From assembly GCF_055900595.2 (NCBI RefSeq), contig NZ_CM148325.1: a DNA stretch of 64,000 bases; one strand, 5' to 3'. The notes beneath the pieces are model-generated. The model was not told where the DNA came from, did no database searches, and saw only the letters and a list, made by a program, of their open reading frames with translations. This document shows positions 1-64,000 of this stretch, in pieces. A program made the position numbers and the translations under genes. Positions within the stretch are counted from its first letter, which is position 1; the number at the start of each line of letters is the position of its first letter.

Positions 1-676
1 ACGACAATCGTTCAACTTCCTCATCAAACAGCTCCACGCGAAGTGCAATGTCATCCGATTCTGCCGGGAAGATATCAATCACCTCGCCACGAACGCGGAA
101 AGTGCCACGCTGGAAGGCTTGATCATTCCGGGTGTATTGCAGCTCCGCCAGTCGACGCAGGATCGCGCGCTGATCGATAATCATACCGACCGTAAGATGG
201 AGCATCATCTTGAGATATAAATCAGGATCGCCCAGACCATAAATCGCGGAAACCGATGCCACCACAACCACATCACGCCGCTCCAGCATCGCTTTGGTGG
301 CGGACAAACGCATCTGCTCGATATGTTCGTTTACCGAGGCATCTTTCTCAATGAAGGTGTCGGAACTCGGTACATAGGCTTCCGGCTGATAATAGTCGTA
401 GTAGGAGACGAAATATTCCACCGCGTTTTCCGGGAAGAACTCTTTCATTTCGCCGTACAGTTGGGCCGCCAGCGTTTTGTTGGGCGCCAGTACCATGGTT
501 GGGCGCTGAAGGTCAGCAATGACATTGGCGATGGTGAAGGTTTTCCCGGAGCCAGTTACACCGAGTAACGTCTGGTGCGCCAGGCCATCTTCCAGCCCCT
601 CTTCGAGACGTCGAATCGCCTCTGGCTGATCGCCAGAAGGTTTAAAAGCGGAATTCAGTTTGAACGGTTTACTCAT
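1..676 (-). CDS. uvrB: UvrB excinuclease subunit, N-terminal part (gene runs off the window start)
   Basis: Reverse strand from ATG at 674-676 reads [28 protein letters not shown]...[10 protein letters not shown] (Walker A); open to the window edge; sits downstream of bioD as in E. coli. Confidence 0.9.
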
Positions 677-752
677 GAGTCGCTACCTGAAGGAGTTGGG
701 CGGGCAGGTATGTAATTTTACTCGTCGTACTTAATTATGCCAACAAATTATA

Positions 753-768
753 CTGGATAAAAAAACAG
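753..768 (-). promoter_or_regulatory. LexA (SOS) box of the uvrB promoter
   Basis: CTGGATAAAAAAACAG on the plus strand is a CTG-N10-CAG SOS box next to a TATAAT-like -10 on the uvrB strand, ~80 nt upstream of the uvrB start. Confidence 0.7.
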
Positions 769-1072
769 TTCCCCACCATAATATTTCTGTTACAGCGTAA
801 ACTCTGCTGTCAATCATGAGCAAAATTTACTCTGTGGCGAGATAAAACTCCGGCCTTACGGGGTTATCCCCAAAGCAACGGCTTTTTTAACATTTGTCAA
901 GATGAGTGATGACAGTTTTATGGCAAGAGATGCCTCTTCAGTGACTGCCATTGCAATTATCTAACCAGTTAAAAAATAAAAGATATTTCTTTGAGCCGTC
1001 TTTAACGCCAATTCGCGTGCAAGCCGCGTATTCTCTCGCTTGCCTCGTGTTTTCTAACTCTAATACACATGG

Positions 1073-1096
1073 TTATCCACAGGAATAGTGGATAAC
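1073..1096. promoter_or_regulatory. Inverted pair of DnaA-box-like 9-mers in the bioD-uvrB intergenic region
   Basis: TTATCCACA at 1073-1081 and GTGGATAAC at 1088-1096; consistent with the known DnaA site in the uvrB upstream region. Confidence 0.55.
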
Positions 1097-1254
1097 TGTC
1101 TGCAGCCCCTATCCCCCGCCGCCTGGGCAATTCCCACATTCACCGCATGATGCGGAAGTAAAATTTTTTTCGTGATTATTTTAGAATTTAATTGGTTAAA
1201 TTGCAGTCAACCGAAGACGCGATCTCGCTCGCAATTTAACCAAATACAGGATGG

Positions 1255-1932
1255 CTACAACAAGGCAAGGTTTATGTACTTTCCGGTTGCCGCATTTTCT
1301 GGATTTTCTGCAAGCCAGGGAATTTCGCCCAGCAGCGGCGCGGGAATCATGCGGGTGAGCGTGGTCATATATTCAGCGTGACGTTTTCCAGGAGGCGTGA
1401 CATCATTCGCCACCCAACCCGCCAGAGTCAGTCCGGCGTGTTGTATTGCCTGTGCCGTCAACATCGCGTGATTAATACAGCCGAGTTTCACACCAACTAC
1501 CAGTATCACCGGCAGTTGTTCCTGTGTTACCCAATCCGCAAAAGTGAAAGTGTCAGAAAGCGGCGTAAACCAGCCGCCAGCACCTTCCACTAACACCCAG
1601 TCAGCCTGTTGTTCAAGCGCGCGTAATCCGGCGCTCATTACCAATGATTCTATCGGCCTGCCCTCTTGCGCGCTGATGATGTGCGGTGAAGTGGGTTCTG
1701 CGAAGGTGTAAGGATTTACCGTTGCGTAATCCAGCTGCAGGCTGCCGTTGTGCTGTAACGCCAGCGCGTCACTATTACGTAAGCCGTCCGGGGTCTTTTC
1801 GCTGCCAGAGGCGACCGGTTTATAACCTGCCGTCCGATAACCTGCTGCCTTCGCGGCTTGTAAAAGTGCACAACTGGCGACAGTTTTCCCCACTTCGGTA
1901 TCCGTTCCGGTGACAAAATAACGTTTACTCAC
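1255..1932 (-). CDS. bioD: Dethiobiotin synthetase
   Basis: ORF reads (ML)[28 protein letters not shown]; P-loop GTDTEVGKT; start probably the GTG two codons inside the track ORF; last gene of the bioBFCD operon. Confidence 0.9.
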
Positions 1933-2680
1933 GAGCAATCACTCCCAAAAAAAGATGATACGTCAGAGGATATCGCCCCTGTTGTTGCGGCCAGGCCAGT
2001 TGCAATCGCTGCAACTGCGAACGCGTTAATATTCGTGGGTAGCGCCCTTCATGAAGATGCGTGGCACCGATGCCTTTCAGCGAACGCATGGCACTGAGCG
2101 CATCAGCAAACCACAGCGTGATGGGCTGAATATGATGTTGATAATGCACGCTGTTCAGCGACTGTTCGATTTCATCTGGCGGTAAAAAGCGATTAGCATG
2201 CGGGCGCTCGTCCACCGCCTGCCACGCCTGATGCAATTCAGGGAGCGATCCCTGCACCAGCGTGGTAAACGCGACCACGCCTCCGGGGCGCACCACGCGA
2301 TACAGCTCGCGAAGTGCCGTGGATAAATTACCGCACCACTGCACCGCGAGATTGCTCCATGCAAGATCGAAGGTTGCAGTCGCTAACGGCAGGGATTCGA
2401 TATCTCCCGCCAGATAATGGTCTGCGGCATCCTTCTGGCGTGCCTGAACAAGCATTGGCGGCGAGAGATCTAACGCTGTCACCTGCGCGTGACGTTCCCG
2501 CCAGTGGCGACTCATCCAGCCTGGTCCACAACCCGCGTCCAGCACGTGGGTGTATTTACGCTGTGGGAGCATTGCCAGTAAGACGTCAGCACTCTGGCGC
2601 TGTAGATCCGCATGTTGCTCATAATGTGCGGCTGCCCGACCAAATGCCGCAGCAATGGCTTGTTTATTAACCGTTGCCAT
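1925..2680 (-). CDS. bioC: Malonyl-ACP O-methyltransferase
   Basis: From internal ATG (2678-2680) reads [27 protein letters not shown]...[11 protein letters not shown] (SAM-binding motif); operon context. Confidence 0.9.
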
Positions 2681-3821
2681 GCAGCACCTCCAGCAGACGG
2701 TCGATATCCTGCATTTCATGCGCGGCGGTTAGCGTTAAGCGCAGTCGCGCAGTACCAGCGGGTACGGTTGGCGGGCGAATCGCCGTGACCCAGCAGCCTT
2801 GCTGGCGCAGTTTTTCTGCCAGTTGTAACGCACGGCTGTTATCACCGACAATCAATGGCTGGATGGCGCTGTATGAATCAGCAAGCGTAAACGGCAAATC
2901 CTGTACTCCGGCACGAAAACGCGTAATGAGTGCCGCCAGTTTTTCGCGCCGTGCATCACCCTCATCACTGCGAATGACCGCCAGCGACGCACGTAATGCC
3001 TGCGCCTGAGCGGGCGGCATACTGGTGCTGTAAATAAGATGGCGGGCAAATTGCAGTAGATAATCCGCCACCGTATCGGAGCAAAGCACCGCTGCCCCGC
3101 TGACGCCAAATCCTTTGCCAAAAGTCACCACCAGAAGTTCCGGTTTCACCTGCTGTTGCCAGCAGCTACCGCGCCCCTGTTCACCGATCACGCCCGTGCC
3201 GTGGGCATCGTCGACCATCAACCAGCCGTTGTGCTGTTGCGTTACCTGCTGGATTTCCGCCAGTGGCGCACTATCGCCGTCCATGCTGAACACGCCTTCT
3301 GTCACCACCAGTTGCTGCCCCGGACAGGGGGAAGCAAGCAGTCGCGCCAGATGAGCGACATCGTTATGGGTAAAACGGCGAAGCTGCGACGGGCTTAAAC
3401 TGGCAGCTTCCAGCAATGAGGCGTGACTCAGCCGATCGGCAACAATACGGTCCTCTTTCGCCGTCATCGCGGTAATGACTGCCTGGTTAGCGGCAAAACC
3501 AGAGATAAACAGCAGTGCCCGCGAATAGCCCAGCCACTCGGCCAGTTCTTCTTCCAGCGCCTGATGCGCCACGCTATAACCGCTGACGTGACCGGAACCG
3601 CCGCTACCGACGCCAAATTGCTCCGCACCCTGCTTCCATGCACGGATGATGTGCGGATGATGACTTAAACCTAAATAATCGTTACTGGAAAAGTTCAGAT
3701 ACTGGCATTCATCCGCCACCAGCCAGCGTCCGGCCCCTTGCGCCACCGGATAACGGCGACGCAGGGCATCGGCAGCACGCCGCGCATCGAGCGCCGCGTT
3801 GATTTTCTCCTGCCAGCTCAT
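2667..3821 (-). CDS. bioF: 8-amino-7-oxononanoate synthase
   Basis: 384 aa ORF, PLP-dependent aminotransferase-like ([12 protein letters not shown]); between bioB and bioC with overlapping stops and starts. Confidence 0.9.
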
Positions 3822-4858
3822 AGTGCTGCCGCGTTGTAATATTCGTCAGTGTCCGGGGTCATCAGCGCCTGTTCAAGACGTTGCTGTTGTTCGTTATCGC
3901 CCGCCAGCACTGCGGTTTGCTGCGGATTTAACCCCAGTTTGCGGAACAGTTGCAGGTCTTTATCTTCTTCCGGATTCGGCGTGGTCAGCAATTTGCAACC
4001 GTAGAAAATCGAGTTTGCGCCAGCCATAAAGCACATCGCCTGAGTCTGTTCGTTCATCTGCTCGCGTCCGGCAGAAAGGCGCACGTAAGAGGTCGGCATC
4101 ATGATCCGCGCGACTGCAATAGTGCGAATAAAATCAAAGGCATCGACATCATCGTTATCTGCCAGTGGAGTGCCTTTCACCTTCACCAGCATGTTGATTG
4201 GTACGCTTTCCGGCGGCGTCGGCAGGTTTGCCAGTTGCAGCAATAATCCAGCGCGATCTTTTACCGTTTCGCCTAAACCTACAATGCCACCTGAACAGAC
4301 TTTGATCCCGGCATCACGCACTTTTTCCAGCGTGTCGAGACGTTCCTGATAAGTGCGTGTGGTGATGATATTGCCGTAAAACTCCGGCGAGGTGTCGAGG
4401 TTGTGGTTGTAGTAATCCAGCCCGGCATTCGCAAGGCGCTGCGCCTGAGATTCACTCAACGTGCCCAGCGTCATACACGCCTCCAGGCCCATCGCTTTTA
4501 CCCCCTGCACCATCTGTTCCAGGTACGGCATGTCGCGTTCGTGGGGATTCTTCCACGCCGCGCCCATACAGAAACGTGTCGATCCCGCCGCTTTCGCTTT
4601 TCGCGCCGACTCCAATACCTGTTCAACTTCCATCAACCGCTCAGCTTCCAGTCCGGTTTTATAACGCGAGCTTTGCGGGCAGTATTTGCAATCTTCCGGA
4701 CAAGCTCCGGTTTTAATTGACAGCAAAGTACTGACCTGCACCTGACGAGGATCGAAATGCTGACGATGCACCTGCTGCGCTTCAAACAGCAGATCCAGCA
4801 ACGGTTTTTCAAATAATTCTGTGACTTGCGACAATGTCCAGCGTGGGCGGTTAGCCAT
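3818..4858 (-). CDS. bioB: Biotin synthase (radical SAM)
   Basis: 346 aa; [11 protein letters not shown] radical-SAM cysteine motif; divergent from bioA across the bio operator. Confidence 0.92.
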
Positions 4859-4900
4859 GGGGCTTCTCCAAAACGTGTTTTTTGTTGTTAATTCGGTGTA

Positions 4901-4940
4901 GACTTGTAAACCTAAATCTTTTCAATTTGGTTTACAAGTC
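4901..4940. promoter_or_regulatory. bio operator (BirA site) in the divergent bioA/bioBFCD promoter region
   Basis: Imperfect 40-bp palindrome GACTTGTAAACCTAAATCTTTTCAATTTGGTTTACAAGTC between the bioB and bioA starts. Confidence 0.8.
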
Positions 4941-4944
4941 GATT

Positions 4945-6234
4945 ATGACAACGGACGATCTTGCCTTTGACCAACGCCATATCTGGCACCCATACACATC
5001 CATGACCTCCCCGCTACCGGTTTATCCGGTGGCGAGCGCCGAAGGTTGCGAGCTGATTTTGTCTGACGGCAGACGCCTGATTGACGGTATGTCGTCCTGG
5101 TGGGCGGCAATCCACGGCTACAACCACCCGCAGCTCAATGCGGCAATGAAGTCGCAAATTGATGCCATGTCGCATGTGATGTTTGGCGGTATCACCCATG
5201 CGCCGGCCATCGAGCTATGCCGCAAACTGGTGGCGATGACGCCGCAACCGCTGGAGTGCGTTTTTCTCGCGGACTCCGGCTCCGTAGCGGTGGAAGTGGC
5301 GATGAAAATGGCGTTGCAGTACTGGCAAGCCAAAGGCGAAGCGCGCCAGCGTTTTCTGACCTTCCGCAATGGTTATCATGGCGATACCTTTGGCGCGATG
5401 TCGGTGTGCGATCCAGACAACTCAATGCACAGCCTGTGGAAAGGCTATCTGCCAGAAAACCTGTTTGCTCCCGCGCCGCAAAGCCGCATGGATGGCGAAT
5501 GGGATGAACGCGATATGGTGGGCTTCGCACGTCTGATGGCGGCGCATCGTCATGAAATCGCGGCGGTGATCATTGAACCGATTGTTCAGGGCGCTGGCGG
5601 AATGCGCATGTACCATCCGGAATGGTTAAAACGAATCCGCAAAATGTGCGTTCGTGAAGGTATCTTGCTGATTGCCGACGAGATAGCCACCGGATTTGGT
5701 CGTACCGGCAAACTGTTTGCCTGCGAACATGCAGAAATTGCGCCGGACATTTTATGCCTCGGTAAAGCCTTAACCGGCGGTACGATGACCCTTTCCGCCA
5801 CGCTCACTACGCGCGAAGTGGCTGAAACTATCAGCAACGGCGAAGCCGGATGCTTTATGCACGGGCCAACCTTTATGGGCAATCCGCTGGCCTGCGCGGC
5901 AGCAAACGCCAGCCTGGCCATTATCGAATCTGGCGACTGGCAGCAGCAGGTAGCGACTATTGAAGCACAACTGCGCGAGCAACTGGCTCCTGCCCGTGAC
6001 GCCGAAATGGTTGCCGATGTGCGCGTGCTGGGAGCGATTGGCGTGGTCGAAACCACTCGTCCGGTGAATATGGCTGCGCTGCAAAAATTCTTTGTCGAAC
6101 AGGGTGTCTGGATCCGACCTTTTGGCAAGCTGATTTACCTGATGCCACCCTATATCATTCACCCGCAACAGTTGCAGCGCCTGACCGCAGCGGTTAATTG
6201 CGCGGTGCAGGATGAAACATTTTTTTGCCAATAA
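4945..6234 (+). CDS. bioA: Adenosylmethionine-8-amino-7-oxononanoate aminotransferase
   Basis: From ATG 4945 reads [25 protein letters not shown], 429 aa; the track ORF start at 4882 lies inside the operator and is unlikely; class III aminotransferase motifs. Confidence 0.9.
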
Positions 6235-6292
6235 CGAGCAGTCAGCGTGAGGTTTTCTGGCTACACTTTCTGCAAACAAGAAAGGAGGGTTC

Positions 6293-6769
6293 ATGAAACT
6301 CATTAGTAATGATCTGCGCGATGGCGATAAGCTGCCGCATCGCCATGTCTTTAACGGCATGGGTTACGATGGCGATAATATTTCGCCGCATCTGGCATGG
6401 GATGATGTTCCTGCGGGAACCAAAAGTTTTGTCGTCACCTGCTACGACCCGGATGCGCCAACTGGCTCTGGCTGGTGGCACTGGGTAGTTGTTAACTTAC
6501 CCGCTGATACCCGCGTATTACCGCAAGGGTTTGGCTCTGGTCTGGTAGCAATGCCAGACGGCGTTTTGCAGACGCGAACTGACTTTGGTAAAACCGGGTA
6601 CGATGGCGCAGCGCCGCCGAAGGGCGAAACTCATCGCTACATTTTTACCGTTCACGCGCTGGATGTAGAACGTATTGATGTCGATGAAGGTGCCAGTGGC
6701 GCGATGGTCGGGTTTAACGTCCATTTCCACTCTCTGGCAAGCGCCTCGATTACTGCGATGTTTAGTTAA
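6293..6769 (+). CDS. ybhB: PEBP/YbhB-family protein
   Basis: 158 aa, MKLISNDLRDGDKLPHRHVF...; located between bioA and the lambda attachment site as in K-12. Confidence 0.85.
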   Translation: MKLISNDLRDGDKLPHRHVFNGMGYDGDNISPHLAWDDVPAGTKSFVVTCYDPDAPTGSGWWHWVVVNLPADTRVLPQGFGSGLVAMPDGVLQTRTDFGKTGYDGAAPPKGETHRYIFTVHALDVERIDVDEGASGAMVGFNVHFHSLASASITAMFS

Positions 6770-6859
6770 TTGCTCAACCAGATGGCGCAATGCTATCTGG
6801 TATCACTTAAAGGTATTAAAAACAACTTTTTGTCTTTTTACCTTCCCGTTTCGCTCAAG

Positions 6860-6874
6860 TTAGTATAAAAAAGC
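6860..6874. repeat. Prophage-host junction core (bio-proximal), lambda att core sequence
   Basis: TTAGTATAAAAAAGC (reverse complement of GCTTTTTTATACTAA), with CGCTCAAG host arm to the left and lambda P-arm-like sequence to the right; identical 15-mer at 45587-45601. Confidence 0.85.
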
Positions 6875-7018
6875 TGAACGTGAAACATTAAAAGCCATTA
6901 ATATCAATGCATTACAATATTTTTAGTCTAAAAAATAGACTACATAATGCTACAAAACACAACATACCCAGTCACTATGAATCAACCACTTAGATGGTAT
7001 TAGTGACCTGTAACAGAG

Positions 7019-7062
7019 CATTAGCGCAAGGTGACTTTTTGTCTTCTTGCGCTAATTTTTTG
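7019..7062 (+). terminator. Hairpin plus T-run at the inner edge of the P arm
   Basis: ATTAGCGCAAG...CTTGCGCTAAT stem followed by TTTTTTG; oriented to stop transcription entering from the ybhB side. Confidence 0.45.
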
Positions 7063-7265
7063 TCAAACACATTACGTCGTTTGCTGAATTTACAACCATG
7101 CTCAGTATCTCGATAAGCGCAGAGAAATGATGCAGTGGTGGGCGGATTGGCTTGATGAAAAGGTGTAGCAACCAACATTGCTATATCTCAGATAGCACAA
7201 AGCCTTGCAATCCAGTGCAAAGCTTTGTGTGTCTCAGTTTTGTCTCATCGGTAATTATGTGTTCG

Positions 7266-7565
7266 CTACGATGCAAGAATCCATACCAATAAGCATCCGA
7301 TAATTGGGAAAGAAAAATCCAACAAACTTCCCACATCCCACACGCGTGGATCAAAACCTCCCCACCACGGCATGTTGACACGTTTCCCTTTCCCAAACTT
7401 TTCTATCCAGCGATATTCTGCCTGGGTGTGTTCACGCGCAATGAAGAACGTACAACCGGCTATCGCACCGTAAGCCCAGTTTCCGGTAAAAATACCAACC
7501 AGTACCTGAGCCGCAAAAGCGCAAAGCGAGTGAAGAAATGGAGTGACATCAATGCTCTTAATCAT
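7266..7565 (-). CDS. Small predicted inner-membrane protein, function unknown (accessory gene)
   Basis: 99 aa with hydrophobic segments ([27 protein letters not shown]); start overlaps the tailspike stop (ATGA); last gene before the att site. Confidence 0.5.
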
Positions 7566-9619
7566 GAAACTTCCCCATTGGTTGAAAATATGGCTCCTCC
7601 AACTCCAAGTGTATTTCGTGTTGTGCTCAACCTAAGAGGGCTGGAGTCAGAATTAGAATATCCTGTAGCAGAAATAAAAGATCCTCCACTAATAGTCAAC
7701 TGCGGAACATCGGCTATATCTGAATAAGTTCTGTCAGCAACAGTATTATTTATAGCCACATGTGATCCAAAAAAACTTCTTATTGTTTGGTTTTTAACTT
7801 TACTTCCTTCAATGGTTATCCTACTACCACAGTCAGCAATAAATCCTGAATCTGCATCCAGCGTTGCATTCATAAAAGAAGCTTCAGATCTCTCTACATC
7901 AATCCATCTAATATCTTTTGTGGGATTTGCACCAAATACATGACAAATATTAGAGTTAAACCTTACACCATCTTGGAGGTGCATTAATTTTTTTATATCT
8001 GTACCCCATAGCCTTGGAAAATTAACAGATGCTCCTGCATGGCAATCAAATCCCAGCTCAACCCCTGAGATATCTACAGCCTTTCCGGAAATAACAGCAC
8101 CAGTGTCTGCATTAACGGCTGTTCCACAATTGCGCATATCATTACCAGCAACATCAACACAACCCGCACCATCAATACGCACACCAAGTGCACATCCATA
8201 AAAACCTTTTTCAATATTTGGTTCAAGGACTTTACCACTTGTTTCTGCATCACTTTCTTCAACGTCATGTCGTCTTGCATCAACATATGCTGTATGAATG
8301 CACGTTAATCCACGATATGAGCAATGTATAGTTTTATGGTCGCGTATATTAACATTTGAACCATCTCTTACATTCCATCCTATATAACAATAGCTTGCAC
8401 TTGACCCCTGAAAATCTGCTTTAACATTATAAATACAATTAACTGACGCAACCGTACTCTCTGTGCACCGTTCAAACTTACTTACAGGCATTGATGCCTT
8501 GACATTATTTACCAGTTGCAGGGAAGAGTATCTGCTATAAGAAAAATCACATACGTAATACCCTTCTGGCATATATGCAGCAACACTTTCCTCATCAGGA
8601 GCACATCCGGTATGATATGCACTAATTTTTGCACCAAAACTACCATGAATTCCAACGTAGAACTTTCGAGCACCTGAATACGGATAGAAATTAAGTTCAG
8701 CTTTTTGAGTTACAATAAATGCACAAACATCGCTATCATCTCTATTTTCTTCAATCTGAATAGCAAATACAGGACTTTTTGCTGCATCGCAAATGTAAAA
8801 TAAATATTTGTATTCGTAATACGTCCTAACAGTTTTAGTAAACAAACTGGTATCAGAGAAAACCACTGAGTCTTCTGATATTATTTTAATCCATGATAAG
8901 TCACATCCTGCTGAAATTTCTATTTGCTCATTGAGCACAAAACCGGAAAGAATTTTAATTATGCAAAAATCAATGCCATTTTTCCATAGTGGACGCAGTG
9001 CAACAGCTGAGTTTAGAGCATCACTAATAGATTTAAAATTACCATATTCCCCAACTGTTATTGTGAATGCATACCTGGAATTAAATACTGCGGCACTCTC
9101 TCCAGAGTTAATAGCTGCAGATATCATGTCATAATTTGATATAAAATCATTTGGCGTGATTATTTCTGCGTTTTTATTGTGCTGTGTTCTAAGTTTTGAA
9201 TTTACATGAACACTTTTAACTGCAATACGGGAGTCGTCAACAAGTATTTCATTACCCTCTGTTGCTAACTCTTGTCTTAACTGATCCGGGTCATACTTCA
9301 GCACATTCGGAAAATAGAACTGCTGCACACCGTACGCATCATAAACAGCCATAGAATGGCCCTGTACAGTAACGAATTTGGCAATCTGTCCGTTATATAC
9401 CGGATATCCAGCAGCGTTAATGATGATTGGTTGCGAAACAGGAACGTGAGATCCATCTTCGTTCTCTACATAAACCTGAATCTGGTTTTCAGGATTTACA
9501 GGGGCAGTATCAATTTTACCGATATAAATTTTGCCATTGGCTACGGCTTTAAAAGAACGCGCCATAGTGAAGAGTTGCGAAGGCATACTCACTACAACAT
9601 TGGCTGTAATGTCTGTCAT
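7562..9619 (-). CDS. Tailspike protein with P22 gp9-like N-terminal head-binding domain and a different receptor-binding domain
   Basis: N-terminus [38 protein letters not shown]...VLKYDPDQ matches the P22 tailspike head-binding domain as I recall it; remaining ~570 aa unrelated to P22 endorhamnosidase. Confidence 0.85.
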
Positions 9620-9687
9620 TTAATTTGCTCCAGATACAAGGAATCGCCGCAGCATTGCCACAGTGATGCATTATTAATCAAACAAAG

Positions 9688-9702
9688 AGACCACTGTGGT
9701 CT
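9688..9702. promoter_or_regulatory. Palindromic operator-like site between the tailspike and mnt-like gene
   Basis: AGACCACTGTGGTCT (7-1-7 palindrome), resembling the P22 Mnt operator in symmetry and position. Confidence 0.5.
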
Positions 9703-9765
9703 TATTGAGGATGCAACCAGCAGATAATAAGATGCCGATCCACTCACAAAAGCGAGGCATCAAGA

Positions 9766-10134
9766 ATGGGAAGAGATGACCCGCAATTTAATCTGCGGCT
9801 ACCTTACGAATTAAAGGAAAAACTAAAACAGCGAGCCAAATCCAATGGCCGCTCTCTTAATTCAGAATTAGTTCAGATAGTGACTGATGCTGTATCAAAG
9901 CCATCCAAAATTTCAGGCTATCGAGACGATGCGGAACGCATCGCTGATGAGCAGTCAGAGCTTGTTAAGAAGATGGTGTTTGATACGCTGAAGGATTTGT
10001 ACAAAAACCCACCTGATGGTGGGTTCCATTTATTAGTCTTGCTTTGTGGACGGTATAAGGGATGCATTTGCCTCTTTAGGCTTCAAGGTATACATCCCAC
10101 CATTAAATGGATCTACAGCAAGCCAACCAATTAA
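9766..10134 (+). CDS. mnt: Mnt-like ribbon-helix-helix repressor with ~40 aa C-terminal extension
   Basis: MGRDDPQFNLRLPYELKEKLKQRAKSNGRSLNSELVQIV...DAERIADEQSELVKKMVFDTLKDLYK closely follows P22 Mnt; ORF then continues antisense to the neighbouring lipoprotein gene. Confidence 0.75.
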   Translation: MGRDDPQFNLRLPYELKEKLKQRAKSNGRSLNSELVQIVTDAVSKPSKISGYRDDAERIADEQSELVKKMVFDTLKDLYKNPPDGGFHLLVLLCGRYKGCICLFRLQGIHPTIKWIYSKPTN

Positions 10135-10452
10135 CCCACCAAACACAAGGTTTCCACCAATATACCAACCATTAGCATTGGCTTTGATTGGCAGGGTAAC
10201 TGGTTCGTACCCATCCTTCTCCATAGTGATCTGGTAGCTCTTTTTGCCAAAATAACTACCATCTGACTTGGCAAGAGTTACTCCTTGCGGGGTCTTACCT
10301 TGCGCAACAATCACGCCTGATTCGTCTTTTACCTTAAAGCTCGCACCGGAAGGATTGCTGTTCACTTGCACAAGCTGTGTTTCGTCACCAACAATAGTTG
10401 CGCACCCAGATAACATGATAACGCCAGCAACGACGCCAATAATCCTCTTCAT
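10033..10452 (-). CDS. Lipoprotein with PEGA-like domain, function unknown
   Basis: MKRIIGVVAGVIMLSGC lipobox signal; VNSNPSGASFKVKDESGVIVAQGKTPQGVTL resembles the PEGA motif; convergent with mnt. Confidence 0.6.
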   Translation of the reverse strand: MKRIIGVVAGVIMLSGCATIVGDETQLVQVNSNPSGASFKVKDESGVIVAQGKTPQGVTLAKSDGSYFGKKSYQITMEKDGYEPVTLPIKANANGWYIGGNLVFGGLIGWLAVDPFNGGMYTLKPKEANASLIPSTKQD

Positions 10453-10569
10453 ATCAATTTCCATATTTAAAAAACCGGAAACATCCTAATGACAAACCAT
10501 TCAAATGTGAAGTAGGCAAAAGATGTTTACTTTTTTCATGGTATCCTGCTCAAAACTAAGGAGGTTGGC

Positions 10570-10959
10570 GTGAAGCAATTTCTTACTGCTATGTTCTTAT
10601 TCATATCTTTTGGGGCTACAGCAGAGTGCTGGGTCGTTGGAGATATGCGCGGAATAAGCTATTCAGAACGAAATAATTTCCATCCGGAAGAAGATGGTTT
10701 TAGTGGAACATTCATCATTAAGACAAACGGTGAAGATGCCAGCATCACATATTCTGGGACAGATGCGGGCGGCATGGCTTACAAAGCATTGTCTAAAAAC
10801 TCCATCATAGGAATCGGCGCGAATGGCGAAACTCAACGCGTTATCGACTCATGGGTAATACATCCTACTGGAACAGTTTTAATGTCAAAAACCATTTCCG
10901 GTTATGGAAATATGGATTCAACCAAAGCTTTTGTTGGAAAAGTAAAAAGAAAATGTTAG
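10570..10959 (+). CDS. Small secreted protein, family A/B paralogue 1
   Basis: GTG start after AAGGAGG; signal peptide MKQFLTAMFLFISFGATA then ECWVVGD...STKAFVGKVKRKC; shares motifs with the ORF at 36750-37154. Confidence 0.6.
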   Translation: MKQFLTAMFLFISFGATAECWVVGDMRGISYSERNNFHPEEDGFSGTFIIKTNGEDASITYSGTDAGGMAYKALSKNSIIGIGANGETQRVIDSWVIHPTGTVLMSKTISGYGNMDSTKAFVGKVKRKC

Positions 10960-10983
10960 CGATTGAATCCAATTTCCCATACG

Positions 10984-12825
10984 TTACTGCTGTGTTGCCT
11001 CAGTAGCAAACAGCGGTCTGATGGCATTCGCAGCGTTATTTATCGCTCTTTCATAGGCTGGTGTTCCTGCTTTGGTGTTTGCCAAACGAAGAAGCATATT
11101 CCTTGCTGCTTTGGACTCATACAAGCGCATCATTGCACCAAAACCAGCCTCAATCCCCATTGATACGCCAAGGGTCGCAGTTGCGCCAATCGTCCTTATC
11201 CTGTTGGCTTGCGATTGCCCCGTCTGAGTTACTACATTTGCGGTGTCTGACCTTGCTGTTTGCTGTAGAACTTCATGAAGAGCATCAAGCTCTTTCATGT
11301 GCTTTCCAGAAAAAATAGTGTTGTAAATTTCACCGCCTGACTGAGATTTCAGCTTATTAACTTCAGTGATGAACTTGGCTGGAGAGTCCCCGGCCTTTTC
11401 CGCTATTTTGCTGACGTAAGCTGCACGCATAGCATCTTTCCCCTTATCATCCAGTGCGCTCCAGATTCGTTTCACGTCAGATGGTTTTCTGCTTAATACA
11501 ACGGTATTTATAAGTTCAGGACTGGCTTCACTGCTTGCCTTGTTGAGCTTGTTGGCAATGTTTTTATTAAGCACCTTATTATAAACGTTTGCATAATCGG
11601 AATTTGCTTTAAGGTATTTTGCTGCGTCTGATGCACCGAGGTTTTTAGCAACTGCGTTACGAAGGTCTTTTGACATTGCATTCTCTACCATATTGGTAGC
11701 TGCTTTTGCCTGGTTGGGGAAGACCATAGCATCTCCCTGAACATTAGATCTAAATGCTGTTCTGTGCTGACGCAAGAGATCAAACGTAACATCCAAATCA
11801 GTTGCAGGGTTTGCTAATTCTTCACGTAGGTTACGCAAGGATGTAAGCAGGCTTTGATTGGCAGACGTCCCAAGCCGTTCCTGTCTTGCGATCGCTGTAT
11901 TCAGAGCATTCATGGTATTTGTGGTATCAACTGCGGCATTACCCATTTTATTGGTGACGTCATTGATAACAGCGCCAGCGGCATCCTTCCGCCCCCTTAA
12001 CGTGGTGGTCAGAGATTTCACCACATCATCAGGGTTGTACTCACCAAAACGGTCAAAATAATTGCTTACCAGCTTACTCCGCGTTGCATATTGCTCTGCT
12101 CGCTTTGAGCCCGTCCCGAGCAAAGCCCCCTCGGCATCCTGAGTAAGGCCGCGAGTGAAAGCATTTTTCGGCGGGATAACATCAGATGTCATTGGTGTCA
12201 CGCCCATCGATTCTGATGTGGCAATTTTCTTCGCCACTTCTGGCGCAATATCACCTTTTATAGCCGTTATTCCACGCCCTATTCCCTTTGCTGCTGCGGA
12301 AAGAACACCCTGAGCGGCAAGGTTAACTCCGGCATTTTTAGCTGCATTTTGTGCGAAATCGCCTTTCTGATTTGCGGCCTCTGCCAGCGATCCAATAGCC
12401 ATGCTTCCTGCCGTTCCAACTCCTGGAACTAAATACCCACCAATTGTTTCACCGGCTTGTGCGTATGGGTCTGTCGGTTTGTCTACTGGACGATAAACAT
12501 CATCCAAAACTTTTGGCCCACCAAGCCCCTGACTGATTGCATTAATCAGACTTGCGCCACCCTGCAATACGTCAAATGGTATGTTTACCAGACCACGACC
12601 AGCCTGTTCTGCAATTTGCCCTGCACTTTGACCACCAGTGAGCCAATCGCCAGCTTGTTGCATCAATGATGGTTCTTCACGTACTGGTGCATTATTGGCC
12701 TGATTAACTGTTTGTTGCTGAACAACCTGACCAGCAAAATAATCATCAATGGCGGCTCCAATATCTTCCGTGCTCGTACCATCAGGGAAGGTAAATGTCT
12801 TACCGTTTGCAGTTACTTTCATCAT
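10984..12825 (-). CDS. Ejection (internal virion) protein, P22 gp16-like by size and position
   Basis: 613 aa, Gly/Ala-rich; last of three co-oriented genes after the tail genes, matching the P22 order 7-20-16. Confidence 0.6.
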
Positions 12826-14237
12826 TCCACCGTAAATTGAATGCCTGATTTTGAGGTATATGATCCAACCTGATTCCGTGGTTCTCCTGAAGGTGTCGAA
12901 TCTTGTGCTGGCGCTGCGTCAGTATTCATTGACATATACCGCTTAACGGCACTCCCCAATGATTCACCTTTTTTAACATCCAACCCCAATATCTGACCGC
13001 CATTACGCGATTGTCCAGGGTTGCCATTCGCGCTCATCCACTCGGCTTTAAACTCATTAAACTGCGCGTTTCGTCGCTCAAGGTTTGCCATTGCATCAAG
13101 CCATCTTGCTACCGTCTCAGGGTTATCCATGTCAGTTGGAGCACCCTGTCGAACGATCTCAACGTCTTTATCCGTTGCGGGGCCGGGAGGTAGGAATTTA
13201 AGAACCTGACTGTTAACAAGGGCATTTTGGCGGATGCGCAAATCACGCAATGTTGTATCGCTTCCGGTAAGTTTTGCGAACATGTTCTGTGCGTTACCGA
13301 ACAAACCTGTCGTTGGTTTTTCTGCTCTGAACTGTTGAGCAAGCGCACTCATAGAATTGGCTGAGTTTGATGATGCTGTAGCATTGTTTACAGCCGTCTC
13401 GATGCCTTTTTCCATGTTTACTGACAGCTTAGGTGCTTCGCTAATCAACTGCTGAGCCTTTTCCTGTGCTTGCTGCATCTTAAACCCGAACTCTTGCTGA
13501 TCCAGAGCCAAGCGTTGTGCTGCGATATTGTGCCCAGTCATTGCTGACTGATAGGAAAGGTTTTGCCCTCTCGCCTGAAGTGCTTCTCCAGCCTGATTGC
13601 TGCGGATTGTCTCTGCCAGTTTGCCTCGGTCAATTTCACGACCAGCCATCTTGTCCTGAACAGCAAACGCCTTTTCTGGTCCAAGCGCACCGAGAGACAT
13701 AGTAGTCAGCATGTGTGATAGCTGCTCTGGATTCTGGATACCTGTCTGAATCATCCAGTCAGCATTCGCCCCCACGCGATTTAACCTGTCCTTGTTGTCA
13801 GTAATGAATTTACTGTAGGCTTCCGGTCCCTGGGAAAGAGCGACGTTAGCCCTCATGGCTAAATCGCCCATATCGTTGCGTTGCTGCTCATTAAGACCGG
13901 AAAACGCCTGTTGTGCCTGTGCAACAAACGCTGGATTTTCCTGGGCAAACTTAAATAGTCCAGATGGATCACCAGAAGCCCATGCATCAGCGTGAACCTT
14001 ATTGAACGCACTAATAGCTTTCTGTTGCTGTTCCTGATTGTAAATATCAGCAACTCCAGCCAGACCACGTAACGCGGTCAGACCAATGTTATTTGCACCT
14101 GAGCGAGCCAGTTCATTGTTTTCGCGGATCAGACCAAGCGTTGCGTTAATGTCGCTTGCCTTTGGCGCATTCTCATTTTGCGTACCGATGCCAGCCAGAA
14201 AACCACCAGAATTAATACCCTGTTGCCACGTAGCCAT
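12822..14237 (-). CDS. Ejection protein, P22 gp20-like
   Basis: 471 aa (same length as P22 gp20 as I recall), overlapping stop/start with neighbours. Confidence 0.6.
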
Positions 14238-14247
14238 TGATTACCCC

Positions 14248-14940
14248 TTAAAACAACGAGCCAAGCAGACCAAGACCGCCGCCGATCGCAGCCCCCCACG
14301 GAGTTGATGAACCAATTAATTTCGCAAGTCCGGCCCCAGCAATAGCACCAGACGCACCTCCGCCAATAGCAGATTGCATTGCTGATGGTCTGTTGGCATT
14401 TGCCGCTGCAAGAGCCGCACTTTGCTGCGAAATCTGACTCATATTGTTGGCATATGTTTGCCCGGCGTTTGCCTGACCTTGCAGTGCGCCAAGACCAATA
14501 TTTGCCAGATTCTGGTAGTTGTTCATCTGACCAGATAGCCATTGCTGACCAAGCGTTGGTGCGATTGTTGCTAACTGATTACCGGTTGCAGTGGAACCCA
14601 ATCCACCTGTTGCTTCCGCTGCCGCCAGACTCTGATAGCGAGCCTGACCAGCAAGATCTTTGTACTGCTGAGAGTTGTAATACTGGTTAAGTGCCTGACC
14701 TTGCCCTTCCAGAGACGATAAGTTCTCGAGGCTGCCGACATACTTATCAGCCAGAGGAGTAAACGGCTTCAGGTTGTTCATGATGGTGTTGAACTGCTGA
14801 TTTTGCAGGTCTGCGGCATACTTCTGGGCTTCTGCGGCATACTTTGCGCTTTTATCAGAACTGCCACCTTTGCCGCCTTTTTCAGGGCACCAAGGTTCCT
14901 CGCCGCACAGTTTTCTGCCCAGCTTAAATGCATATAACAT
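14248..14940 (-). CDS. Ejection protein, P22 gp7-like
   Basis: 230 aa; Gln/Ala-rich middle and Gly-rich hydrophobic C-terminus; position after the gp14-like gene. Confidence 0.55.
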   Translation of the reverse strand: MLYAFKLGRKLCGEEPWCPEKGGKGGSSDKSAKYAAEAQKYAADLQNQQFNTIMNNLKPFTPLADKYVGSLENLSSLEGQGQALNQYYNSQQYKDLAGQARYQSLAAAEATGGLGSTATGNQLATIAPTLGQQWLSGQMNNYQNLANIGLGALQGQANAGQTYANNMSQISQQSAALAAANANRPSAMQSAIGGGASGAIAGAGLAKLIGSSTPWGAAIGGGLGLLGSLF

Positions 14941-14942
14941 GG

Positions 14943-15398
14943 CTATCTCCCGTGATTCAGGAAGTCGATTAGTTCTTCGCGTGTGGCGCTGTAAAAAGTC
15001 ACGTCATCCACGCCTTTAAAGTATTTCTTGATGGTTCCGACACGCTTAAGGCCAATCATTGCGCAGTAAATCTGCCCGTGGCGGAATTTGCGTGCGGCGA
15101 ACGATGTGACGCACTGAACGGTGGTGTTAGTCAGAATGTATCGCCAGAAAGCCAGCCCGATTTCCTTGCTGAAGCCGCGAATCTCTGGCAGGTACATGGC
15201 GTGGCAATCAAAGGTCAGCGGCTGAATCTCCTGATAGTAAACAATTCCGCCGAACTGCCCGTGCACGTTAACCTCAAAGTAACGGCATTCAGGTTTGTAG
15301 TCGTATCCATCACCGTTGTTGCTCCCGGCGATAATGTCAGGGTGATTTCCTACGGCTTCTATCAGGTCGATGTTTCGCGTTGGTTTGAATGTAATCAT
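14943..15398 (-). CDS. P22 gp14-like protein
   Basis: 151 aa ORF between the tail needle and ejection-protein genes, in the P22 order. Confidence 0.5.
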   Translation of the reverse strand: MITFKPTRNIDLIEAVGNHPDIIAGSNNGDGYDYKPECRYFEVNVHGQFGGIVYYQEIQPLTFDCHAMYLPEIRGFSKEIGLAFWRYILTNTTVQCVTSFAARKFRHGQIYCAMIGLKRVGTIKKYFKGVDDVTFYSATREELIDFLNHGR

Positions 15399-16099
15399 CA
15401 GTCAATCAGCCCATGTAATCTAAGTGCCGTTTCAAGCGCCAGAATACGCTGCCGCGCCTGCTGCAAACCTGTAGCGAGTGCTGCGACTTCGGATTGTGTG
15501 TACGTAGTGCCGACTGTGTATGACTGGTTAGCGTTGAATGAGCCAAGAAGAGGTGTACCTGTGGCTGCAGTCCATCCGGTATTTCTTGCTCCAATAACCT
15601 GAATTCCATCAACTGAATATGATGTTTTTACATCCAGCGGTGACGCAAGAGACTGCGATTCGGTTACGGTTTTCGATACGTAATCACTCTTAATGTCAGA
15701 TACATCGCTTTCTACGCCATCCAGTCTTTGGTCAACAGTGACCAGATGCGCCTGAATATCGATAACCTCATCCAGCAAGTAATCAACATCGCTACGCAGT
15801 ACGACTATCTTCCCTTCGGCGGTTGTTAACCTGACCTCAAGGAGATTTATCGCTTTTGTGTTTGCGGTGATTCTTGAATCGTGATCTGCCAGTTCGACGT
15901 CCTGTTCATCGTTTTTCACCTGAGCATCGTAAGCGCCCTGACCAGCCTGATTTGCCTTCCCGGCAATTGCGCCGACATCAGCCCCCTGATTAATGACATA
16001 CAGCAGGTAAGACTGGCTGAATATATTGCGTGGAAGGATTGATGTATCTAGTCGTGTAGCCTGAACCACAACAGGTGTATTGAGATTCGAATCAGCCAT
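15398..16099 (-). CDS. Tail needle protein (P22 gp26-like)
   Basis: 233 aa; [26 protein letters not shown]-terminus and ...[36 protein letters not shown]-terminus match the P22 gp26 trimeric coiled-coil needle. Confidence 0.85.
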
Positions 16100-17517
16100 T
16101 ACTCGATCCTTATCTGGCAGCCTGACAGAGTGACAGGTGACTTAGTGATAACACGCAATTTGAAGCCGACATTTTTCCTGATGCGCCCAACTCGCTTCCA
16201 CAAAACGCGTTTGTCGTAAACGAACGGTTCATTCTGCTCAATCATCTGCTCACGCCCGTAATTGATGCCGTCAGTGGTTGCAGAGAGAAAAAGGCGGTCA
16301 GCATACTGCGCAACTCCAGTTGACGATTCAACTTCAAGGTCGAAAACTCTGGCGTTATCCGCTTTGAACAACGGAGTAAACAGCAGGTGTTCCTGCTGCT
16401 TGTCGTACTGACTGCTGATATCGAACTGCAATTTCCCGGTCACCGATTCCAGCTTATCGCCGCACGTTATCTGATTTCCTTCGTAAATGAAGTCGATAGC
16501 GCGGTACACATCGTCATACAAGCCTGTTTTCAGTACACACCATTGCGGACCATTGGCGCTTGAAGATGCGTCGTACACGAGGACGTGACGCGGAAGGTGG
16601 ATAATCAGCAACTCATGAGCATCAAATCTCAGAGACTCCATCACACCATCAGCCAGTTCATCAGCAGTGTAGGAGCGTAGTATTTTCTCAATGCTCGCGC
16701 TGGCGATTGGTGATACCTGACCGGAGCCGATGATGTATACAGATGGCGCACCAGTTGCCGGATTGCTGATGAACGCATACGAATCAGCGAATGGCGTTTT
16801 GCAGTAAGTCCCGGCAATGCCTTTCTGCACCATCAGCGATGGCTGTGCGACATACAAAGCGGCACCAACGGTGGTTGCGCCAGTCAGGGAGAAATATTCA
16901 ATCGTCGATGAACCAAAGCAGACGATGAAGTCTCGCCATGTTCCGATGCCGATGATGCCGTCCGGCTGCGATTCTGCGCGATATTGTGCGCTGTAGCGGT
17001 CAGGATGTGATTCGTCTTCAAGGTCAGTGATAAACCATGAATCAGTGCCGTCTTTTGACCACGCATAACGGCCACGTAAGCGCGTAATGTCGCGGACTGA
17101 GCCTAACTCGTACTGTGTGAATCCGCTGTCTGTAGGCCAGTTTGAGACGGTTTTAACCGTGCCATCATAGCGATACTCGACCAGTTGACCATTAACGCCT
17201 ACCGCCTGTGATGTCCGACCATGCGCCATTGATACACGACCACTTCCGGCGACGTCACCGACTTCGCTTTCGCCTTTGTAGAGCTTGCCGCCACACACAC
17301 GATAAACAGCATTCTGCGCCATGTTGTACTCGACGCCGCGCGATACGCCGTTTACATCAGAGCGTTTGGCAATGCCCGGGAATGAGCGAAGATATCCGCT
17401 GCTGTTCAGGATTTCTTTGGGTGTAGCCAACATATTCACTGGCAGATAGTCGATATAGTCGGCGTTTCGAAAGTCTTTGCCGACACCTTTCATAAGCGGA
17501 AGTTGCTGAATCGGCAT
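16099..17517 (-). CDS. Tail hub protein (P22 gp10-like)
   Basis: 472 aa, same length and position as P22 gp10. Confidence 0.7.
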
Positions 17518-17526
17518 TTATTCACC

Positions 17527-17988
17527 TCACGTACTCGGATCATCTTTCTCGATGTAAAACCGATTCCACGTAAACGCGCTTTTGTTACCACTACCGCGAG
17601 GCATGTCATTTCGCCGCTCAAGTGGTGGTATTTTGGTTAAAGCGATACAGATTGTCTGATATGCACTGTCAGCAGCGGTAAGGAGAACGTCTGACGGCTG
17701 AATGACGTTATCCATGCACACTTGCACAGCGAGTTTCAAAGCGACGCCATCATTTGCCCATGCAGGGATACCTGAATCATCGTCAGGTAACGGCATGATG
17801 CCATTTTCTGTATCCGCAAACTGATATCCAAGCTCGATACCTTTCGCCTGCCATGCTGCCATCATGTCTTCGAGGTCATTAATGGCATCTTCAATTGCCT
17901 GAGGGTCGGCATCTGTCAACGTGGCATTGGAATACAGCCCGGCTTTTCGTAAAGCCTTAAGAACGAGATCACCCTTCGTTTTCGCCAT
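17527..17988 (-). CDS. Head-completion / tail adaptor protein (P22 gp4-like)
   Basis: 153 aa immediately downstream of the coat region, in the P22 order 5-4-10-26. Confidence 0.65.
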   Translation of the reverse strand: MAKTKGDLVLKALRKAGLYSNATLTDADPQAIEDAINDLEDMMAAWQAKGIELGYQFADTENGIMPLPDDDSGIPAWANDGVALKLAVQVCMDNVIQPSDVLLTAADSAYQTICIALTKIPPLERRNDMPRGSGNKSAFTWNRFYIEKDDPST

Positions 17989-18196
17989 CTTCTTCCGCCT
18001 TAGCCACTTTTTGCTTCGTTGCGGTTTCTTCAGGAGTTTTTACCCAGCCTTTTTTCAGGTGAGATTTAACTTCTTCGTCATCAACAATGATGTAATCGAC
18101 AGTAAACTGACCACAGGTGATCATGTTGCCCGGCTTATAGAGCATTGTTCGTGCCATTGTCTTCTCCCAATAAAAATGGGGCCGAAGCCCCACCAA
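17969..18196 (-). CDS. Small hypothetical protein between coat and gp4-like genes
   Basis: 75 aa ORF with acidic C-terminus; co-oriented and tightly packed. Confidence 0.35.
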   Translation of the reverse strand: MVGLRPHFYWEKTMARTMLYKPGNMITCGQFTVDYIIVDDEEVKSHLKKGWVKTPEETATKQKVAKAEEDGENEG

Positions 18197-18198
18197 AA

Positions 18199-19458
18199 TT
18201 ACTGCCCGGCAATAACGATGCCCGTATATTCAGGAACAAGTACAGAGCAACCGTACAGAGTGGTGAAACGAGCAGTGGTTACGCCTTTGATGTGGTCGAA
18301 GGCGTAAGACATGATCAGCGTAGCGCCCTGCTCGGTGGTTGCTGTCATTACCTGTGGACCCTGACCAGTCGGGAACGCCAGTTTGCCGTACATCAGCTCA
18401 ACAGAACCATCAGCCCAGAACAGGTTAGCAGGTGCTGCGTTCTTGTTGAGAATGGTGATTGCTGCAGTTTCTGCCGGCTTGGCATCGACGTTTGCATATG
18501 GACGGCTCGCAACATCGGCATTTTCAACAGGGAGAATCTTTGGAGAGATTGTTACGGTGGTTCCTGCTGTGTCTACTGCCAGAACGCGGAATACCTGCGG
18601 CTGCCCGGTGGTATCTTTGGTGATCTGGTGTACGGAATTCACACCTGCGATGGTAAACGCATCGCCAACCTGCAAGCCTTTAGCAGATACCGTAATAGTC
18701 CCCTGTCGGTTATCAACTGGCATACCATTTGAATCTTTCGCTTCAACCTTGTGTTCAGGTTGGCCTGATACTGTCAAGGATTCAGCGCTTCCTTTCGGTA
18801 ATCGACCAGAAATATCGGTCTTGTAGCTATCAAAGGAAGCAACCGGAGGGATCTGCGCTTTTTCGTATGCTGTCAGGGTTGCGCCCTGAGCGTAGGCACG
18901 GTGCCCAAGCTCGCCAGCAAGGTCTTTGTAGTTGAAGGGGTTCCAGAAAGAGCGACGGTTGATACCCTGAGGTACACCAATCGCCGTCATGGTGGCATCA
19001 ATATCTGCCGCACCATTCCACAAGGCAAGGCCCCGTGAGCCATTTTCTGAGGCAGGAATTGCGACCACGTTAGTAGCACGCTGCGTGACCATGGAAATCA
19101 GGTCAGAGTCAATCTGTGCAGCAAGGCGCATACCTGCGGCGCGACCAGCTTCAGTTTTATGTTCCGGGTCACGCATTTCACGCGCATCCAGAGTGTACAG
19201 AATGTTTTTCGGCTCCTTGAACACAGAAGGAACAAGGCGCTGAACCAGTGCTGTTGGCGTTTTGCCGCTGAGGTCTAGGCCTTCCTCAATGTTCATGTGG
19301 TAATGCTGCGGACGATACAGAACATCACCTGCTCGCTGCATTGCTGTATCACCGGGACGGAATTTTTTAGCGTTACGGGAAACTACGCAGGCAGCCTCAA
19401 AGCCTTCAACGTAGTTTTCGAACATGATTTCAAGGTCTTTTGCTAATTGGTTAGCCAT
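18199..19458 (-). CDS. Major capsid (coat) protein, P22 gp5-like
   Basis: 419 aa; follows the scaffold gene; MANQLAKDLEIMFENYVEGFEAACVVSRN. Confidence 0.8.
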   Translation of the reverse strand: MANQLAKDLEIMFENYVEGFEAACVVSRNAKKFRPGDTAMQRAGDVLYRPQHYHMNIEEGLDLSGKTPTALVQRLVPSVFKEPKNILYTLDAREMRDPEHKTEAGRAAGMRLAAQIDSDLISMVTQRATNVVAIPASENGSRGLALWNGAADIDATMTAIGVPQGINRRSFWNPFNYKDLAGELGHRAYAQGATLTAYEKAQIPPVASFDSYKTDISGRLPKGSAESLTVSGQPEHKVEAKDSNGMPVDNRQGTITVSAKGLQVGDAFTIAGVNSVHQITKDTTGQPQVFRVLAVDTAGTTVTISPKILPVENADVASRPYANVDAKPAETAAITILNKNAAPANLFWADGSVELMYGKLAFPTGQGPQVMTATTEQGATLIMSYAFDHIKGVTTARFTTLYGCSVLVPEYTGIVIAGQ

Positions 19459-19476
19459 GCTTAATGCTCCGATAGG

Positions 19477-20370
19477 TTATTTTTTTGCCTTTTTAGCGGC
19501 GAAATACGGCGTCCAGTCACCAGTTTCCAGCGCCTTGGCTTTCAGTTTGTCGAGGTTATTGATTACTGCGCCGTTGCTCCCCTTAACTGTCGGGATTGTG
19601 GCTGCCGTGGTTTTTGCTTTTGGCATGATTCTGGCCTTCGATTCGATACGTTCCAGCAGACGACCAATTGCTACGGGGTTGGTAGCTTCTGCCAGTTGCT
19701 TGCGCAGTTCAGCGTTGCGACCGAGCGCCAGAACAACGATTTCCGGCTTCTCTGACTCAAACAGGATCGCGTTTTGTGTCTCGATGGGGATTTCCTCGAG
19801 TACGGCCTGCTCAGCTTCCTGATAGCCAGGAACTTTGAGAGCCTTAACACGTTGCTGATATTTGGATAATCGCTCTTGATAGGCAGCCTGAAGCTCCTGC
19901 TCCTTCTGCTTGCGAGCCATCTCCTGTTGCTGGTACTTGCCGTTATCCTCTGCCCACTTAGCCATGCGTTGCTGGTAGATTTCTTCATCGAAACCGATGT
20001 CCTCATCATCCAGTTTTGGCATTCGCGGTGGTTGAGTGATTACCGGCTGCTGCTCGACAGATTTCTGAGACTGACGCATCAGCTCTTTCAGCTCGCGATC
20101 TTTCTCTTTAATCGTCTTGCGCAGGTGTTTTACCAGTCCATGCTCTGCGCTATCTTCGCTGGTTGGCGAATCCAGCTTTTCATCACCAAAGTAGAATTCC
20201 TGCTCTGATTCGTCGTCATCAGTTTCAGTAGCTTCCTCTGCATCATTGCCGGAGGACTCACTGCCATCTTCTGTTTCGACTTCTTCAGCCAGTTCGACAT
20301 CATCAGGAATCTGCTCTGACGCGTCGGTTTCGATTTCAACTTCTGGTGTGTTTTCTGCCATCTGGTCCAT
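19477..20370 (-). CDS. Scaffolding protein, P22 gp8-like
   Basis: 297 aa, highly acidic N-terminus, coiled-coil-rich, between portal and coat. Confidence 0.75.
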   Translation of the reverse strand: MDQMAENTPEVEIETDASEQIPDDVELAEEVETEDGSESSGNDAEEATETDDDESEQEFYFGDEKLDSPTSEDSAEHGLVKHLRKTIKEKDRELKELMRQSQKSVEQQPVITQPPRMPKLDDEDIGFDEEIYQQRMAKWAEDNGKYQQQEMARKQKEQELQAAYQERLSKYQQRVKALKVPGYQEAEQAVLEEIPIETQNAILFESEKPEIVVLALGRNAELRKQLAEATNPVAIGRLLERIESKARIMPKAKTTAATIPTVKGSNGAVINNLDKLKAKALETGDWTPYFAAKKAKK

Positions 20371-20460
20371 TTGTTACCCCTGTTTACTCGATGTTCAGCC
20401 CATCGGAAGGCAATAGGGTGCCAGGCCTCATAAAGACAGCCATTGCACGTTATGGGTTAA

Positions 20461-22662
20461 TTACTGCTGTGGTTGTTGCTGAGTTGATTTTTGCAGGATG
20501 CTGTTGATGTCCATGCGCTGCGCATGACCCTGTGCCTGACTTTTCAGGACAAGCTCTGCATCAGCACGGGCATTGTCTCCTTGCTGTTGCTGGAACTGTC
20601 CGAGCAGTTTCAGAGCCTCGCGGATATCAGATTTCTGCTGGCTATCGGCAGATGCGAGGATTTTCACAACATTTGCCGCTGCAACCTGAGCATCAGTCTG
20701 TGCCTGGAATGCTTTAACCTGAATGGCTGCCTGTTCGTTCTGCGCTTTCTGCAATTCAGCCTGACCAGCAAGAAGCTGACCTTGCGCTGCAACCATAGCC
20801 GGATCTGGCTGACTGGCCTGTTGTTGTTTCGCCTGTTCAACCATCTGCTGTTCTTCAGGCGTTCTCGGCTTGATAACGCCAGACAGAAGCAACTGATTGC
20901 GGTTGTATTCTTTCAGGTCGTCCATCCCTTCGCCGTCCATATTGTCGAGAATCATCGACGATACAAGGTCGTGCTTCGGAGTTCCTGGTGGGATAAGTGC
21001 CAGCATGGAAAGTAACGACTTAACCGTTGCATCACGGCGAGTAGCGAACGACTGGCCAACATCGACAGTCACTTCATAGTTACCCTGCGAAAGGTCATTA
21101 AGCGCGATAACCTGCCCTGTCTGACGGTCAACCACTTCACCAGTCATCAGCGCCACGTCATCGCTGCCGTCCTCATTAACGATACGCATCGGCGTATCAC
21201 TGCCATAGACTTCACGAGCCATAGAAAGCCACACGACGCCAGCACGGCGCATGGATTTAGCCATGTTGTCCATGTAGATATAGGACTGCGTGTCCATCCG
21301 GTTAAAGATGCTATCAACGGTATCGGTAGCGACGTTGCTCGGCATGTTCTCAAGCTGCGACGCACCTGTAATTTGCTGAATAGCCGTTCCGGTGTACTGC
21401 AATAGCCCAGCAAGAGCAGGAGGCATTTGTGTCGGAGGTGTATAACTGCTGACCTGAGCCTGCGCAGTAATATCTCCGTTTTTGTTTTTCAGACTGACCA
21501 TCGGCAGGAACGCCGGGCGCTTTTTGTTGCGCTCCGCCCAATGAGTGGCAAGAGGACCAGGAATCATGTCAACATCAACTACAGGAATGCCATCGCCGCC
21601 AGCCTGAGTGGCGTTATCTGCAATCATGGAAACCATCAGGTTCTCAAGACGCTGTGCATCCATCGCTTTTGCTGCGTGGCCTTCGATTCGCTCCTGATTA
21701 TCAACAAATGATCGACGCCCATATACCGGGATGAGAGGAATATGTTCGCCCGGAATACGCTTCGGTTCTTCCAGCCATTCAGCGCCAGACAGAAGACCGC
21801 AATAAACTCTGCGTTTCTTCACTGTCCGCTCACCAATCAGTTCGAATGCGCCATCGGTCAGCTCGTCGACAATATCTTTGATTTGCTCTTCATCATAGAT
21901 TGCCGTTTCTCCGCTGACAGGGTTGCGCCATGCCGTGAGCTTCACCTTCTCTATGCGAACTTCGTAGTAGCGACCAACATAGATAGCATCAGGGGTTGAC
22001 CAGTCATATTGAGTGCCAGTGTCATCACGAGAAAGGCTTGCTGCGATGGAATCAGGGTATTCAGCCTCGAACGCTTTAGGCGTCATGGAGAACATTTCCA
22101 TAGCCCACATAGCATCAGAGCGGTCATATTGCTTGCTGTCCTGATCGAAGAAGACGCATGTCGCCGGGTCGTAAACAGGAAGAAGGCTGATGCGTCGCTG
22201 CTCGTTACTTGGGTCCATTTCATCTTCGTAATCGGCACACATGCGGAAACAACCGAATCCGCCCGTTACGGCATCATCAAATGCGTTATCACACGCTTCG
22301 CCACCGGATGTTTCCTGATAGTCAGCGCGGAATTTGCCGTTCATCTTTTCGGCTAACGCTTCCGATGCCTTATCGTCCTTCGGCCTGAATTTAACGCTTA
22401 TGCGATTCTGTCGATACTCGCCAATGATGCGATCACATTCACGGGCAATCTTATTCAGTTCAAAGCGCGGGTAATGCTCAAACCTTCCTTCATCAAATGA
22501 GTAACCAGCGTTTGTGCTGCCTTCCCACTGTGCGCCGGACACCCGGACGAAACGTTGAGCCTCAATAATCTGCTCTCGCATATCCTGCGTTGCTGACCAG
22601 GCATTATCAAAGTTGCACAGCACCTTGCGATGCCAGTAAGTCATCTTTCTATCATCAGCCAT
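20461..22662 (-). CDS. Portal protein, P22 gp1-like
   Basis: ~733 aa; Gln-rich C-terminal barrel (QQMVEQAKQQQASQPDPAMVAAQGQLLAGQAELQKAQNEQ); start taken at MADDRK, upstream ATG also possible. Confidence 0.8.
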   Translation of the reverse strand: MADDRKMTYWHRKVLCNFDNAWSATQDMREQIIEAQRFVRVSGAQWEGSTNAGYSFDEGRFEHYPRFELNKIARECDRIIGEYRQNRISVKFRPKDDKASEALAEKMNGKFRADYQETSGGEACDNAFDDAVTGGFGCFRMCADYEDEMDPSNEQRRISLLPVYDPATCVFFDQDSKQYDRSDAMWAMEMFSMTPKAFEAEYPDSIAASLSRDDTGTQYDWSTPDAIYVGRYYEVRIEKVKLTAWRNPVSGETAIYDEEQIKDIVDELTDGAFELIGERTVKKRRVYCGLLSGAEWLEEPKRIPGEHIPLIPVYGRRSFVDNQERIEGHAAKAMDAQRLENLMVSMIADNATQAGGDGIPVVDVDMIPGPLATHWAERNKKRPAFLPMVSLKNKNGDITAQAQVSSYTPPTQMPPALAGLLQYTGTAIQQITGASQLENMPSNVATDTVDSIFNRMDTQSYIYMDNMAKSMRRAGVVWLSMAREVYGSDTPMRIVNEDGSDDVALMTGEVVDRQTGQVIALNDLSQGNYEVTVDVGQSFATRRDATVKSLLSMLALIPPGTPKHDLVSSMILDNMDGEGMDDLKEYNRNQLLLSGVIKPRTPEEQQMVEQAKQQQASQPDPAMVAAQGQLLAGQAELQKAQNEQAAIQVKAFQAQTDAQVAAANVVKILASADSQQKSDIREALKLLGQFQQQQGDNARADAELVLKSQAQGHAQRMDINSILQKSTQQQPQQ

Positions 22663-24158
22663 CATCCAACTCCGCAAGGTATGTTGTAGCTTGAGTAATC
22701 AATCTCTTTAGGATCTTTGATGTCTCGCATCTGTATTGCATAACGCCTCATCATGTAGCCATAGCGAACAGCAGAAAGGATGTCGTCATTTAGCTTGACG
22801 ATCTTCCCGTTCTCATCGCGGTGATACAGGCGAAACTCTTCAAAGAATGGCTCGCAGGTGTTAAATACCTTGAAACGACCGTCGAGCATCATGTCGCGTA
22901 TCTCTGCTATCCCTGGTTCGACCGCATTACCTCCATCAGGCCATGTTGCATGATCTGGCAACATGTCGAACCCAGCGTCGGCGTATTGTTCCTTGAGCTG
23001 AGCGCCGCCTCCCTTTTCGTGCTGATGCCCGTCATGAGGCCAAGCCGTAGGGGTGTTTTTGCTCCATGCTTTAACAGCACTCCATGCCTCTGTCGCCTTC
23101 TTCTGTTTGGCCTTCCAGACGCGAGAAAGATAAATCACGTCCTCGTCTTTATCCCACCAAAGCTGGATATGTGCCTGTGGGTGATCCCATCCGAAGTCCA
23201 TTGCATTGATGACGTAGAAGTGATCAGGACACTCGAACGGCTGACACTTAATCGTCTCTTCCGGTATCTGGAAGATTCGACCGCTACCCATCGTAGGAAT
23301 ACCGCGAGCACGCGCCTCTCTCTCATGCTCGGGATAGGATGCGATGATTTGCTCTTTCTGCTCGTCGGTGTAGTGCTCAGCGTCATAGATGGTCATGTTG
23401 ACCACTTTCTGCGACTTGCTGGGATTCTTCAGGAACTTGGTAACAACGTCAGACATCCCCATCAGCGGGGTAAACGTCAGAATTGAGAATTGCCCGTATT
23501 TGTTGGTACGGGTAAGACCTTCGCCATAAATGCTGTATGGTGGCTCTTCGTCAAACCACACGCCGTGGATTGTGTCACCCTGCCAGCGAGCGCGGCCTTG
23601 CGAGTATGGTTTGAAGTAGCAGATTGAAATGCCATCTTCAACGCCATCGGCCGTGTGATGCTTAACCAGAAGATGATCAACAAGGTTCGGAAAGAAAGGA
23701 GACTTCTTCCAGCTAATGATGTCTTCTTTAGGTATGGAACCGTAGCCTGGCTCATCATTCTCTTCGATACGACCACACAGGATGCGTTGAGTCGTTTTGG
23801 TTACAGTCTCGTTTGTCTCGCCGCCAATCCAGAAGACAACAGGCTCATAGAAACGCTTACCTTTCCACTCACCGCCATATTTACCATCAGCAGGATAGCC
23901 TTTTGTGCCCGGATAACGCCCGGTAAGGTGAAACGCGACTTCAGCAGCACCAGTAAATGACTTACCAAGCTGGTTACCAGCCATAAAACATCGCTCTGGA
24001 TAGTCATGCCCGGCGTCGATGAACTCACGCTGTTTGCTGTATGGCGTAAATTCATATAGCAGGTGTGTGTTACGGTAGTTCTCTTCTTCTTCGAGTAGCT
24101 CGAGCAATTCGATTTGCTCTTCGTCGCTCAGGTTATCAAGAATCGCGTCCAGTTCCAC
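22662..24158 (-). CDS. Terminase large subunit (P22 gp2-like)
   Basis: 498 aa; [15 protein letters not shown] Walker-A-like ATPase motif. Confidence 0.85.
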
Positions 24159-24630
24159 GGTTGAATAGCTCCTTGATACGAGAGCGTCGCTTATCGCGAT
24201 CTCCCTTATCAGGTGTCACGTCTTCAACTTGCGACTGCTCTTTGAGGCCCAAATCACGGGCGATGATGTTAGCGTTGAGAAGGTCAGCAGCAGCGCCAGA
24301 GAATTTCTGGTCGTAGATGACCTGTTCTGCTCGCGTAACGACTTCAGATAAATCTTCTCGCAGGCGATATGTGCGCCATGTTTCAAGCGTCACATCAATG
24401 AACAGAGTGAGTCCGGTAATGGTCATCGCTCGCATCTTGGCGATAGGCTCTTGTATCACTTCACCCTGATACGAGAACGCCTTCATCTCCCATAGCGGGT
24501 TAGCTTCCACCCACTCGAAGTATTCACAACAAGCAGCCCACAGCGCCTCAGGCGATTCGAATTTAGGGTTTCGCCCATGACTACTGCGGGCCTCCCAAAA
24601 TCGGTTGCCCTTTGGTGCTGCCATATTCAT
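24136..24630 (-). CDS. Terminase small subunit (P22 gp3-like)
   Basis: 164 aa directly upstream of and overlapping the large terminase gene. Confidence 0.7.
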
Positions 24631-24647
24631 CTCACTTAGTTGTTATT

Positions 24648-25046
24648 TCAGGCTGATGACTCTTTCGCGCTTTCAATCAGTGACTGCTTCAGCAAGTAAC
24701 CTTCGAGCATCCAGATTTTGTTTACAGCATTCTGCCGGGCAATCTTCCGACCAATTTCTGCATCAAAGTTTTCCGGGCTTGCACAGGCACTCTCTCCGGT
24801 GACGGTGAAGCCATTCTTCAGCACCAGTACGCAGAAAGTGAGCAACTTCAATGGTGATAAATCACGATCGCCTTCTTCTGGTTTTTCCCTGCCACAATAT
24901 TCGTTGCTGGAAATGGCACCATTACGTCCATCATAAGCAGTAAAGTAATGCTCGCTTTTAATCACGTCTTCGATGTGCTGAGGAGTGATTCGCGGGGCTG
25001 TTTTGCCTTTCTCAACGATTTCTTTTTCGATTTGCTGGTCGCTCAT
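24648..25046 (-). CDS. Hypothetical phage protein (Gp49-like)
   Basis: 132 aa ORF upstream of the terminase genes; family call from memory only. Confidence 0.45.
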   Translation of the reverse strand: MSDQQIEKEIVEKGKTAPRITPQHIEDVIKSEHYFTAYDGRNGAISSNEYCGREKPEEGDRDLSPLKLLTFCVLVLKNGFTVTGESACASPENFDAEIGRKIARQNAVNKIWMLEGYLLKQSLIESAKESSA

Positions 25047-25334
25047 AATTATGACCCTGTAGAGTGGTTGCTTGATTAGGATGTCTTTCCATCAGTCCGC
25101 CACCACAAAGAATCTTTTTTGCCATAAGGCAGGAGGTTCATCTTTCAGTGGCTGCCGGTGTTATTTCCCCACTTACTGGCTTGGGTTGCTTCGTGGTACT
25201 GCCGTAACTGGTTGCCAAGAATAAATTCCGGTTTCATTATCAAGCCCACCCGTAGATGGGCTTTGTAATGGATAGCCGTTGCTCAGTTCTCGTAATGCTT
25301 TGATTTTTCCGATAACGCAGTTTTGCGTTTGCCA

Positions 25335-25856
25335 TCAGCACGCGATATCGAGAGTCAACTGCAGTTGCTCGCGCCAGTACTCAACATTTGCTTCAATAAC
25401 CGGCTTATCCCATCGCCAGCGAGCCATCTCTCTTGCCCCATTGCTGGCTTTTGATTTCCGGTCATCGCGAATGCGACATGCTTGCTCATATTTCTGCTGC
25501 TCAGTCAGTTCACCGCGAAGCAGACTATCAATGTGCAGGTCGCACCACACAGCAAAACGAGCATCACACCAACGGGCAAATGCAACTGAAAGTTTTGGAT
25601 GTAGCCACGTACCACCACCCCTGTCCTTTCGTGCCTTGCTGGTTTTTACATACCTCGATTGTGAGGGATGTAAAATTTGAGATTCTTTCCCGGTCAACGC
25701 TTCGTCTAAAGCACGAACGTATTCAAGCGTTTCTGCCAAACGCATCCAGTTATCAATGCGTTTCCCAAATCTCTCAGCAACACCTGTGACGTTGATCCAA
25801 CCATCAGTGTTGAAACTGACAATTTCACCTTTGTAATTAAGTGGCACGATATTCAT
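25335..25856 (-). CDS. KilA-N domain protein
   Basis: 173 aa; TWLHPKLSVAFARWCDARFAVW resembles the KilA-N/APSES DNA-binding motif. Confidence 0.6.
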   Translation of the reverse strand: MNIVPLNYKGEIVSFNTDGWINVTGVAERFGKRIDNWMRLAETLEYVRALDEALTGKESQILHPSQSRYVKTSKARKDRGGGTWLHPKLSVAFARWCDARFAVWCDLHIDSLLRGELTEQQKYEQACRIRDDRKSKASNGAREMARWRWDKPVIEANVEYWREQLQLTLDIAC

Positions 25857-26057
25857 AACGTTTACCTACCATTTGAAATGAACCTTTGCCGCATAGGAAA
25901 CCAGCCCACCGAGGCTCGCCAGCACTAACTGGTATCCTCAAAGGCCCATTCCAAAGGGGCAGGTTCGGTGTAAAAAACATGCGTTGCGGTACGCATTTAT
26001 TGCAAAAAGCCCCGCATCGCGAGGCTCATTAAATTGACTTTGTGATTTGCAAAAAAA

Positions 26058-26495
26058 TTATTTCAGGCATTGCGTCCTGATGTATTCCTGCAGGTAGTTA
26101 ACCTGCGCGGTTATCTTGTCGATTCCACTTCGGAGACGGTAATAATTGAGTTCAGCATCTGCTGTAAGTCTTGGGCTTTCTCCATCGCCCATGCCGCTGG
26201 CTCCGGTCTTTGACTTTGCACAGGAGGCGGCGACTTGCAGCCGCTTACGCCCAGCAGAAACATCATCACGGAGACTTTCGATAGTCGCGTTAGCATCAGC
26301 AAGCTCCTTTGTATATCTGGCATCGAGTTCTGCTACATCACGTTGACGCTTCTGCATATCAGCGATGATGGATGTGGCTTTATCGCGCTGGTCTTTGTAG
26401 GCGATGGCGTTATCACGGTAATGATTAACAGCCCATGACAGGCAGACGATGATGCAGATAACCAGAGCGGAGATAATCGCGGTGACTCTGCTCAT
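26058..26495 (-). CDS. Rz: Spanin inner-membrane subunit Rz
   Basis: [31 protein letters not shown] matches lambda Rz N-terminus; follows endolysin R. Confidence 0.85.
26111..26323 (-). CDS. Rz1: Spanin outer-membrane lipoprotein Rz1, embedded in Rz in another frame
   Basis: Internal ORF with lipobox LLGVSGC and proline-rich stretch [13 protein letters not shown]; true start probably the internal MM. Confidence 0.6.
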
Positions 26496-26968
26496 ACCTC
26501 AATCTCTCTGACCGTTCCGCCCTCTTCTTTGAATTTTGCAATCAGGCTGTCAGCCTTATGCTCGAACTGACCATAACCAGCCCCCGGCAGTGAAGCCCAG
26601 ATATTGCTGCAACGGTCGATAGCCTGACGGATATCACCGCGATCAATCATCGGTAAAGCGCCACGCTCTTTAATCTGCTGCAATGCCACAGCGTCCTGGC
26701 TTTTGGGAGAGAAGTCTTTCAGGCCAAGCTGCTTACGATAGGCATCCCACCAACGGGAAAGAAGCTGGTAACGTCCGGCTGCTGTTGATTTGAGTTTGGG
26801 GTTTAGCGTGACAAGTTTGCGAGGGTGATCGGAGTAATCAGTAAATAGCTCTCCGCCAACAATGACGTCATAACCATGATTTCTGGTTTTCTGACGTCCG
26901 TTATCTGTCCCCTCTGACCACGCCAGCATATCGAGGAACGCCTTACGTTGATTATTGATTTCCACCAT
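26492..26968 (-). CDS. R: Endolysin (lambda R lytic transglycosylase)
   Basis: 158 aa, [49 protein letters not shown], essentially lambda R. Confidence 0.92.
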
Positions 26969-27275
26969 CTTCTACTCCGGCTTTTTTAGCAGCGAAGCGT
27001 TTGATAAGCGAACCAATCGAGTCAGTACCGATGTAGCCGATGAACACGCTCGTTATATAAGCGAGATTGCTACTTAGTCCGGCGAAGTCGAGAAGGTCAC
27101 GAATGAACCAGGCGATAATGGCGCACATCGTTGCGTCGATTACTGTTTTTGTAAACGCACCGCCATTATATCTGCCGCGAAGGTACGCCATTGCAAACGC
27201 AAGGATTGCCCCGATGCCTTGTTCCTTTGCCGCGAGAATGGCGGCTAACAGGTCATGTTTTTCTGGCATCTTCAT
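26952..27275 (-). CDS. S: Holin (lambda S, dual-start S107/S105 type)
   Basis: [41 protein letters not shown], 107 aa. Confidence 0.92.
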
Positions 27276-27598
27276 GTCTTACCCCCAATAAGGGGATTTG
27301 CTCTATTTAATTAGGAATAAGGTCGATTACTGATAGAACAAATCCAGGCTACTGTGTTTAGTAATCAGATTTGTTCGTGACCGATATGCACGGGCAAAAC
27401 GGCAGGAGGTTGTTAGCGCAGCCTCTTGCCACCCGCTTTCACGAAGGTCATATGTAGAAGGCCGCAGCATAACTATCACTGATGAATTCAGGATAGCCAG
27501 TGGCTACGGCTCAGTTTGGGTTGTGCTGTTGCTGGGCGGCGATGACGCCTGTACGCATTTGGTGATCCGGTTCTGCTTCCGGCATTCGCTTAATTCAG

Positions 27599-27685
27599 CA
27601 CAACGGAAAGAGCATTTATGGCTCGCATCGCGGGAAAAAGCCCACGGTAGAGAGTCGAACTCTACAAATACTCTTACCTGTTGTG
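27599..27685 (-). ncRNA. Long-stem stem-loop A in the Q-S intergenic region (putative structured RNA element)
   Basis: CACAACGGAAAGAGCA at 27599-27614 pairs with CTCTTACCTGTTGTG at 27671-27685. Confidence 0.3.
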
Positions 27686-28033
27686 CGCTCCGTTTCGTGG
27701 AGCTAACGGCGACGCTAGTACCGGTCTATGCGTCGCACCCTTGAGGGATTTACTAAGGCGACATGCCCGTTGTTACCCACTCAATTGGACCCTCCCCGTC
27801 GCCATCTGGGTCTAGTCAGGAATCGAACCTGCCGAGGGTACATTTGAATGGGTGCCCATTATTAATCACACCGGGCCAGTGCGCCGAATTTGGTAGCGGG
27901 GAGTCGGAAGACCCCGTGATTTTGGTTTCTTAGGCCGCCATCAACATCAAATCATCGTTTGCATTTATCTTTGTGGTCAGTTTCTAAAAACCCGCAAAGT
28001 CGCCAACTCTGACGAAAACTATCGTTGTGCTGC

Positions 28034-28101
28034 CACAACGATAAGAGCACTCGGTGCATTTAAGCCAAGCCCCATAAGGGAGAATGCTCTTACCTGTTGT
28101 G
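28034..28101 (-). ncRNA. Stem-loop B, second copy of the same stem motif
   Basis: CACAACGATAAGAGCA at 28034-28049 pairs with CTCTTACCTGTTGTG at 28087-28101. Confidence 0.3.
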
Positions 28102-28138
28102 CAAACGCAAAAAGCCCTGAGCTATTAACTCAGGGCTT
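28100..28138 (-). terminator. Rho-independent terminator just downstream of the late promoter
   Basis: AAAGCCCTGAGTTAATAGCTCAGGGCTTT hairpin followed by TTTTGCGTTTG on the transcribed strand. Confidence 0.6.
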
Positions 28139-28158
28139 TATTTAACGAGTGCATTTAT

Positions 28159-28201
28159 CCATCGTTGAGTCAAATTTACCCAACTTTATTCAATAAGTCA
28201 A
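28159..28201 (-). promoter_or_regulatory. Late promoter pR'-like (Q-dependent antitermination site)
   Basis: Reverse strand TTGACTTATTGAATAAAGTTGGGTAAATTTGACTCAACGATGG: TTGACT -35, 17 bp spacer, TAAATT -10, immediately downstream of Q. Confidence 0.7.
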
Positions 28202-28243
28202 TATCATGCCGTTAATATGTTGCCATCCGTGGCAATCATGCTG

Positions 28244-28867
28244 CTAACGTGTGACCGCATTCAAAATATTGTCTGCGATTGACTCTTCCTTGTGGCATTG
28301 CACCACCAGAGCGTCATACAGCGGCTTAACAGTGCGTGACCATGTGGGTTGGGTAAGGTTGGGGATTAGCATCGTTACAGCGCGATATGCGGCGCTTGCT
28401 GGCATCCTTGAATAGCCGACGCCTTTGCATCTTCCACACTCTTTCTCAACAACTCTCCCCCACAGCTCTGTTTTGGCAATATCAACCGCACGGCCTGTAC
28501 CGTGGCAATCTCTGCATCTTGCGCCCGGCGTCGCGGCACTACGGCAATAATCAGCATAAGCGAATGTTGCGAGCACTTGCAGTACCTTTGCCTTAGTATT
28601 TCCTTCAAGCTTTGCCACACCACGGTATTTACCCGATACCTTGTGTGCAAATTGCATCAGATAGTTGATAGCCTTTTGTTTGTCGTTCTGGCTGAGTTCG
28701 TGCTTACCGCAGAATGCAGCCATACCGAATCCGGCTTGTGATTGCGCCATCCCCATAGCAGCCATCACATCAGTACCGGAAAGGGAGTCAGAAGCCGTGG
28801 CCCGTGGTGAGTCGCTCATCATCGGGCTTTTTGGCGAATGAAATTTAGCTACGCTTTCGAGTCTCAT
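28244..28867 (-). CDS. Q: Late-gene antiterminator Q
   Basis: 207 aa, zinc-binding [12 protein letters not shown]...CGRCKGVGY; matches lambda Q in length and sequence. Confidence 0.9.
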
Positions 28868-29529
28868 GCGCCTTCTCCCTGTACCTGAATCAATGTGAGG
28901 TTTCCGCAGAACACTGCTCCGGTATCGATATACATTTGGTTGGCAAACTTGAGTGGTTTCACTGCTGGCGTATGACCAAAGATGAACGTGTCCGCTCCTT
29001 TGATTTCTTTTACGATCCCGTCTTGTGAGTTGCTGATTCGTTCGCGGTTCCAGATTACCTGCTGATGAACAACTGGCTTTCCAAACTCGTATTCGTCACA
29101 AGGATAATCGGCGTGGCAGATAACATATTTTTTACCTTTGCTCACCAGTTCAATGATTAACGGAAGTTCATCTGCTTTATGGGCAAGAGCTTTAGCCAGA
29201 ATTTCTTTGTCGTAATCGAGATTAAAGAACCAGCCACCGCCATTAAACAGCCAGTGATTGACGTTTCCACGCTCTGATAAGCCCTCAATCATCATTTGCT
29301 CATGGTTTCCACGTACAGCTCTGAACCAGGGGAATGTGATTAATTCCAGGCATTCAACGTTCTCTGCACCACGATCAACCAAATCGCCCACCGAGATAAG
29401 CAGGTCTTTTTTGTTGTCGAATCCAATCGTATCCAGTTTGTTCATCAGGTTCGTGTAGCATCCGTGCAGATCGCCAACTACCCAAATATTTCGGTATTTG
29501 CTGCCATCAATTTTTTCGTAATAGCGCAT
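28864..29529 (-). CDS. ninI: NinI Ser/Thr protein phosphatase
   Basis: From internal ATG reads [35 protein letters not shown] metallophosphatase motifs. Confidence 0.85.
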
Positions 29530-29713
29530 CTCTTTCACTCCATCCGCGATGAACCATAAGAACGTCGTTGACGATGGCGTGCATTTTCCCGTCTTTATCA
29601 TCAACGTATTTTCTGACCGTACCGCGACTACATTTCAGTCTGCGTGCTACTTCTGTCTGGTTTCCGTATGCTTCAACGAGCATGTCTGGAATGGTTTTTA
29701 CTGAGAACGTCAT
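29507..29713 (-). CDS. ninH: NinH
   Basis: 68 aa, [37 protein letters not shown] helix-turn-helix. Confidence 0.8.
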
Positions 29714-30315
29714 GCGGCCTCACTTCTGCTATTTCGCAGGTCTTTGAGTTTCTGTTGGTACTCTGCCTTGATCGCCTTGCACTCTTCGACAGTCCAGCGA
29801 TGGCGGCTATGGTTTGATTCGATTTCGTCTACTGCTTCCTGCCCGATGCGGTTAATCAGTTCGACGCGATACGGAACGAGATTTCCGCTTTTGTGCTGGT
29901 TGCACACCACGCATTGCTTGTGAATATTGCGTTCATCAAATCGGAGTTGAGGTGCCGCAGCAGTTGTCCGGTAATGTCCGGCATCCCACTGAGCAGACGT
30001 GAGCGTTCCGCACGAGATACATGGTAAGTCGCGGTCTCTTTCTCTGATGAAGGCGTTTACGGCTTGTTGGGCTTGTTTAATCCAGTAACTGCGGGGCTTT
30101 AAGGCGAGTTTTCGAATCTTCAGTTTATCTTTCTGTTTCTGCTCCTCTCGTCGTCGTTTCTTCTCTGCTGCTTTTTCCGCTTTTTCGCGTTCTTTACTTC
30201 GTCGTTCGAGTGCTAATTGAGTTCCGTGTTCCGGGCTGCACCACCACTGATTTGAGAATGCCGGGTGAAACCATTCCTTGCAGATTTTGCATTTCCTTCG
30301 CGCTGGTTTAGCCAT
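29710..30315 (-). CDS. ninG: NinG (Rap) recombination-promoting endonuclease
   Basis: 201 aa, [31 protein letters not shown]...CVVCNQHK Cys-rich. Confidence 0.85.
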
Positions 30316-30477
30316 CGTCTTCTTCCTCGTACATTGAGCTATTCGGATCGCTCATCAGTTCTGCGCAGCAGTGCTCACACACGTGAACTTCCAGCACATG
30401 CAGCTTCTGACCGCAGTTAGCGCACGTTAAAGCCCGCTCGACGCTTTGTTGTTCGTAACTTCGATTTGGGTCAATCA
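30308..30477 (-). CDS. ninF: NinF-like small protein (GTG start)
   Basis: Reverse strand reads (V)[55 protein letters not shown]; not in the ORF track (short, non-ATG start). Confidence 0.5.
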
Positions 30478-30657
30478 CCTTGTTTTCCTCGCACGTTCTC
30501 TAAGCCACCGGATATCCCACAGGTGAGCCGTGTAGTTGAAGGTTTTTACGTCAGATTCTTTCGGGATTGGCTTGCGTTTATTTCTGGAGCGTTTCGTTGG
30601 AAGGTATTTGCAGTTTTCGCAGATTATGTCGGTGATACTTCGTCGCTGTCTCGCCAC
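30475..30657 (-). CDS. ninE: NinE
   Basis: 60 aa, [60 protein letters not shown]. Confidence 0.8.
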
Positions 30658-30794
30658 ACGTCCTCCTTTTCCTGCGGTAGTGGTAACACCCCTGTTGGTG
30701 TTCTTTCACGCCGGAGACACCATCGATTCCAGTCAGGTTGATTTGGTCGGAAGCGGTTATCTTCTTTGCATTCACCGCACCGATAACATCGCAT
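30624..30794 (-). CDS. ninD: NinD
   Basis: From internal ATG reads [33 protein letters not shown]...DEVSPT. Confidence 0.65.
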
Positions 30795-31666
30795 CATGCA
30801 GCTTCCCTCCCGAAGTCGAAATAAAGCTGCCCTCCAAATATTTCGCATGACTCAGAACAAGAGCCGGTATCGAATCTTTTAGCTCGTACCATGTCCTGAT
30901 ACAGGGCTTGATAATCATTTTCTGAATACATTTTCGCGATACCATCCAGCGACATTCTTCCTCGGTACATAATCTCCTTTGGTGTTTCCCGATGTCCGTC
31001 ACGCACATGCGATCCCGTGATGACCTCATTAAAAACACGCTGCAATCCCTCCTCATCTTTACAGGCAAGTCCGATTTTTTGCGTTGATTTTTTAATGCAG
31101 AATATGCAGTTACCGAGATGTTCCGGTATTTGCAAATCGAATGGTTGTTGCTTCCACCATGCGAGGATATCTTCCTTCTCAAAGTCTGACAGTTCAGCAA
31201 GATATCTGATTCCAGGCTTTGGCTTTAGCCGCTTCGGTTCATCAGCTCTGATGCCAATCCACGTGGTGTAATTCCCTCGCCCGAAATGGTCATCACAGTA
31301 TTTGGTGAAGGGAACGAGTTTTAATCTGTCAGTGCAGAACGCGCCGCCGACGTATGGAGTGCCATATTTCTTTACCATATCGATAAATGGCTTCAGAACA
31401 GGCATTTTCGTCTGAATATCCTTTGGTTCCCATACCGTATAACCATTTGACTGTCCAAGCTCTGGGTTGATATCAACCTGCAATACAGTGAGCGGTATAT
31501 CCCAGAACTTCACAACTTCGCGGATAAACCGATATGTCATCGGGTGTTCACAACCTGTATCCATGAAAACGTAATGCACGTCTTCACCTGCCTGTCGCTT
31601 TTGCTCCATTAGCCAGAGCAAATATGCTGACGTCCTGCCACCGGAGAAACTAACGACATTTATCAT
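30794..31666 (-). CDS. ninC: NinC (PAPS-reductase-like)
   Basis: From internal ATG reads [22 protein letters not shown], 290 aa; SGGRTS PP-loop. Confidence 0.8.
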
Positions 31667-32103
31667 GCAGCCCTGTCTCCCCATCTTGCTTTCCACTCCA
31701 GAGCCAGTCGCGCTTCGTCTGACCACTTAACGCCACGCTCTGTACCAAATGCCTGTATAAGCTCTAATAGCTCCGCAAATTCGCTTACACGCATCCTGCT
31801 GGTTGACTGGCCTATTACCACAAAGCCATTCCCGGCAAGGTTAGGAACAACGTCCTGCTGCTTTAATGCTGCTGTAAAAACGCACTTCCAGCTTTCTGCA
31901 TCCAGCCAGCGACCATGCCATTCAACCTGACGCGAGACGTCACCAAGGCAAGCCCAAAGTTTCCGATTTTGGTCTAAGCTGCGGTTACGTTCCTGAATGG
32001 TTACTACGATTGGTTTGGTTGGGTCTGGAAGGATTTGCTGTACTGCGTGAATAGCGTTTTGCTGATGTGCTGGAGATCGAATTTCAAAGGTCAGTTTTTT
32101 CAT
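31663..32103 (-). CDS. ninB: NinB (Orf) recombination mediator
   Basis: 146 aa, MKKLTFEIRSPAHQQNAIHAVQQILPDPTKPIVVTIQERNRSLDQNRKLWACL. Confidence 0.88.
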   Translation of the reverse strand: MKKLTFEIRSPAHQQNAIHAVQQILPDPTKPIVVTIQERNRSLDQNRKLWACLGDVSRQVEWHGRWLDAESWKCVFTAALKQQDVVPNLAGNGFVVIGQSTSRMRVSEFAELLELIQAFGTERGVKWSDEARLALEWKARWGDRAA

Positions 32104-32296
32104 GACTTCCCTCTCTAACAGATTTCAGGTTATTCCACTCCGTTACCGCACTGCGATAATTCGCGGCCGCCACAGCAGCGTGGTTAGCGCAGTAGATTTG
32201 GCACCCGTTCTCCATGTCGAATATTGTCGGTGATTTTCCGCATTTACATTTTTTGGCACGCGGTGCGTCTGAACACATTCCGTTAACGGTGTCCAT
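32084..32296 (-). CDS. Small Cys-rich hypothetical protein
   Basis: 70 aa with CKCGK...CQIYCANH; sits between the replication module and ninB. Confidence 0.4.
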   Translation of the reverse strand: MDTVNGMCSDAPRAKKCKCGKSPTIFDMENGCQIYCANHAAVAAANYRSAVTEWNNLKSVREGSHEKTDL

Positions 32297-32381
32297 TAGG
32301 ATCCCCCTAGTTCTTAATCCAATAAAAAAGGGCTACTGTGTAAATAGCCCCTGTTATTAGCCCAGTGATGTAGATGGTCAT

Positions 32382-34262
32382 TTAATACTCCGTCACGTTT
32401 TCCTGTCGCCACGCCTCGTCATATTCCGATTTCGGCATATTGGCGATGTAGCTATATGGCGATCCTGATTCAAGTTGCAGGAACTGGTGCGATTGCTCGT
32501 CAAGGAACAACGGGACACCACCTTCCCAACCTTCGCCGTTACGTTGTTTTTCAAGCATCAAAACAGATGCCGGAGATGCCAGTAGCTGTTCGTCCTTCTC
32601 TGACATCTTTTCACCACTCTGAACTCTCTGTAACGCTCTCTCGCGAGCCTTGTTACGCCAGATGATGAAAAGGTTGTCTGTCAGGTCTGTTATCGCTCCA
32701 GAGCCTTTTACGTCCATTTTCCCGGTTGGTTTTTCTTCGCTGTCTCCTTTTCGCGAGTGAGTAACGAGAATGACGTGGGAGTTTGTTTTGTTTTTGAAGT
32801 CGCAAATCGAGTCAACAAACGCCTTCTGCCCGTTATAGTCATCGTCGCCTATGCCACATTTCATCAGGCTGTCGATGATGAATAACTGGATCCCGTATCG
32901 GCGGCGAGCGTAGTCGAATATTTCGATCAGCCTGTCGGCTTTCGCCGTTCCGGTCAGGCCAAACACCCAGAGTCTTTCGTCATAAAATTTAAATGCAGAG
33001 TCAATTTCCAGCACTGGCGGCATCTTGCAGCACGTTGCCTGACGGGTAAGGCGCTTAAGGAGAATACCAGGCTTCAGCTCAAGTGACGCGATGCACGTCT
33101 TCACACCCTGACGCATTGCCTCAAGTGCCATATGCCCGACAACCTCCGTTTTTCCGTGACCGTTCACACCATTGACCAGCGTCAACTCGGCCTCACGGAA
33201 CTGGAATTTATCTGCCAGAGATTCCCACGGTGGATTAAACAGATACTGCTGCTTGCCGTAGAAAGCGTTGATAGTGTCCTGGTAAAACTCTCGCGCGCTG
33301 TAGAGTTCTTCAGGATCGAAGTAGGATGCCGTGCCAATGTACTGCCAGATTTCATCCTCGGTAACACCGTTCATCAGGCATTCGTTGATGTCTTTGTACG
33401 GCAGAGTAACAAGACGGCAACGATGTTCACCGAGTCGGCTTGCGATTTCCCTTGCGGCTTCACGACCAACATCATCAACGTCCATCGAGATGAATATTTC
33501 CTCAAACCTGTCGAGGTTGTGATACTCAAACTCAATCCACTGCTGCTTAGCGCCTTTCCCGCCACCAAACGGCACGGATAACGCCGAGATGCCGTATTGC
33601 GCATAGCTCATACAGTCAATTTCGCCTTCGCAAAGTACAACAGCCCTCACGCCAGCGTCCAGAGCCTGCCATCCGAACAGACAAGGTTCGCAATCACCTT
33701 CTGCCATAATGACTTTCTTCCCGTCCGGGCGCTCAGTGCTGATTCGCTTGACCTGCAACAACTCACCATCGCGTTTGTACGGAATCACCAGAGCATCCAG
33801 TTCCCGCTCTCCATTCCACACCTTGCCGCTGACAACCTCGTATCGCTTTACGATTTCTGGCGATATGCCACGCGATTGCAGGTACTCAAGATGGGATTCT
33901 GTTCTGGTAACGTAGCGGGCTATTTTCTTGCGATCAGGTCTGGAGAATTTCTTCTCACGTTTGGCATCGAAATGGTGATCGTCATCCTTGATACCGAGAA
34001 ATGCTTTCGCTTCCTGCATAGCCTGATGCAGGTTAATTCCACGACATGCCATCCACAAATCAAGCATGTCACCGCCGTCTCCCTCAGCGAAATCAGCCCA
34101 TTTTTTCTTGCCGCTAAGATTGACCTTAAGGCTGTTTCCCTTGTCACCGTTGACGTTACCGGCAACCCACTCATGCCCCTCTTTCTTGCCGTTTGGCAAC
34201 AGGTGCGGAGCCACCCTGTCAACCTGCGCCCAAAGCAGGTCGCTAAGTTCACTTGGCGTCAT
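32382..34262 (-). CDS. Replicative primase-helicase (TOPRIM primase fused to DnaB-like helicase)
   Basis: 626 aa; VVLCEGEIDCMSYAQ (TOPRIM acidic motif), GVNGHGKT Walker A, IIDSL Walker B; occupies the lambda P slot. Confidence 0.75.
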   Translation of the reverse strand: MTPSELSDLLWAQVDRVAPHLLPNGKKEGHEWVAGNVNGDKGNSLKVNLSGKKKWADFAEGDGGDMLDLWMACRGINLHQAMQEAKAFLGIKDDDHHFDAKREKKFSRPDRKKIARYVTRTESHLEYLQSRGISPEIVKRYEVVSGKVWNGERELDALVIPYKRDGELLQVKRISTERPDGKKVIMAEGDCEPCLFGWQALDAGVRAVVLCEGEIDCMSYAQYGISALSVPFGGGKGAKQQWIEFEYHNLDRFEEIFISMDVDDVGREAAREIASRLGEHRCRLVTLPYKDINECLMNGVTEDEIWQYIGTASYFDPEELYSAREFYQDTINAFYGKQQYLFNPPWESLADKFQFREAELTLVNGVNGHGKTEVVGHMALEAMRQGVKTCIASLELKPGILLKRLTRQATCCKMPPVLEIDSAFKFYDERLWVFGLTGTAKADRLIEIFDYARRRYGIQLFIIDSLMKCGIGDDDYNGQKAFVDSICDFKNKTNSHVILVTHSRKGDSEEKPTGKMDVKGSGAITDLTDNLFIIWRNKARERALQRVQSGEKMSEKDEQLLASPASVLMLEKQRNGEGWEGGVPLFLDEQSHQFLQLESGSPYSYIANMPKSEYDEAWRQENVTEY

Positions 34263-34369
34263 GATTCCCTCAGATTGAGATTTTTAAACCAGAAATCGAC
34301 AAATGAAATACTTAACCAGCCGTGGTTATAACCAGCGACCAGTAGCGATTTGATTTTTGATTTCATGGT

Positions 34370-35230
34370 TCACCTGTCGAAAAACACGTAGCCAGTTTTC
34401 GATACGGTGATTGCGGATGATGGTTTGGATTGTGGTTGAATGGTTTCTGGCTTTTCGTCGTTCCAGCGTTGACCGTTCAGGTAGCTCGATGGTAACAACC
34501 TGTCGAATCCGAACTGCTTACCATTCCTGCATGCGATGTCTTCTGCCAACATCGTGGCAAACTCGCTTGCCGTACCCCTGGTAGTTTTACGCCATTCCCT
34601 GAACTGTGTTCTGAATGCCGAAGCTGCGTTTTTCTTCCCGGCTTTCCGCATGCCTGCACACCAGAATATTTCCTCGAATGCCTTGTCGGTTTCTTCGTGA
34701 CGGTCAGGTGATTTTTCACACTCCGTCCGAACACTTTCGGACATAGTGTTTTTATTATTTCTTTTTTCTTTTGTAATAGTTTCTTTTGTGTGTCCCTGTT
34801 TTGGTGACAGCGCTGTCACCATTTTGGTGACACTTTTTGTCACCAATGCAGTGACATTATCACCAGAGTAGTGACACCCTTCGATTTGCCATTCCTCGAT
34901 GTTCTTGTTAGGCCCGATTTGCTGGCCTTCGCGAAGGATAACCTTCATCGCGATAAGCTCATTCTTGGCCTTGTTTACCTTCTGTCTTGGCAGCCTGGTA
35001 ATTTGAGCTAACTGACTATCAGAGATGCGATCCATCTTTTTACCGTAGCCGTATGTTTTACGGCATATGGCGTGGGCAACCTTGCTCTGATTTTTCGTTA
35101 AATCTGCGCCGATAAGCTCTTCATACAGGGCATTTGCAAGACGGGTATAACCATCTTCAACTTCTGCCACACGACGCTCCACAGGCCGTTGTGAAGGCCT
35201 TAAATGTGTTACGGTTGCAAGATTACTCAT
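34370..35230 (-). CDS. Replication initiator, lambda O-like N-terminal domain with divergent C-terminus
   Basis: [56 protein letters not shown] parallels the lambda O N-terminal domain; gene contains an iteron array. Confidence 0.75.
34793..34878. repeat. Putative replication origin iterons inside the O-like gene
   Basis: GGTGACA / TGTCACC motif alternating ~6 times (TTGGTGACAGCGCTGTCACCATTTTGGTGACACTTTTTGTCACC...) flanked by an AT-rich stretch at 34745-34790. Confidence 0.6.
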
Positions 35231-35403
35231 GACCTTTCTCCTTCTGCATCAGCTTCACTTTTTCCAACTCAGCCCGGAATCGACCAGGCTGCTTGAAGCT
35301 GGACAGGAAGCGATCACGTAGTATGTGTTTGTGAATTTTGTCCTGGTAAGGACTGAGTTGTTTTGTCATAATTACTCCTGTGGATTGATCCAGTCTTTCT
35401 ACA

Positions 35404-35682
35404 TCAGGCCTCGAAGAATTCGCCGTTCTTCGGGGCTTTTTCTTTTGTCAGCATTCTGGCTACTTTCTTAGCCAGTTCCGCCAACTCCTCGTCTTCAACA
35501 CCCCATTCAAGAACAGCCAGAAGCATTCCCATTTTTGGGATGAAGCTGTCTTTCCATCGTGAAATTTGCGATTCATTAATCCCTAACGCGTCGGCCACCT
35601 TTCGCTGACCACGTACAGCAATTCGATTTAGGATGTTGCTTGTAATTGCATTCGCTTTCTTGCGAGTACTTGTAAGTTGCAT
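35404..35682 (-). CDS. cII: cII-like transcriptional activator
   Basis: From internal [65 protein letters not shown], cII-family HTH pattern. Confidence 0.7.
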
Positions 35683-35761
35683 ATGTAAGTATTTCCTTAG
35701 ATAACAATTGATTGAATGTATGCAAATAAATGCATACACCATAGGTGTGGTTTAATTTGAT

Positions 35762-35776
35762 GCCCTTTTTCAGGGC
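35762..35776 (-). promoter_or_regulatory. nutR boxB hairpin
   Basis: Reverse strand GCCCTGAAAAAGGGC between cro and cII. Confidence 0.7.
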
Positions 35777-35801
35777 TGGGATGTGTAAGAGCGGGAATGT
35801 C

Positions 35802-37154
<1,353 letters not shown>

Positions 37155-37203
37155 TCCCCACCTCAATCTCGATAACCAAAAACAAACTATTTTTCATTTA
37201 AAA

Positions 37204-37271
37204 ACAATGGAGTTTGTTTTTCACGCCCCTTTTTACAATATTTCTTGTTTACAACATACAATCTTTCTTGT
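37204..37271. promoter_or_regulatory. Left operator oL (three 434-type sites) with pL
   Basis: ACAATGGAGTTTGT, ACAATATTTCTTGT, ACAATCTTTCTTGT upstream of N. Confidence 0.8.
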
Positions 37272-37331
37272 AATTTTAAGCCATCAGCAGGACGCACTGA
37301 CCACCATGAAGGTGAGGCTCTTAAAAATTAA

Positions 37332-37346
37332 GCCCTGAAGAAGGGC
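37332..37346 (+). promoter_or_regulatory. nutL boxB hairpin (boxA-like GCTCTTA just upstream)
   Basis: GCCCTGAAGAAGGGC preceded by GGCTCTTAAAAATTAA, as in lambda nutL. Confidence 0.8.
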
Positions 37347-37544
37347 AGCATTCAAAGCAGAAGGCTTTGGGATTGGATGAATGAGCAGGCTGATGCTCGA
37401 CCAATGTATAAACAGCGCTCATGGCAAGCAGTAACCAATCTGCGCCTCAAGACAGCGTCACTGGTAGTGCGGGCGCTCTAACCAGTAAGCCGGGGTTCAG
37501 CGCCGGCCATCCAATCACCAAAGCTAACTGACAGGAGAATCCAG

Positions 37545-37877
37545 ATGGATGCACAAACACGCCGCCGCGAACGTCGCGCAGAGAAACAGGCTCAATGGAA
37601 AGCAGCAAATCCCCTGTTGGTTGGGGTAAGCGCAAAACCAGTTAACCGCCCTATTCTCTCGCTGAATCGCAAACCGAAATCACGAGTAGAAAGCGCACTG
37701 AATCCGATAGACCTTACGGTGCTGGCTGAATACTACGAACAGATTGAAAGCAACCTGCAACGTATTGAGCGCAAGAATCAGCGCACATGGTACAGCAAGC
37801 CACGGAGTGAAATGGGTGTGACATGCTCAGGCCGCCAGAAGCAACGCGGAAAATCAATTCCGGCTTATTACGATTGA
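37545..37877 (+). CDS. N: Antiterminator N
   Basis: MDAQTRRRERRAEKQAQWKAANPLLVGVSAKPVNRPILSLNRKPKSRVESALNPIDLTVLAEY, arginine-rich motif; lambda N-like. Confidence 0.9.
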   Translation: MDAQTRRRERRAEKQAQWKAANPLLVGVSAKPVNRPILSLNRKPKSRVESALNPIDLTVLAEYYEQIESNLQRIERKNQRTWYSKPRSEMGVTCSGRQKQRGKSIPAYYD

Positions 37878-37885
37878 GGTGAGAT

Positions 37886-38137
37886 ATGGAATTTCATGAA
37901 AGTGCGATTTGTGATTTTCGCGCTAACGCAAATTCAGTAAAACCACAGCCAATTGCAGTTCTTTTTAAAACAATGGGAGCGTGGGCTGTTTTATGCTTCG
38001 CCTCTGACGACACTGATGCAAGAATGGCAATAGGCCAAGAGATGGAGATGGACCCGACAAACGATGAATTCATAATTTATGGCGCTCCATCTAATTACTT
38101 ACTTGATACCTGCAACATTTACAACAAGGCTGCCTGA
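37886..38137 (+). CDS. Hypothetical early protein (ral position)
   Basis: 83 aa ORF 8 bp after N, followed by a hairpin plus T-run terminator-like structure. Confidence 0.45.
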   Translation: MEFHESAICDFRANANSVKPQPIAVLFKTMGAWAVLCFASDDTDARMAIGQEMEMDPTNDEFIIYGAPSNYLLDTCNIYNKAA

Positions 38138-38196
38138 TGGTGGCCTTTATTTTTTTGCCGTAAATAATTTCATGATTATTACAATCAAGGTGATAT

Positions 38197-38385
38197 ATGA
38201 AACGTAAATTTGAAATTTGGTTGGATTCCGGAGCAAACATTCACTCTTGCAAAAAGACAGTTGTAACACTCGATGATCTTGGCTTATCCGAGAATGAGTG
38301 GAATGAAATGGATCAGGACGAAAAAGACGAAAACATGCGTGATGTAGCATTTGAAACGCTTGATTGGGGATGGAAGGAAATTTAA
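38197..38385 (+). CDS. Small acidic hypothetical protein
   Basis: 62 aa, very acidic (ENEWNEMDQDEKDENMRD); followed by hairpin GGCCGCATAGTCGGCC plus T-run. Confidence 0.45.
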   Translation: MKRKFEIWLDSGANIHSCKKTVVTLDDLGLSENEWNEMDQDEKDENMRDVAFETLDWGWKEI

Positions 38386-38624
38386 GTGATGGCCGCATAG
38401 TCGGCCTTTATTTTTGGCATAAACAACAGAATAAACACAGCACTGTGTATTCATTCCAACGAGTGAATACACGGAGCAATGTCGCTCGTAACTAAACAGG
38501 AGCCGACTTGTTCTGATTATTGGAAATCTTCTTTGCCCTCCGATGTGAGGGCTTTTTTATATGCATACCAATAACGCTTCACTCGAGGCGTTTTCGTTAT
38601 GCAATCAAACAGAAGGAGCATCCT

Positions 38625-38795
38625 ATGCAACAGTTCGCTATTGCAGGGGCGGCATCGGTTCGCCCTTTCAACCCGATTTTATCGGTACAGCATTCACGAA
38701 AAAATATTTTAACCGGAGCAGACTTTAAACAACCAAGAATGAAAAGTTTGCTCGAAAAGCTTTGGGATATTTTGAAACAACAAGGCCGTCCATGA
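38625..38795 (+). CDS. cIII-like small protein
   Basis: 56 aa from ATG after AGGAG: MQQFAIAGAASVRP...SLLEKLWDILKQQGRP, resembling the lambda cIII pattern. Confidence 0.5.
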   Translation: MQQFAIAGAASVRPFNPILSVQHSRKNILTGADFKQPRMKSLLEKLWDILKQQGRP

Positions 38796-38950
38796 GTTTT
38801 ACGGATAACTGGTCAGACGAAGAATTCATTCGTCAGATGAAAGAATTAATCGGTAACGAAGGAGATATTCATGTCACTTGCAACCACAGTGAAGGAGAGC
38901 AAGTTACAGAGACGCATGTACACGCAGAAAGCTCTCTGGTATCGCCATAA
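38792..38950 (+). CDS. Small hypothetical protein (start overlaps cIII-like stop)
   Basis: 52 aa MSFTDNWSDEEFIRQMKELIGNEGDIHVTCNHSEGEQ...; ATGA overlap. Confidence 0.35.
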   Translation: MSFTDNWSDEEFIRQMKELIGNEGDIHVTCNHSEGEQVTETHVHAESSLVSP

Positions 38951-39049
38951 TGGCGACCGCGAAGGAATGCGGGTATGCCTTAATTTGTCCCGAGTCGAAG
39001 TATTAAATCAGCGTTATTTCCTTGGGCCATGTCCATTCTGAGGTGATTT

Positions 39050-39757
39050 ATGGATTTGAATAAATTCGATGAGCCATTCAGCCCTGAAGATATCGAATGG
39101 CGAATACAGCAAAGCGGTAAAACACGCGATGGCAAAGTGTGGGCTATGGTGCTGGCTTATGTCACGAACCGGGCAATCATGAAACGCCTGGACGATGTTT
39201 GCGGCAAAGCAGGATGGCGCAATGAATACCGCGATATTCCCAACAACGGCGGAGTTGAATGCGGCATATCAATCAAGATTGATTCCGAATGGGTAACCAA
39301 ATGGGATGCCGCTGAAAACACGCAGGTAGAAGCCGTCAAAGGTGGTCGTTCCGGTGCAATGAAGCGCGCTGCCGTTCAGTGGGGAATCGGTCGGTATCTG
39401 TATAACCTTGAGGAAGGTTTTGCACAAACATCTCTCGATAAAAAGCAGGGATGGCACAGGGCAAAACTCAAGGATGGAACAGGATTTTACTGGCTCCCTC
39501 CATCGCTGCCGGGATGGGCAATCCCAGCATCAGATAACAAACCATCACCAGAAAATACCAACCAGAAATCTCCATCGGTTGACTGCGAACAAATCCTGAA
39601 AGACTTCAGCGATTATGCGTCAACAGAAACTGACAAGAAAAAACTCATCGAGCGTTATCAGCGTGACTGGCAATTAATGGCTGGCAACGAGGAGGCGCAG
39701 GCTAAATGCGTTCAGGTAATGAACATCAGAGTTAACGAACTAAAACAGGCGGCATAA
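39050..39757 (+). CDS. Single-strand annealing protein (Rad52/Sak-like recombinase)
   Basis: 235 aa in the recombination slot of the pL operon; architecture-based inference, not lambda Bet. Confidence 0.55.
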   Translation: MDLNKFDEPFSPEDIEWRIQQSGKTRDGKVWAMVLAYVTNRAIMKRLDDVCGKAGWRNEYRDIPNNGGVECGISIKIDSEWVTKWDAAENTQVEAVKGGRSGAMKRAAVQWGIGRYLYNLEEGFAQTSLDKKQGWHRAKLKDGTGFYWLPPSLPGWAIPASDNKPSPENTNQKSPSVDCEQILKDFSDYASTETDKKKLIERYQRDWQLMAGNEEAQAKCVQVMNIRVNELKQAA

Positions 39758-40225
39758 ATGTCTCACTTGGACGGAATTATTAAAAGATTCGAGTCCAGCT
39801 ACAAAGTTAATGAAACAACAGGTTGCTGGGAGTCTACCTATTCAAAAAACAAAGGAGGATACACAAAATTTGTAGCCTTTGGCGTAACAATGCTTTCTCA
39901 TCGGGTTGCTTTTGAGCTTTATCACTCCCCCATTCCATCTGGGAAGATGGTTTGCCACAAATGCGATAACCCATGCTGCGTTAATCCTGAACATCTCTTT
40001 TTAGGTAGCGCGCAAGAAAACATGGACGACAAGATAGCAAAAGGAAGGCATCGTGGAGCCAAGAAAGGTCATGCTCATCATGGTGCAAAATTAACAGAGT
40101 GGCAGGTTATAGAAATTAGGAAAAGACTCTCTGAAAAAGAGAGTCAGTACAAGATAGCAAAAGACATGGGTGTATCTCAATCAATTATAAGCAACATAAA
40201 AACTGGCAAGAGGTGGAGCAAATGA
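39758..40225 (+). CDS. HNH endonuclease
   Basis: 155 aa; [11 protein letters not shown]...[29 protein letters not shown]/zinc motif; inserted between annealing protein and SSB. Confidence 0.75.
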
Positions 40226-40728
40226 GTTCTCGCGGGATAAATAAGGTGATTATTCTTGGTCGGGTAGGACAAGACCCGGAAGTTCGATACTCACCATCAG
40301 GAACAGCGTTCGCTAACCTGACAATAGCCACGTCAGAACAATGGCGAGATAAAAATACTGGCGAGCAAAAGGAATTGACTGAATGGCATCGTGTTGCTGT
40401 ATCCGGGAAACTGGCTGAGGTCGTGGGGCAGTATGTGAAAAAAGGTGATCAGATTTATTTCGAGGGAATGCTGAGAACCAGAAAGTGGAAAGACCAGTCA
40501 GGGCAAGACCGTTACACAACCGAGGTTCATGTCGGAATTAATGGTGTGATGCAAATGCTTGGCGGCATTGGCGACAGCAAACAACAAGCATCCAGCAGGC
40601 AATCACAGAAGCCACAGCAGCAATCATCACCAGCACAACACAACGAACCTCCGATGGATTTTGACGACGATATACCCTTTGCACCAGTAACTCTCCCCTT
40701 CCCTCGTCACGCTATTCACGCAATTTAA
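40222..40728 (+). CDS. ssb: Single-stranded DNA-binding protein
   Basis: [48 protein letters not shown]...; OB-fold SSB signature and acidic DFDDDIPF tail motif. Confidence 0.85.
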
Positions 40729-40741
40729 TCAGGAGAAAATC

Positions 40742-41035
40742 ATGCCAGCGCCTCAGTATGGTGCGGATGACCCGCGCCGCTGTTCCGGCAATTCCGTATC
40801 GGAGGTGCTGGATAAATTCAGAAAAAACTACGACCTGATAATGTCGCTACCGCAGGAAACGAAAGAGGAAAAGGAATTTCGCCATTGTATATGGCTTGCA
40901 GAGAAAGAAGAACGCGAGCGAATTTACCAGACATCAATCCGACCATTCCGCAAAGCCACATATACCCACTTCCCTGAAATTGACCCGCGCCTGCGTAATT
41001 ACCGCTCACGCTATGGCGCTATCAGTAATGACTGA
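40742..41035 (+). CDS. Hypothetical early protein
   Basis: 97 aa ORF in operon context. Confidence 0.45.
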
Positions 41036-41045
41036 GGAATTTACC

Positions 41046-41210
41046 ATGAGAGGACTTGCATACAATCCCGGCATTCTTCCGGCAGAAATGATTATTCGCC
41101 AACGCGTAAAGCCAATGCCATCGAGAGAGGAATTGCTTAAGAGAAATTCTTTTCCATCAGTGTATCAAAACAAATATCTGAATGCAATGTGGCGGAGTGG
41201 GAAGAAATGA
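41046..41210 (+). CDS. Small hypothetical protein
   Basis: 54 aa from ATG after GAGGA; tight spacing. Confidence 0.3.
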
Positions 41211-41626
41211 AACAAATGTCACTAATTGAGATGGATGGATTTCTGAAAGGTAAATGCATCCCAAGTGATTTAAAGGTTAACGAAACAAACGCTGATTATC
41301 TGGTGCGTAAATTTGCTGAAGCGGAGGCCAAGTGCGCGGCGCTTGCGGCGGAGAATGAGCTGGCTCGTAAGGCAGTTCAGGCATTCTGCGATGTTGTTGG
41401 CGACAACACCGAGGTTATCGCTGAGGTGGTTGGGCGAGATGGCGTTCTGGTTATTTTGGAGGCCATGAAGGCAACAGGAAATATGCCAGCCACCGATGCT
41501 TTTCTGGCTGAAGTACGGGCGCAGGGTGTTGAATTGTTGCGCGAGCATCCTGCTATCCAGATTTGCTCTTTAACGCACGTATGCGACGAGTTCGCCGCCC
41601 AGCTTCGTCAGGGGGAAGCGGTATGA
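41207..41626 (+). CDS. Hypothetical early protein
   Basis: 139 aa, [16 protein letters not shown]..., overlapping starts/stops with neighbours. Confidence 0.45.
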
Positions 41627-41940
41627 GCATAGTTGATGATTCACATCTTACAGACGAAGTGGTTAACGCCGCTTTCGAAGGTACCAATTTCGGGCGCACT
41701 GATTTCCGCACCATTCTGGCAGAAACAGTTATGAAGCGTGCTGCTGGCTATCACTCTGGCTACACGGCAACGACTATCTGTATTCGCCTGGGATTGCTTG
41801 GCAAACACGATCGCCCGACAAAACTCGGCCTGACCTTCGCTTTCCATCACTACTACAGGCCATGCGTTCGCGAAGCGCTGATTTCGCATAACAGCCTTGA
41901 AGTATGGGCAAAACTTGGAGCACAGGAGTCCGCCAAATGA
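41623..41940 (+). CDS. Hypothetical early protein
   Basis: 105 aa, [20 protein letters not shown]...; ATGA overlap with upstream gene. Confidence 0.45.
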   Translation: MSIVDDSHLTDEVVNAAFEGTNFGRTDFRTILAETVMKRAAGYHSGYTATTICIRLGLLGKHDRPTKLGLTFAFHHYYRPCVREALISHNSLEVWAKLGAQESAK

Positions 41941-42224
41941 GCAACATCAACAAACAGGCGCTGATTGCAAAAATCAAAAAGCAGGCCGAAAGCTTCGACA
42001 CAGTGGTGTTGAGAGAGGATGAAGCTAACGCGCTGCTGGATGAGCTGGAAGCAGCAGAGAAGCGGATTGCTGAACTGGAAGCGCGGGAAATACTGCTCCC
42101 GGAACGTAGCAGCATGCTTCATCGAACAGATTTTCACGATGATTACCAAACGGTAATGGCATACAAAGTTTCTGAAGTCATCGATGCAATCCGCGCCGCT
42201 GGCATTCGTATCAAAGGAGAGTGA
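41937..42224 (+). CDS. Hypothetical coiled-coil protein
   Basis: 95 aa, MSNINKQALIAKIKKQAE...LDELEAAEKRIAELEAREI. Confidence 0.45.
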   Translation: MSNINKQALIAKIKKQAESFDTVVLREDEANALLDELEAAEKRIAELEAREILLPERSSMLHRTDFHDDYQTVMAYKVSEVIDAIRAAGIRIKGE

Positions 42225-42225
42225 T

Positions 42226-42447
42226 ATGGCTAACTCATTACTTGAAACCTGCAACAACTGGCAGATTCAGAGGGCGGAGATTTTATCTCGCAATCCAGAT
42301 ATGGCAATGACAATTGATAATCTGGACACGCTAATTGAACGGACCGTGCGTTCTGCAATTGATATAGCACATCGAGTGGATTGGGATTTCAGAGAAGCGG
42401 AGCGACTTGCTAAAGAGCAGGCGAAAGCAGCGGGTAAAGGAGAGTGA
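42226..42447 (+). CDS. Hypothetical early protein
   Basis: 73 aa, MANSLLETCNNWQIQRAEIL...; start within repeated AAAGGAGAGTGATATGG junction. Confidence 0.45.
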   Translation: MANSLLETCNNWQIQRAEILSRNPDMAMTIDNLDTLIERTVRSAIDIAHRVDWDFREAERLAKEQAKAAGKGE

Positions 42448-42448
42448 T

Positions 42449-42646
42449 ATGGATAAAAACACCACTGCTTACTGGAGTCTTTCACTTGATACCGAATGTC
42501 CCAAATGCGGCCACAATTTCGATCTGCTTTGCGATGCTGATTTCTGGGAATTTTCTGGAGCAAAACAGGCATGTGAAGAAATAAAAGGTTACGAAACATG
42601 CTGCCCAGAATGTAACCATGAATTTAAAACAGATTTTGTGTATTGA
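42449..42646 (+). CDS. Small zinc-ribbon protein
   Basis: 65 aa with CPKCGH...CCPECNH four-Cys motif. Confidence 0.5.
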   Translation: MDKNTTAYWSLSLDTECPKCGHNFDLLCDADFWEFSGAKQACEEIKGYETCCPECNHEFKTDFVY

Positions 42647-42656
42647 GGCATAACGA

Positions 42657-43466
42657 ATGACCACTTTTACTAAAGAACAATTAATAGAGATAATTAAGCG
42701 CAATATAACGGTTATGGATCGTTATCCTGATTTAGTAACTGCACAAATGGATCTGGAAGTATACAAAATTGCGCTGGCATCACTGGAAGCAGAACCAGTT
42801 GCTTATATTTTCAAACATCCGGCCGGGAAATTATTCTGGGCTTTAACGGATGAAAGCAATAAAGAGCAACCGGACGTTATTCCTGTTTATGCTGACTCAC
42901 CTGCGCCGGTTGTGCCGGATGAAATAGACGTAAACGATGTACCAAGGGCGGTGACATATTTCAAGACACACAGAGATTGTTACGCAGATGGCTGGAACGC
43001 CTGCCGCGCCGCCATGCTTCAGTCCGGAAACTTTCGGGAAAACAAGAATTCGTCAACCAATAATTTTCGGGAAATCGCGGAAACGTCAACCAACTATCCG
43101 GTAATTCCTAGTGAGGTGTTGTCCGCAATCCTGAAGGTTGCCAAGATTCGTGCCGATTTCGATGATTTTGACGGTGACAGGCGAGGTATCGGTGATTGTC
43201 TGGATGAGGCTGAGCAAGAGCTTATCGTTACCATTAACAAATATGCCAGTCAGTTGGCAGCAGAACCGATAGCGACTAATGACGTTCGAGAGCAAACAGC
43301 CGTTCCGCCAGTTCCTGTAATACAGGCTGATGTCGCGCAGGCAATTGAAAAACTCAAACGGAAATTAGTGGAATGCAATCGCTATAACTACTGCGCAGAT
43401 GCAGTTAAGGGCGTTGAGTATGCCTGCCACGCTGCCACGCTGCCACGCTGCCATGCTTCAGGGTAG
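42657..43466 (+). CDS. Hypothetical early protein with 8-bp tandem repeat near its 3' end
   Basis: 269 aa ORF; C-terminus encoded by CTGCCACG x3. Confidence 0.5.
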   Translation: MTTFTKEQLIEIIKRNITVMDRYPDLVTAQMDLEVYKIALASLEAEPVAYIFKHPAGKLFWALTDESNKEQPDVIPVYADSPAPVVPDEIDVNDVPRAVTYFKTHRDCYADGWNACRAAMLQSGNFRENKNSSTNNFREIAETSTNYPVIPSEVLSAILKVAKIRADFDDFDGDRRGIGDCLDEAEQELIVTINKYASQLAAEPIATNDVREQTAVPPVPVIQADVAQAIEKLKRKLVECNRYNYCADAVKGVEYACHAATLPRCHASG

Positions 43467-43857
43467 CCAACCTGTAAGCCAAACTTACAAGTTTCCAGTT
43501 AATACACCTTGCCAGGATGCGCCAGCCCATATCTGGCTGCAAACAGCTGGAGTATGGCCAGAAGATGGCGAGTTAAGCGAATTAACGTGGTGCAGCCACA
43601 ATCAGCACCATGATGACACGCTATATGTTCGAGCTGACTTGGTAAATGGCAATTCTCCGGTAACTCCGGATGGTTGGATAAGCTGTAGTGATCGAATGCC
43701 AAACGAAGAAGATGTTTTGGTTTATTGCTCAGACACTAAAGAGCAGATGGTAGGGTTTCACAAAGGTAAAGGGTTATTTCAATTCTTTTACATGAATGGT
43801 GTTGAGGGGGTATGTGAGCCGTCACACTGGATGCCGCTACCAGAGCCTCCACTTTGA
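43399..43857 (+). CDS. DUF551-like protein (overlapping ORF in another frame)
   Basis: C-terminal motif HWMPLPEPP as I recall for DUF551; true start uncertain. Confidence 0.4.
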   Translation: MQLRALSMPATLPRCHAAMLQGSQPVSQTYKFPVNTPCQDAPAHIWLQTAGVWPEDGELSELTWCSHNQHHDDTLYVRADLVNGNSPVTPDGWISCSDRMPNEEDVLVYCSDTKEQMVGFHKGKGLFQFFYMNGVEGVCEPSHWMPLPEPPL

Positions 43858-43953
43858 AAGCGAAGCTTATACATATCTTTTACATCAGCAATCTATTGTT
43901 AATCTCCAATCAATGTTACGTTGTCATCTCACTCATGCTTTGGAGGTAGTGAT

Positions 43954-44133
43954 ATGTCTTGTCCAAAATGCGGTTCTGGAAATATTGCAAAAGAAAAAAC
44001 AATGCGTGGATGGTCTGGTGATTATGTGTGCTGCGATTGCGGATACAACGACTCTAAAGACGCATTTGGAGAGCGTGGTAAAAACGAGTTTGTCAAAATT
44101 AATAAAGATCGCGAAGGCAACGGAAAAAGCTAA
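43954..44133 (+). CDS. Small zinc-ribbon protein
   Basis: 59 aa MSCPKCGSGNIAKEK...CCDCGYN; RBS GGAGG. Confidence 0.45.
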   Translation: MSCPKCGSGNIAKEKTMRGWSGDYVCCDCGYNDSKDAFGERGKNEFVKINKDREGNGKS

Positions 44134-44198
44134 TTTATTTATTCATATATGAAAACAATGTAACCAATATTCGAATTGAAGAACTGAAAGAACACCAA

Positions 44199-44220
44199 GC
44201 CGCCTGATGGCGGTTTTTTC
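44199..44220 (+). terminator. Hairpin plus T-run upstream of xis
   Basis: GCCGCCTGATGGCGG followed by TTTTTTC. Confidence 0.5.
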
Positions 44221-44246
44221 TTGCGTGTAATTGCGGAGACTTTGCG

Positions 44247-44465
44247 ATGTACTTGACACTTCAGGAGTGGAACGCACGCCAGCGACGCCCAAGAAGCCTT
44301 GAAACAGTTCGTCGATGGGTACGCGAGTGCAGGATATTCCCTCCTCCGGTTAAGGATGGAAGAGAGTATCTGTTCCACGAATCAGCGGTAAAGGTTGACT
44401 TAAATCGACCAGTAACAGGTAGCCTTTTGAAGAGGATCAGAAATGGGAAGAAGGCGAAGTCATGA
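44247..44465 (+). CDS. xis: Excisionase Xis
   Basis: 72 aa MYLTLQEWNARQRRPRSLETVRRWVRECRIFPPPVKDGREYLFHESAVKVDLNRP, lambda Xis. Confidence 0.92.
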   Translation: MYLTLQEWNARQRRPRSLETVRRWVRECRIFPPPVKDGREYLFHESAVKVDLNRPVTGSLLKRIRNGKKAKS

Positions 44466-45513
44466 GCGCCGGGATTTACCCCCTAACCTTTATATAAGAA
44501 ACAATGGATATTACTGCTACAGGGACCCAAGGACGGGTAAAGAGTTTGGATTAGGCAGAGACAGGCGAATCGCAATCACTGAAGCCATACAGGCCAACAT
44601 TGAGTTATTTTCAGGACACAAACACAAGCCTCTGACAGCGAGAATCAACAGTGATAATTCCGTTACGTTACATTCATGGCTTGATCGCTACGAAAAAATC
44701 CTGGCCAGCAGAGGAATCAAGCAGAAGACACTCATAAATTACATGAGCAAAATTAAAGCAATAAGGAGGGGTCTGCCTGATGCTCCACTTGAAGACATCA
44801 CCACAAAAGAAATTGCGGCAATGCTCAATGGATACATAGACGAGGGCAAGGCGGCGTCAGCCAAGTTAATCAGATCAACACTGAGCGATGGATTCCGAGA
44901 GGCAATAGCTGAAGGCCATATAACAACAAACCCTGTCGCTGCCACTCGCGCAGCAAAATCAGAGGTAAGGAGATCAAGACTTACGGCTGACGAATACCTG
45001 AAAATTTATCAAGCAGCAGAATCATCACCATGTTGGCTCAGACTTGCAATGGAACTGGCTGTTGTTACCGGGCAACGAGTTGGTGATTTATGCGAAATGA
45101 AGTGGTCTGATATCGTAGATGGATATCTTTATGTCGAGCAAAGCAAAACAGGCGTAAAAATTGCCATCCCAACAGCATTGCATGTTGATGCTCTCGGAAT
45201 ATCAATGAAGGAAACACTTGATAAATGCAAAGAGATTCTTGGCGGAGAAACCATAATTGCATCTACTCGTCGCGAACCGCTTTCATCCGGCACAGTATCA
45301 AGGTATTTTATGCGCGCACGAAAAGCATCAGGTCTTTCCTTCGAAGGGGATCCGCCTACCTTTCACGAGTTGCGCAGTTTGTCTGCAAGACTCTATGAGA
45401 AGCAGATAAGCGATAAGTTTGCTCAACATCTTCTCGGGCATAAGTCGGACACCATGGCATCACAGTATCGTGATGACAGAGGCAGGGAGTGGGACAAAAT
45501 TGAAATCAAATAA
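44443..45513 (+). CDS. int: Tyrosine integrase Int
   Basis: 356 aa MGRRRSHERRDLPPNLYIRNNGYYCYRDPRTGKEFGLGRDRRIAITEAIQAN...; overlaps xis; catalytic R/HxxR/Y region (HELRSL...Y); lambda Int. Confidence 0.95.
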   Translation: MGRRRSHERRDLPPNLYIRNNGYYCYRDPRTGKEFGLGRDRRIAITEAIQANIELFSGHKHKPLTARINSDNSVTLHSWLDRYEKILASRGIKQKTLINYMSKIKAIRRGLPDAPLEDITTKEIAAMLNGYIDEGKAASAKLIRSTLSDGFREAIAEGHITTNPVAATRAAKSEVRRSRLTADEYLKIYQAAESSPCWLRLAMELAVVTGQRVGDLCEMKWSDIVDGYLYVEQSKTGVKIAIPTALHVDALGISMKETLDKCKEILGGETIIASTRREPLSSGTVSRYFMRARKASGLSFEGDPPTFHELRSLSARLYEKQISDKFAQHLLGHKSDTMASQYRDDRGREWDKIEIK

Positions 45514-45586
45514 TGATTTTATTTTGACTGATAGTGACCTGTTCGTTGCAACAAATTGATAAGCAATGCTTTTTTATAATGCCAAC

Positions 45587-45601
45587 TTAGTATAAAAAAG
45601 C
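45587..45601. repeat. Prophage-host junction core (gal-proximal), int-adjacent
   Basis: TTAGTATAAAAAAGC preceded by lambda P'-arm-like sequence (TGATAGTGACCTGTTCGTTGCAACAAATTGATAAGCAATGCTTTTTTATAATGCCAACT) and followed by host AGGC. Confidence 0.85.
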
Positions 45602-45647
45602 AGGCTTCAACGGATTCATTTTTCTATTTCATAGCCCGGAGCAACCT

Positions 45648-46931
45648 GTGAACACATTTTCAGTTTCCCGTCTGGCGCTGGCATTGGCTTTTGGCGTGAC
45701 GCTGACCGCCTGTAGCTCAACACCGCCCGATCAACGTCCTTCTGATCAAACCGCGCCTGGTACCTCTTCTCGCCCGATTCTGTCGGCAAAAGAAGCGCAG
45801 AATTTCGATGCTCAACACTATTTTGCGTCCCTGACGCCAGGTGCTGCAGCGTGGAATCCTTCCCCGATTACTCTGCCTGCGCAACCTGACTTTGTTGTCG
45901 GCCCGGCGGGTACTCCGGGTGTAACGCATACCACGATTCAGGCGGCGGTAGATGCGGCAATTATCAAGCGCACCAACAAGCGCCAGTATATTGCCGTGAT
46001 GCCTGGTGAGTATCAGGGAACGGTGTATGTCCCTGCTGCTCCGGGTGGAATTACTCTGTACGGTACAGGTGAAAAACCGATTGATGTGAAGATTGGGCTT
46101 TCCCTTGATGGGAGCATGAGCCCTGCCGACTGGCGTCACGACGTCAACCCGCGCGGCAAATATATGCCAGGTAAACCAGCGTGGTATATGTACGATAGCT
46201 GCCAGAGCAAACGCAGCGACAGTATCGGCGTTCTGTGTTCTGCGGTCTTCTGGTCACAAAACAACGGCCTGCAACTGCAAAACCTGACCATCGAAAACAC
46301 GCTGGGTGATAGCGTAGATGCGGGTAACCATCCGGCGGTGGCACTGCGTACTGATGGCGACAAAGTGCAGATCAATAACGTCAACATTCTCGGTCGTCAG
46401 AATACATTCTTTGTCACCAACAGTGGTGTGCAAAACCGTCTGGAAACCAACCGTCAGCCGCGTACTCTGGTGACCAACAGTTACATTGAAGGGGATGTGG
46501 ATATCGTTTCTGGTCGCGGCGCAGTGGTGTTCGATAATACCGAATTCCGCGTGGTGAACTCACGTACTCAGCAAGAAGCGTATGTGTTTGCACCGGCTAC
46601 GCTGTCTAACATCTATTACGGTTTCCTCGCCGTAAACAGCCGCTTCAATGCTTCCGGTGATGGCGTGGCGCAACTGGGCCGCTCGCTGGATGTTGATGCC
46701 AATACCAACGGTCAGGTGGTGATCCGTGATAGCGCCATCAACGAAGGTTTTAACACGGCTAAACCGTGGGCCGATGCGGTGATTTCCAATCGCCCGTTTG
46801 CGGGTAATACTGGCAACGTTGATGATAACGACGAAGTACAGCGTAATCTGAATGACACTAACTACAACCGCATGTGGGAATACAATAACCGCGGCGTGGG
46901 TAGCAAAGTGGTTGCAGAGGCGAAGAAGTAA
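45648..46931 (+). CDS. ybhC: Pectinesterase-family outer-membrane lipoprotein
   Basis: GTG start; MNTFSVSRLALALAFGVTLTACSS lipobox; 427 aa. Confidence 0.85.
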   Translation: MNTFSVSRLALALAFGVTLTACSSTPPDQRPSDQTAPGTSSRPILSAKEAQNFDAQHYFASLTPGAAAWNPSPITLPAQPDFVVGPAGTPGVTHTTIQAAVDAAIIKRTNKRQYIAVMPGEYQGTVYVPAAPGGITLYGTGEKPIDVKIGLSLDGSMSPADWRHDVNPRGKYMPGKPAWYMYDSCQSKRSDSIGVLCSAVFWSQNNGLQLQNLTIENTLGDSVDAGNHPAVALRTDGDKVQINNVNILGRQNTFFVTNSGVQNRLETNRQPRTLVTNSYIEGDVDIVSGRGAVVFDNTEFRVVNSRTQQEAYVFAPATLSNIYYGFLAVNSRFNASGDGVAQLGRSLDVDANTNGQVVIRDSAINEGFNTAKPWADAVISNRPFAGNTGNVDDNDEVQRNLNDTNYNRMWEYNNRGVGSKVVAEAKK

Positions 46932-46937
46932 AAGCGA

Positions 46938-47160
<223 letters not shown>

Positions 47161-47163
47161 TTT

Positions 47164-49425
47164 TTACATCTGACGGTTTTTATTGAAGTTAATCAAACTA
47201 CCCGCCTTGATAATCTCGCGCTCTTCAGCAGTCAGACTTTCCATATAGAGCGTAATCTCTGTTACCGGCGCATCTTCATGGATCACATAACCTTTAAACG
47301 TCGTCCCCGGATTATCCAGCGCCGCTTTAATGCCAGGGATGTAAATGTAATCGCCCACTTCAAAGTTCGGTGCTTCCGCCATCTGCAGCGGTAACATTCC
47401 CCAGTTGATGACGTTAGAACGGTAGCGTTTAGTCGCGTATTCCTCGGCAATATTCGCCAGACCGCCAATCACACGCTGGCAGCTCGCCGCCTGCTCACGC
47501 GCAGAACCATCGCCTGGTTTCACCGCATAGACCATGCTGCCAATTTCAGTTTGCAGCGGATCAATATGCTCCTGACCAGCAATCTGCTTAATGCGCGCAA
47601 ACACCTCTGTCAGCTCGCTGACATTGCCCGCCAGACGCTGATTTTCCAGCTCAGCAGTCGCTTTACTTCTGCCAACATAACCTGGATCGCGGCGTGACAG
47701 GGTAAACTCCGCCAAACCAATCGGATTTGAACGATAAGAAGAGGTTTCACCGGAAGGAATCAGTTCGTCGGTGGTGGTGACTTCGTCGAGGATCTTCGAG
47801 CACACTTTGAGGACGATATTGTCAGTCAGCGCCCCCAATTCCGGCCAGTCTTTAATGTTCGGTCCGTAAATCAGCGGTTGCTGGGTCGCCCCTTTCACAA
47901 AGCCCTGATAAACACGGTTTTTATACGGCGTTACATCGAAGGCGTACTCCGGCACGTTGTCCCAGCAATCGAGTTCGCTGGCAGAGGTTAAATAGCCTCC
48001 GTTTGCCGCAGTCGCAGCAATAGAACGGGCGTCCATCAACGCCACCGCTGACATCTGACCATTAGCTGGCTTAGAGCCTTCGCGGTTCGGGAAGTTACGC
48101 GTGGTGTGGCGAATACTCAAACCGTTGTTGATTGGCGTATCACCCGCACCGAAGCATGGGCCGCAGAACGCGGTTCTGATGATTGCGCCTGCGCCAATCA
48201 AATCTGCTACCATGCCTTTTTTGGCTAAATCCATAAACACCGACTGTGATGACGGATAAACCGCCAGCGAGAAGGTGTCATTGCCACAGGATTGACCGCG
48301 CAGCGCATTCGCCGCCGCGATGACGTTTTCGTAGTTACCGCCAGAACAGCCCGCGATAATCCCCTGCTGCACTTTCAGGCGACCATTTTCCACTTTATCC
48401 AGCAGCGAGAGTTTGGCTTTACCGTGCGCCACGCGCTCGGACTCAATTTCAATCTCACGCAGAATGTCAGTCAGGTTCTGGTTCAGCATGTCGATTTCAT
48501 ACACGTTGCTCGGGTGGAACGGCAGCGCAATCATTGGTTTGATGGCGCTTAAATCAACGCTGATGCAGCCATCGTAGTACGCCATCGGTTGAGGGTTAAG
48601 CTGGCAGTAATCCTGGCCGCGACCGTGCAGCGCCAGCCAGTTATGGACTTCTTCATCAGTTTGCCAGACAGAACTTAAACAGGTAGTTTCAGTGGTCATC
48701 ACGTCAACGCTGTTACGGAAATCGGTAGAGAGCGCCGCAACACCGGGACCCACGAACTCCATCACTTTGTTTTTGACGTAGCCGTTTTTGAACACGGCAC
48801 CGATGATAGCCAGCGCCACATCCTGCGGCCCCACATACGGCGCAGGTTTTCCGGTCAAATGCACCGCAACAACTCCCGGATAGTCGATATCCCAGGTGTC
48901 ATTAAGCAGCTGTTTTACCAACTCACCGCCACCCTCACCGACTGCCATTGTCCCTAATGCACCGTAACGGGTGTGGCTGTCTGACCCGAGGATCATTTTG
49001 CCGCCGCCTGCCATCATCTCACGCATATATTGATGGATGACCGCAATATGTGGAGGCACAAAAATACCGCCATAACGCTGCGCTGCCGATAAACCAAAAA
49101 CATGGTCATCACCGTTAATGGTGCCGCCGACGGCGCAGAGTGAGTTATGGCAGTTGGTCAGCACATACGGCAGCGGGAAACGTTCCATACCGGACGCTTT
49201 AGCGGTCTGTACAATACCAACAAAGGTAATATCGTGAGAGGCTAATGAATCAAACTTAATTTTAAGTTTATCCATATTTCCGGACGTATTATGAGAAGAG
49301 AGAATAGACCAGGCAATAGTGCCTTTTTTTGCTTCTTCTTTTTTAATTTCGCCGGTGAAATGTTCTTCGGCAATTATTTCGTTATTACTGGCGAGAAACA
49401 CGCCTTTTTCAGATAACTTGATCAT
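47164..49425 (-). CDS. ybhJ: Aconitase-family protein
   Basis: ~753 aa from internal [11 protein letters not shown]; aconitase-like Cys residues; position as in K-12. Confidence 0.8.
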
Positions 49426-49607
49426 CAAATGCTCCAGATATCTGCGCACCGTTAAGTACGCAGAAAGATAATAAATGGATATACTCTAAATAATTCGAGT
49501 TGCAGGAAGGCGGCAAGCGAGTGAATCCCCAGGAGCTTACATAAGTAAGTGACTGGGGTGAGCGAACGCAGACGCAGCACATGCAACTTGAAGTATGACG
49601 AGTATAT

Positions 49608-51041
49608 TTACAGCATGTTCCAGCCGATCAGCATATTCCACCACCACACGCCGAGGGTGATATGTACCAGGAAGGTTAATATCGTCAGTACCGCACCGAC
49701 TAACCACCAGGATTTAATATCGTTATAGCCTACGCCGAAGATGACCGGACCTGCCGCACCGCCATAGTGAGTAACCATGCCGCCATAGGAGTTGGAGAAA
49801 AGCAGCGCCAGCGCAGTTAACATTAACGGTGCGCCGGAGACGTTCGCCAGCATGGCAAATACCGGTAACATGGCAACGATATAGGCACTACCGGAAGCAA
49901 AGAAATAACGCACGATGATGCTAAGGAAAATAATAACGAAGAAAGCTACGTTACCATGACCGTCAAATGCCAGGTTATTTTTAAAGACTTCAGCTAACCA
50001 TTCGAAGAATTTAACTTTCGATAATAAGGAGCTTAAGCCGATAATACCGCCGTACCAGATTAAGGTATTCCAGCCGCCTTTATTTTTCACCACGTCTTCC
50101 CAGGTAACGATCCCCAGCAGCAGCATGGTCGCCATAACAACGATTGCCACAGTGGATTCATCTACCCCGAGCGTTTTACTGAAAATCCAGCCCAACAGCG
50201 CCAGCACAAAGACACCGAGCAGCATTTTTTCGCGGATTTTCATCGGCCCCAGTTCAGCAAGGCCCGCTTTGGCGATAGTTTTGTTATCCACTTTCTTAAT
50301 TTCTGGCGGATACATGGTGTAAATCACCAGCGGAGTGACCAGCAGCATAATGATGCCCGGTAAACCAGCGGCCAGTGCCCATCCACCCCAGCTAATTTGC
50401 AGGTGCAGAATGTCGTTGATCATTTTCAGCGCCAGAATGTTCCCCGCCATTGCGGTAAAGAACATATAGCTGGTGGTTTTGGTGACCATGTAAATGGACA
50501 TCATCAGGTAATGTCCGACACGACGCGGGCTTTTTTCAGGTTCTGACCCCAAAGCCACCGCCACGCTGTTGATGATCGGTAACACAATGCCGCCCGCACG
50601 CGCGGTGTTAGACGGTGTTGCCGGAGCCAGTACCAGATCGAGGAATACCGTAACGTAACCCAGCCCCAGCGTGGTGTTACCGATTTTACCAATCAGCAGA
50701 TAGGCTATACGTTTGCCTAAGCCGGTGGTCACAAATGCGGCGCTTAAGGTAAACGCCGAGAACACCAGCCAGGTGGTACCTGAAGAGTAACCGCTTAATA
50801 CGGCGGTAGTCTTAAATGCACCAGCGGATAAATTACCGACCACCACCATTGAGGCAGCAACGGCAATTAACAGTACGACAGGTTCCGGGAAAGGCTTGAT
50901 AACCAGCCCGACGATTGCTGCCAGGTAAATACCAAAAAGCACCCACGCCAGTTCGCTTAATCCTGCCGGAGCTGGCATAAAGCCAATAATACATGGGATC
51001 GCTAATATCAGAATTAGCTTCCATAACGATTTTTTATTCAT
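49608..51041 (-). CDS. ybhI: Anion transporter (DASS family)
   Basis: 477 aa multi-pass membrane protein. Confidence 0.8.
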   Translation of the reverse strand: MNKKSLWKLILILAIPCIIGFMPAPAGLSELAWVLFGIYLAAIVGLVIKPFPEPVVLLIAVAASMVVVGNLSAGAFKTTAVLSGYSSGTTWLVFSAFTLSAAFVTTGLGKRIAYLLIGKIGNTTLGLGYVTVFLDLVLAPATPSNTARAGGIVLPIINSVAVALGSEPEKSPRRVGHYLMMSIYMVTKTTSYMFFTAMAGNILALKMINDILHLQISWGGWALAAGLPGIIMLLVTPLVIYTMYPPEIKKVDNKTIAKAGLAELGPMKIREKMLLGVFVLALLGWIFSKTLGVDESTVAIVVMATMLLLGIVTWEDVVKNKGGWNTLIWYGGIIGLSSLLSKVKFFEWLAEVFKNNLAFDGHGNVAFFVIIFLSIIVRYFFASGSAYIVAMLPVFAMLANVSGAPLMLTALALLFSNSYGGMVTHYGGAAGPVIFGVGYNDIKSWWLVGAVLTILTFLVHITLGVWWWNMLIGWNML

Positions 51042-51115
51042 TTAAAATCCTGTTCTTTCTGTATGACTTATACAGAAGTCCTTTGTTAATTGCCCTTATC
51101 ACGACAACGACCTTT

Positions 51116-52168
51116 TCAGGGAAGATAAACTTCACCGGAAAATATTTTTCTGGTCGTCCGAATAACAGATGCGCGTAAGGTTGTGGCATCCTGACCTTCA
51201 TTGCTTAAATGAACGTCGAGCGCACCACTGGGATGTTCAATATTGATATTGCCATATCCTACAGAAGGGACGATTTGTCGGGTGACGGTGCCTTCCAATG
51301 CACAACTACTGGAAATGGCAATAGCACCGGTTATCGCCAGCGCACGATGGCAGGAGTGCGGCATAAAATAACGCACATTAATTGCCCCGCCTTTCTGTGC
51401 TGGAGAAATAAGCACAGGCTTAGGGATAACCATATTACTGACATCACCTAAGCCCATTGCTTTACCCGCTTGTAGGCGGATAGATTCAATGCGGGCTAAT
51501 AATGTTTTGTCGGCATCCAGTTCCGCCGGTAATTCATAGCCTGTTTTACCCAAATAATCAGCCGGAATAATGACGACTGGCATCGCCATATCGATACAAG
51601 TCACTGGAACATCGTCAAAATAATCGATCTGATTATCAGTCGGGAAAACTTTTCCGGTTTTGGTTCCAGCGGCATTCAGGAAAGTGAGCGCAACCGGTGC
51701 GGCAGTACCCGGTACGCCGTCAATTCTGGTGCTACCCTCGTACTCGACAACACCATTTGGCGTTTGCACATCAGCTTCGATGAACGTACCCGTATTGACG
51801 TTGCGGATACGTACGCGGGTAACTGGCGAAGTCGCTGCAATCAAACCATTTTCAATGGCGAATGCCCCAACGCCAGACAGCATATTGCCGCAGTTAGGTG
51901 TAGTGTCGACACGTTGCTCATGGACGATAACCTGAGCAAACAGATAATCGACGTCAGCACGCGGATCGCTGGAACGGCTAATTATGGCGACTTTACTGGT
52001 CAGCGGATTACCGCCGCCAATACCGTCAATTTCCAGATCGTTACCGGAACCCATAATTGCCATCAATATTTTATCGCGCTGCGTTTGATCTTCGGGTAGA
52101 TGTTCCGCTAACAGGAACGCGCCCCTCGAGGTTCCACCTCGCATCATCACGCAGGGTATTTTTTTCAT
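51116..52168 (-). CDS. ybhH: PrpF-family isomerase
   Basis: 350 aa MKKIPCVMMRGGTSRGAFL. Confidence 0.8.
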   Translation of the reverse strand: MKKIPCVMMRGGTSRGAFLLAEHLPEDQTQRDKILMAIMGSGNDLEIDGIGGGNPLTSKVAIISRSSDPRADVDYLFAQVIVHEQRVDTTPNCGNMLSGVGAFAIENGLIAATSPVTRVRIRNVNTGTFIEADVQTPNGVVEYEGSTRIDGVPGTAAPVALTFLNAAGTKTGKVFPTDNQIDYFDDVPVTCIDMAMPVVIIPADYLGKTGYELPAELDADKTLLARIESIRLQAGKAMGLGDVSNMVIPKPVLISPAQKGGAINVRYFMPHSCHRALAITGAIAISSSCALEGTVTRQIVPSVGYGNINIEHPSGALDVHLSNEGQDATTLRASVIRTTRKIFSGEVYLP

Positions 52169-52351
52169 AATAATGCCCTCAATTTAAAAACATAACTTAT
52201 TGCGATATGGTTACATTAAGGGCAAAGCATCTCTAATGACTTTAGCTCAACGATTAATAACATTTTTTCATTAATTTAAGTTGGCTAAATGCAGTTAAAA
52301 TTTTTAACGGCCTGTCATCCAAAATCGTCGCATCCATTTTTCGGAGTAATA

Positions 52352-53305
52352 ATGAAGCATGAATTATCAAGTATGAAGGCATTTGTCATACTGGCAGAGT
52401 CCAGTTCATTTAACAATGCTGCTAAATTACTCAATATTACGCAACCTGCATTAACGCGAAGAATAAAAAAGATGGAAGAGGATTTACATATTCAACTATT
52501 TGAGCGTACAACTCGCAAGGTTACGTTAACAAAAGCAGGAAAAAGGTTGCTCCCGGAGGCACGGGAATTAATAAAGAAATTCGATGAAACGCTTTTTAAT
52601 ATTCGTGATATGAATGCTTATCATCGTGGTATGGTGACGTTAGCGTGTATTCCGACCGCAGTATTTTATTTTTTACCACTGGCAATCGGTAAATTTAATG
52701 AGCTGTATCCCAATATTAAAGTGCGGATTCTGGAACAAGGCACGAATAATTGCATGGAATCGGTGCTGTGTAACGAATCAGACTTTGGCATAAACATGAA
52801 CAACGTCACAAATTCATCCATTGATTTTACCCCACTGGTCAACGAGCCGTTTGTGCTGGCCTGTCGGCGTGACCACCCATTAGCCAAAAAGCAGCTTGTA
52901 GAATGGCAGGAGTTAGTAGGTTACAAAATGATTGGCGTACGCTCCTCCCGCGGCAACCGACTGCTGATAGAACAGCAACTGGCCGACAAGCCCTGGAAGC
53001 TGGATTGGTTTTACGAAGTGCGTCATCTTTCGACGTCGTTAGGACTGGTAGAGGCGGGACTGGGGATTTCAGCGCTTCCTGGTCTTGCAATGCCCCATGC
53101 GCCCTATTCTTCCATTATTGGTATCCCGCTGGTGGAACCCGTTATACGTCGGACATTGGGGATTATTCGCCGCAAAGATGCCGTACTTTCTCCGGCTGCA
53201 GAACGCTTTTTTGCCTTGCTGATTAATTTATGGACCGACGATAAAGACAACTTGTGGACCAATATCGTCGAACGCCAGAGACATGCGTTACAGGAGATAG
53301 GTTAA
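52352..53305 (+). CDS. ybhD: LysR-family transcriptional regulator
   Basis: From internal ATG MKHELSSMKAFVILAESSSFNNAAKLLNITQPALTRRIKKMEEDL (HTH); divergent from ybhH. Confidence 0.8.
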   Translation: MKHELSSMKAFVILAESSSFNNAAKLLNITQPALTRRIKKMEEDLHIQLFERTTRKVTLTKAGKRLLPEARELIKKFDETLFNIRDMNAYHRGMVTLACIPTAVFYFLPLAIGKFNELYPNIKVRILEQGTNNCMESVLCNESDFGINMNNVTNSSIDFTPLVNEPFVLACRRDHPLAKKQLVEWQELVGYKMIGVRSSRGNRLLIEQQLADKPWKLDWFYEVRHLSTSLGLVEAGLGISALPGLAMPHAPYSSIIGIPLVEPVIRRTLGIIRRKDAVLSPAAERFFALLINLWTDDKDNLWTNIVERQRHALQEIG

Positions 53306-53345
53306 TACTCCGGCGCAGGAGAGACTGCGCCGGGTGAATCAGCGG

Positions 53346-54377
<1,032 letters not shown>

Positions 54378-54495
54378 CTAAAATTAGTCGCTTTTGGCGG
54401 TGAATGCTGAATTAAAACGCAGAATTTTGTCCGATAGTGGTATCGGTGTACCATTCGCGCAGACGAAAATTCTTAACCTTAATCTGGAATACGCC

Positions 54496-55314
54496 ATGAC
54501 CACACGCGTGATTGCACTCGACTTAGACGGCACCTTATTGACCCCGAAAAAAACCTTGCTTCCTTCATCGATAGAAACCCTGGCCCGCGCTCGCGAAGCA
54601 GGCTATCAATTAATCATCGTCACGGGCCGCCATCACGTCGCTATTCATCCTTTTTATCAGGCGCTGGCGCTGGATACACCTGCTATTTGCTGTAATGGCA
54701 CCTATTTGTATGATTATCATGCAAAAACAGTACTTGAAGCCGATCCAATGCCCGTTAATAAAGCCCTGCAACTCATTGAGATGCTGAATGAACACCACAT
54801 TCACGGTCTGATGTATGTGGATGATGCAATGGTCTATGAGCACCCGACCGGGCATGTCATTCGCACGTCTAACTGGGCGCAAACCCTGCCGCCGGAACAG
54901 CGTCCGACCTTTACCCAGGTTGCTTCACTGGCCGAGACAGCGCAGGAAGTTAACGCAGTATGGAAGTTCGCCCTGACACACGATGACCTGCCGCAATTGC
55001 AGCATTTTGGTAAGCATGTTGAACATGAATTGGGACTGGAGTGTGAATGGTCCTGGCACGATCAGGTTGATATTGCCCGCGGTGGTAACAGCAAAGGTAA
55101 ACGCCTGACGAAATGGGTTGAGGCGCAAGGCTGGTCGATGGAAAACGTCGTCGCATTCGGCGATAATTTTAATGATATCAGTATGCTGGAAGCCGCTGGT
55201 ACAGGCGTGGCGATGGGCAACGCTGATGACGCAGTAAAAGCGCGTGCCAACATTGTGATTGGTGATAACACCACCGACAGCATTGCCCAGTTCATTTATA
55301 ACCACCTGATTTAA
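54496..55314 (+). CDS. ybhA: HAD-family sugar phosphatase (Cof-type)
   Basis: From ATG 54496 MTTRVIALDLDGTLL (DxDGT HAD motif), 272 aa. Confidence 0.85.
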   Translation: MTTRVIALDLDGTLLTPKKTLLPSSIETLARAREAGYQLIIVTGRHHVAIHPFYQALALDTPAICCNGTYLYDYHAKTVLEADPMPVNKALQLIEMLNEHHIHGLMYVDDAMVYEHPTGHVIRTSNWAQTLPPEQRPTFTQVASLAETAQEVNAVWKFALTHDDLPQLQHFGKHVEHELGLECEWSWHDQVDIARGGNSKGKRLTKWVEAQGWSMENVVAFGDNFNDISMLEAAGTGVAMGNADDAVKARANIVIGDNTTDSIAQFIYNHLI

Positions 55315-56373
55315 TCAGGCGGTTATCGAGACACTTTTAATTTGCGCGTATAGCCACAGGCCAGGTTTGATCGCCAGTTCATCCCTGGCCCACGGGCTTA
55401 TTCGCGCCCACAGCGTTTTACCGCCGACTTCCAATTCCACTTCCACCTGACCGTTGTCGTCATAGCTATTGACGACTTTGGCGCGCAGCACATTGCGGAT
55501 GCTGGTTTGTTGCGGCGGTTGTAAAACCAGAGAAACATCGGAAGCCTGGATGCGGATGCGTAGCGCGGCTTGCAGCGGTTCATCCAGCTTATTAACCCAC
55601 AAATGCTGATCGCCCAGCGCCAGCGCGGTCATCGCGTAATGCGGATGATGTTCCAGTACCGTTACTTTCAGAATGCTGCTTTGTTGCTCTTTCGGCAACC
55701 ATGGATTCATTACGCTACTGCCCCAGACTTCTTCCAGCGCACCGAACGCTTTCACCTGGCCGTTTTCCAGTACCATCACTCGGTCTGCCAGATGGAGGAT
55801 CTCATCCAGCGAATGGCTGACATAGAGCATTGGAATGTTGATTTCCCGCGTCAACCGTTGCAGATAAGGCAATAGCTCGCGTTTTCGCGGAAGATCCAGC
55901 GAGGCCAGTGGTTCATCCAGCAACAGCAATTCCGGTGCTGTCAGCAAAGCCCGCCCAATCGCCACACGCTGTTTTTCGCCTCCGGACAGGCTGCCTGGTA
56001 AACGGTCAAGCAACGGTTCAATGCCTAAAAGCGCCACCAGCTTATCGAACTGATCGGCCATGCTTTTCGCCATGCCGTAGCGCAGATTTCCACGTACTTT
56101 GTAATGCGGAAACAGCCGCGCATCCTGAAACACATAACCAACGCGACGCTTTTCTGGCGAAAGGCAGATCCCTTTTTCGGCGTCATTTAGTACCCGACCA
56201 TTGAGGACAATCCGCCCTTTTTGCGGACGTGTCAGCCCACTGATGGCATTAATCAGCGAGGTTTTTCCGGCACCAGAGACGCCAAAGATAGCGGTGATAC
56301 CATTGGCGGGCAGCGTTTCATTAATGGCCAGGCAATGATTGCCCAACGTCTGGGAAAAATTCAGTTCCAGCAT
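55315..56373 (-). CDS. modC: Molybdate ABC transporter ATPase
   Basis: GVSGAGKTS Walker A, LSGGEKQR signature, C-terminal TOBE domain. Confidence 0.9.
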
Positions 56374-56375
56374 GA

Positions 56376-57065
56376 TTAGCGCCCCGCCCGTTCACGGCTG
56401 ATTCTGGCCAGCCATTCAGAAATCAACAGGGAGATCATCGCCAGCGCAATAGAGATAATGCACAGTCTCGCCGCGCCACTTTCCCCGCCGGGAGTCTGGA
56501 TCAGGGTATACATGGCAGAAGGAATGGTTCGCGTTTCACCAGGAATGTTAGAAACAAAGGTTATGGTTGCCCCAAACTCACCGAGCGAACGAGCGAATGC
56601 CAGTACCGTACCGACGATAATTCCCGGTAGGGTCAGCGGTAACGTGATAGTAAAGAACACGCGCCAGCGCCCTGCCCCCAATGTTCTTGCGGCCTGTTCC
56701 AGTTTGACATCAACCCCTTCCAGCGCCAGACGAATTGCCCGCACCATCAACGGAAACGACATCACGGCGGCAGCGAGAACCGCGCCACGCCAGCTAAAGG
56801 CGAAGGTAATGCCAAACCAGTCATACAGACGTTCACCGATAAATCCGCGCCGTCCCATCGAAACTAATAACAAGTAACCGACGACCACGGGCGGTAACAC
56901 CAGCGGTAGATGCAGTACGCTATCGAGCAGAGCTTTGCCCGGAAATGTGCAACGCACCAGTAACCAGGCAAAAAAGATCCCAAACGGCAGGCTAAACAGC
57001 ACAGCCAGGGAAGAAACTTTCAGGCTTAATAAAACCGCCTGCCATTCTGGATCGGTCAGTATCAT
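56376..57065 (-). CDS. modB: Molybdate ABC transporter permease
   Basis: 229 aa membrane protein between modA and modC. Confidence 0.9.
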
Positions 57066-57838
57066 TACTTGGTTGTAAATCCGTAGCGTTTAAAAATTTC
57101 CGCAGCCTGCGGTCCCTTCAGATAATCATAAAATGCTTTTACTGTCGCATTGTTATGTCCTTCCACAACAGCAACCGGATATTCCACTTTTTTATGTGAA
57201 TCTTCCGGGAAGGTGGCAACCACTTTTACCCCTTTGCTGGCAACAGCGTCAGAACCGTAAACAATACCCAGCGGCGCTTCATTGCGTTCGACCAACGCCA
57301 GCGCGCCACGAACATCTTCCGCCGGAGCCAGTTTCGGGGAGAGCGTATCCCATGCGCCCAGTTTTTGCAGTGCTTCTTTTGCATAAATGCCAGCGGGAAC
57401 ATGTTCCGGATCACCAACCGCCAGGCGACCGCCATTCAGCAGCGAAGTCCAGTTGGTTTTGCTGTCAATGGAGAAATCTTTCTGCTCGCTGGCTTTCGGT
57501 GCTACAACAACCAGGCTATTACCGAGTAGAGTCTGACGCGAGGCCGTATCGATCGCTTTTTTATCAACCGCATAATCCATCCATTTCTGATCGGCAGAAA
57601 TAAACAGATCCGCAGGCGCACCCGCTTCAATCTGACGGGCCAGGGTAGAAGACGAGGCGAAAGAAGAGACGATATCTACGCCTTTCTCTTTTTTATACTG
57701 CGTAGCGATGTCCTGCATTGCGTTAGTCAGTGATGCGGCGGCGAACACCGTGATTTTTCCTTCATCTGCCAGTACATTGCCAGCAACAGCGAAAGAGAAT
57801 GCCGCCCCGGCAAACAAGTTCAACCATTTACGAGCCAT
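57065..57838 (-). CDS. modA: Molybdate-binding periplasmic protein
   Basis: 257 aa with signal peptide MARKWLNLFAGAAFSFAVAGNVLA. Confidence 0.9.
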   Translation of the reverse strand: MARKWLNLFAGAAFSFAVAGNVLADEGKITVFAAASLTNAMQDIATQYKKEKGVDIVSSFASSSTLARQIEAGAPADLFISADQKWMDYAVDKKAIDTASRQTLLGNSLVVVAPKASEQKDFSIDSKTNWTSLLNGGRLAVGDPEHVPAGIYAKEALQKLGAWDTLSPKLAPAEDVRGALALVERNEAPLGIVYGSDAVASKGVKVVATFPEDSHKKVEYPVAVVEGHNNATVKAFYDYLKGPQAAEIFKRYGFTTK

Positions 57839-57857
57839 TGGTAACCCCTTAATGTGA

Positions 57858-57881
57858 CGTTATGTAGGCGACAATATAACG
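57858..57881. promoter_or_regulatory. ModE operator in the modA promoter
   Basis: Palindrome CGTTATGTAGGCGACAATATAACG about 20 nt upstream of modA. Confidence 0.65.
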
Positions 57882-58003
57882 GCAAGTTCAGAATTTTCCC
57901 AGCAGTTATTGCTAACCTTTGTGAGGTTGATGAAAAAAATATCGGCAGGAAAAGCAGGAAGTTGAGAAAAAGAAAATGCCCGACTAAGCGGGCATTCAGA
58001 GAA

Positions 58004-58171
<168 letters not shown>

Positions 58172-58281
58172 TCATGAGACTATTCTAACCGCTAAGCACA
58201 GAAAAGCACTCCCCTTTTGTGCGGTCAGCTTTGCGTGGCGTTCGTTTTCCGTCACAATAAGACTTTTGCCAGGACATTGTT

Positions 58282-59070
58282 ATGCAGGCCGAAATCCTTC
58301 TCACCCTTAAGCTCCAACAAAAATTATTCGCCGACCCGCGCCGCATTTCGTTACTAAAACACATTGCGCTTTCCGGTTCCATTAGCCAGGGAGCGAAAGA
58401 TGCCGGTATCAGCTATAAAAGCGCCTGGGATGCCATTAACGAGATGAATCAGTTAAGTGAGCATATTCTGGTTGAGCGCGCAACAGGCGGTAAAGGTGGC
58501 GGCGGCGCAGTACTGACCCGCTATGGTCAGCGACTGATTCAGCTCTATGATTTACTGGCGCAAATCCAGCAAAAAGCCTTTGATGTGTTAAGTGACGATG
58601 ACGCCTTGCCGCTGAACAGCCTGCTGGCCGCGATCTCACGTTTTTCACTGCAGACCAGTGCCCGTAACCAGTGGTTTGGCACCATCACCGCCCGCGATCA
58701 TGATGACATTCAACAACATGTTGATGTCTTACTGGCCGATGGCAAAACACGCCTTAAAGTCGCGATTACCGCACAAAGTGGCGCACGTCTGGGACTGGAT
58801 GAAGGCAAAGAAGTGTTGATTCTGCTGAAAGCGCCGTGGGTGAACATTACTCAGGATGACACTGTCGCCCAGGGTGCCGACAACCAATTGCCGGGCATTA
58901 TTCGTCATATAGAGCGCGGTGCAGAACAGTGCGAAGTATTAATGGCGTTACCTGACGGGCAAACTCTGTGCGCCACGGTGCCGGTAAATGAAGCAGCTTC
59001 TCTTGAACAAGGGCAGAATGCCACGGCTTACTTTAACGCCGACAGCGTGATTATCGCTACGCTTTGCTAA
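58282..59070 (+). CDS. modE: Molybdate-responsive transcriptional regulator
   Basis: 262 aa MQAEILLTLKLQQKLFADPRRISLLKHIALSGSISQGAKDAGISYKSAWDAI. Confidence 0.9.
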   Translation: MQAEILLTLKLQQKLFADPRRISLLKHIALSGSISQGAKDAGISYKSAWDAINEMNQLSEHILVERATGGKGGGGAVLTRYGQRLIQLYDLLAQIQQKAFDVLSDDDALPLNSLLAAISRFSLQTSARNQWFGTITARDHDDIQQHVDVLLADGKTRLKVAITAQSGARLGLDEGKEVLILLKAPWVNITQDDTVAQGADNQLPGIIRHIERGAEQCEVLMALPDGQTLCATVPVNEAASLEQGQNATAYFNADSVIIATLC

Positions 59071-59137
59071 GCGTGTTGACAATTTGTTATGAAACACGTA
59101 TCCCTGTCAGTAATCGCTGCAAAAAATGGGATATAAA

Positions 59138-60610
59138 ATGTCATCGTTGCAAATTTTGCAAGGCACGTTTCGTCTTAGCGACACAAAAACGCTGCAATTG
59201 TCTCAGCTAACGTTAAACGCGGGTGATAGTTGGGCGTTTGTCGGTTCGAATGGAAGCGGGAAGTCGGCGCTGGCCCGCGCGCTGGCGGGGGAACTTCCGC
59301 TTTTGAAAGGTGAACGACAAAGTCAGTTTTCCCACATCACTCGTCTCTCCTTCGAGCAATTGCAAAAGCTCGTCAGCGACGAATGGCAACGGAATAACAC
59401 CGATATGCTCGGCCCTGGCGAAGATGACACCGGACGCACTACGGCTGAAATCATTCAGGATGAAATTAAGGATGCACAGCGTTGTGCGCAGTTGGCGCAG
59501 CAGTTCGGCATTACCGCCCTTCTCGACCGACGCTTTAAATACCTTTCCACTGGCGAGACGCGAAAAACCCTGCTGTGTCAGGCGCTGATGTCGGAGCCAG
59601 ACTTGTTGATTCTTGATGAGCCGTTCGATGGCCTGGATGTTGCCTCACGTCAGCAGCTGGCTGAGCGACTCGCCTCGTTACATCAGTCCGGTATTACCCT
59701 GGTACTGGTGCTCAATCGCTTCGATGAGATCCCGGAATTTGTCCAGTTTGCTGGCGTGCTGGCGGATTGCACGTTAGCGGAAACTGGCGCTAAAGAGGAA
59801 CTGCTCCAACAAGCACTCGTCGCGCAACTGGCGCATAGCGAACAGCTTGAAGGTGTGCAACTGCCGGAGCCAGATGAACCTTCAGCACGTCACGCCTTAC
59901 CTGCCAACGAACCGCGCATTGTGCTGAACAACGGCGTGGTTTCTTATAACGATCGCCCCATTCTTAATAACCTTAGCTGGCAGGTGAATCCAGGCGAGCA
60001 CTGGCAAATTGTCGGGCCAAATGGCGCGGGAAAATCGACGCTATTAAGCCTGATTACAGGCGATCATCCGCAAGGTTACAGCAACGATTTAACACTTTTC
60101 GGACGACGTCGCGGCAGCGGCGAAACCATCTGGGATATCAAAAAGCATATCGGTTACGTCAGCAGTAGTTTGCATCTGGATTACCGGGTCAGCACTACCG
60201 TGCGTAATGTGATCCTTTCTGGCTATTTTGATTCGATTGGCATTTATCAGGCCGTTTCAGATCGCCAGCAAAAACTGGTGCAGCAGTGGCTGGATATTCT
60301 CGGCATTGATAAACGCACGGCTGACGCTCCTTTCCATAGTCTTTCCTGGGGACAGCAGCGTCTGGCGCTGATCGTTCGCGCACTGGTGAAGCATCCGACT
60401 TTGCTTATTCTTGATGAACCTTTACAGGGCCTTGATCCACTCAATCGCCAGCTTATCCGCCGTTTTGTTGATGTGCTGATTAGCGAAGGTGAAACGCAAT
60501 TATTGTTTGTTTCACACCACGCCGAAGATGCGCCCGCCTGTATTTCACATCGTCTTGAGTTCGTGCCGGACGGTGACCTCTATCGTTATGCGCTGACAAA
60601 AATAAACTGA
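59138..60610 (+). CDS. modF: ABC-type ATPase ModF (two ATP-binding cassettes)
   Basis: From MSSLQILQGTF; two Walker A motifs GSNGSGKS and GPNGAGKS. Confidence 0.85.
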   Translation: MSSLQILQGTFRLSDTKTLQLSQLTLNAGDSWAFVGSNGSGKSALARALAGELPLLKGERQSQFSHITRLSFEQLQKLVSDEWQRNNTDMLGPGEDDTGRTTAEIIQDEIKDAQRCAQLAQQFGITALLDRRFKYLSTGETRKTLLCQALMSEPDLLILDEPFDGLDVASRQQLAERLASLHQSGITLVLVLNRFDEIPEFVQFAGVLADCTLAETGAKEELLQQALVAQLAHSEQLEGVQLPEPDEPSARHALPANEPRIVLNNGVVSYNDRPILNNLSWQVNPGEHWQIVGPNGAGKSTLLSLITGDHPQGYSNDLTLFGRRRGSGETIWDIKKHIGYVSSSLHLDYRVSTTVRNVILSGYFDSIGIYQAVSDRQQKLVQQWLDILGIDKRTADAPFHSLSWGQQRLALIVRALVKHPTLLILDEPLQGLDPLNRQLIRRFVDVLISEGETQLLFVSHHAEDAPACISHRLEFVPDGDLYRYALTKIN

Positions 60611-60776
60611 GTCGGTAATGCTGACTGTACCGGAGGCGGCCTAAGCGCCCTCTCCGGCCTAAAGTTCGACGCATCCAGGCATGAAACCGCGACTTTTTTC
60701 AGATAAAAAGCGCAATCATTCATAAACCCTCTGTTTTATAATCACTTAATCGTGCATAAAGAACGGCTAAATTCTT

Positions 60777-60792
60777 GTGTAAACGATTCCAC
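60777..60792. promoter_or_regulatory. gal external operator OE (GalR/GalS site)
   Basis: GTGTAAACGATTCCAC upstream of galE. Confidence 0.8.
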
Positions 60793-60870
60793 TAATTTAT
60801 TCCATGTCACACTTTTCGCATCTTTGTTATGCTATGGTTATTTCATACCATAAGCCTAATGGAGCGAATT

Positions 60871-61887
60871 ATGAGAGTTCTGGTTACCGGTGGTAGCGGT
60901 TACATTGGAAGTCATACCTGTGTGCAATTACTGCAAAACGGTCATGATGTCATCATTCTTGATAACCTCTGTAACAGTAAGCGCAGCGTACTGCCTGTTA
61001 TCGAGCGTTTAGGCGGCAAACATCCAACGTTTGTTGAAGGCGATATCCGTAACGAAGCGTTGATGACCGAGATCCTGCACGATCACGCTATCGACACCGT
61101 GATCCACTTCGCCGGGCTGAAAGCCGTTGGCGAATCGGTACAAAAACCGCTTGAATATTACGACAACAATGTCAACGGTACTCTGCGCCTGATTAGCGCC
61201 ATGCGCGCCGCTAACGTCAAAAACTTTATCTTCAGCTCCTCCGCCACCGTTTATGGCGATCAGCCCAAAATTCCATACGTTGAAAGCTTCCCGACCGGCA
61301 CACCACAAAGTCCTTACGGCAAAAGCAAGCTGATGGTGGAACAGATCCTCACCGATCTGCAAAAAGCCCAGCCGGACTGGAGCATTGCCCTGCTGCGCTA
61401 TTTCAACCCGGTTGGCGCGCATCCGTCGGGTGATATGGGCGAAGATCCGCAAGGTATTCCGAATAACCTGATGCCATACATCGCCCAGGTTGCTGTAGGC
61501 CGTCGCGACTCGCTGGCGATTTTTGGTAACGATTATCCGACCGAAGATGGTACTGGCGTGCGTGATTACATCCACGTAATGGATCTGGCGGATGGACACG
61601 TCGTGGCGATGGAAAAACTGGCGAACAAGCCAGGCGTACACATCTACAACCTCGGCGCTGGCGTAGGCAGCAGCGTGCTGGACGTGGTGAATGCCTTCAG
61701 TAAAGCCTGCGGCAAACCGGTTAACTATCATTTTGCACCGCGTCGCGAGGGCGATCTTCCGGCCTACTGGGCGGACGCCAGCAAAGCCGACCGTGAACTG
61801 AACTGGCGCGTAACGCGCACACTCGATGAAATGGCGCAGGACACCTGGCACTGGCAGTCACGCCATCCACAGGGATATCCCGATTAA
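60871..61887 (+). CDS. galE: UDP-glucose 4-epimerase
   Basis: From ATG 60871 MRVLVTGGSGYIGSHTCVQLL (Rossmann GxxGxxG), 338 aa. Confidence 0.92.
   Translation: MRVLVTGGSGYIGSHTCVQLLQNGHDVIILDNLCNSKRSVLPVIERLGGKHPTFVEGDIRNEALMTEILHDHAIDTVIHFAGLKAVGESVQKPLEYYDNNVNGTLRLISAMRAANVKNFIFSSSATVYGDQPKIPYVESFPTGTPQSPYGKSKLMVEQILTDLQKAQPDWSIALLRYFNPVGAHPSGDMGEDPQGIPNNLMPYIAQVAVGRRDSLAIFGNDYPTEDGTGVRDYIHVMDLADGHVVAMEKLANKPGVHIYNLGAGVGSSVLDVVNAFSKACGKPVNYHFAPRREGDLPAYWADASKADRELNWRVTRTLDEMAQDTWHWQSRHPQGYPD
60890..60905. promoter_or_regulatory. gal internal operator OI
   Basis: GTGGTAGCGGTTACAT inside the 5' end of galE. Confidence 0.8.
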
Positions 61888-61896
61888 GGAACGACC

Positions 61897-62943
61897 ATGA
61901 CGCAATTTAACCCCGTTGATCATCCACATCGCCGCTACAACCCGCTCACCGGGCAATGGATTCTGGTTTCACCGCACCGCGCTAAGCGCCCCTGGCAGGG
62001 GGCGCAGGAAACGCCAGCCAAACAGGTGTTACCTGCGCACGATCCAGATTGCTTCCTCTGCGCAGGTAATGTGCGGGTGACAGGCGATAAAAACCCCGAC
62101 TACACTGGGACTTACGTTTTCACTAATGACTTTGCGGCCTTGATGTCTGACACGCCAGATGCGCCAGAAAGCAACGATCCTTTGATGCGTTGTCAGAGCG
62201 CGCGCGGTACCAGCCGGGTGATCTGCTTTTCACCGGATCACAGTAAAACGCTGCCAGAACTGAGCGTTGCGGCTTTGACGGAAATCGTCAAAACCTGGCA
62301 GGAGCAAACCGCAGAACTGGGGAAAACATACCCGTGGGTGCAGGTCTTTGAAAACAAAGGCGCGGCGATGGGCTGCTCTAACCCGCATCCGCACGGACAG
62401 ATTTGGGCAAATAGCTTCCTGCCTAACGAAGCTGAGCGCGAAGATCGCCTGCAAAAAGAATATTTTGCCGAGCAAAAATCGCCAATGCTGGTGGATTATG
62501 TTCAGCGCGAGCTGGCAGACGGTAGCCGTACCGTTGTCGAAACCGAACACTGGTTAGCCGTTGTGCCTTACTGGGCTGCCTGGCCGTTCGAAACGCTACT
62601 GCTGCCCAAAGCCCACGTTTTGCGGATCACCGATTTGACCGACGCCCAGCGCAGCGATTTGGCGCTGGCGTTGAAAAAGCTGACCAGTCGTTATGACAAC
62701 CTCTTCCAGTGCTCCTTCCCCTACTCTATGGGCTGGCACGGCGCGCCATTTAATGACGAAGAGAATCAACACTGGCAGCTGCACGCGCACTTTTATCCGC
62801 CTCTGTTGCGCTCCGCCACCGTACGTAAATTTATGGTTGGTTATGAAATGCTGGCAGAGACCCAGCGAGACCTGACCGCAGAACAGGCAGCAGAGCGTTT
62901 GCGCGCAGTCAGCGATATCCATTTTCGCGAATCCGGAGTGTAA
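61897..62943 (+). CDS. galT: Galactose-1-phosphate uridylyltransferase
   Basis: 348 aa; CFLC zinc motif and HPHGQ active-site motif. Confidence 0.92.
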
Positions 62944-62946
62944 GTA

Positions 62947-64000
62947 ATGAGTCTGAAAGAAAAAACACAATCTCTGTTTGCCAATGCATTTGGCTACCCT
63001 GCCACTCATACCATTCAGGCGCCTGGCCGCGTGAATCTTATTGGCGAACACACCGACTACAACGACGGTTTCGTTCTGCCCTGCGCAATTGATTATCAAA
63101 CCGTCATTAGCTGTGCGCCACGTGATGACCGTAACGTTCGCGTGATGGCAGCCGATTATGAAAATCAGCTTGACGAGTTTTCCCTTGATGCGCCCATTGT
63201 CGCTCATGAAAACTATCAATGGGCTAACTACGTCCGTGGCGTGGTGAAACATCTGCAACTGCGTAACAACAGCTTCGGCGGCGTGGACATGGTGATCAGC
63301 GGCAATGTGCCGCAGGGTGCCGGGTTAAGTTCTTCCGCTTCACTGGAAGTCGCGGTTGGAACCGTATTGCAGCAGCTTTATCATCTGCCGCTGGACGGCG
63401 CACAAATCGCACTTAACGGCCAGGAAGCAGAAAACCAGTTTGTTGGCTGTAACTGTGGGATCATGGATCAGCTAATTTCCGCGCTCGGCAAGAAAGATCA
63501 TGCCTTGCTGATCGATTGCCGCTCACTGGGCGCCAAAGCGGTTTCTATGCCGAAAGGTGTGGCTGTGGTCATCATTAACAGTAACTTCAAACGTACCCTG
63601 GTCGGCAGCGAATACAACACCCGTCGTGAACAGTGCGAAACCGGTGCGCGTTTCTTCCAGCAGCCGGCCCTGCGCGATGTCACCATTGAAGAGTTCAACG
63701 CTGTTGCGCATGAACTGGACCCGATCGTGGCGAAACGCGTGCGTCATATCCTGACTGAAAACGCCCGTACCGTTGAAGCAGCCAGCGCACTGGAGCAAGG
63801 CGACCTGAAACGTATGGGCGAGTTGATGGCGGAGTCTCATGCTTCTATGCGCGATGATTTCGAAATCACCGTGCCGCAAATTGACACTCTGGTAGAAATC
63901 GTCAAAGCTGTGATTGGCGACAAAGGTGGCGTACGCATGACCGGCGGCGGATTTGGCGGCTGTATCGTCGCACTGATCCCGGAAGAGCTGGTGCCTGCCG
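62947..64000 (+). CDS. galK: Galactokinase (3' end beyond window)
   Basis: [48 protein letters not shown]; GHMP kinase motif GAGLSSSAS; runs to window end. Confidence 0.92.

Follow-up and report, generated by a model that had tools for sequence, protein, structure and literature searches.

Two consecutive small genes in the early-left operon of a prophage end in the same short stretch of stop, ribosome-binding and start signals. We asked whether this repeat is simply a strong context for translation initiation or a joint through which small early genes have been shuffled. Phage mosaicism has been debated for decades, either as homologous exchange at boundary sequences or as random illegitimate joints followed by selection. 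The sequence analysed, hereafter the window, is a 64,000-nucleotide stretch of contig NZ_CM148325.1 (NCBI RefSeq assembly GCF_055900595.2). The repeat lies in the early-left operon (also called exo-xis or "ea") of a P22-like/lambdoid prophage that occupies the lambda attachment site; the features around it are collected in Table 1.

Table 1. Features around the junction cassette, in window coordinates.
Feature	Position	Strand	Description and source
Rad52/Rad22-family single-strand annealing protein	39050..39757	+	Pfam PF04098, E 5e-26; PGAP
HNH	39758-40225		same operon as Rad52-like gene; PGAP
SSB	40213-40728		same operon as Rad52-like gene
Anti-RecBCD Abc2	40742-41035		same operon as Rad52-like gene
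Gene A	41937..42224	+	95-aa short ead/Ea22-like protein, C-terminus ..AGIRIKGE; ORF, PGAP annotation of 99.7% identical twin
Conserved coiled-coil island within gene A	42030..42092	+	clustered homology start/end points; BLAST matches starting at query 477/484/513
'Type I' upstream extension of patch	42192..42212	+	CGCGCCGCTGGCATTCGTATC, R-A-A-G-I-R-I
Junction cassette copy 1	42213..42229	+	AAA GGA GAG TGA T ATG G; direct repeat D3
Gene B	42226..42447	+	73-aa module, cassette at both ends; phrog_10585
Junction cassette copy 2	42436..42452	+	identical 17-mer, 223 nt 3' of copy 1; D3
Gene C	42449..42646	+	65-aa CxxC...CxxC protein; downstream class D05
Related boundary sequence	43001..43022	+	CTGCCGCGCCGCCATGCTTCAG (..ACRAAMLQ); direct repeat D1, second copy 43440-43461

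An identical cassette closes two adjacent genes

The 17-mer AAAGGAGAGTGATATGG occurs exactly twice in the window, both times in the same register at consecutive gene junctions. This bears out the first-pass annotation, which had described an identical 17-nt RBS-start cassette closing two adjacent KGE genes and placed it within 1-3 bases of the exact copies. Copy 1 covers the final three codons (KGE) of gene A with its stop, the SD GGAG and the ATG of gene B: ..IKGE-TGA ends at 42224 and the next ATG stands at 42226. Copy 2 does the same for genes B and C, with ..GKGE-TGA ending at 42447 and the ATG at 42449. Both copies place GGAG 6 nt before the ATG and leave 1 nt between TGA and ATG, which is the geometry of a coupling junction (SD 5-9 nt from the start, stop a few nt from the start). 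Nearby junctions in the operon are ATGA overlaps, for example at 41937. A search of the window with up to three mismatches gave no further match to the cassette, where shuffled sequences lead one to expect 0.07. No promoter-like or terminator-like sites were found at the cassettes, genes A-C lying within one transcription unit, and no SD-sequestering structure was predicted there.

The same annotation had counted a third similar junction at 43940-43956, and here the observation of a repeated cassette has to be cut back to its two-copy part. The sequence concerned, GGAGGTAGTGATATG at 43942-43956, can be aligned to the cassette only with an indel and lies inside a ~97-nt non-coding spacer 5' of Eag (43954-44133), with no stop/start overlap. 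Its 8 occurrences in related loci all have the same left and the same right flank class. A role as a shuffling joint is thus ruled out, and GGAGGTAGTGATATG is Eag's own RBS.

The cassette joins many unrelated genes

Gene A gives only a weak match to Pfam Ead_Ea22 (E 0.0028, under the curated cutoff), and its PHROG matches are to the C-terminal ends of several families. Gene B is rare, being absent from all 80 loci anchored on Abc2, and was seen in three differing neighbour contexts, namely the window and loci L089 and L101; in L101 its 3' junction is a hybrid, AAAGGAGAG|GCATCATGA. Gene C follows at least 5 different upstream genes. The shuffled genes, scanned against Pfam and PHROG, matched almost entirely 'unknown' families, one HNH excepted, and gave no tie to a known function.

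For a broader view, IMG/VR loci were chosen for the exact 17-mer. Among the matches listed, the cassette runs from the stop of one gene into the start codon of its neighbour in ~118 enterobacterial junctions. Their far-upstream flanks fall into at least 31 classes and their downstream flanks into at least 16, in at least 59 upstream-by-downstream combinations; many of the loci are near-identical prophages, and occurrence counts are not independent events. A complete 2x3 recombinant matrix (L024/L048/L022 vs L103/L040/L052) provides four-gamete evidence, with flank identities of 95-100% within the same class and 19-34% between different classes. A second set was chosen independently of the motif and consisted of 80 loci selected via the Abc2 gene. 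In these, the core AAAGGAGAGTGA was the top-ranked 12-mer for flank diversity on both sides, with 11-12 left classes and 18 right classes over 42 occurrences. The exact 17-mer is present in 10/81 ea regions, and variants with up to three mismatches in ~45/81.

Breakpoints of homology fall at the same place. In 20-28 of the 80 loci, homology to the window shrinks to an island of ~24-48 nt exactly at copy 1, bounded on the left at 42186-42201 and on the right at 42224-42233. At copy 2, BLAST matches in Salmonella P22-like phages and E. coli records start at query 869/877/883, corresponding to window 42428-42442. The polymorphic base 13 of the cassette (TGA[T/G]ATG) tracks the downstream gene, with 1 of 24 downstream classes mixed, and is mixed within 7 upstream classes, while the upstream extension segregates with the upstream gene. 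Because base 13 follows the downstream gene, the joints lie 5' of it, inside the shared core or the extension, as far as the ~12-30-nt patch to which breakpoint resolution is limited. Modular shuffling of small early genes through short linkers, as suggested at first pass, is therefore supported by the combinatorial flanks, the islands at copy 1 and the flank diversity of the top-ranked 12-mer; the check proposed with it, a comparison of the motif in related phages with gene-content breakpoints, came out positive for both combinatorial joins and homology islands.

The patch extends upstream of the cassette. The type I extension contains a ~15-nt core, GCTGGCATTCGCATC, that is common to many otherwise unrelated Ead/Ea22 C-terminal domains, and together with the cassette it forms a patch of up to ~38 nt. 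Four extension types were distinguished, and the sequence common to all of them is only 12-17 nt. In other phages CTGCCGCGCCGCCATGCTTCAG directly precedes the cassette as the 'type III' extension (..AAMLQ/HG-KGE), and in the window a homology island around it (42981-43026) was recovered in 18 loci. Judging from its clustered homology ends, the coiled-coil island of gene A is likely the partner crossover patch for exchange of the Ea22 C-terminal domain (42093-42185).

Hundreds of phages of E. coli, Salmonella and Shigella contain the same junction, where it links a wide range of unrelated gene pairs. The patch island matches 368 phage records and is present in 2328 of 5426 complete E. coli genomes (43%), at up to 9 places per genome. 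In phage lambda, the 3' end of ea22 is a decayed copy of the cassette in which ATG has become ATC, with the extension present. HK620 carries the cassette with one mismatch at hkaG/hkaF and the extension at the hkaG 3' end, and P7 upf88.3 has an exact copy plus the extension, with homology to the window stopping at 42230. Stx phages and Salmonella P22-like phages carry the cassette as well.

A boundary sequence or illegitimate joints

The cassette is most probably a conserved boundary (linker) sequence of the exo-xis/'ea' accessory region of enterobacterial temperate phages, acting as both a coupling joint and a crossover patch. As a joint, it would provide compact translational coupling in the polycistronic early-left transcript: AAA GGA GAG at the end of the upstream gene carries the SD of the next gene, followed by the TGA stop, one base and the ATG start, and translation would be coupled across it. 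As a patch, the same 12-17 bases (~38 with the extension), with which many unrelated genes end in resident prophages as in co-infecting phages, would let crossovers join any upstream to any downstream module, with both genes intact and expressed. A gene flanked by two copies, like gene B, would become an insertable and deletable module. We infer that the crossovers are driven by homology and catalysed by phage recombinases. The most plausible catalysts are Rad52-like annealing proteins; one is encoded 2.5 kb upstream and is a candidate enzyme for exchange over short homology. Where homology is short or diverged, exchange is dominated by Rad52-like recombinases, and minimal pairing lengths of 23-27 bp (Red-beta) and 31-34 bp (RecA) have been published (PMC3945230). 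The common 12-17 nt fall short of the published minimum for efficient pairing, and some joints may therefore be illegitimate or microhomology events kept by selection.

Applied to all joints, the latter idea becomes the Juhala/Hendrix model of illegitimate recombination and selection, in which joints are random, those at boundaries survive and the cassette travels as the RBS of one neighbour. The model accommodates the right edge of homology, which is razor-sharp after ATGG(C), as well as extension types that share less sequence than the published MEPS and the many mosaic joints without conserved boundary sequences mentioned in the searchable passages of the literature (PMC3233612). It does not account for the independent variation of the two flanks, relative both to the cassette and to each other. 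Moreover, an extension that tracks the upstream gene and a base 13 that tracks the downstream gene place the joint within the shared patch, and random joints should not remake the same 17 nt in at least 59 contexts. As a general explanation we consider the illegitimate model unlikely.

No signature of site-specific recombination

Small promoterless genes lined up with a repeated junction between them also bring to mind a site-specific system, with the cassette as the target of an integron-like recombinase or of a homing endonuclease that drives conversion of the flanking genes. An HNH endonuclease gene does lie behind the cassette in 3 loci, and another HNH is encoded in the window (Table 1). 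Against such a system, no dyad symmetry or hairpin was detected at the cassettes (folding z-scores +0.65 and -0.91), no inverted repeats were found in 41000-44300 and the cassette region had no Rfam match; with no inverted repeats, an attC-like or palindromic recombination site is ruled out. No recombinase co-occurs consistently with the cassette, and no integron integrase with attI and a cassette promoter was found adjacent to it. The sole integrase, a tyrosine recombinase of the lambda type, has an attachment site of its own and adjoins xis and the host ybhC junction. A site-specific system is thus very improbable. The cassette was separately rejected as an RNA element, terminator or promoter, given the missing Rfam match, significant fold and consensus site.

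Neither a generic ribosome site nor a local duplication

The remaining question is whether identity at the two junctions could arise from function. We compared the 64 SD+ATG contexts in the window whose ORFs are 50 aa or longer, giving 2016 pairs. The cassette pair has a Hamming distance of 0/17; the next closest pair differs at 3 positions and the mode is 10. Across 100,044 species (298 Gb), the 17-mer gave 86 scattered matches vs ~35 by chance, which is about chance level, and among these genomes an ea-type context was confined to Escherichia, Enterobacter and a handful of contaminated contigs. The window statistics and the species scan together exclude a generic RBS, and with it the outcome named at first pass as fatal to the shuffling idea, namely a motif no commoner than strong RBS contexts in general.

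The same data bear on functional convergence, by which an optimal stop/SD/start layout would have been reached independently at each junction. A GGAG placed 6 nt ahead of the ATG, with the stop just one base ahead of it, makes for good coupling design, yet the identity extends to positions that SD, stop and start leave unconstrained, and the other 62 contexts in the window mostly differ at ~10 of 17 positions. Convergence is further at odds with the chance-level frequency across species, with nested upstream extensions common to unrelated genes and with the confinement of the motif to enterobacterial temperate phages; we regard it as effectively refuted. Where the KGE codons vary, the changes are mostly non-synonymous (GAC, GGG and GCC, giving KGD, KGG and KGA), which argues against selection on a C-terminal KGE peptide. 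An RF2-style programmed +1 frameshift at GAG-TGA-T was rejected from the sequence alone, as P-site GAG cannot re-pair on AGU. Least probable of all is a local tandem duplication, which would fit two direct copies 223 nt apart but is refuted by the comparative data, since genes A, B and C have nothing in common outside the cassette and single cassettes occur in hundreds of other phages.

Relation to known systems

Susskind and Botstein (1978) reportedly put forward a modular-evolution model with boundary or linker sequences of lambdoid phages, and Clark et al. (2001) are said to have described 'seven short conserved sequences' in HK620. The cassette is a fresh instance of this kind. By sequence comparison it combines unrelated flanks, a gene-boundary position and reassorting modules, and crossovers appear to map within the patch. 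Lambdoid boundary sequences are characterized, in the searchable passages of one account, as short and conserved, located at module borders in the non-structural half of the genome, with unrelated flanks, and as a proposed focus of homologous recombination (PMC3233612). The cassette resembles them in being short and conserved with unrelated DNA on either side, and HK620 itself holds the one-mismatch copy. Unlike them, it belongs to the accessory ea/exo-xis block and does not separate major functional modules, and it is made of the stop, SD and start signals themselves. A full-text literature search with the 13-mer GGAGAGTGATATG returned no relevant paper, and the junction is not mentioned in the searchable passages of papers on phage L, epsilon34, lambdoid co-transfer and Ea22.

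Gene A lies in a region, and belongs to a gene family, already recognized as mosaic. The Ead/Ea22 proteins of lambda and Stx phages have a conserved N-terminal coiled coil and swappable C-terminal domains in a 'highly mosaic' exo-xis region, according to the searchable passages of work from the Donaldson laboratory (PMC10834534, PMC8614690). In those passages the conserved AGIRIKGE tail with the stop/SD/start cassette is not mentioned, whether as the right-hand limit of the exchanged domain or as the link to the gene that follows.

Other recurring junctions share single traits with the cassette. The PeSL cassettes of T4-type phages are conserved expression signals flanking small, mostly unknown ORFs in hyperplastic regions, and modular shuffling by recombination between copies has been proposed for them (Arbiol et al. 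2010, PMC2839356; Comeau et al. 2014, PMC4122927). The cassette is likewise a conserved expression signal between shuffled small ORFs, but the analogy is functional only: PeSLs are transcription signals (early promoter plus stem-loop terminator) of lytic myoviruses, whereas the cassette is a translation signal, without structure, inside one operon of temperate phages. With coupled junctions of the ATGA/TGATG type it shares an SD in the last codons of the upstream gene and a stop a few bases from the next start; ordinary coupled junctions, however, are not sequence-identical between unrelated gene pairs. Small promoterless accessory genes, a recurring junction element and combinatorial gene content recall integron gene cassettes (attC). 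In contrast to these, it has neither an attC-like imperfect inverted repeat nor an IntI-type integrase, and any exchange would proceed by general or short-homology recombination.

Implications

As a boundary sequence, the cassette accounts for the fragmented annotation and clustering of the exo-xis/ea region, and it marks the exchange site of accessory genes, mostly 'dark matter', in Shiga-toxin and other prophages. It is an unusually clean and abundant natural test case, a defined patch with dozens of flank combinations, and it could be recoded without altering the expression signals. More tentatively, and with less than even confidence, the exo-xis/ea region might be a 'plug-and-play' gene array without a dedicated recombinase. 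The KGE-stop-SD-ATG adaptor would then guarantee expression and be the preferred crossover point for phage annealing proteins, and selection for evolvability would maintain it across lambdoid, P22-like and even P1-like (P7) phages. If this is true, the cassette would be to these phages what attC sites are to integrons, a functional analogue made of translation signals, and through it the dispute between homologous and illegitimate mosaicism could be approached directly by experiment.

A stop/Shine-Dalgarno/start cassette in the early-left operon

A P22-like/lambdoid prophage is inserted next to ybhC in the lambda attachment region, with its early-left (pL) operon on the + strand at ~37.5-45.5 kb. 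Named after the PGAP annotation of E. coli EC332, a twin with 99.7% identity, the genes are in order N, Rad52/Rad22-family protein, HNH, SSB, anti-RecBCD (Abc2), DUF2737, two hypotheticals, three small genes (A, B and C), DUF551 genes, Eag, xis and int. The exo-xis (ea) accessory region is described as dispensable, mostly uncharacterised and highly mosaic (PMC8614690, PMC10834534). The whole 2.6-kb arrangement was found in 1 of 5,426 complete E. coli genomes and in no phage record.

The first-pass annotation had pointed to an identical 17-nt cassette at two consecutive gene boundaries. Indeed, the 64-kb window holds two exact copies of AAAGGAGAGTGATATGG (see the table), and no further match at up to 3 mismatches; shuffles predict 0.07. 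Both copies read AAA GGA GAG TGA T ATG G. One gene ends here with three codons for K-G-E and its stop, and a GGAG Shine-Dalgarno (SD) sequence lies 6 nt before the next ATG, which is followed by the first base of codon 2. Gene A starts in an ATGA overlap, and other junctions of the operon are likewise tight. The cassette is a stop/SD/start unit within a polycistronic operon. Searches for promoter-like and terminator-like sites, Rfam families, inverted repeats and significant RNA folds found none at the cassettes.

Cassettes, neighbouring genes, homology islands and 5' extensions of the cassette
Feature	Position	Strand	Sequence	Description
Cassette copy 1	42213-42229	+		joins gene A / gene B
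Cassette copy 2	42436-42452	+		joins gene B / gene C
Gene A	41937-42224	+		95 aa, ead/Ea22-like
Gene B	42226-42447	+		73 aa
Gene C	42449-42646	+		65 aa
Other homology island	41485-41538
Other homology island	42030-42092			Ea22 coiled coil
Other homology island	42981-43026			ACRAAMLQ sequence
Other homology island	43642-43712			DUF551 domain start
Other homology island	44160-44232
Type I extension			GCTGGCATTCGCATC	AGIRI
Type II extension			GCCGCAGCCGGT	AAAG
Type III extension			GCCATGCTTCA(G/T)GGG	AAMLQ/HG
Type IV extension			..CACTTGCGCACT	HLRT

A third junction, GGAGGTAGTGATATG (43942-43956), had also been considered similar, which did not hold: it aligns with the cassette only via an indel and sits in a ~97-nt spacer before Eag. 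Its neighbours are invariant in related loci (a single class on each side across 8 occurrences), and it was therefore rejected as a shuffling joint and assigned as Eag's own RBS. The family phrog_2945 matches both the Eag frame (43954-44133, E 2.4e-30) and an overlapping alternative frame (43796-44152, E 2.5e-16), which suggests either a real overlapping gene or a family that combines ORFs predicted in two frames of one DNA stretch.

Several other features lie nearby. The genes for the Rad52-family recombinase and SSB are separated by an inserted free-standing HNH endonuclease gene (39758-40225); the modules that immediately follow the cassette in other phages include a different HNH gene, of 121 aa. 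The ~480 nt at 41550-42030, which take in the 5' end of gene A and a 105-aa hypothetical gene (41623-41940), had no homolog at ≥85% identity among 80 loci anchored on Abc2 and are a rare module. The 8-bp tandem repeat CTGCCACG is present in three copies in the window (43424-43447) and four in EC332 (comparison locus L001, 7865-7896), the sole difference between them in 2.6 kb. With four copies, or with one as in 8 other loci, the ORF from 42657 is fused in frame with the DUF551 domain (402 aa); with three it is split into 269 aa (42657-43466) and 134 aa (43453-43857). Copy number could act as a slipped-strand on/off or fusion switch.

The cassette is more than a strong ribosome-binding context

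Had the motif been no commoner than strong RBS contexts, the shuffling proposed in the first-pass annotation would have lost its basis. Among 64 SD+ATG contexts opening ORFs of ≥50 aa in the window, compared at the same 17 positions (2,016 pairs), Hamming distances had a mode of 10; the cassette pair scored 0 and the next closest pair 3. A scan of one genome per species (100,044 prokaryotic species, 298 Gb) found the 17-mer in 86 stretches scattered over unrelated phyla, of the same order as the ~35 expected by chance from 4^17, and most were not at gene-gene junctions. Apart from a few contaminated MAGs or contigs, phage-type context was confined to one Escherichia and one Enterobacter genome. 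In contrast to this near-chance count, at least 120 loci on IMG/VR viral contigs carry the 17-mer, and ~90% of those listed are enterobacterial ea regions, so that the refuting condition does not hold and a generic RBS context is rejected. E. coli-phage ea sequence with the cassette was present in a 427-bp Xanthomonas pisi DSM 18956 contig and in MAGs assigned to Collinsella sp. and Segatella copri (L214, L226, L227, L278), probably through binning or assembly contamination.

Flanking modules reassort across the cassette

In the IMG/VR loci listed, the cassette always ends the upstream ORF in ..KGE and begins the downstream ORF with M-A/D. After dereplication, these loci comprised at least 31 far-upstream classes, at least 16 downstream classes and at least 59 combinations. 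They include a complete 2x3 recombinant matrix, in which two upstream genes each occur with three downstream genes, flank identity being 95-100% within classes versus 19-34% between them. Three different neighbourhoods contain gene B, one of them with a hybrid 3' junction (AAAGGAGAG joined to GCATCATGA), and other mini-genes are also flanked by two cassettes (e.g. a 64-aa ORF, 196-nt period). These comparisons show that flanking modules reassort across the cassette.

A motif-independent sample was obtained by collecting 80 loci via the neighbouring Abc2 gene. Of the 81 ea regions scored, 10 carried the exact 17-mer and ~45 a variant with ≤3 mismatches, mainly AAAGGAGAGTGA[T/G]ATG[G/A]. When every 12-mer was scored for the diversity of sequences 12-42 nt away on both sides, the core AAAGGAGAGTGA ranked first (42 occurrences, 11-12 left and 18 right classes). 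A second recurrent junction, AGCTTCGCAAAGGAGGCAACCAGTGAG, came just behind and is found at hkaH/hkaG of phage HK620. BLAST of window 40700-44500 against the 80 loci revealed a chain of short homology islands with unrelated DNA between them; in 20-28 loci, one island begins at 42186-42201 and stops at 42224-42233, corresponding to the first cassette with its type I extension. Five of the 80 loci contained gene C and none contained gene B. Several conserved islands are in-frame domain linkers (FLAEV..., ACRAAMLQ, and DGWISCSDRMP at the start of DUF551), and ACRAAMLQ is present twice, 439 nt apart (second at 43440-43461).

The position of the joints can be read from the variation around the core. 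Similarity on the 3' side in the IMG/VR loci listed ceases directly after ATGG, except for an 88% preference for C, giving an Ala codon. On the 5' side, the cassette has nested extensions (types I-IV), each common to several otherwise unrelated genes. Base 13 (TGA[T/G]ATG) co-varies with the downstream gene, being mixed in only 1 of 24 downstream classes; it is mixed within 7 upstream classes. The extension goes with the upstream gene, not the downstream one. Breakpoints thus fall within the shared core plus extension, as predicted by exchange within an identity patch and not as expected if the cassette belonged to one neighbour. KGE codon variants in the Abc2-anchored loci are mostly non-synonymous (KGD, KGG, KGA), indicating that the peptide is not what is conserved.

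The cassette is widespread in enterobacterial phages

A ~40-48-nt island matched 368 phage records (Escherichia, Stx-converting, Salmonella and Shigella phages) and 2,328 of 5,426 complete E. coli genomes, at 4,331 places (up to 9 per genome, 261 on plasmids), annotated in E. coli as 'ead/Ea22-like family protein' plus the following gene. The HK620 hkaG/hkaF junction carries AAAGGAGAGTGAGATGG. In lambda, ea22 ends in GCTGGCATTCGCATCAAAGGAGAGTGAGATCGG, a relic of the cassette in which the downstream ATG is changed to ATC and no gene follows. The decayed cassette there, AAAGGAGAGTGAGATCGG (29840-29875; L203 1500-1535), has lost its start codon and is followed by ~190 nt of apparently non-coding DNA up to ea8.5.

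An exact cassette lies at upf88.3/upf89.0 of the P1-like phage P7, whose 96% homology to the window stops at 42230 and restarts at 42767. The ea-region modules of P7 (NC_050152.1 88328-90826), joined by the cassette, are 96-97% identical to those of the window's lambdoid prophage. Recent exchanges have been described within the lambda-like group and within the P1-P2-Mu group, but none across the two (PMC3945230), so that the P7 modules look like an exception. The product of upf89.0 is a common 171-aa module (MALTHRELCQ...), for which the RefSeq label 'minor tail protein' looks like a mis-annotation.

A possible route of exchange and its precedents

We infer that exchange at the cassette is short-homology recombination, most plausibly via phage single-strand-annealing proteins, which would make crossovers at the short identity patch. 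The same operon encodes a Rad52-family annealing protein (Pfam E 5e-26), SSB and an anti-RecBCD protein, and where homology is short or diverged, exchange is dominated by Rad52-like recombinases of phages (PMC3945230). The second crossover that a module exchange needs would be supplied by the island chain, or by a second cassette as around gene B. Minimal efficient pairing is 23-27 bp for Red-beta and 31-34 bp for RecA (PMC3945230), and RecET events at 5-13 bp are very rare (PMC2327257). The type I patch (27-38 nt) is long enough for pairing; the 12-17 nt common to different extension types are marginal. Because of this marginal stretch, some founding joints may have been microhomology or illegitimate events retained by selection, and a Hendrix-type model of mosaicism is kept as an unlikely alternative for the cassette as a whole. 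Annealing at the patch is a plausible mechanism, and the earlier proposal that small early genes are shuffled through short linkers is supported by the flank recombinants, the homology island and the top-ranked core.

Susskind and Botstein reportedly proposed linkers, and Clark et al. in 2001, as cited in PMC3233612, are said to have described seven short boundary sequences, conserved in lambdoid 'metabolic domains', as proposed recombination foci; the cassette may be one of these seven. The concept is old, and the cassette is a further, very well supported example. Its closest functional analogues are the PeSL cassettes of T4-type phages, which, unlike it, are transcription signals with a stem-loop (PMC2839356, PMC4122927). 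Integron attC sites resemble it in outcome only, their defining hairpin and integrase being absent here. Mosaic C-terminal domains of Ea22 are recognised in the searchable passages of PMC8614690 and PMC10834534, which make no mention of a conserved tail and junction, and a search of a full-text library of 8 million papers found the motif string in no relevant one. Being ubiquitous in E. coli prophages, and anticipated as a concept, makes the cassette ordinary; it nevertheless brings to the long-standing dispute on the origin of phage mosaicism a clean example that is abundant and experimentally tractable.

Follow-up and report, generated by a model that had tools for sequence, protein, structure and literature searches.

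How should one read two overlapping open reading frames whose junction is occupied by a tandem octanucleotide repeat: as two genes, as one gene that switches between a fused and a split form, or as one gene that has lost its frame? The locus that raises this question lies in the 64,000-nucleotide stretch of DNA analyzed here, which we call the window. An upstream ORF of 269 amino acids (42657..43466, + strand), with GAGG 8 nt before its ATG, overlaps a downstream ORF of 152 amino acids in the +1 frame (43399..43857, + strand). The tract itself (43424..43455, + strand) reads, in the letters of the window, as three perfect copies of CTGCCACG (43424-43447) followed by one degenerate copy, CTGCCATG (43448-43455), and is referred to below as n = 4; relatives vary in copy number. 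A preliminary description had reported a threefold repeat with a degenerate fourth copy at the junction of these two ORFs, and both the repeat and the ORFs are present as it had them. Tandem Repeats Finder places the array at 43424-43457 (period 8, 4.2 copies, 96% matches, score 61), and it is the sole array in the 64-kb window with a period of at least 4 and more than 3.4 copies. By our own arithmetic (64000 x 0.25^22), about 4e-9 exact period-8 identity runs of 22 bases would be expected by chance in a window of this size. The 8-mer CTGCCACG is not unusually common in the window (5 matches versus 2.3 expected), and three of the five matches are the tandem units.

The repeat unit, at 8 bp, is not divisible by three, and it lies inside an ORF between two domains. 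Translated in silico, variants with n = 2, 5 and 8 give a single ORF of 394, 402 and 410 amino acids, respectively, and those with n = 1, 3, 4, 6 and 7 give split ORFs; each addition of three units, as in the n = 5 and n = 8 alleles, inserts ATLPRCHA into the linker. At n = 4, the upstream ORF, which carries two N-terminal modules, keeps the N-terminal 258 residues and then runs on for 11 altered residues (ATLPRCHASG-stop) that replace AMLQGSQ..., so that the predicted product ends in ...CHAATLPRCHASG*. The TAG that ends it (43464..43466, + strand) is brought into the frame of the upstream ORF by the n = 4 register, as it is at n = 1 and 7, and is out of frame at n = 2, 5 and 8. The remainder is still open from an ATG at 43399, 43420 or 43453. 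The second of these has AAGGG 8 nt upstream (43407-43411) and is the start chosen by PGAP in strain 90-1; the third, which is the M of AAMLQ and lies within the last repeat unit, is the usual PGAP start. The frame arithmetic of the preliminary description, by which gain of one copy or loss of two would fuse the ORFs, proved right both in silico and in natural alleles (n = 5 and n = 2). A stop codon in the would-be fused frame, which would have spoken against fusion, is absent from the translations at n = 2, 5 and 8. The naming of the downstream ORF as DUF551-like is likewise borne out by a Pfam match to DUF551 (PF04448, E = 6.9e-18) at 43672..43851 (+ strand), which covers residues 334-393 of the fused protein and positions 1-67 of the 68 in the model.

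Which of the two forms is the normal one? An exact scan of IMG/VR for CTGCCACGCTGCCATGCTTCAG returned 51 loci, with n = 2 in 51/51, and n = 2 is also the state of about 224 of the 229 complete E. coli genomes that hold the joint together with the right flank of the window (~98%). At n = 2 the joint reads TAT GCC TGC CAC GCT GCC ATG CTT CAG GGT, encoding Y-A-C-H-A-A-M-L-Q-G, and the frame is continuous from 42657 to 43857. When the corresponding two-unit fusion was built in silico and compared with 5.8 billion protein clusters, more than 100 full-length relatives of 390-427 amino acids were found, mostly named "DUF551 domain-containing protein," one of which (cluster P0001) has 394 amino acids and is 99% identical. 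Among the best 120 clusters, CHAAMLQG occurs in 117, one ATLPRCHA insert (n = 5) in two and two inserts (n = 8) in one. The two units of this ground state, CTGCCACG and CTGCCATG, are adjacent 8-mers that are 7/8 identical and encode C-H-A-A-M, and the ground-state "repeat" is a 7/8 direct repeat arising from these codons. Judged by its homologues, then, the split form in the window is derived and rare, the usual state of the gene being a single ORF of ~394 amino acids.

We take the fused ORF to be the real gene because it is conserved, despite the fact that PGAP does not annotate it. In genomes with n = 2 and n = 5, PGAP instead calls a short DUF551 protein (MLQGSQ...) from the ATG in the last unit, along with a fragment labeled "DUF551 pseudo, incomplete." It seems that mosaic protein evidence causes the gene model to be broken up, which masks fused and frameshifted alleles alike. 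We also note that PGAP misses the intact ORF in two in-frame genomes, of 402 amino acids in L001 (EC332; 1849-2709) and of 397 amino acids in L003 (pCombat11I9-3; 1849-2691).

Relatives of the gene are annotated as EaA, ea22 or DUF551. In a Pfam scan of the 394-residue fused protein, DUF551 was the only match and the Ead_Ea22 signature (PF13935 / IPR025153) was absent; PF13935 is present in upstream neighbor genes of related elements. Because this signature is missing, we describe the protein as an exo-xis-region DUF551/EaA-like protein and not as a member of the Ea22 family. The upstream ORF matches two PHROG families, phrog_5117 (amino acids 1-123) and phrog_14306 (amino acids 111-265), both of unknown function. 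An AlphaFold2 model of the fused protein, made with a 40-sequence alignment, was poor (mean pLDDT 40.8, pTM 0.27). A role in defense or anti-defense was considered and set aside, as PADLOC returned no matches and NCBIfam a single meaningless match below threshold.

The tract gene, on the + strand, lies directly upstream of a small zinc-ribbon ORF, which is followed by lambda-type xis (44247-44465, + strand), lambda-type int (44443-45513, + strand) and the chromosomal gene ybhC (45648-46931). In the twin prophage of strain EC332, the order is N, a Rad52-type recombinase, HNH, ssb, anti-RecBCD, DUF2737, small ORFs, an Ead/Ea22-like fragment, the tract gene, Eag, xis, int and ybhC. The tract gene thus belongs to the accessory region known as "exo-xis," on the early-left side of a lambdoid prophage that occupies the lambda attachment site. 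With an identical joint, it is also found in P1/P7-like plasmid prophages of 90-115 kb (Upf89.5 of phage P7). Some other features of the neighborhood may be recorded here. A terminator-like hairpin (44197-44216; 8-bp stem with 5 GC pairs, followed by a T-run) separates the zinc-ribbon (Eag/Lar-like) ORF at 43921-44133 from xis. About 2.8 kb upstream of the tract, in the same exo-xis region, are two more short tandem arrays, at 40593-40634 (22-bp unit, 1.9 copies) and 40707-40725 (9-bp unit, 2.1 copies). Just downstream of ybhC, a 92-bp unit is present in 2.1 copies (46947-47141, 96% matches) and contains GCCGGATGCGGCGTAAACGCCTTATCCGGCCTAC; we take it to resemble a chromosomal REP/BIME cluster.

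What kind of place within the gene is the joint? The upstream ORF contains a second C-x-A-A-M-L-Q joint at 42999..43022 (+ strand), where GCCTGCCGCGCCGCCATGCTTCAG encodes ACRAAMLQ within the peptide motif ACRAAMLQSG. Its DNA is nearly the same as that of the tract joint, but its two 8-mers match at 5/8 positions, and it is unexpanded. Hundreds of prophages and phages give BLAST matches that start or stop at these two joints (query positions ~330 and ~772-785), and many matches to other phages begin at the one at 42999-43022. In IMG/VR, the 16-bp core of the tract joint is bordered by at least 5 different left flanks and 4 different right flanks, combined in all ways; with one of the right-flank types, the protein stops a few codons later and the next gene follows. 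Ea22-type genes of the exo-xis region are described as mosaic, and DUF551 is one of several exchangeable C-terminal domains (PMC10834534). At a further locus, L005, the left flank of the 42999-43022 joint is joined straight to the DUF551 part; the middle module (~amino acids 124-258) can thus be lost or gained by recombination between the two joints.

How often, and in what forms, is the tract expanded? A 34-nt probe that matches only tracts of at least 3 units hit 5 of 5,426 complete E. coli genomes, namely two P1-like plasmids (n = 3), strain 90-1 (n = 4) and strains EC332 and 20AR1039 (n = 5), as well as 1 of 72,556 PLSDB plasmids. Relative to the ~229 complete E. coli genomes with the joint and the right flank, this amounts to expansion in ~2% of carriers. 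Variants built in silico from the window's own modules were also sought by exact look-up. The n = 3 truncated protein was found in 9 contigs, in a P1-like context; the n = 4 protein in 2 contigs; and the n = 5 fused protein of 402 amino acids in 12 contigs, in the same attachment-site prophage, while the exact n = 1, 6, 7 and 8 forms from these modules were not found by this look-up. The protein of the window's upstream ORF is, as an exact match, also present in public assemblies. Among cluster mates, there are at least 10 further n = 5 proteins that differ in their N- or C-terminal modules, one of them from Salmonella Virchow, and 5 contigs with the n = 4 form of the 90-1 type. At the nucleotide level, n = 4 occurs in the window, in strain 90-1, in GCA_050484865.1 and in one Logan contig, and an n = 8 allele (P0047/L190) lies on a 95-kb P1-like contig. 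The expanded alleles amount, in a rough tally of contigs that are not phylogenetically independent, to ~25 in frame and 19 out of frame.

Joints written in other codons behave differently in this survey. Those of the form CTGCCGCG-CCGCCATG, as in phage 29485 and at 42999-43022, and that of the form CTGCCGCG-CTGCCATG, as in strain 201609, were never expanded in the data seen. Two candidates for three-unit variants, H166 (Salmonella phage 29485) and H86, were discarded on inspection, as both have unexpanded joints in a different codon version. A metagenome scan with the 22-nt CTGCCACGCTGCCACGCTGCCA gave at least 120 loci, and CTTCAG or ATGC flanks occurred in none among the matches listed; the pattern is unspecific in GC-rich environmental DNA. 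An artificial 80-residue query with three ATLPRCHA inserts gave 100 candidates, none with inserts, from a word index that is ill-suited to such queries. The Logan contig (L179; SRR22575581, P1-like) differs from the other n = 4 tracts in having a perfect fourth CTGCCACG in place of CTGCCATG (3319-3350; CACG for CATG). The change is synonymous in the frame of the upstream ORF, but in the DUF551 frame it abolishes the ATG (M of AAMLQ); slippage, conversion or an assembly error may account for it.

Does copy number change faster than the sequence around it? The prophage in the window (30563-44890, 14.3 kb) is identical to that of EC332 but for one 8-bp unit (4 versus 5), while the chromosome beyond ybhC toward the gal side (47161-63998) is only 95.8% identical to EC332. 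Because 14.3 kb of prophage is identical apart from this unit while the chromosomal flank is not, one and the same prophage has recently entered E. coli backgrounds that are clearly divergent, or has moved between them. Elsewhere in the same comparison, a block of ~1.6 kb in the nin/Q-side region (28880-30484) falls in a gap between BLAST segments and stays unaligned to the EC332 prophage, which is nearly identical in other parts; presumably a mosaic module has been replaced there. Other pairs of elements repeat the pattern at the tract. Loci L178 (n = 4) and L187 (n = 5) agree at every position of 1341 + 3000 nt of flank, part of which is chromosomal; 2 + 4 differences in 3000 + 3000 nt separate L183 (n = 3) from L190 (n = 8); L179 (n = 4) and L190 differ at 2 of 3000 left-flank positions; and the left flanks of L003 (n = 2) and L181 (n = 3) are identical over 2217 nt. 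Among P1-like plasmids whose flanks are almost the same, tracts of 3, 4 and 8 units occur.

Barring transfer of the tract by recombination at the joint, at least 5 copy-number changes would be needed, by our count, to account for these pairs. Within the 14.3 kb, changes in the tract are no fewer than all point mutations combined; taken with the standard base-substitution rate of E. coli, this suggests that the locus changes at 1e-6 per generation or more, as an order-of-magnitude estimate only. The number of independent slippage events is uncertain because the tract lies at a mosaic joint, where recombination could have carried one expanded tract among backgrounds. Copy-number differences between otherwise identical elements are nonetheless the signature of slipped-strand mispairing, and on these comparisons we regard the tract as a real frame-toggling hotspot. 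The preliminary description had likened the locus to slipped-strand phase-variable genes and had suggested that fused and split forms be sought among homologous prophages. Both forms exist, n = 2, 5 and 8 being fused and n = 3 and 4 split. The geometry of that comparison stands, as do the natural fused and split forms and the copy-number differences between otherwise identical elements. Phase variation in the strict sense would further call for frequent, reversible switching inside a clone. What does not stand is the choice of the split form as the starting point, since that form is uncommon and derived. A fixed split arrangement shared by relatives, which would have counted against the idea, is not seen, most relatives having n = 2 and a single ORF.

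We consider it likely that the two overlapping ORFs are halves of one mosaic gene of ~394 amino acids, and that growth of an octanucleotide tract prone to slippage has shifted them out of register. In its normal form, the gene encodes a DUF551 domain at the C-terminal end, preceded by two other modules. At its C-H-A-A-M-L-Q joint, the choice of codons (TGC CAC GCT GCC ATG) would by accident create the 7/8 direct repeat, on which replication slippage (slipped-strand mispairing) may now and then add units. Once at least 3 perfect units are present, further slippage would make the tract unstable, as in the relatives at 3, 4, 5 and 8. A dependence of slippage on repeat identity fits the finding that alternative-codon joints are unexpanded. 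Alleles with n = 2, 5 and 8 would produce the fused protein; in the other registers, the N-terminal part would be cut soon after the tract and DUF551 left as a separate overlapping ORF. The n = 4 allele of the window most probably reflects loss of one unit from the n = 5 allele, which is commoner in that prophage, the direction from 5 to 4 being the more parsimonious one given the allele counts. The n = 5 allele, in turn, would have had to arise through out-of-frame intermediates or a multi-unit slip; if so, either OFF states were tolerated for a time or restoration of the frame was favored. By analogy with lambda Ea22, of which the C-terminal domain alone lacks the activity of the full protein (PMC10834534), the split probably inactivates the protein or alters its function.

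If the tract changes this readily, is it a switch that has been kept for switching? Under this reading it would be a working contingency locus of temperate coliphages, both lambdoid and P1-like plasmid prophages, in which high-frequency reversible change between the fused (ON) and split (OFF) forms of an early-expressed protein of the exo-xis region generates mixed populations of lysogens or virions and is retained for the benefit of phage or lysogen, for example as bet-hedging on the lysis-lysogeny decision or on interaction with the host. The position of a unit that is not a multiple of 3 inside an ORF and between two domains is what such a locus would have, and the tract reaches the 3 units used as a published screening threshold for SSRs with units of at least 4 nt (PMC7383803). 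ON alleles (n = 5, 8) and OFF alleles (n = 3, 4) occur naturally in near-identical elements, restoration of the frame has taken place in reaching n = 5, and in-frame and out-of-frame contigs number ~25 and 19 among expanded alleles, a count weakened by their lack of phylogenetic independence. However, a selected switch would be expected to keep long tracts widely, and ~98% of carriers have the unexpanded, imperfect n = 2 form; where expanded, tracts are short, at 3-8 units. The short tract and the unexpanded state of ~98% of homologues argue against a locus that evolved for switching. SSR contingency loci are, to our knowledge, not a known feature of E. coli. We therefore think it unlikely that the tract is a contingency locus in this sense, and we favor the disrupted mosaic gene.

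The split could also be bridged during translation, the repeat itself being of little consequence, either by programmed +1 frameshifting at the end of the upstream ORF or by expression of the DUF551 ORF through translational coupling or restart. The upstream ORF ends GGG TAG C, and a slip from GGG to GGU would keep glycine and enter the DUF551 frame at GSQPVSQ; for restart, the ATG at 43420, with its AAGGG and its use by PGAP in strain 90-1, would be a candidate site. However, the predicted fold of 43380-43500 is no better than that of shuffled sequences (z = 0.01), there is no Shine-Dalgarno-like stimulator beside the shift site, and the stop and overlap are confined to the rare n = 1/4/7 register, most homologues having a single ORF. 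Because this register is rare and unconserved, the site could not be selected as a recoding signal, and we rate the regeneration of GSQPVSQ by a GGG-TAG slip as a coincidence of the n = 4 register. Programmed frameshifting and a special RNA structure were both rejected on these grounds, and recoding or restart seems to us a very improbable account of the locus. An internal promoter for the downstream ORF was also rejected, promoter-like sites being no more frequent than expected from shuffles. Least probable of all is that the four-unit call is a sequencing or assembly artifact and the true tract is in frame. Some long-read assemblers do miscount short tandem repeats, but a 32-bp tract of 8-bp units is well within the read length of any platform, n = 4 was recovered independently in the complete genome of 90-1, the draft GCA_050484865.1 and the Logan assembly, and n = 3, 5 and 8 likewise occur across several independent assemblies.

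How does a mosaic gene with a slippage-prone joint compare with known systems? SSR contingency loci are exemplified by the tetranucleotide tracts of H. influenzae and the pentanucleotide tracts of Neisseria opa, which typically have at least 10 units. Like these, the present tract is a coding repeat with a non-triplet unit; changes in its copy number shift the frame, and both ON and OFF alleles occur in close relatives. It differs in having 3-8 units of 8 bp, in that ~98% of its homologues are unexpanded (n = 2), and in being carried in an E. coli host by a temperate phage or P1-like plasmid. Stated by the features of SSR loci, it has a non-triplet unit repeated within a coding sequence and copy-number variation that yields both frames, and it lacks a long tract kept across homologues (n = 2 in 51/51 IMG/VR loci and in 117/120 of the best clusters). 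The SSRs of Type I hsdS genes also lie in the linker between two domains, with one register encoding a two-domain protein and the others only an N-terminal part (PMC7383803). That family is unrelated, however, and here the C-terminal domain stays intact in an overlapping ORF that may use its own starts. The same study found that many short tracts show no length variation between strains and are probably not phase-variable (PMC7383803).

Closer in setting are the mosaic Ea22/EaA proteins, among them Ea22_V2 with a C-terminal DUF551 domain (PMC10834534), which share with the tract protein a place in the early-left operon upstream of xis-int and a modular N-terminal part joined to an exchangeable C-terminal domain; the tract protein differs in lacking the Pfam Ead_Ea22 signature PF13935. 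In the literature searched, whose coverage is incomplete, we found no report of repeat-mediated splitting of DUF551 or Ea22-type genes. Contingency loci of T2/T4 and other lytic phages resemble the tract in that polymerase slippage produces reversible frameshifts in phage genes, for which bet-hedging has been proposed (bioRxiv 10.1101/2025.10.21.683753). Those loci are homopolymers of at least 6 bp in virulent phages, with measured population heterogeneity, whereas the present tract is an octanucleotide repeat in temperate elements and the evidence for it is comparative. The tract is a fresh instance of a known mechanism in an unusual combination of host and element.

Some consequences would hold whether or not the gene switches. 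Automated annotation breaks up this mosaic gene and conceals both the fused ORF and its frameshift alleles. The short, conserved C-x-A-A-M-L-Q joint would be a site of module shuffling and, in one codon version, a hotspot of slippage. SSR-type switches are not a known trait of either E. coli or this class of element, and if switching is appreciable, the tract would be a natural ON/OFF switch of this type in E. coli temperate phages. Finally, Ea22 and its neighbors, the products of the exo-xis region, influence whether lambda and Shiga-toxin phages enter lysis or lysogeny (PMC10834534), and switching, if real, would act on a gene of that very region.
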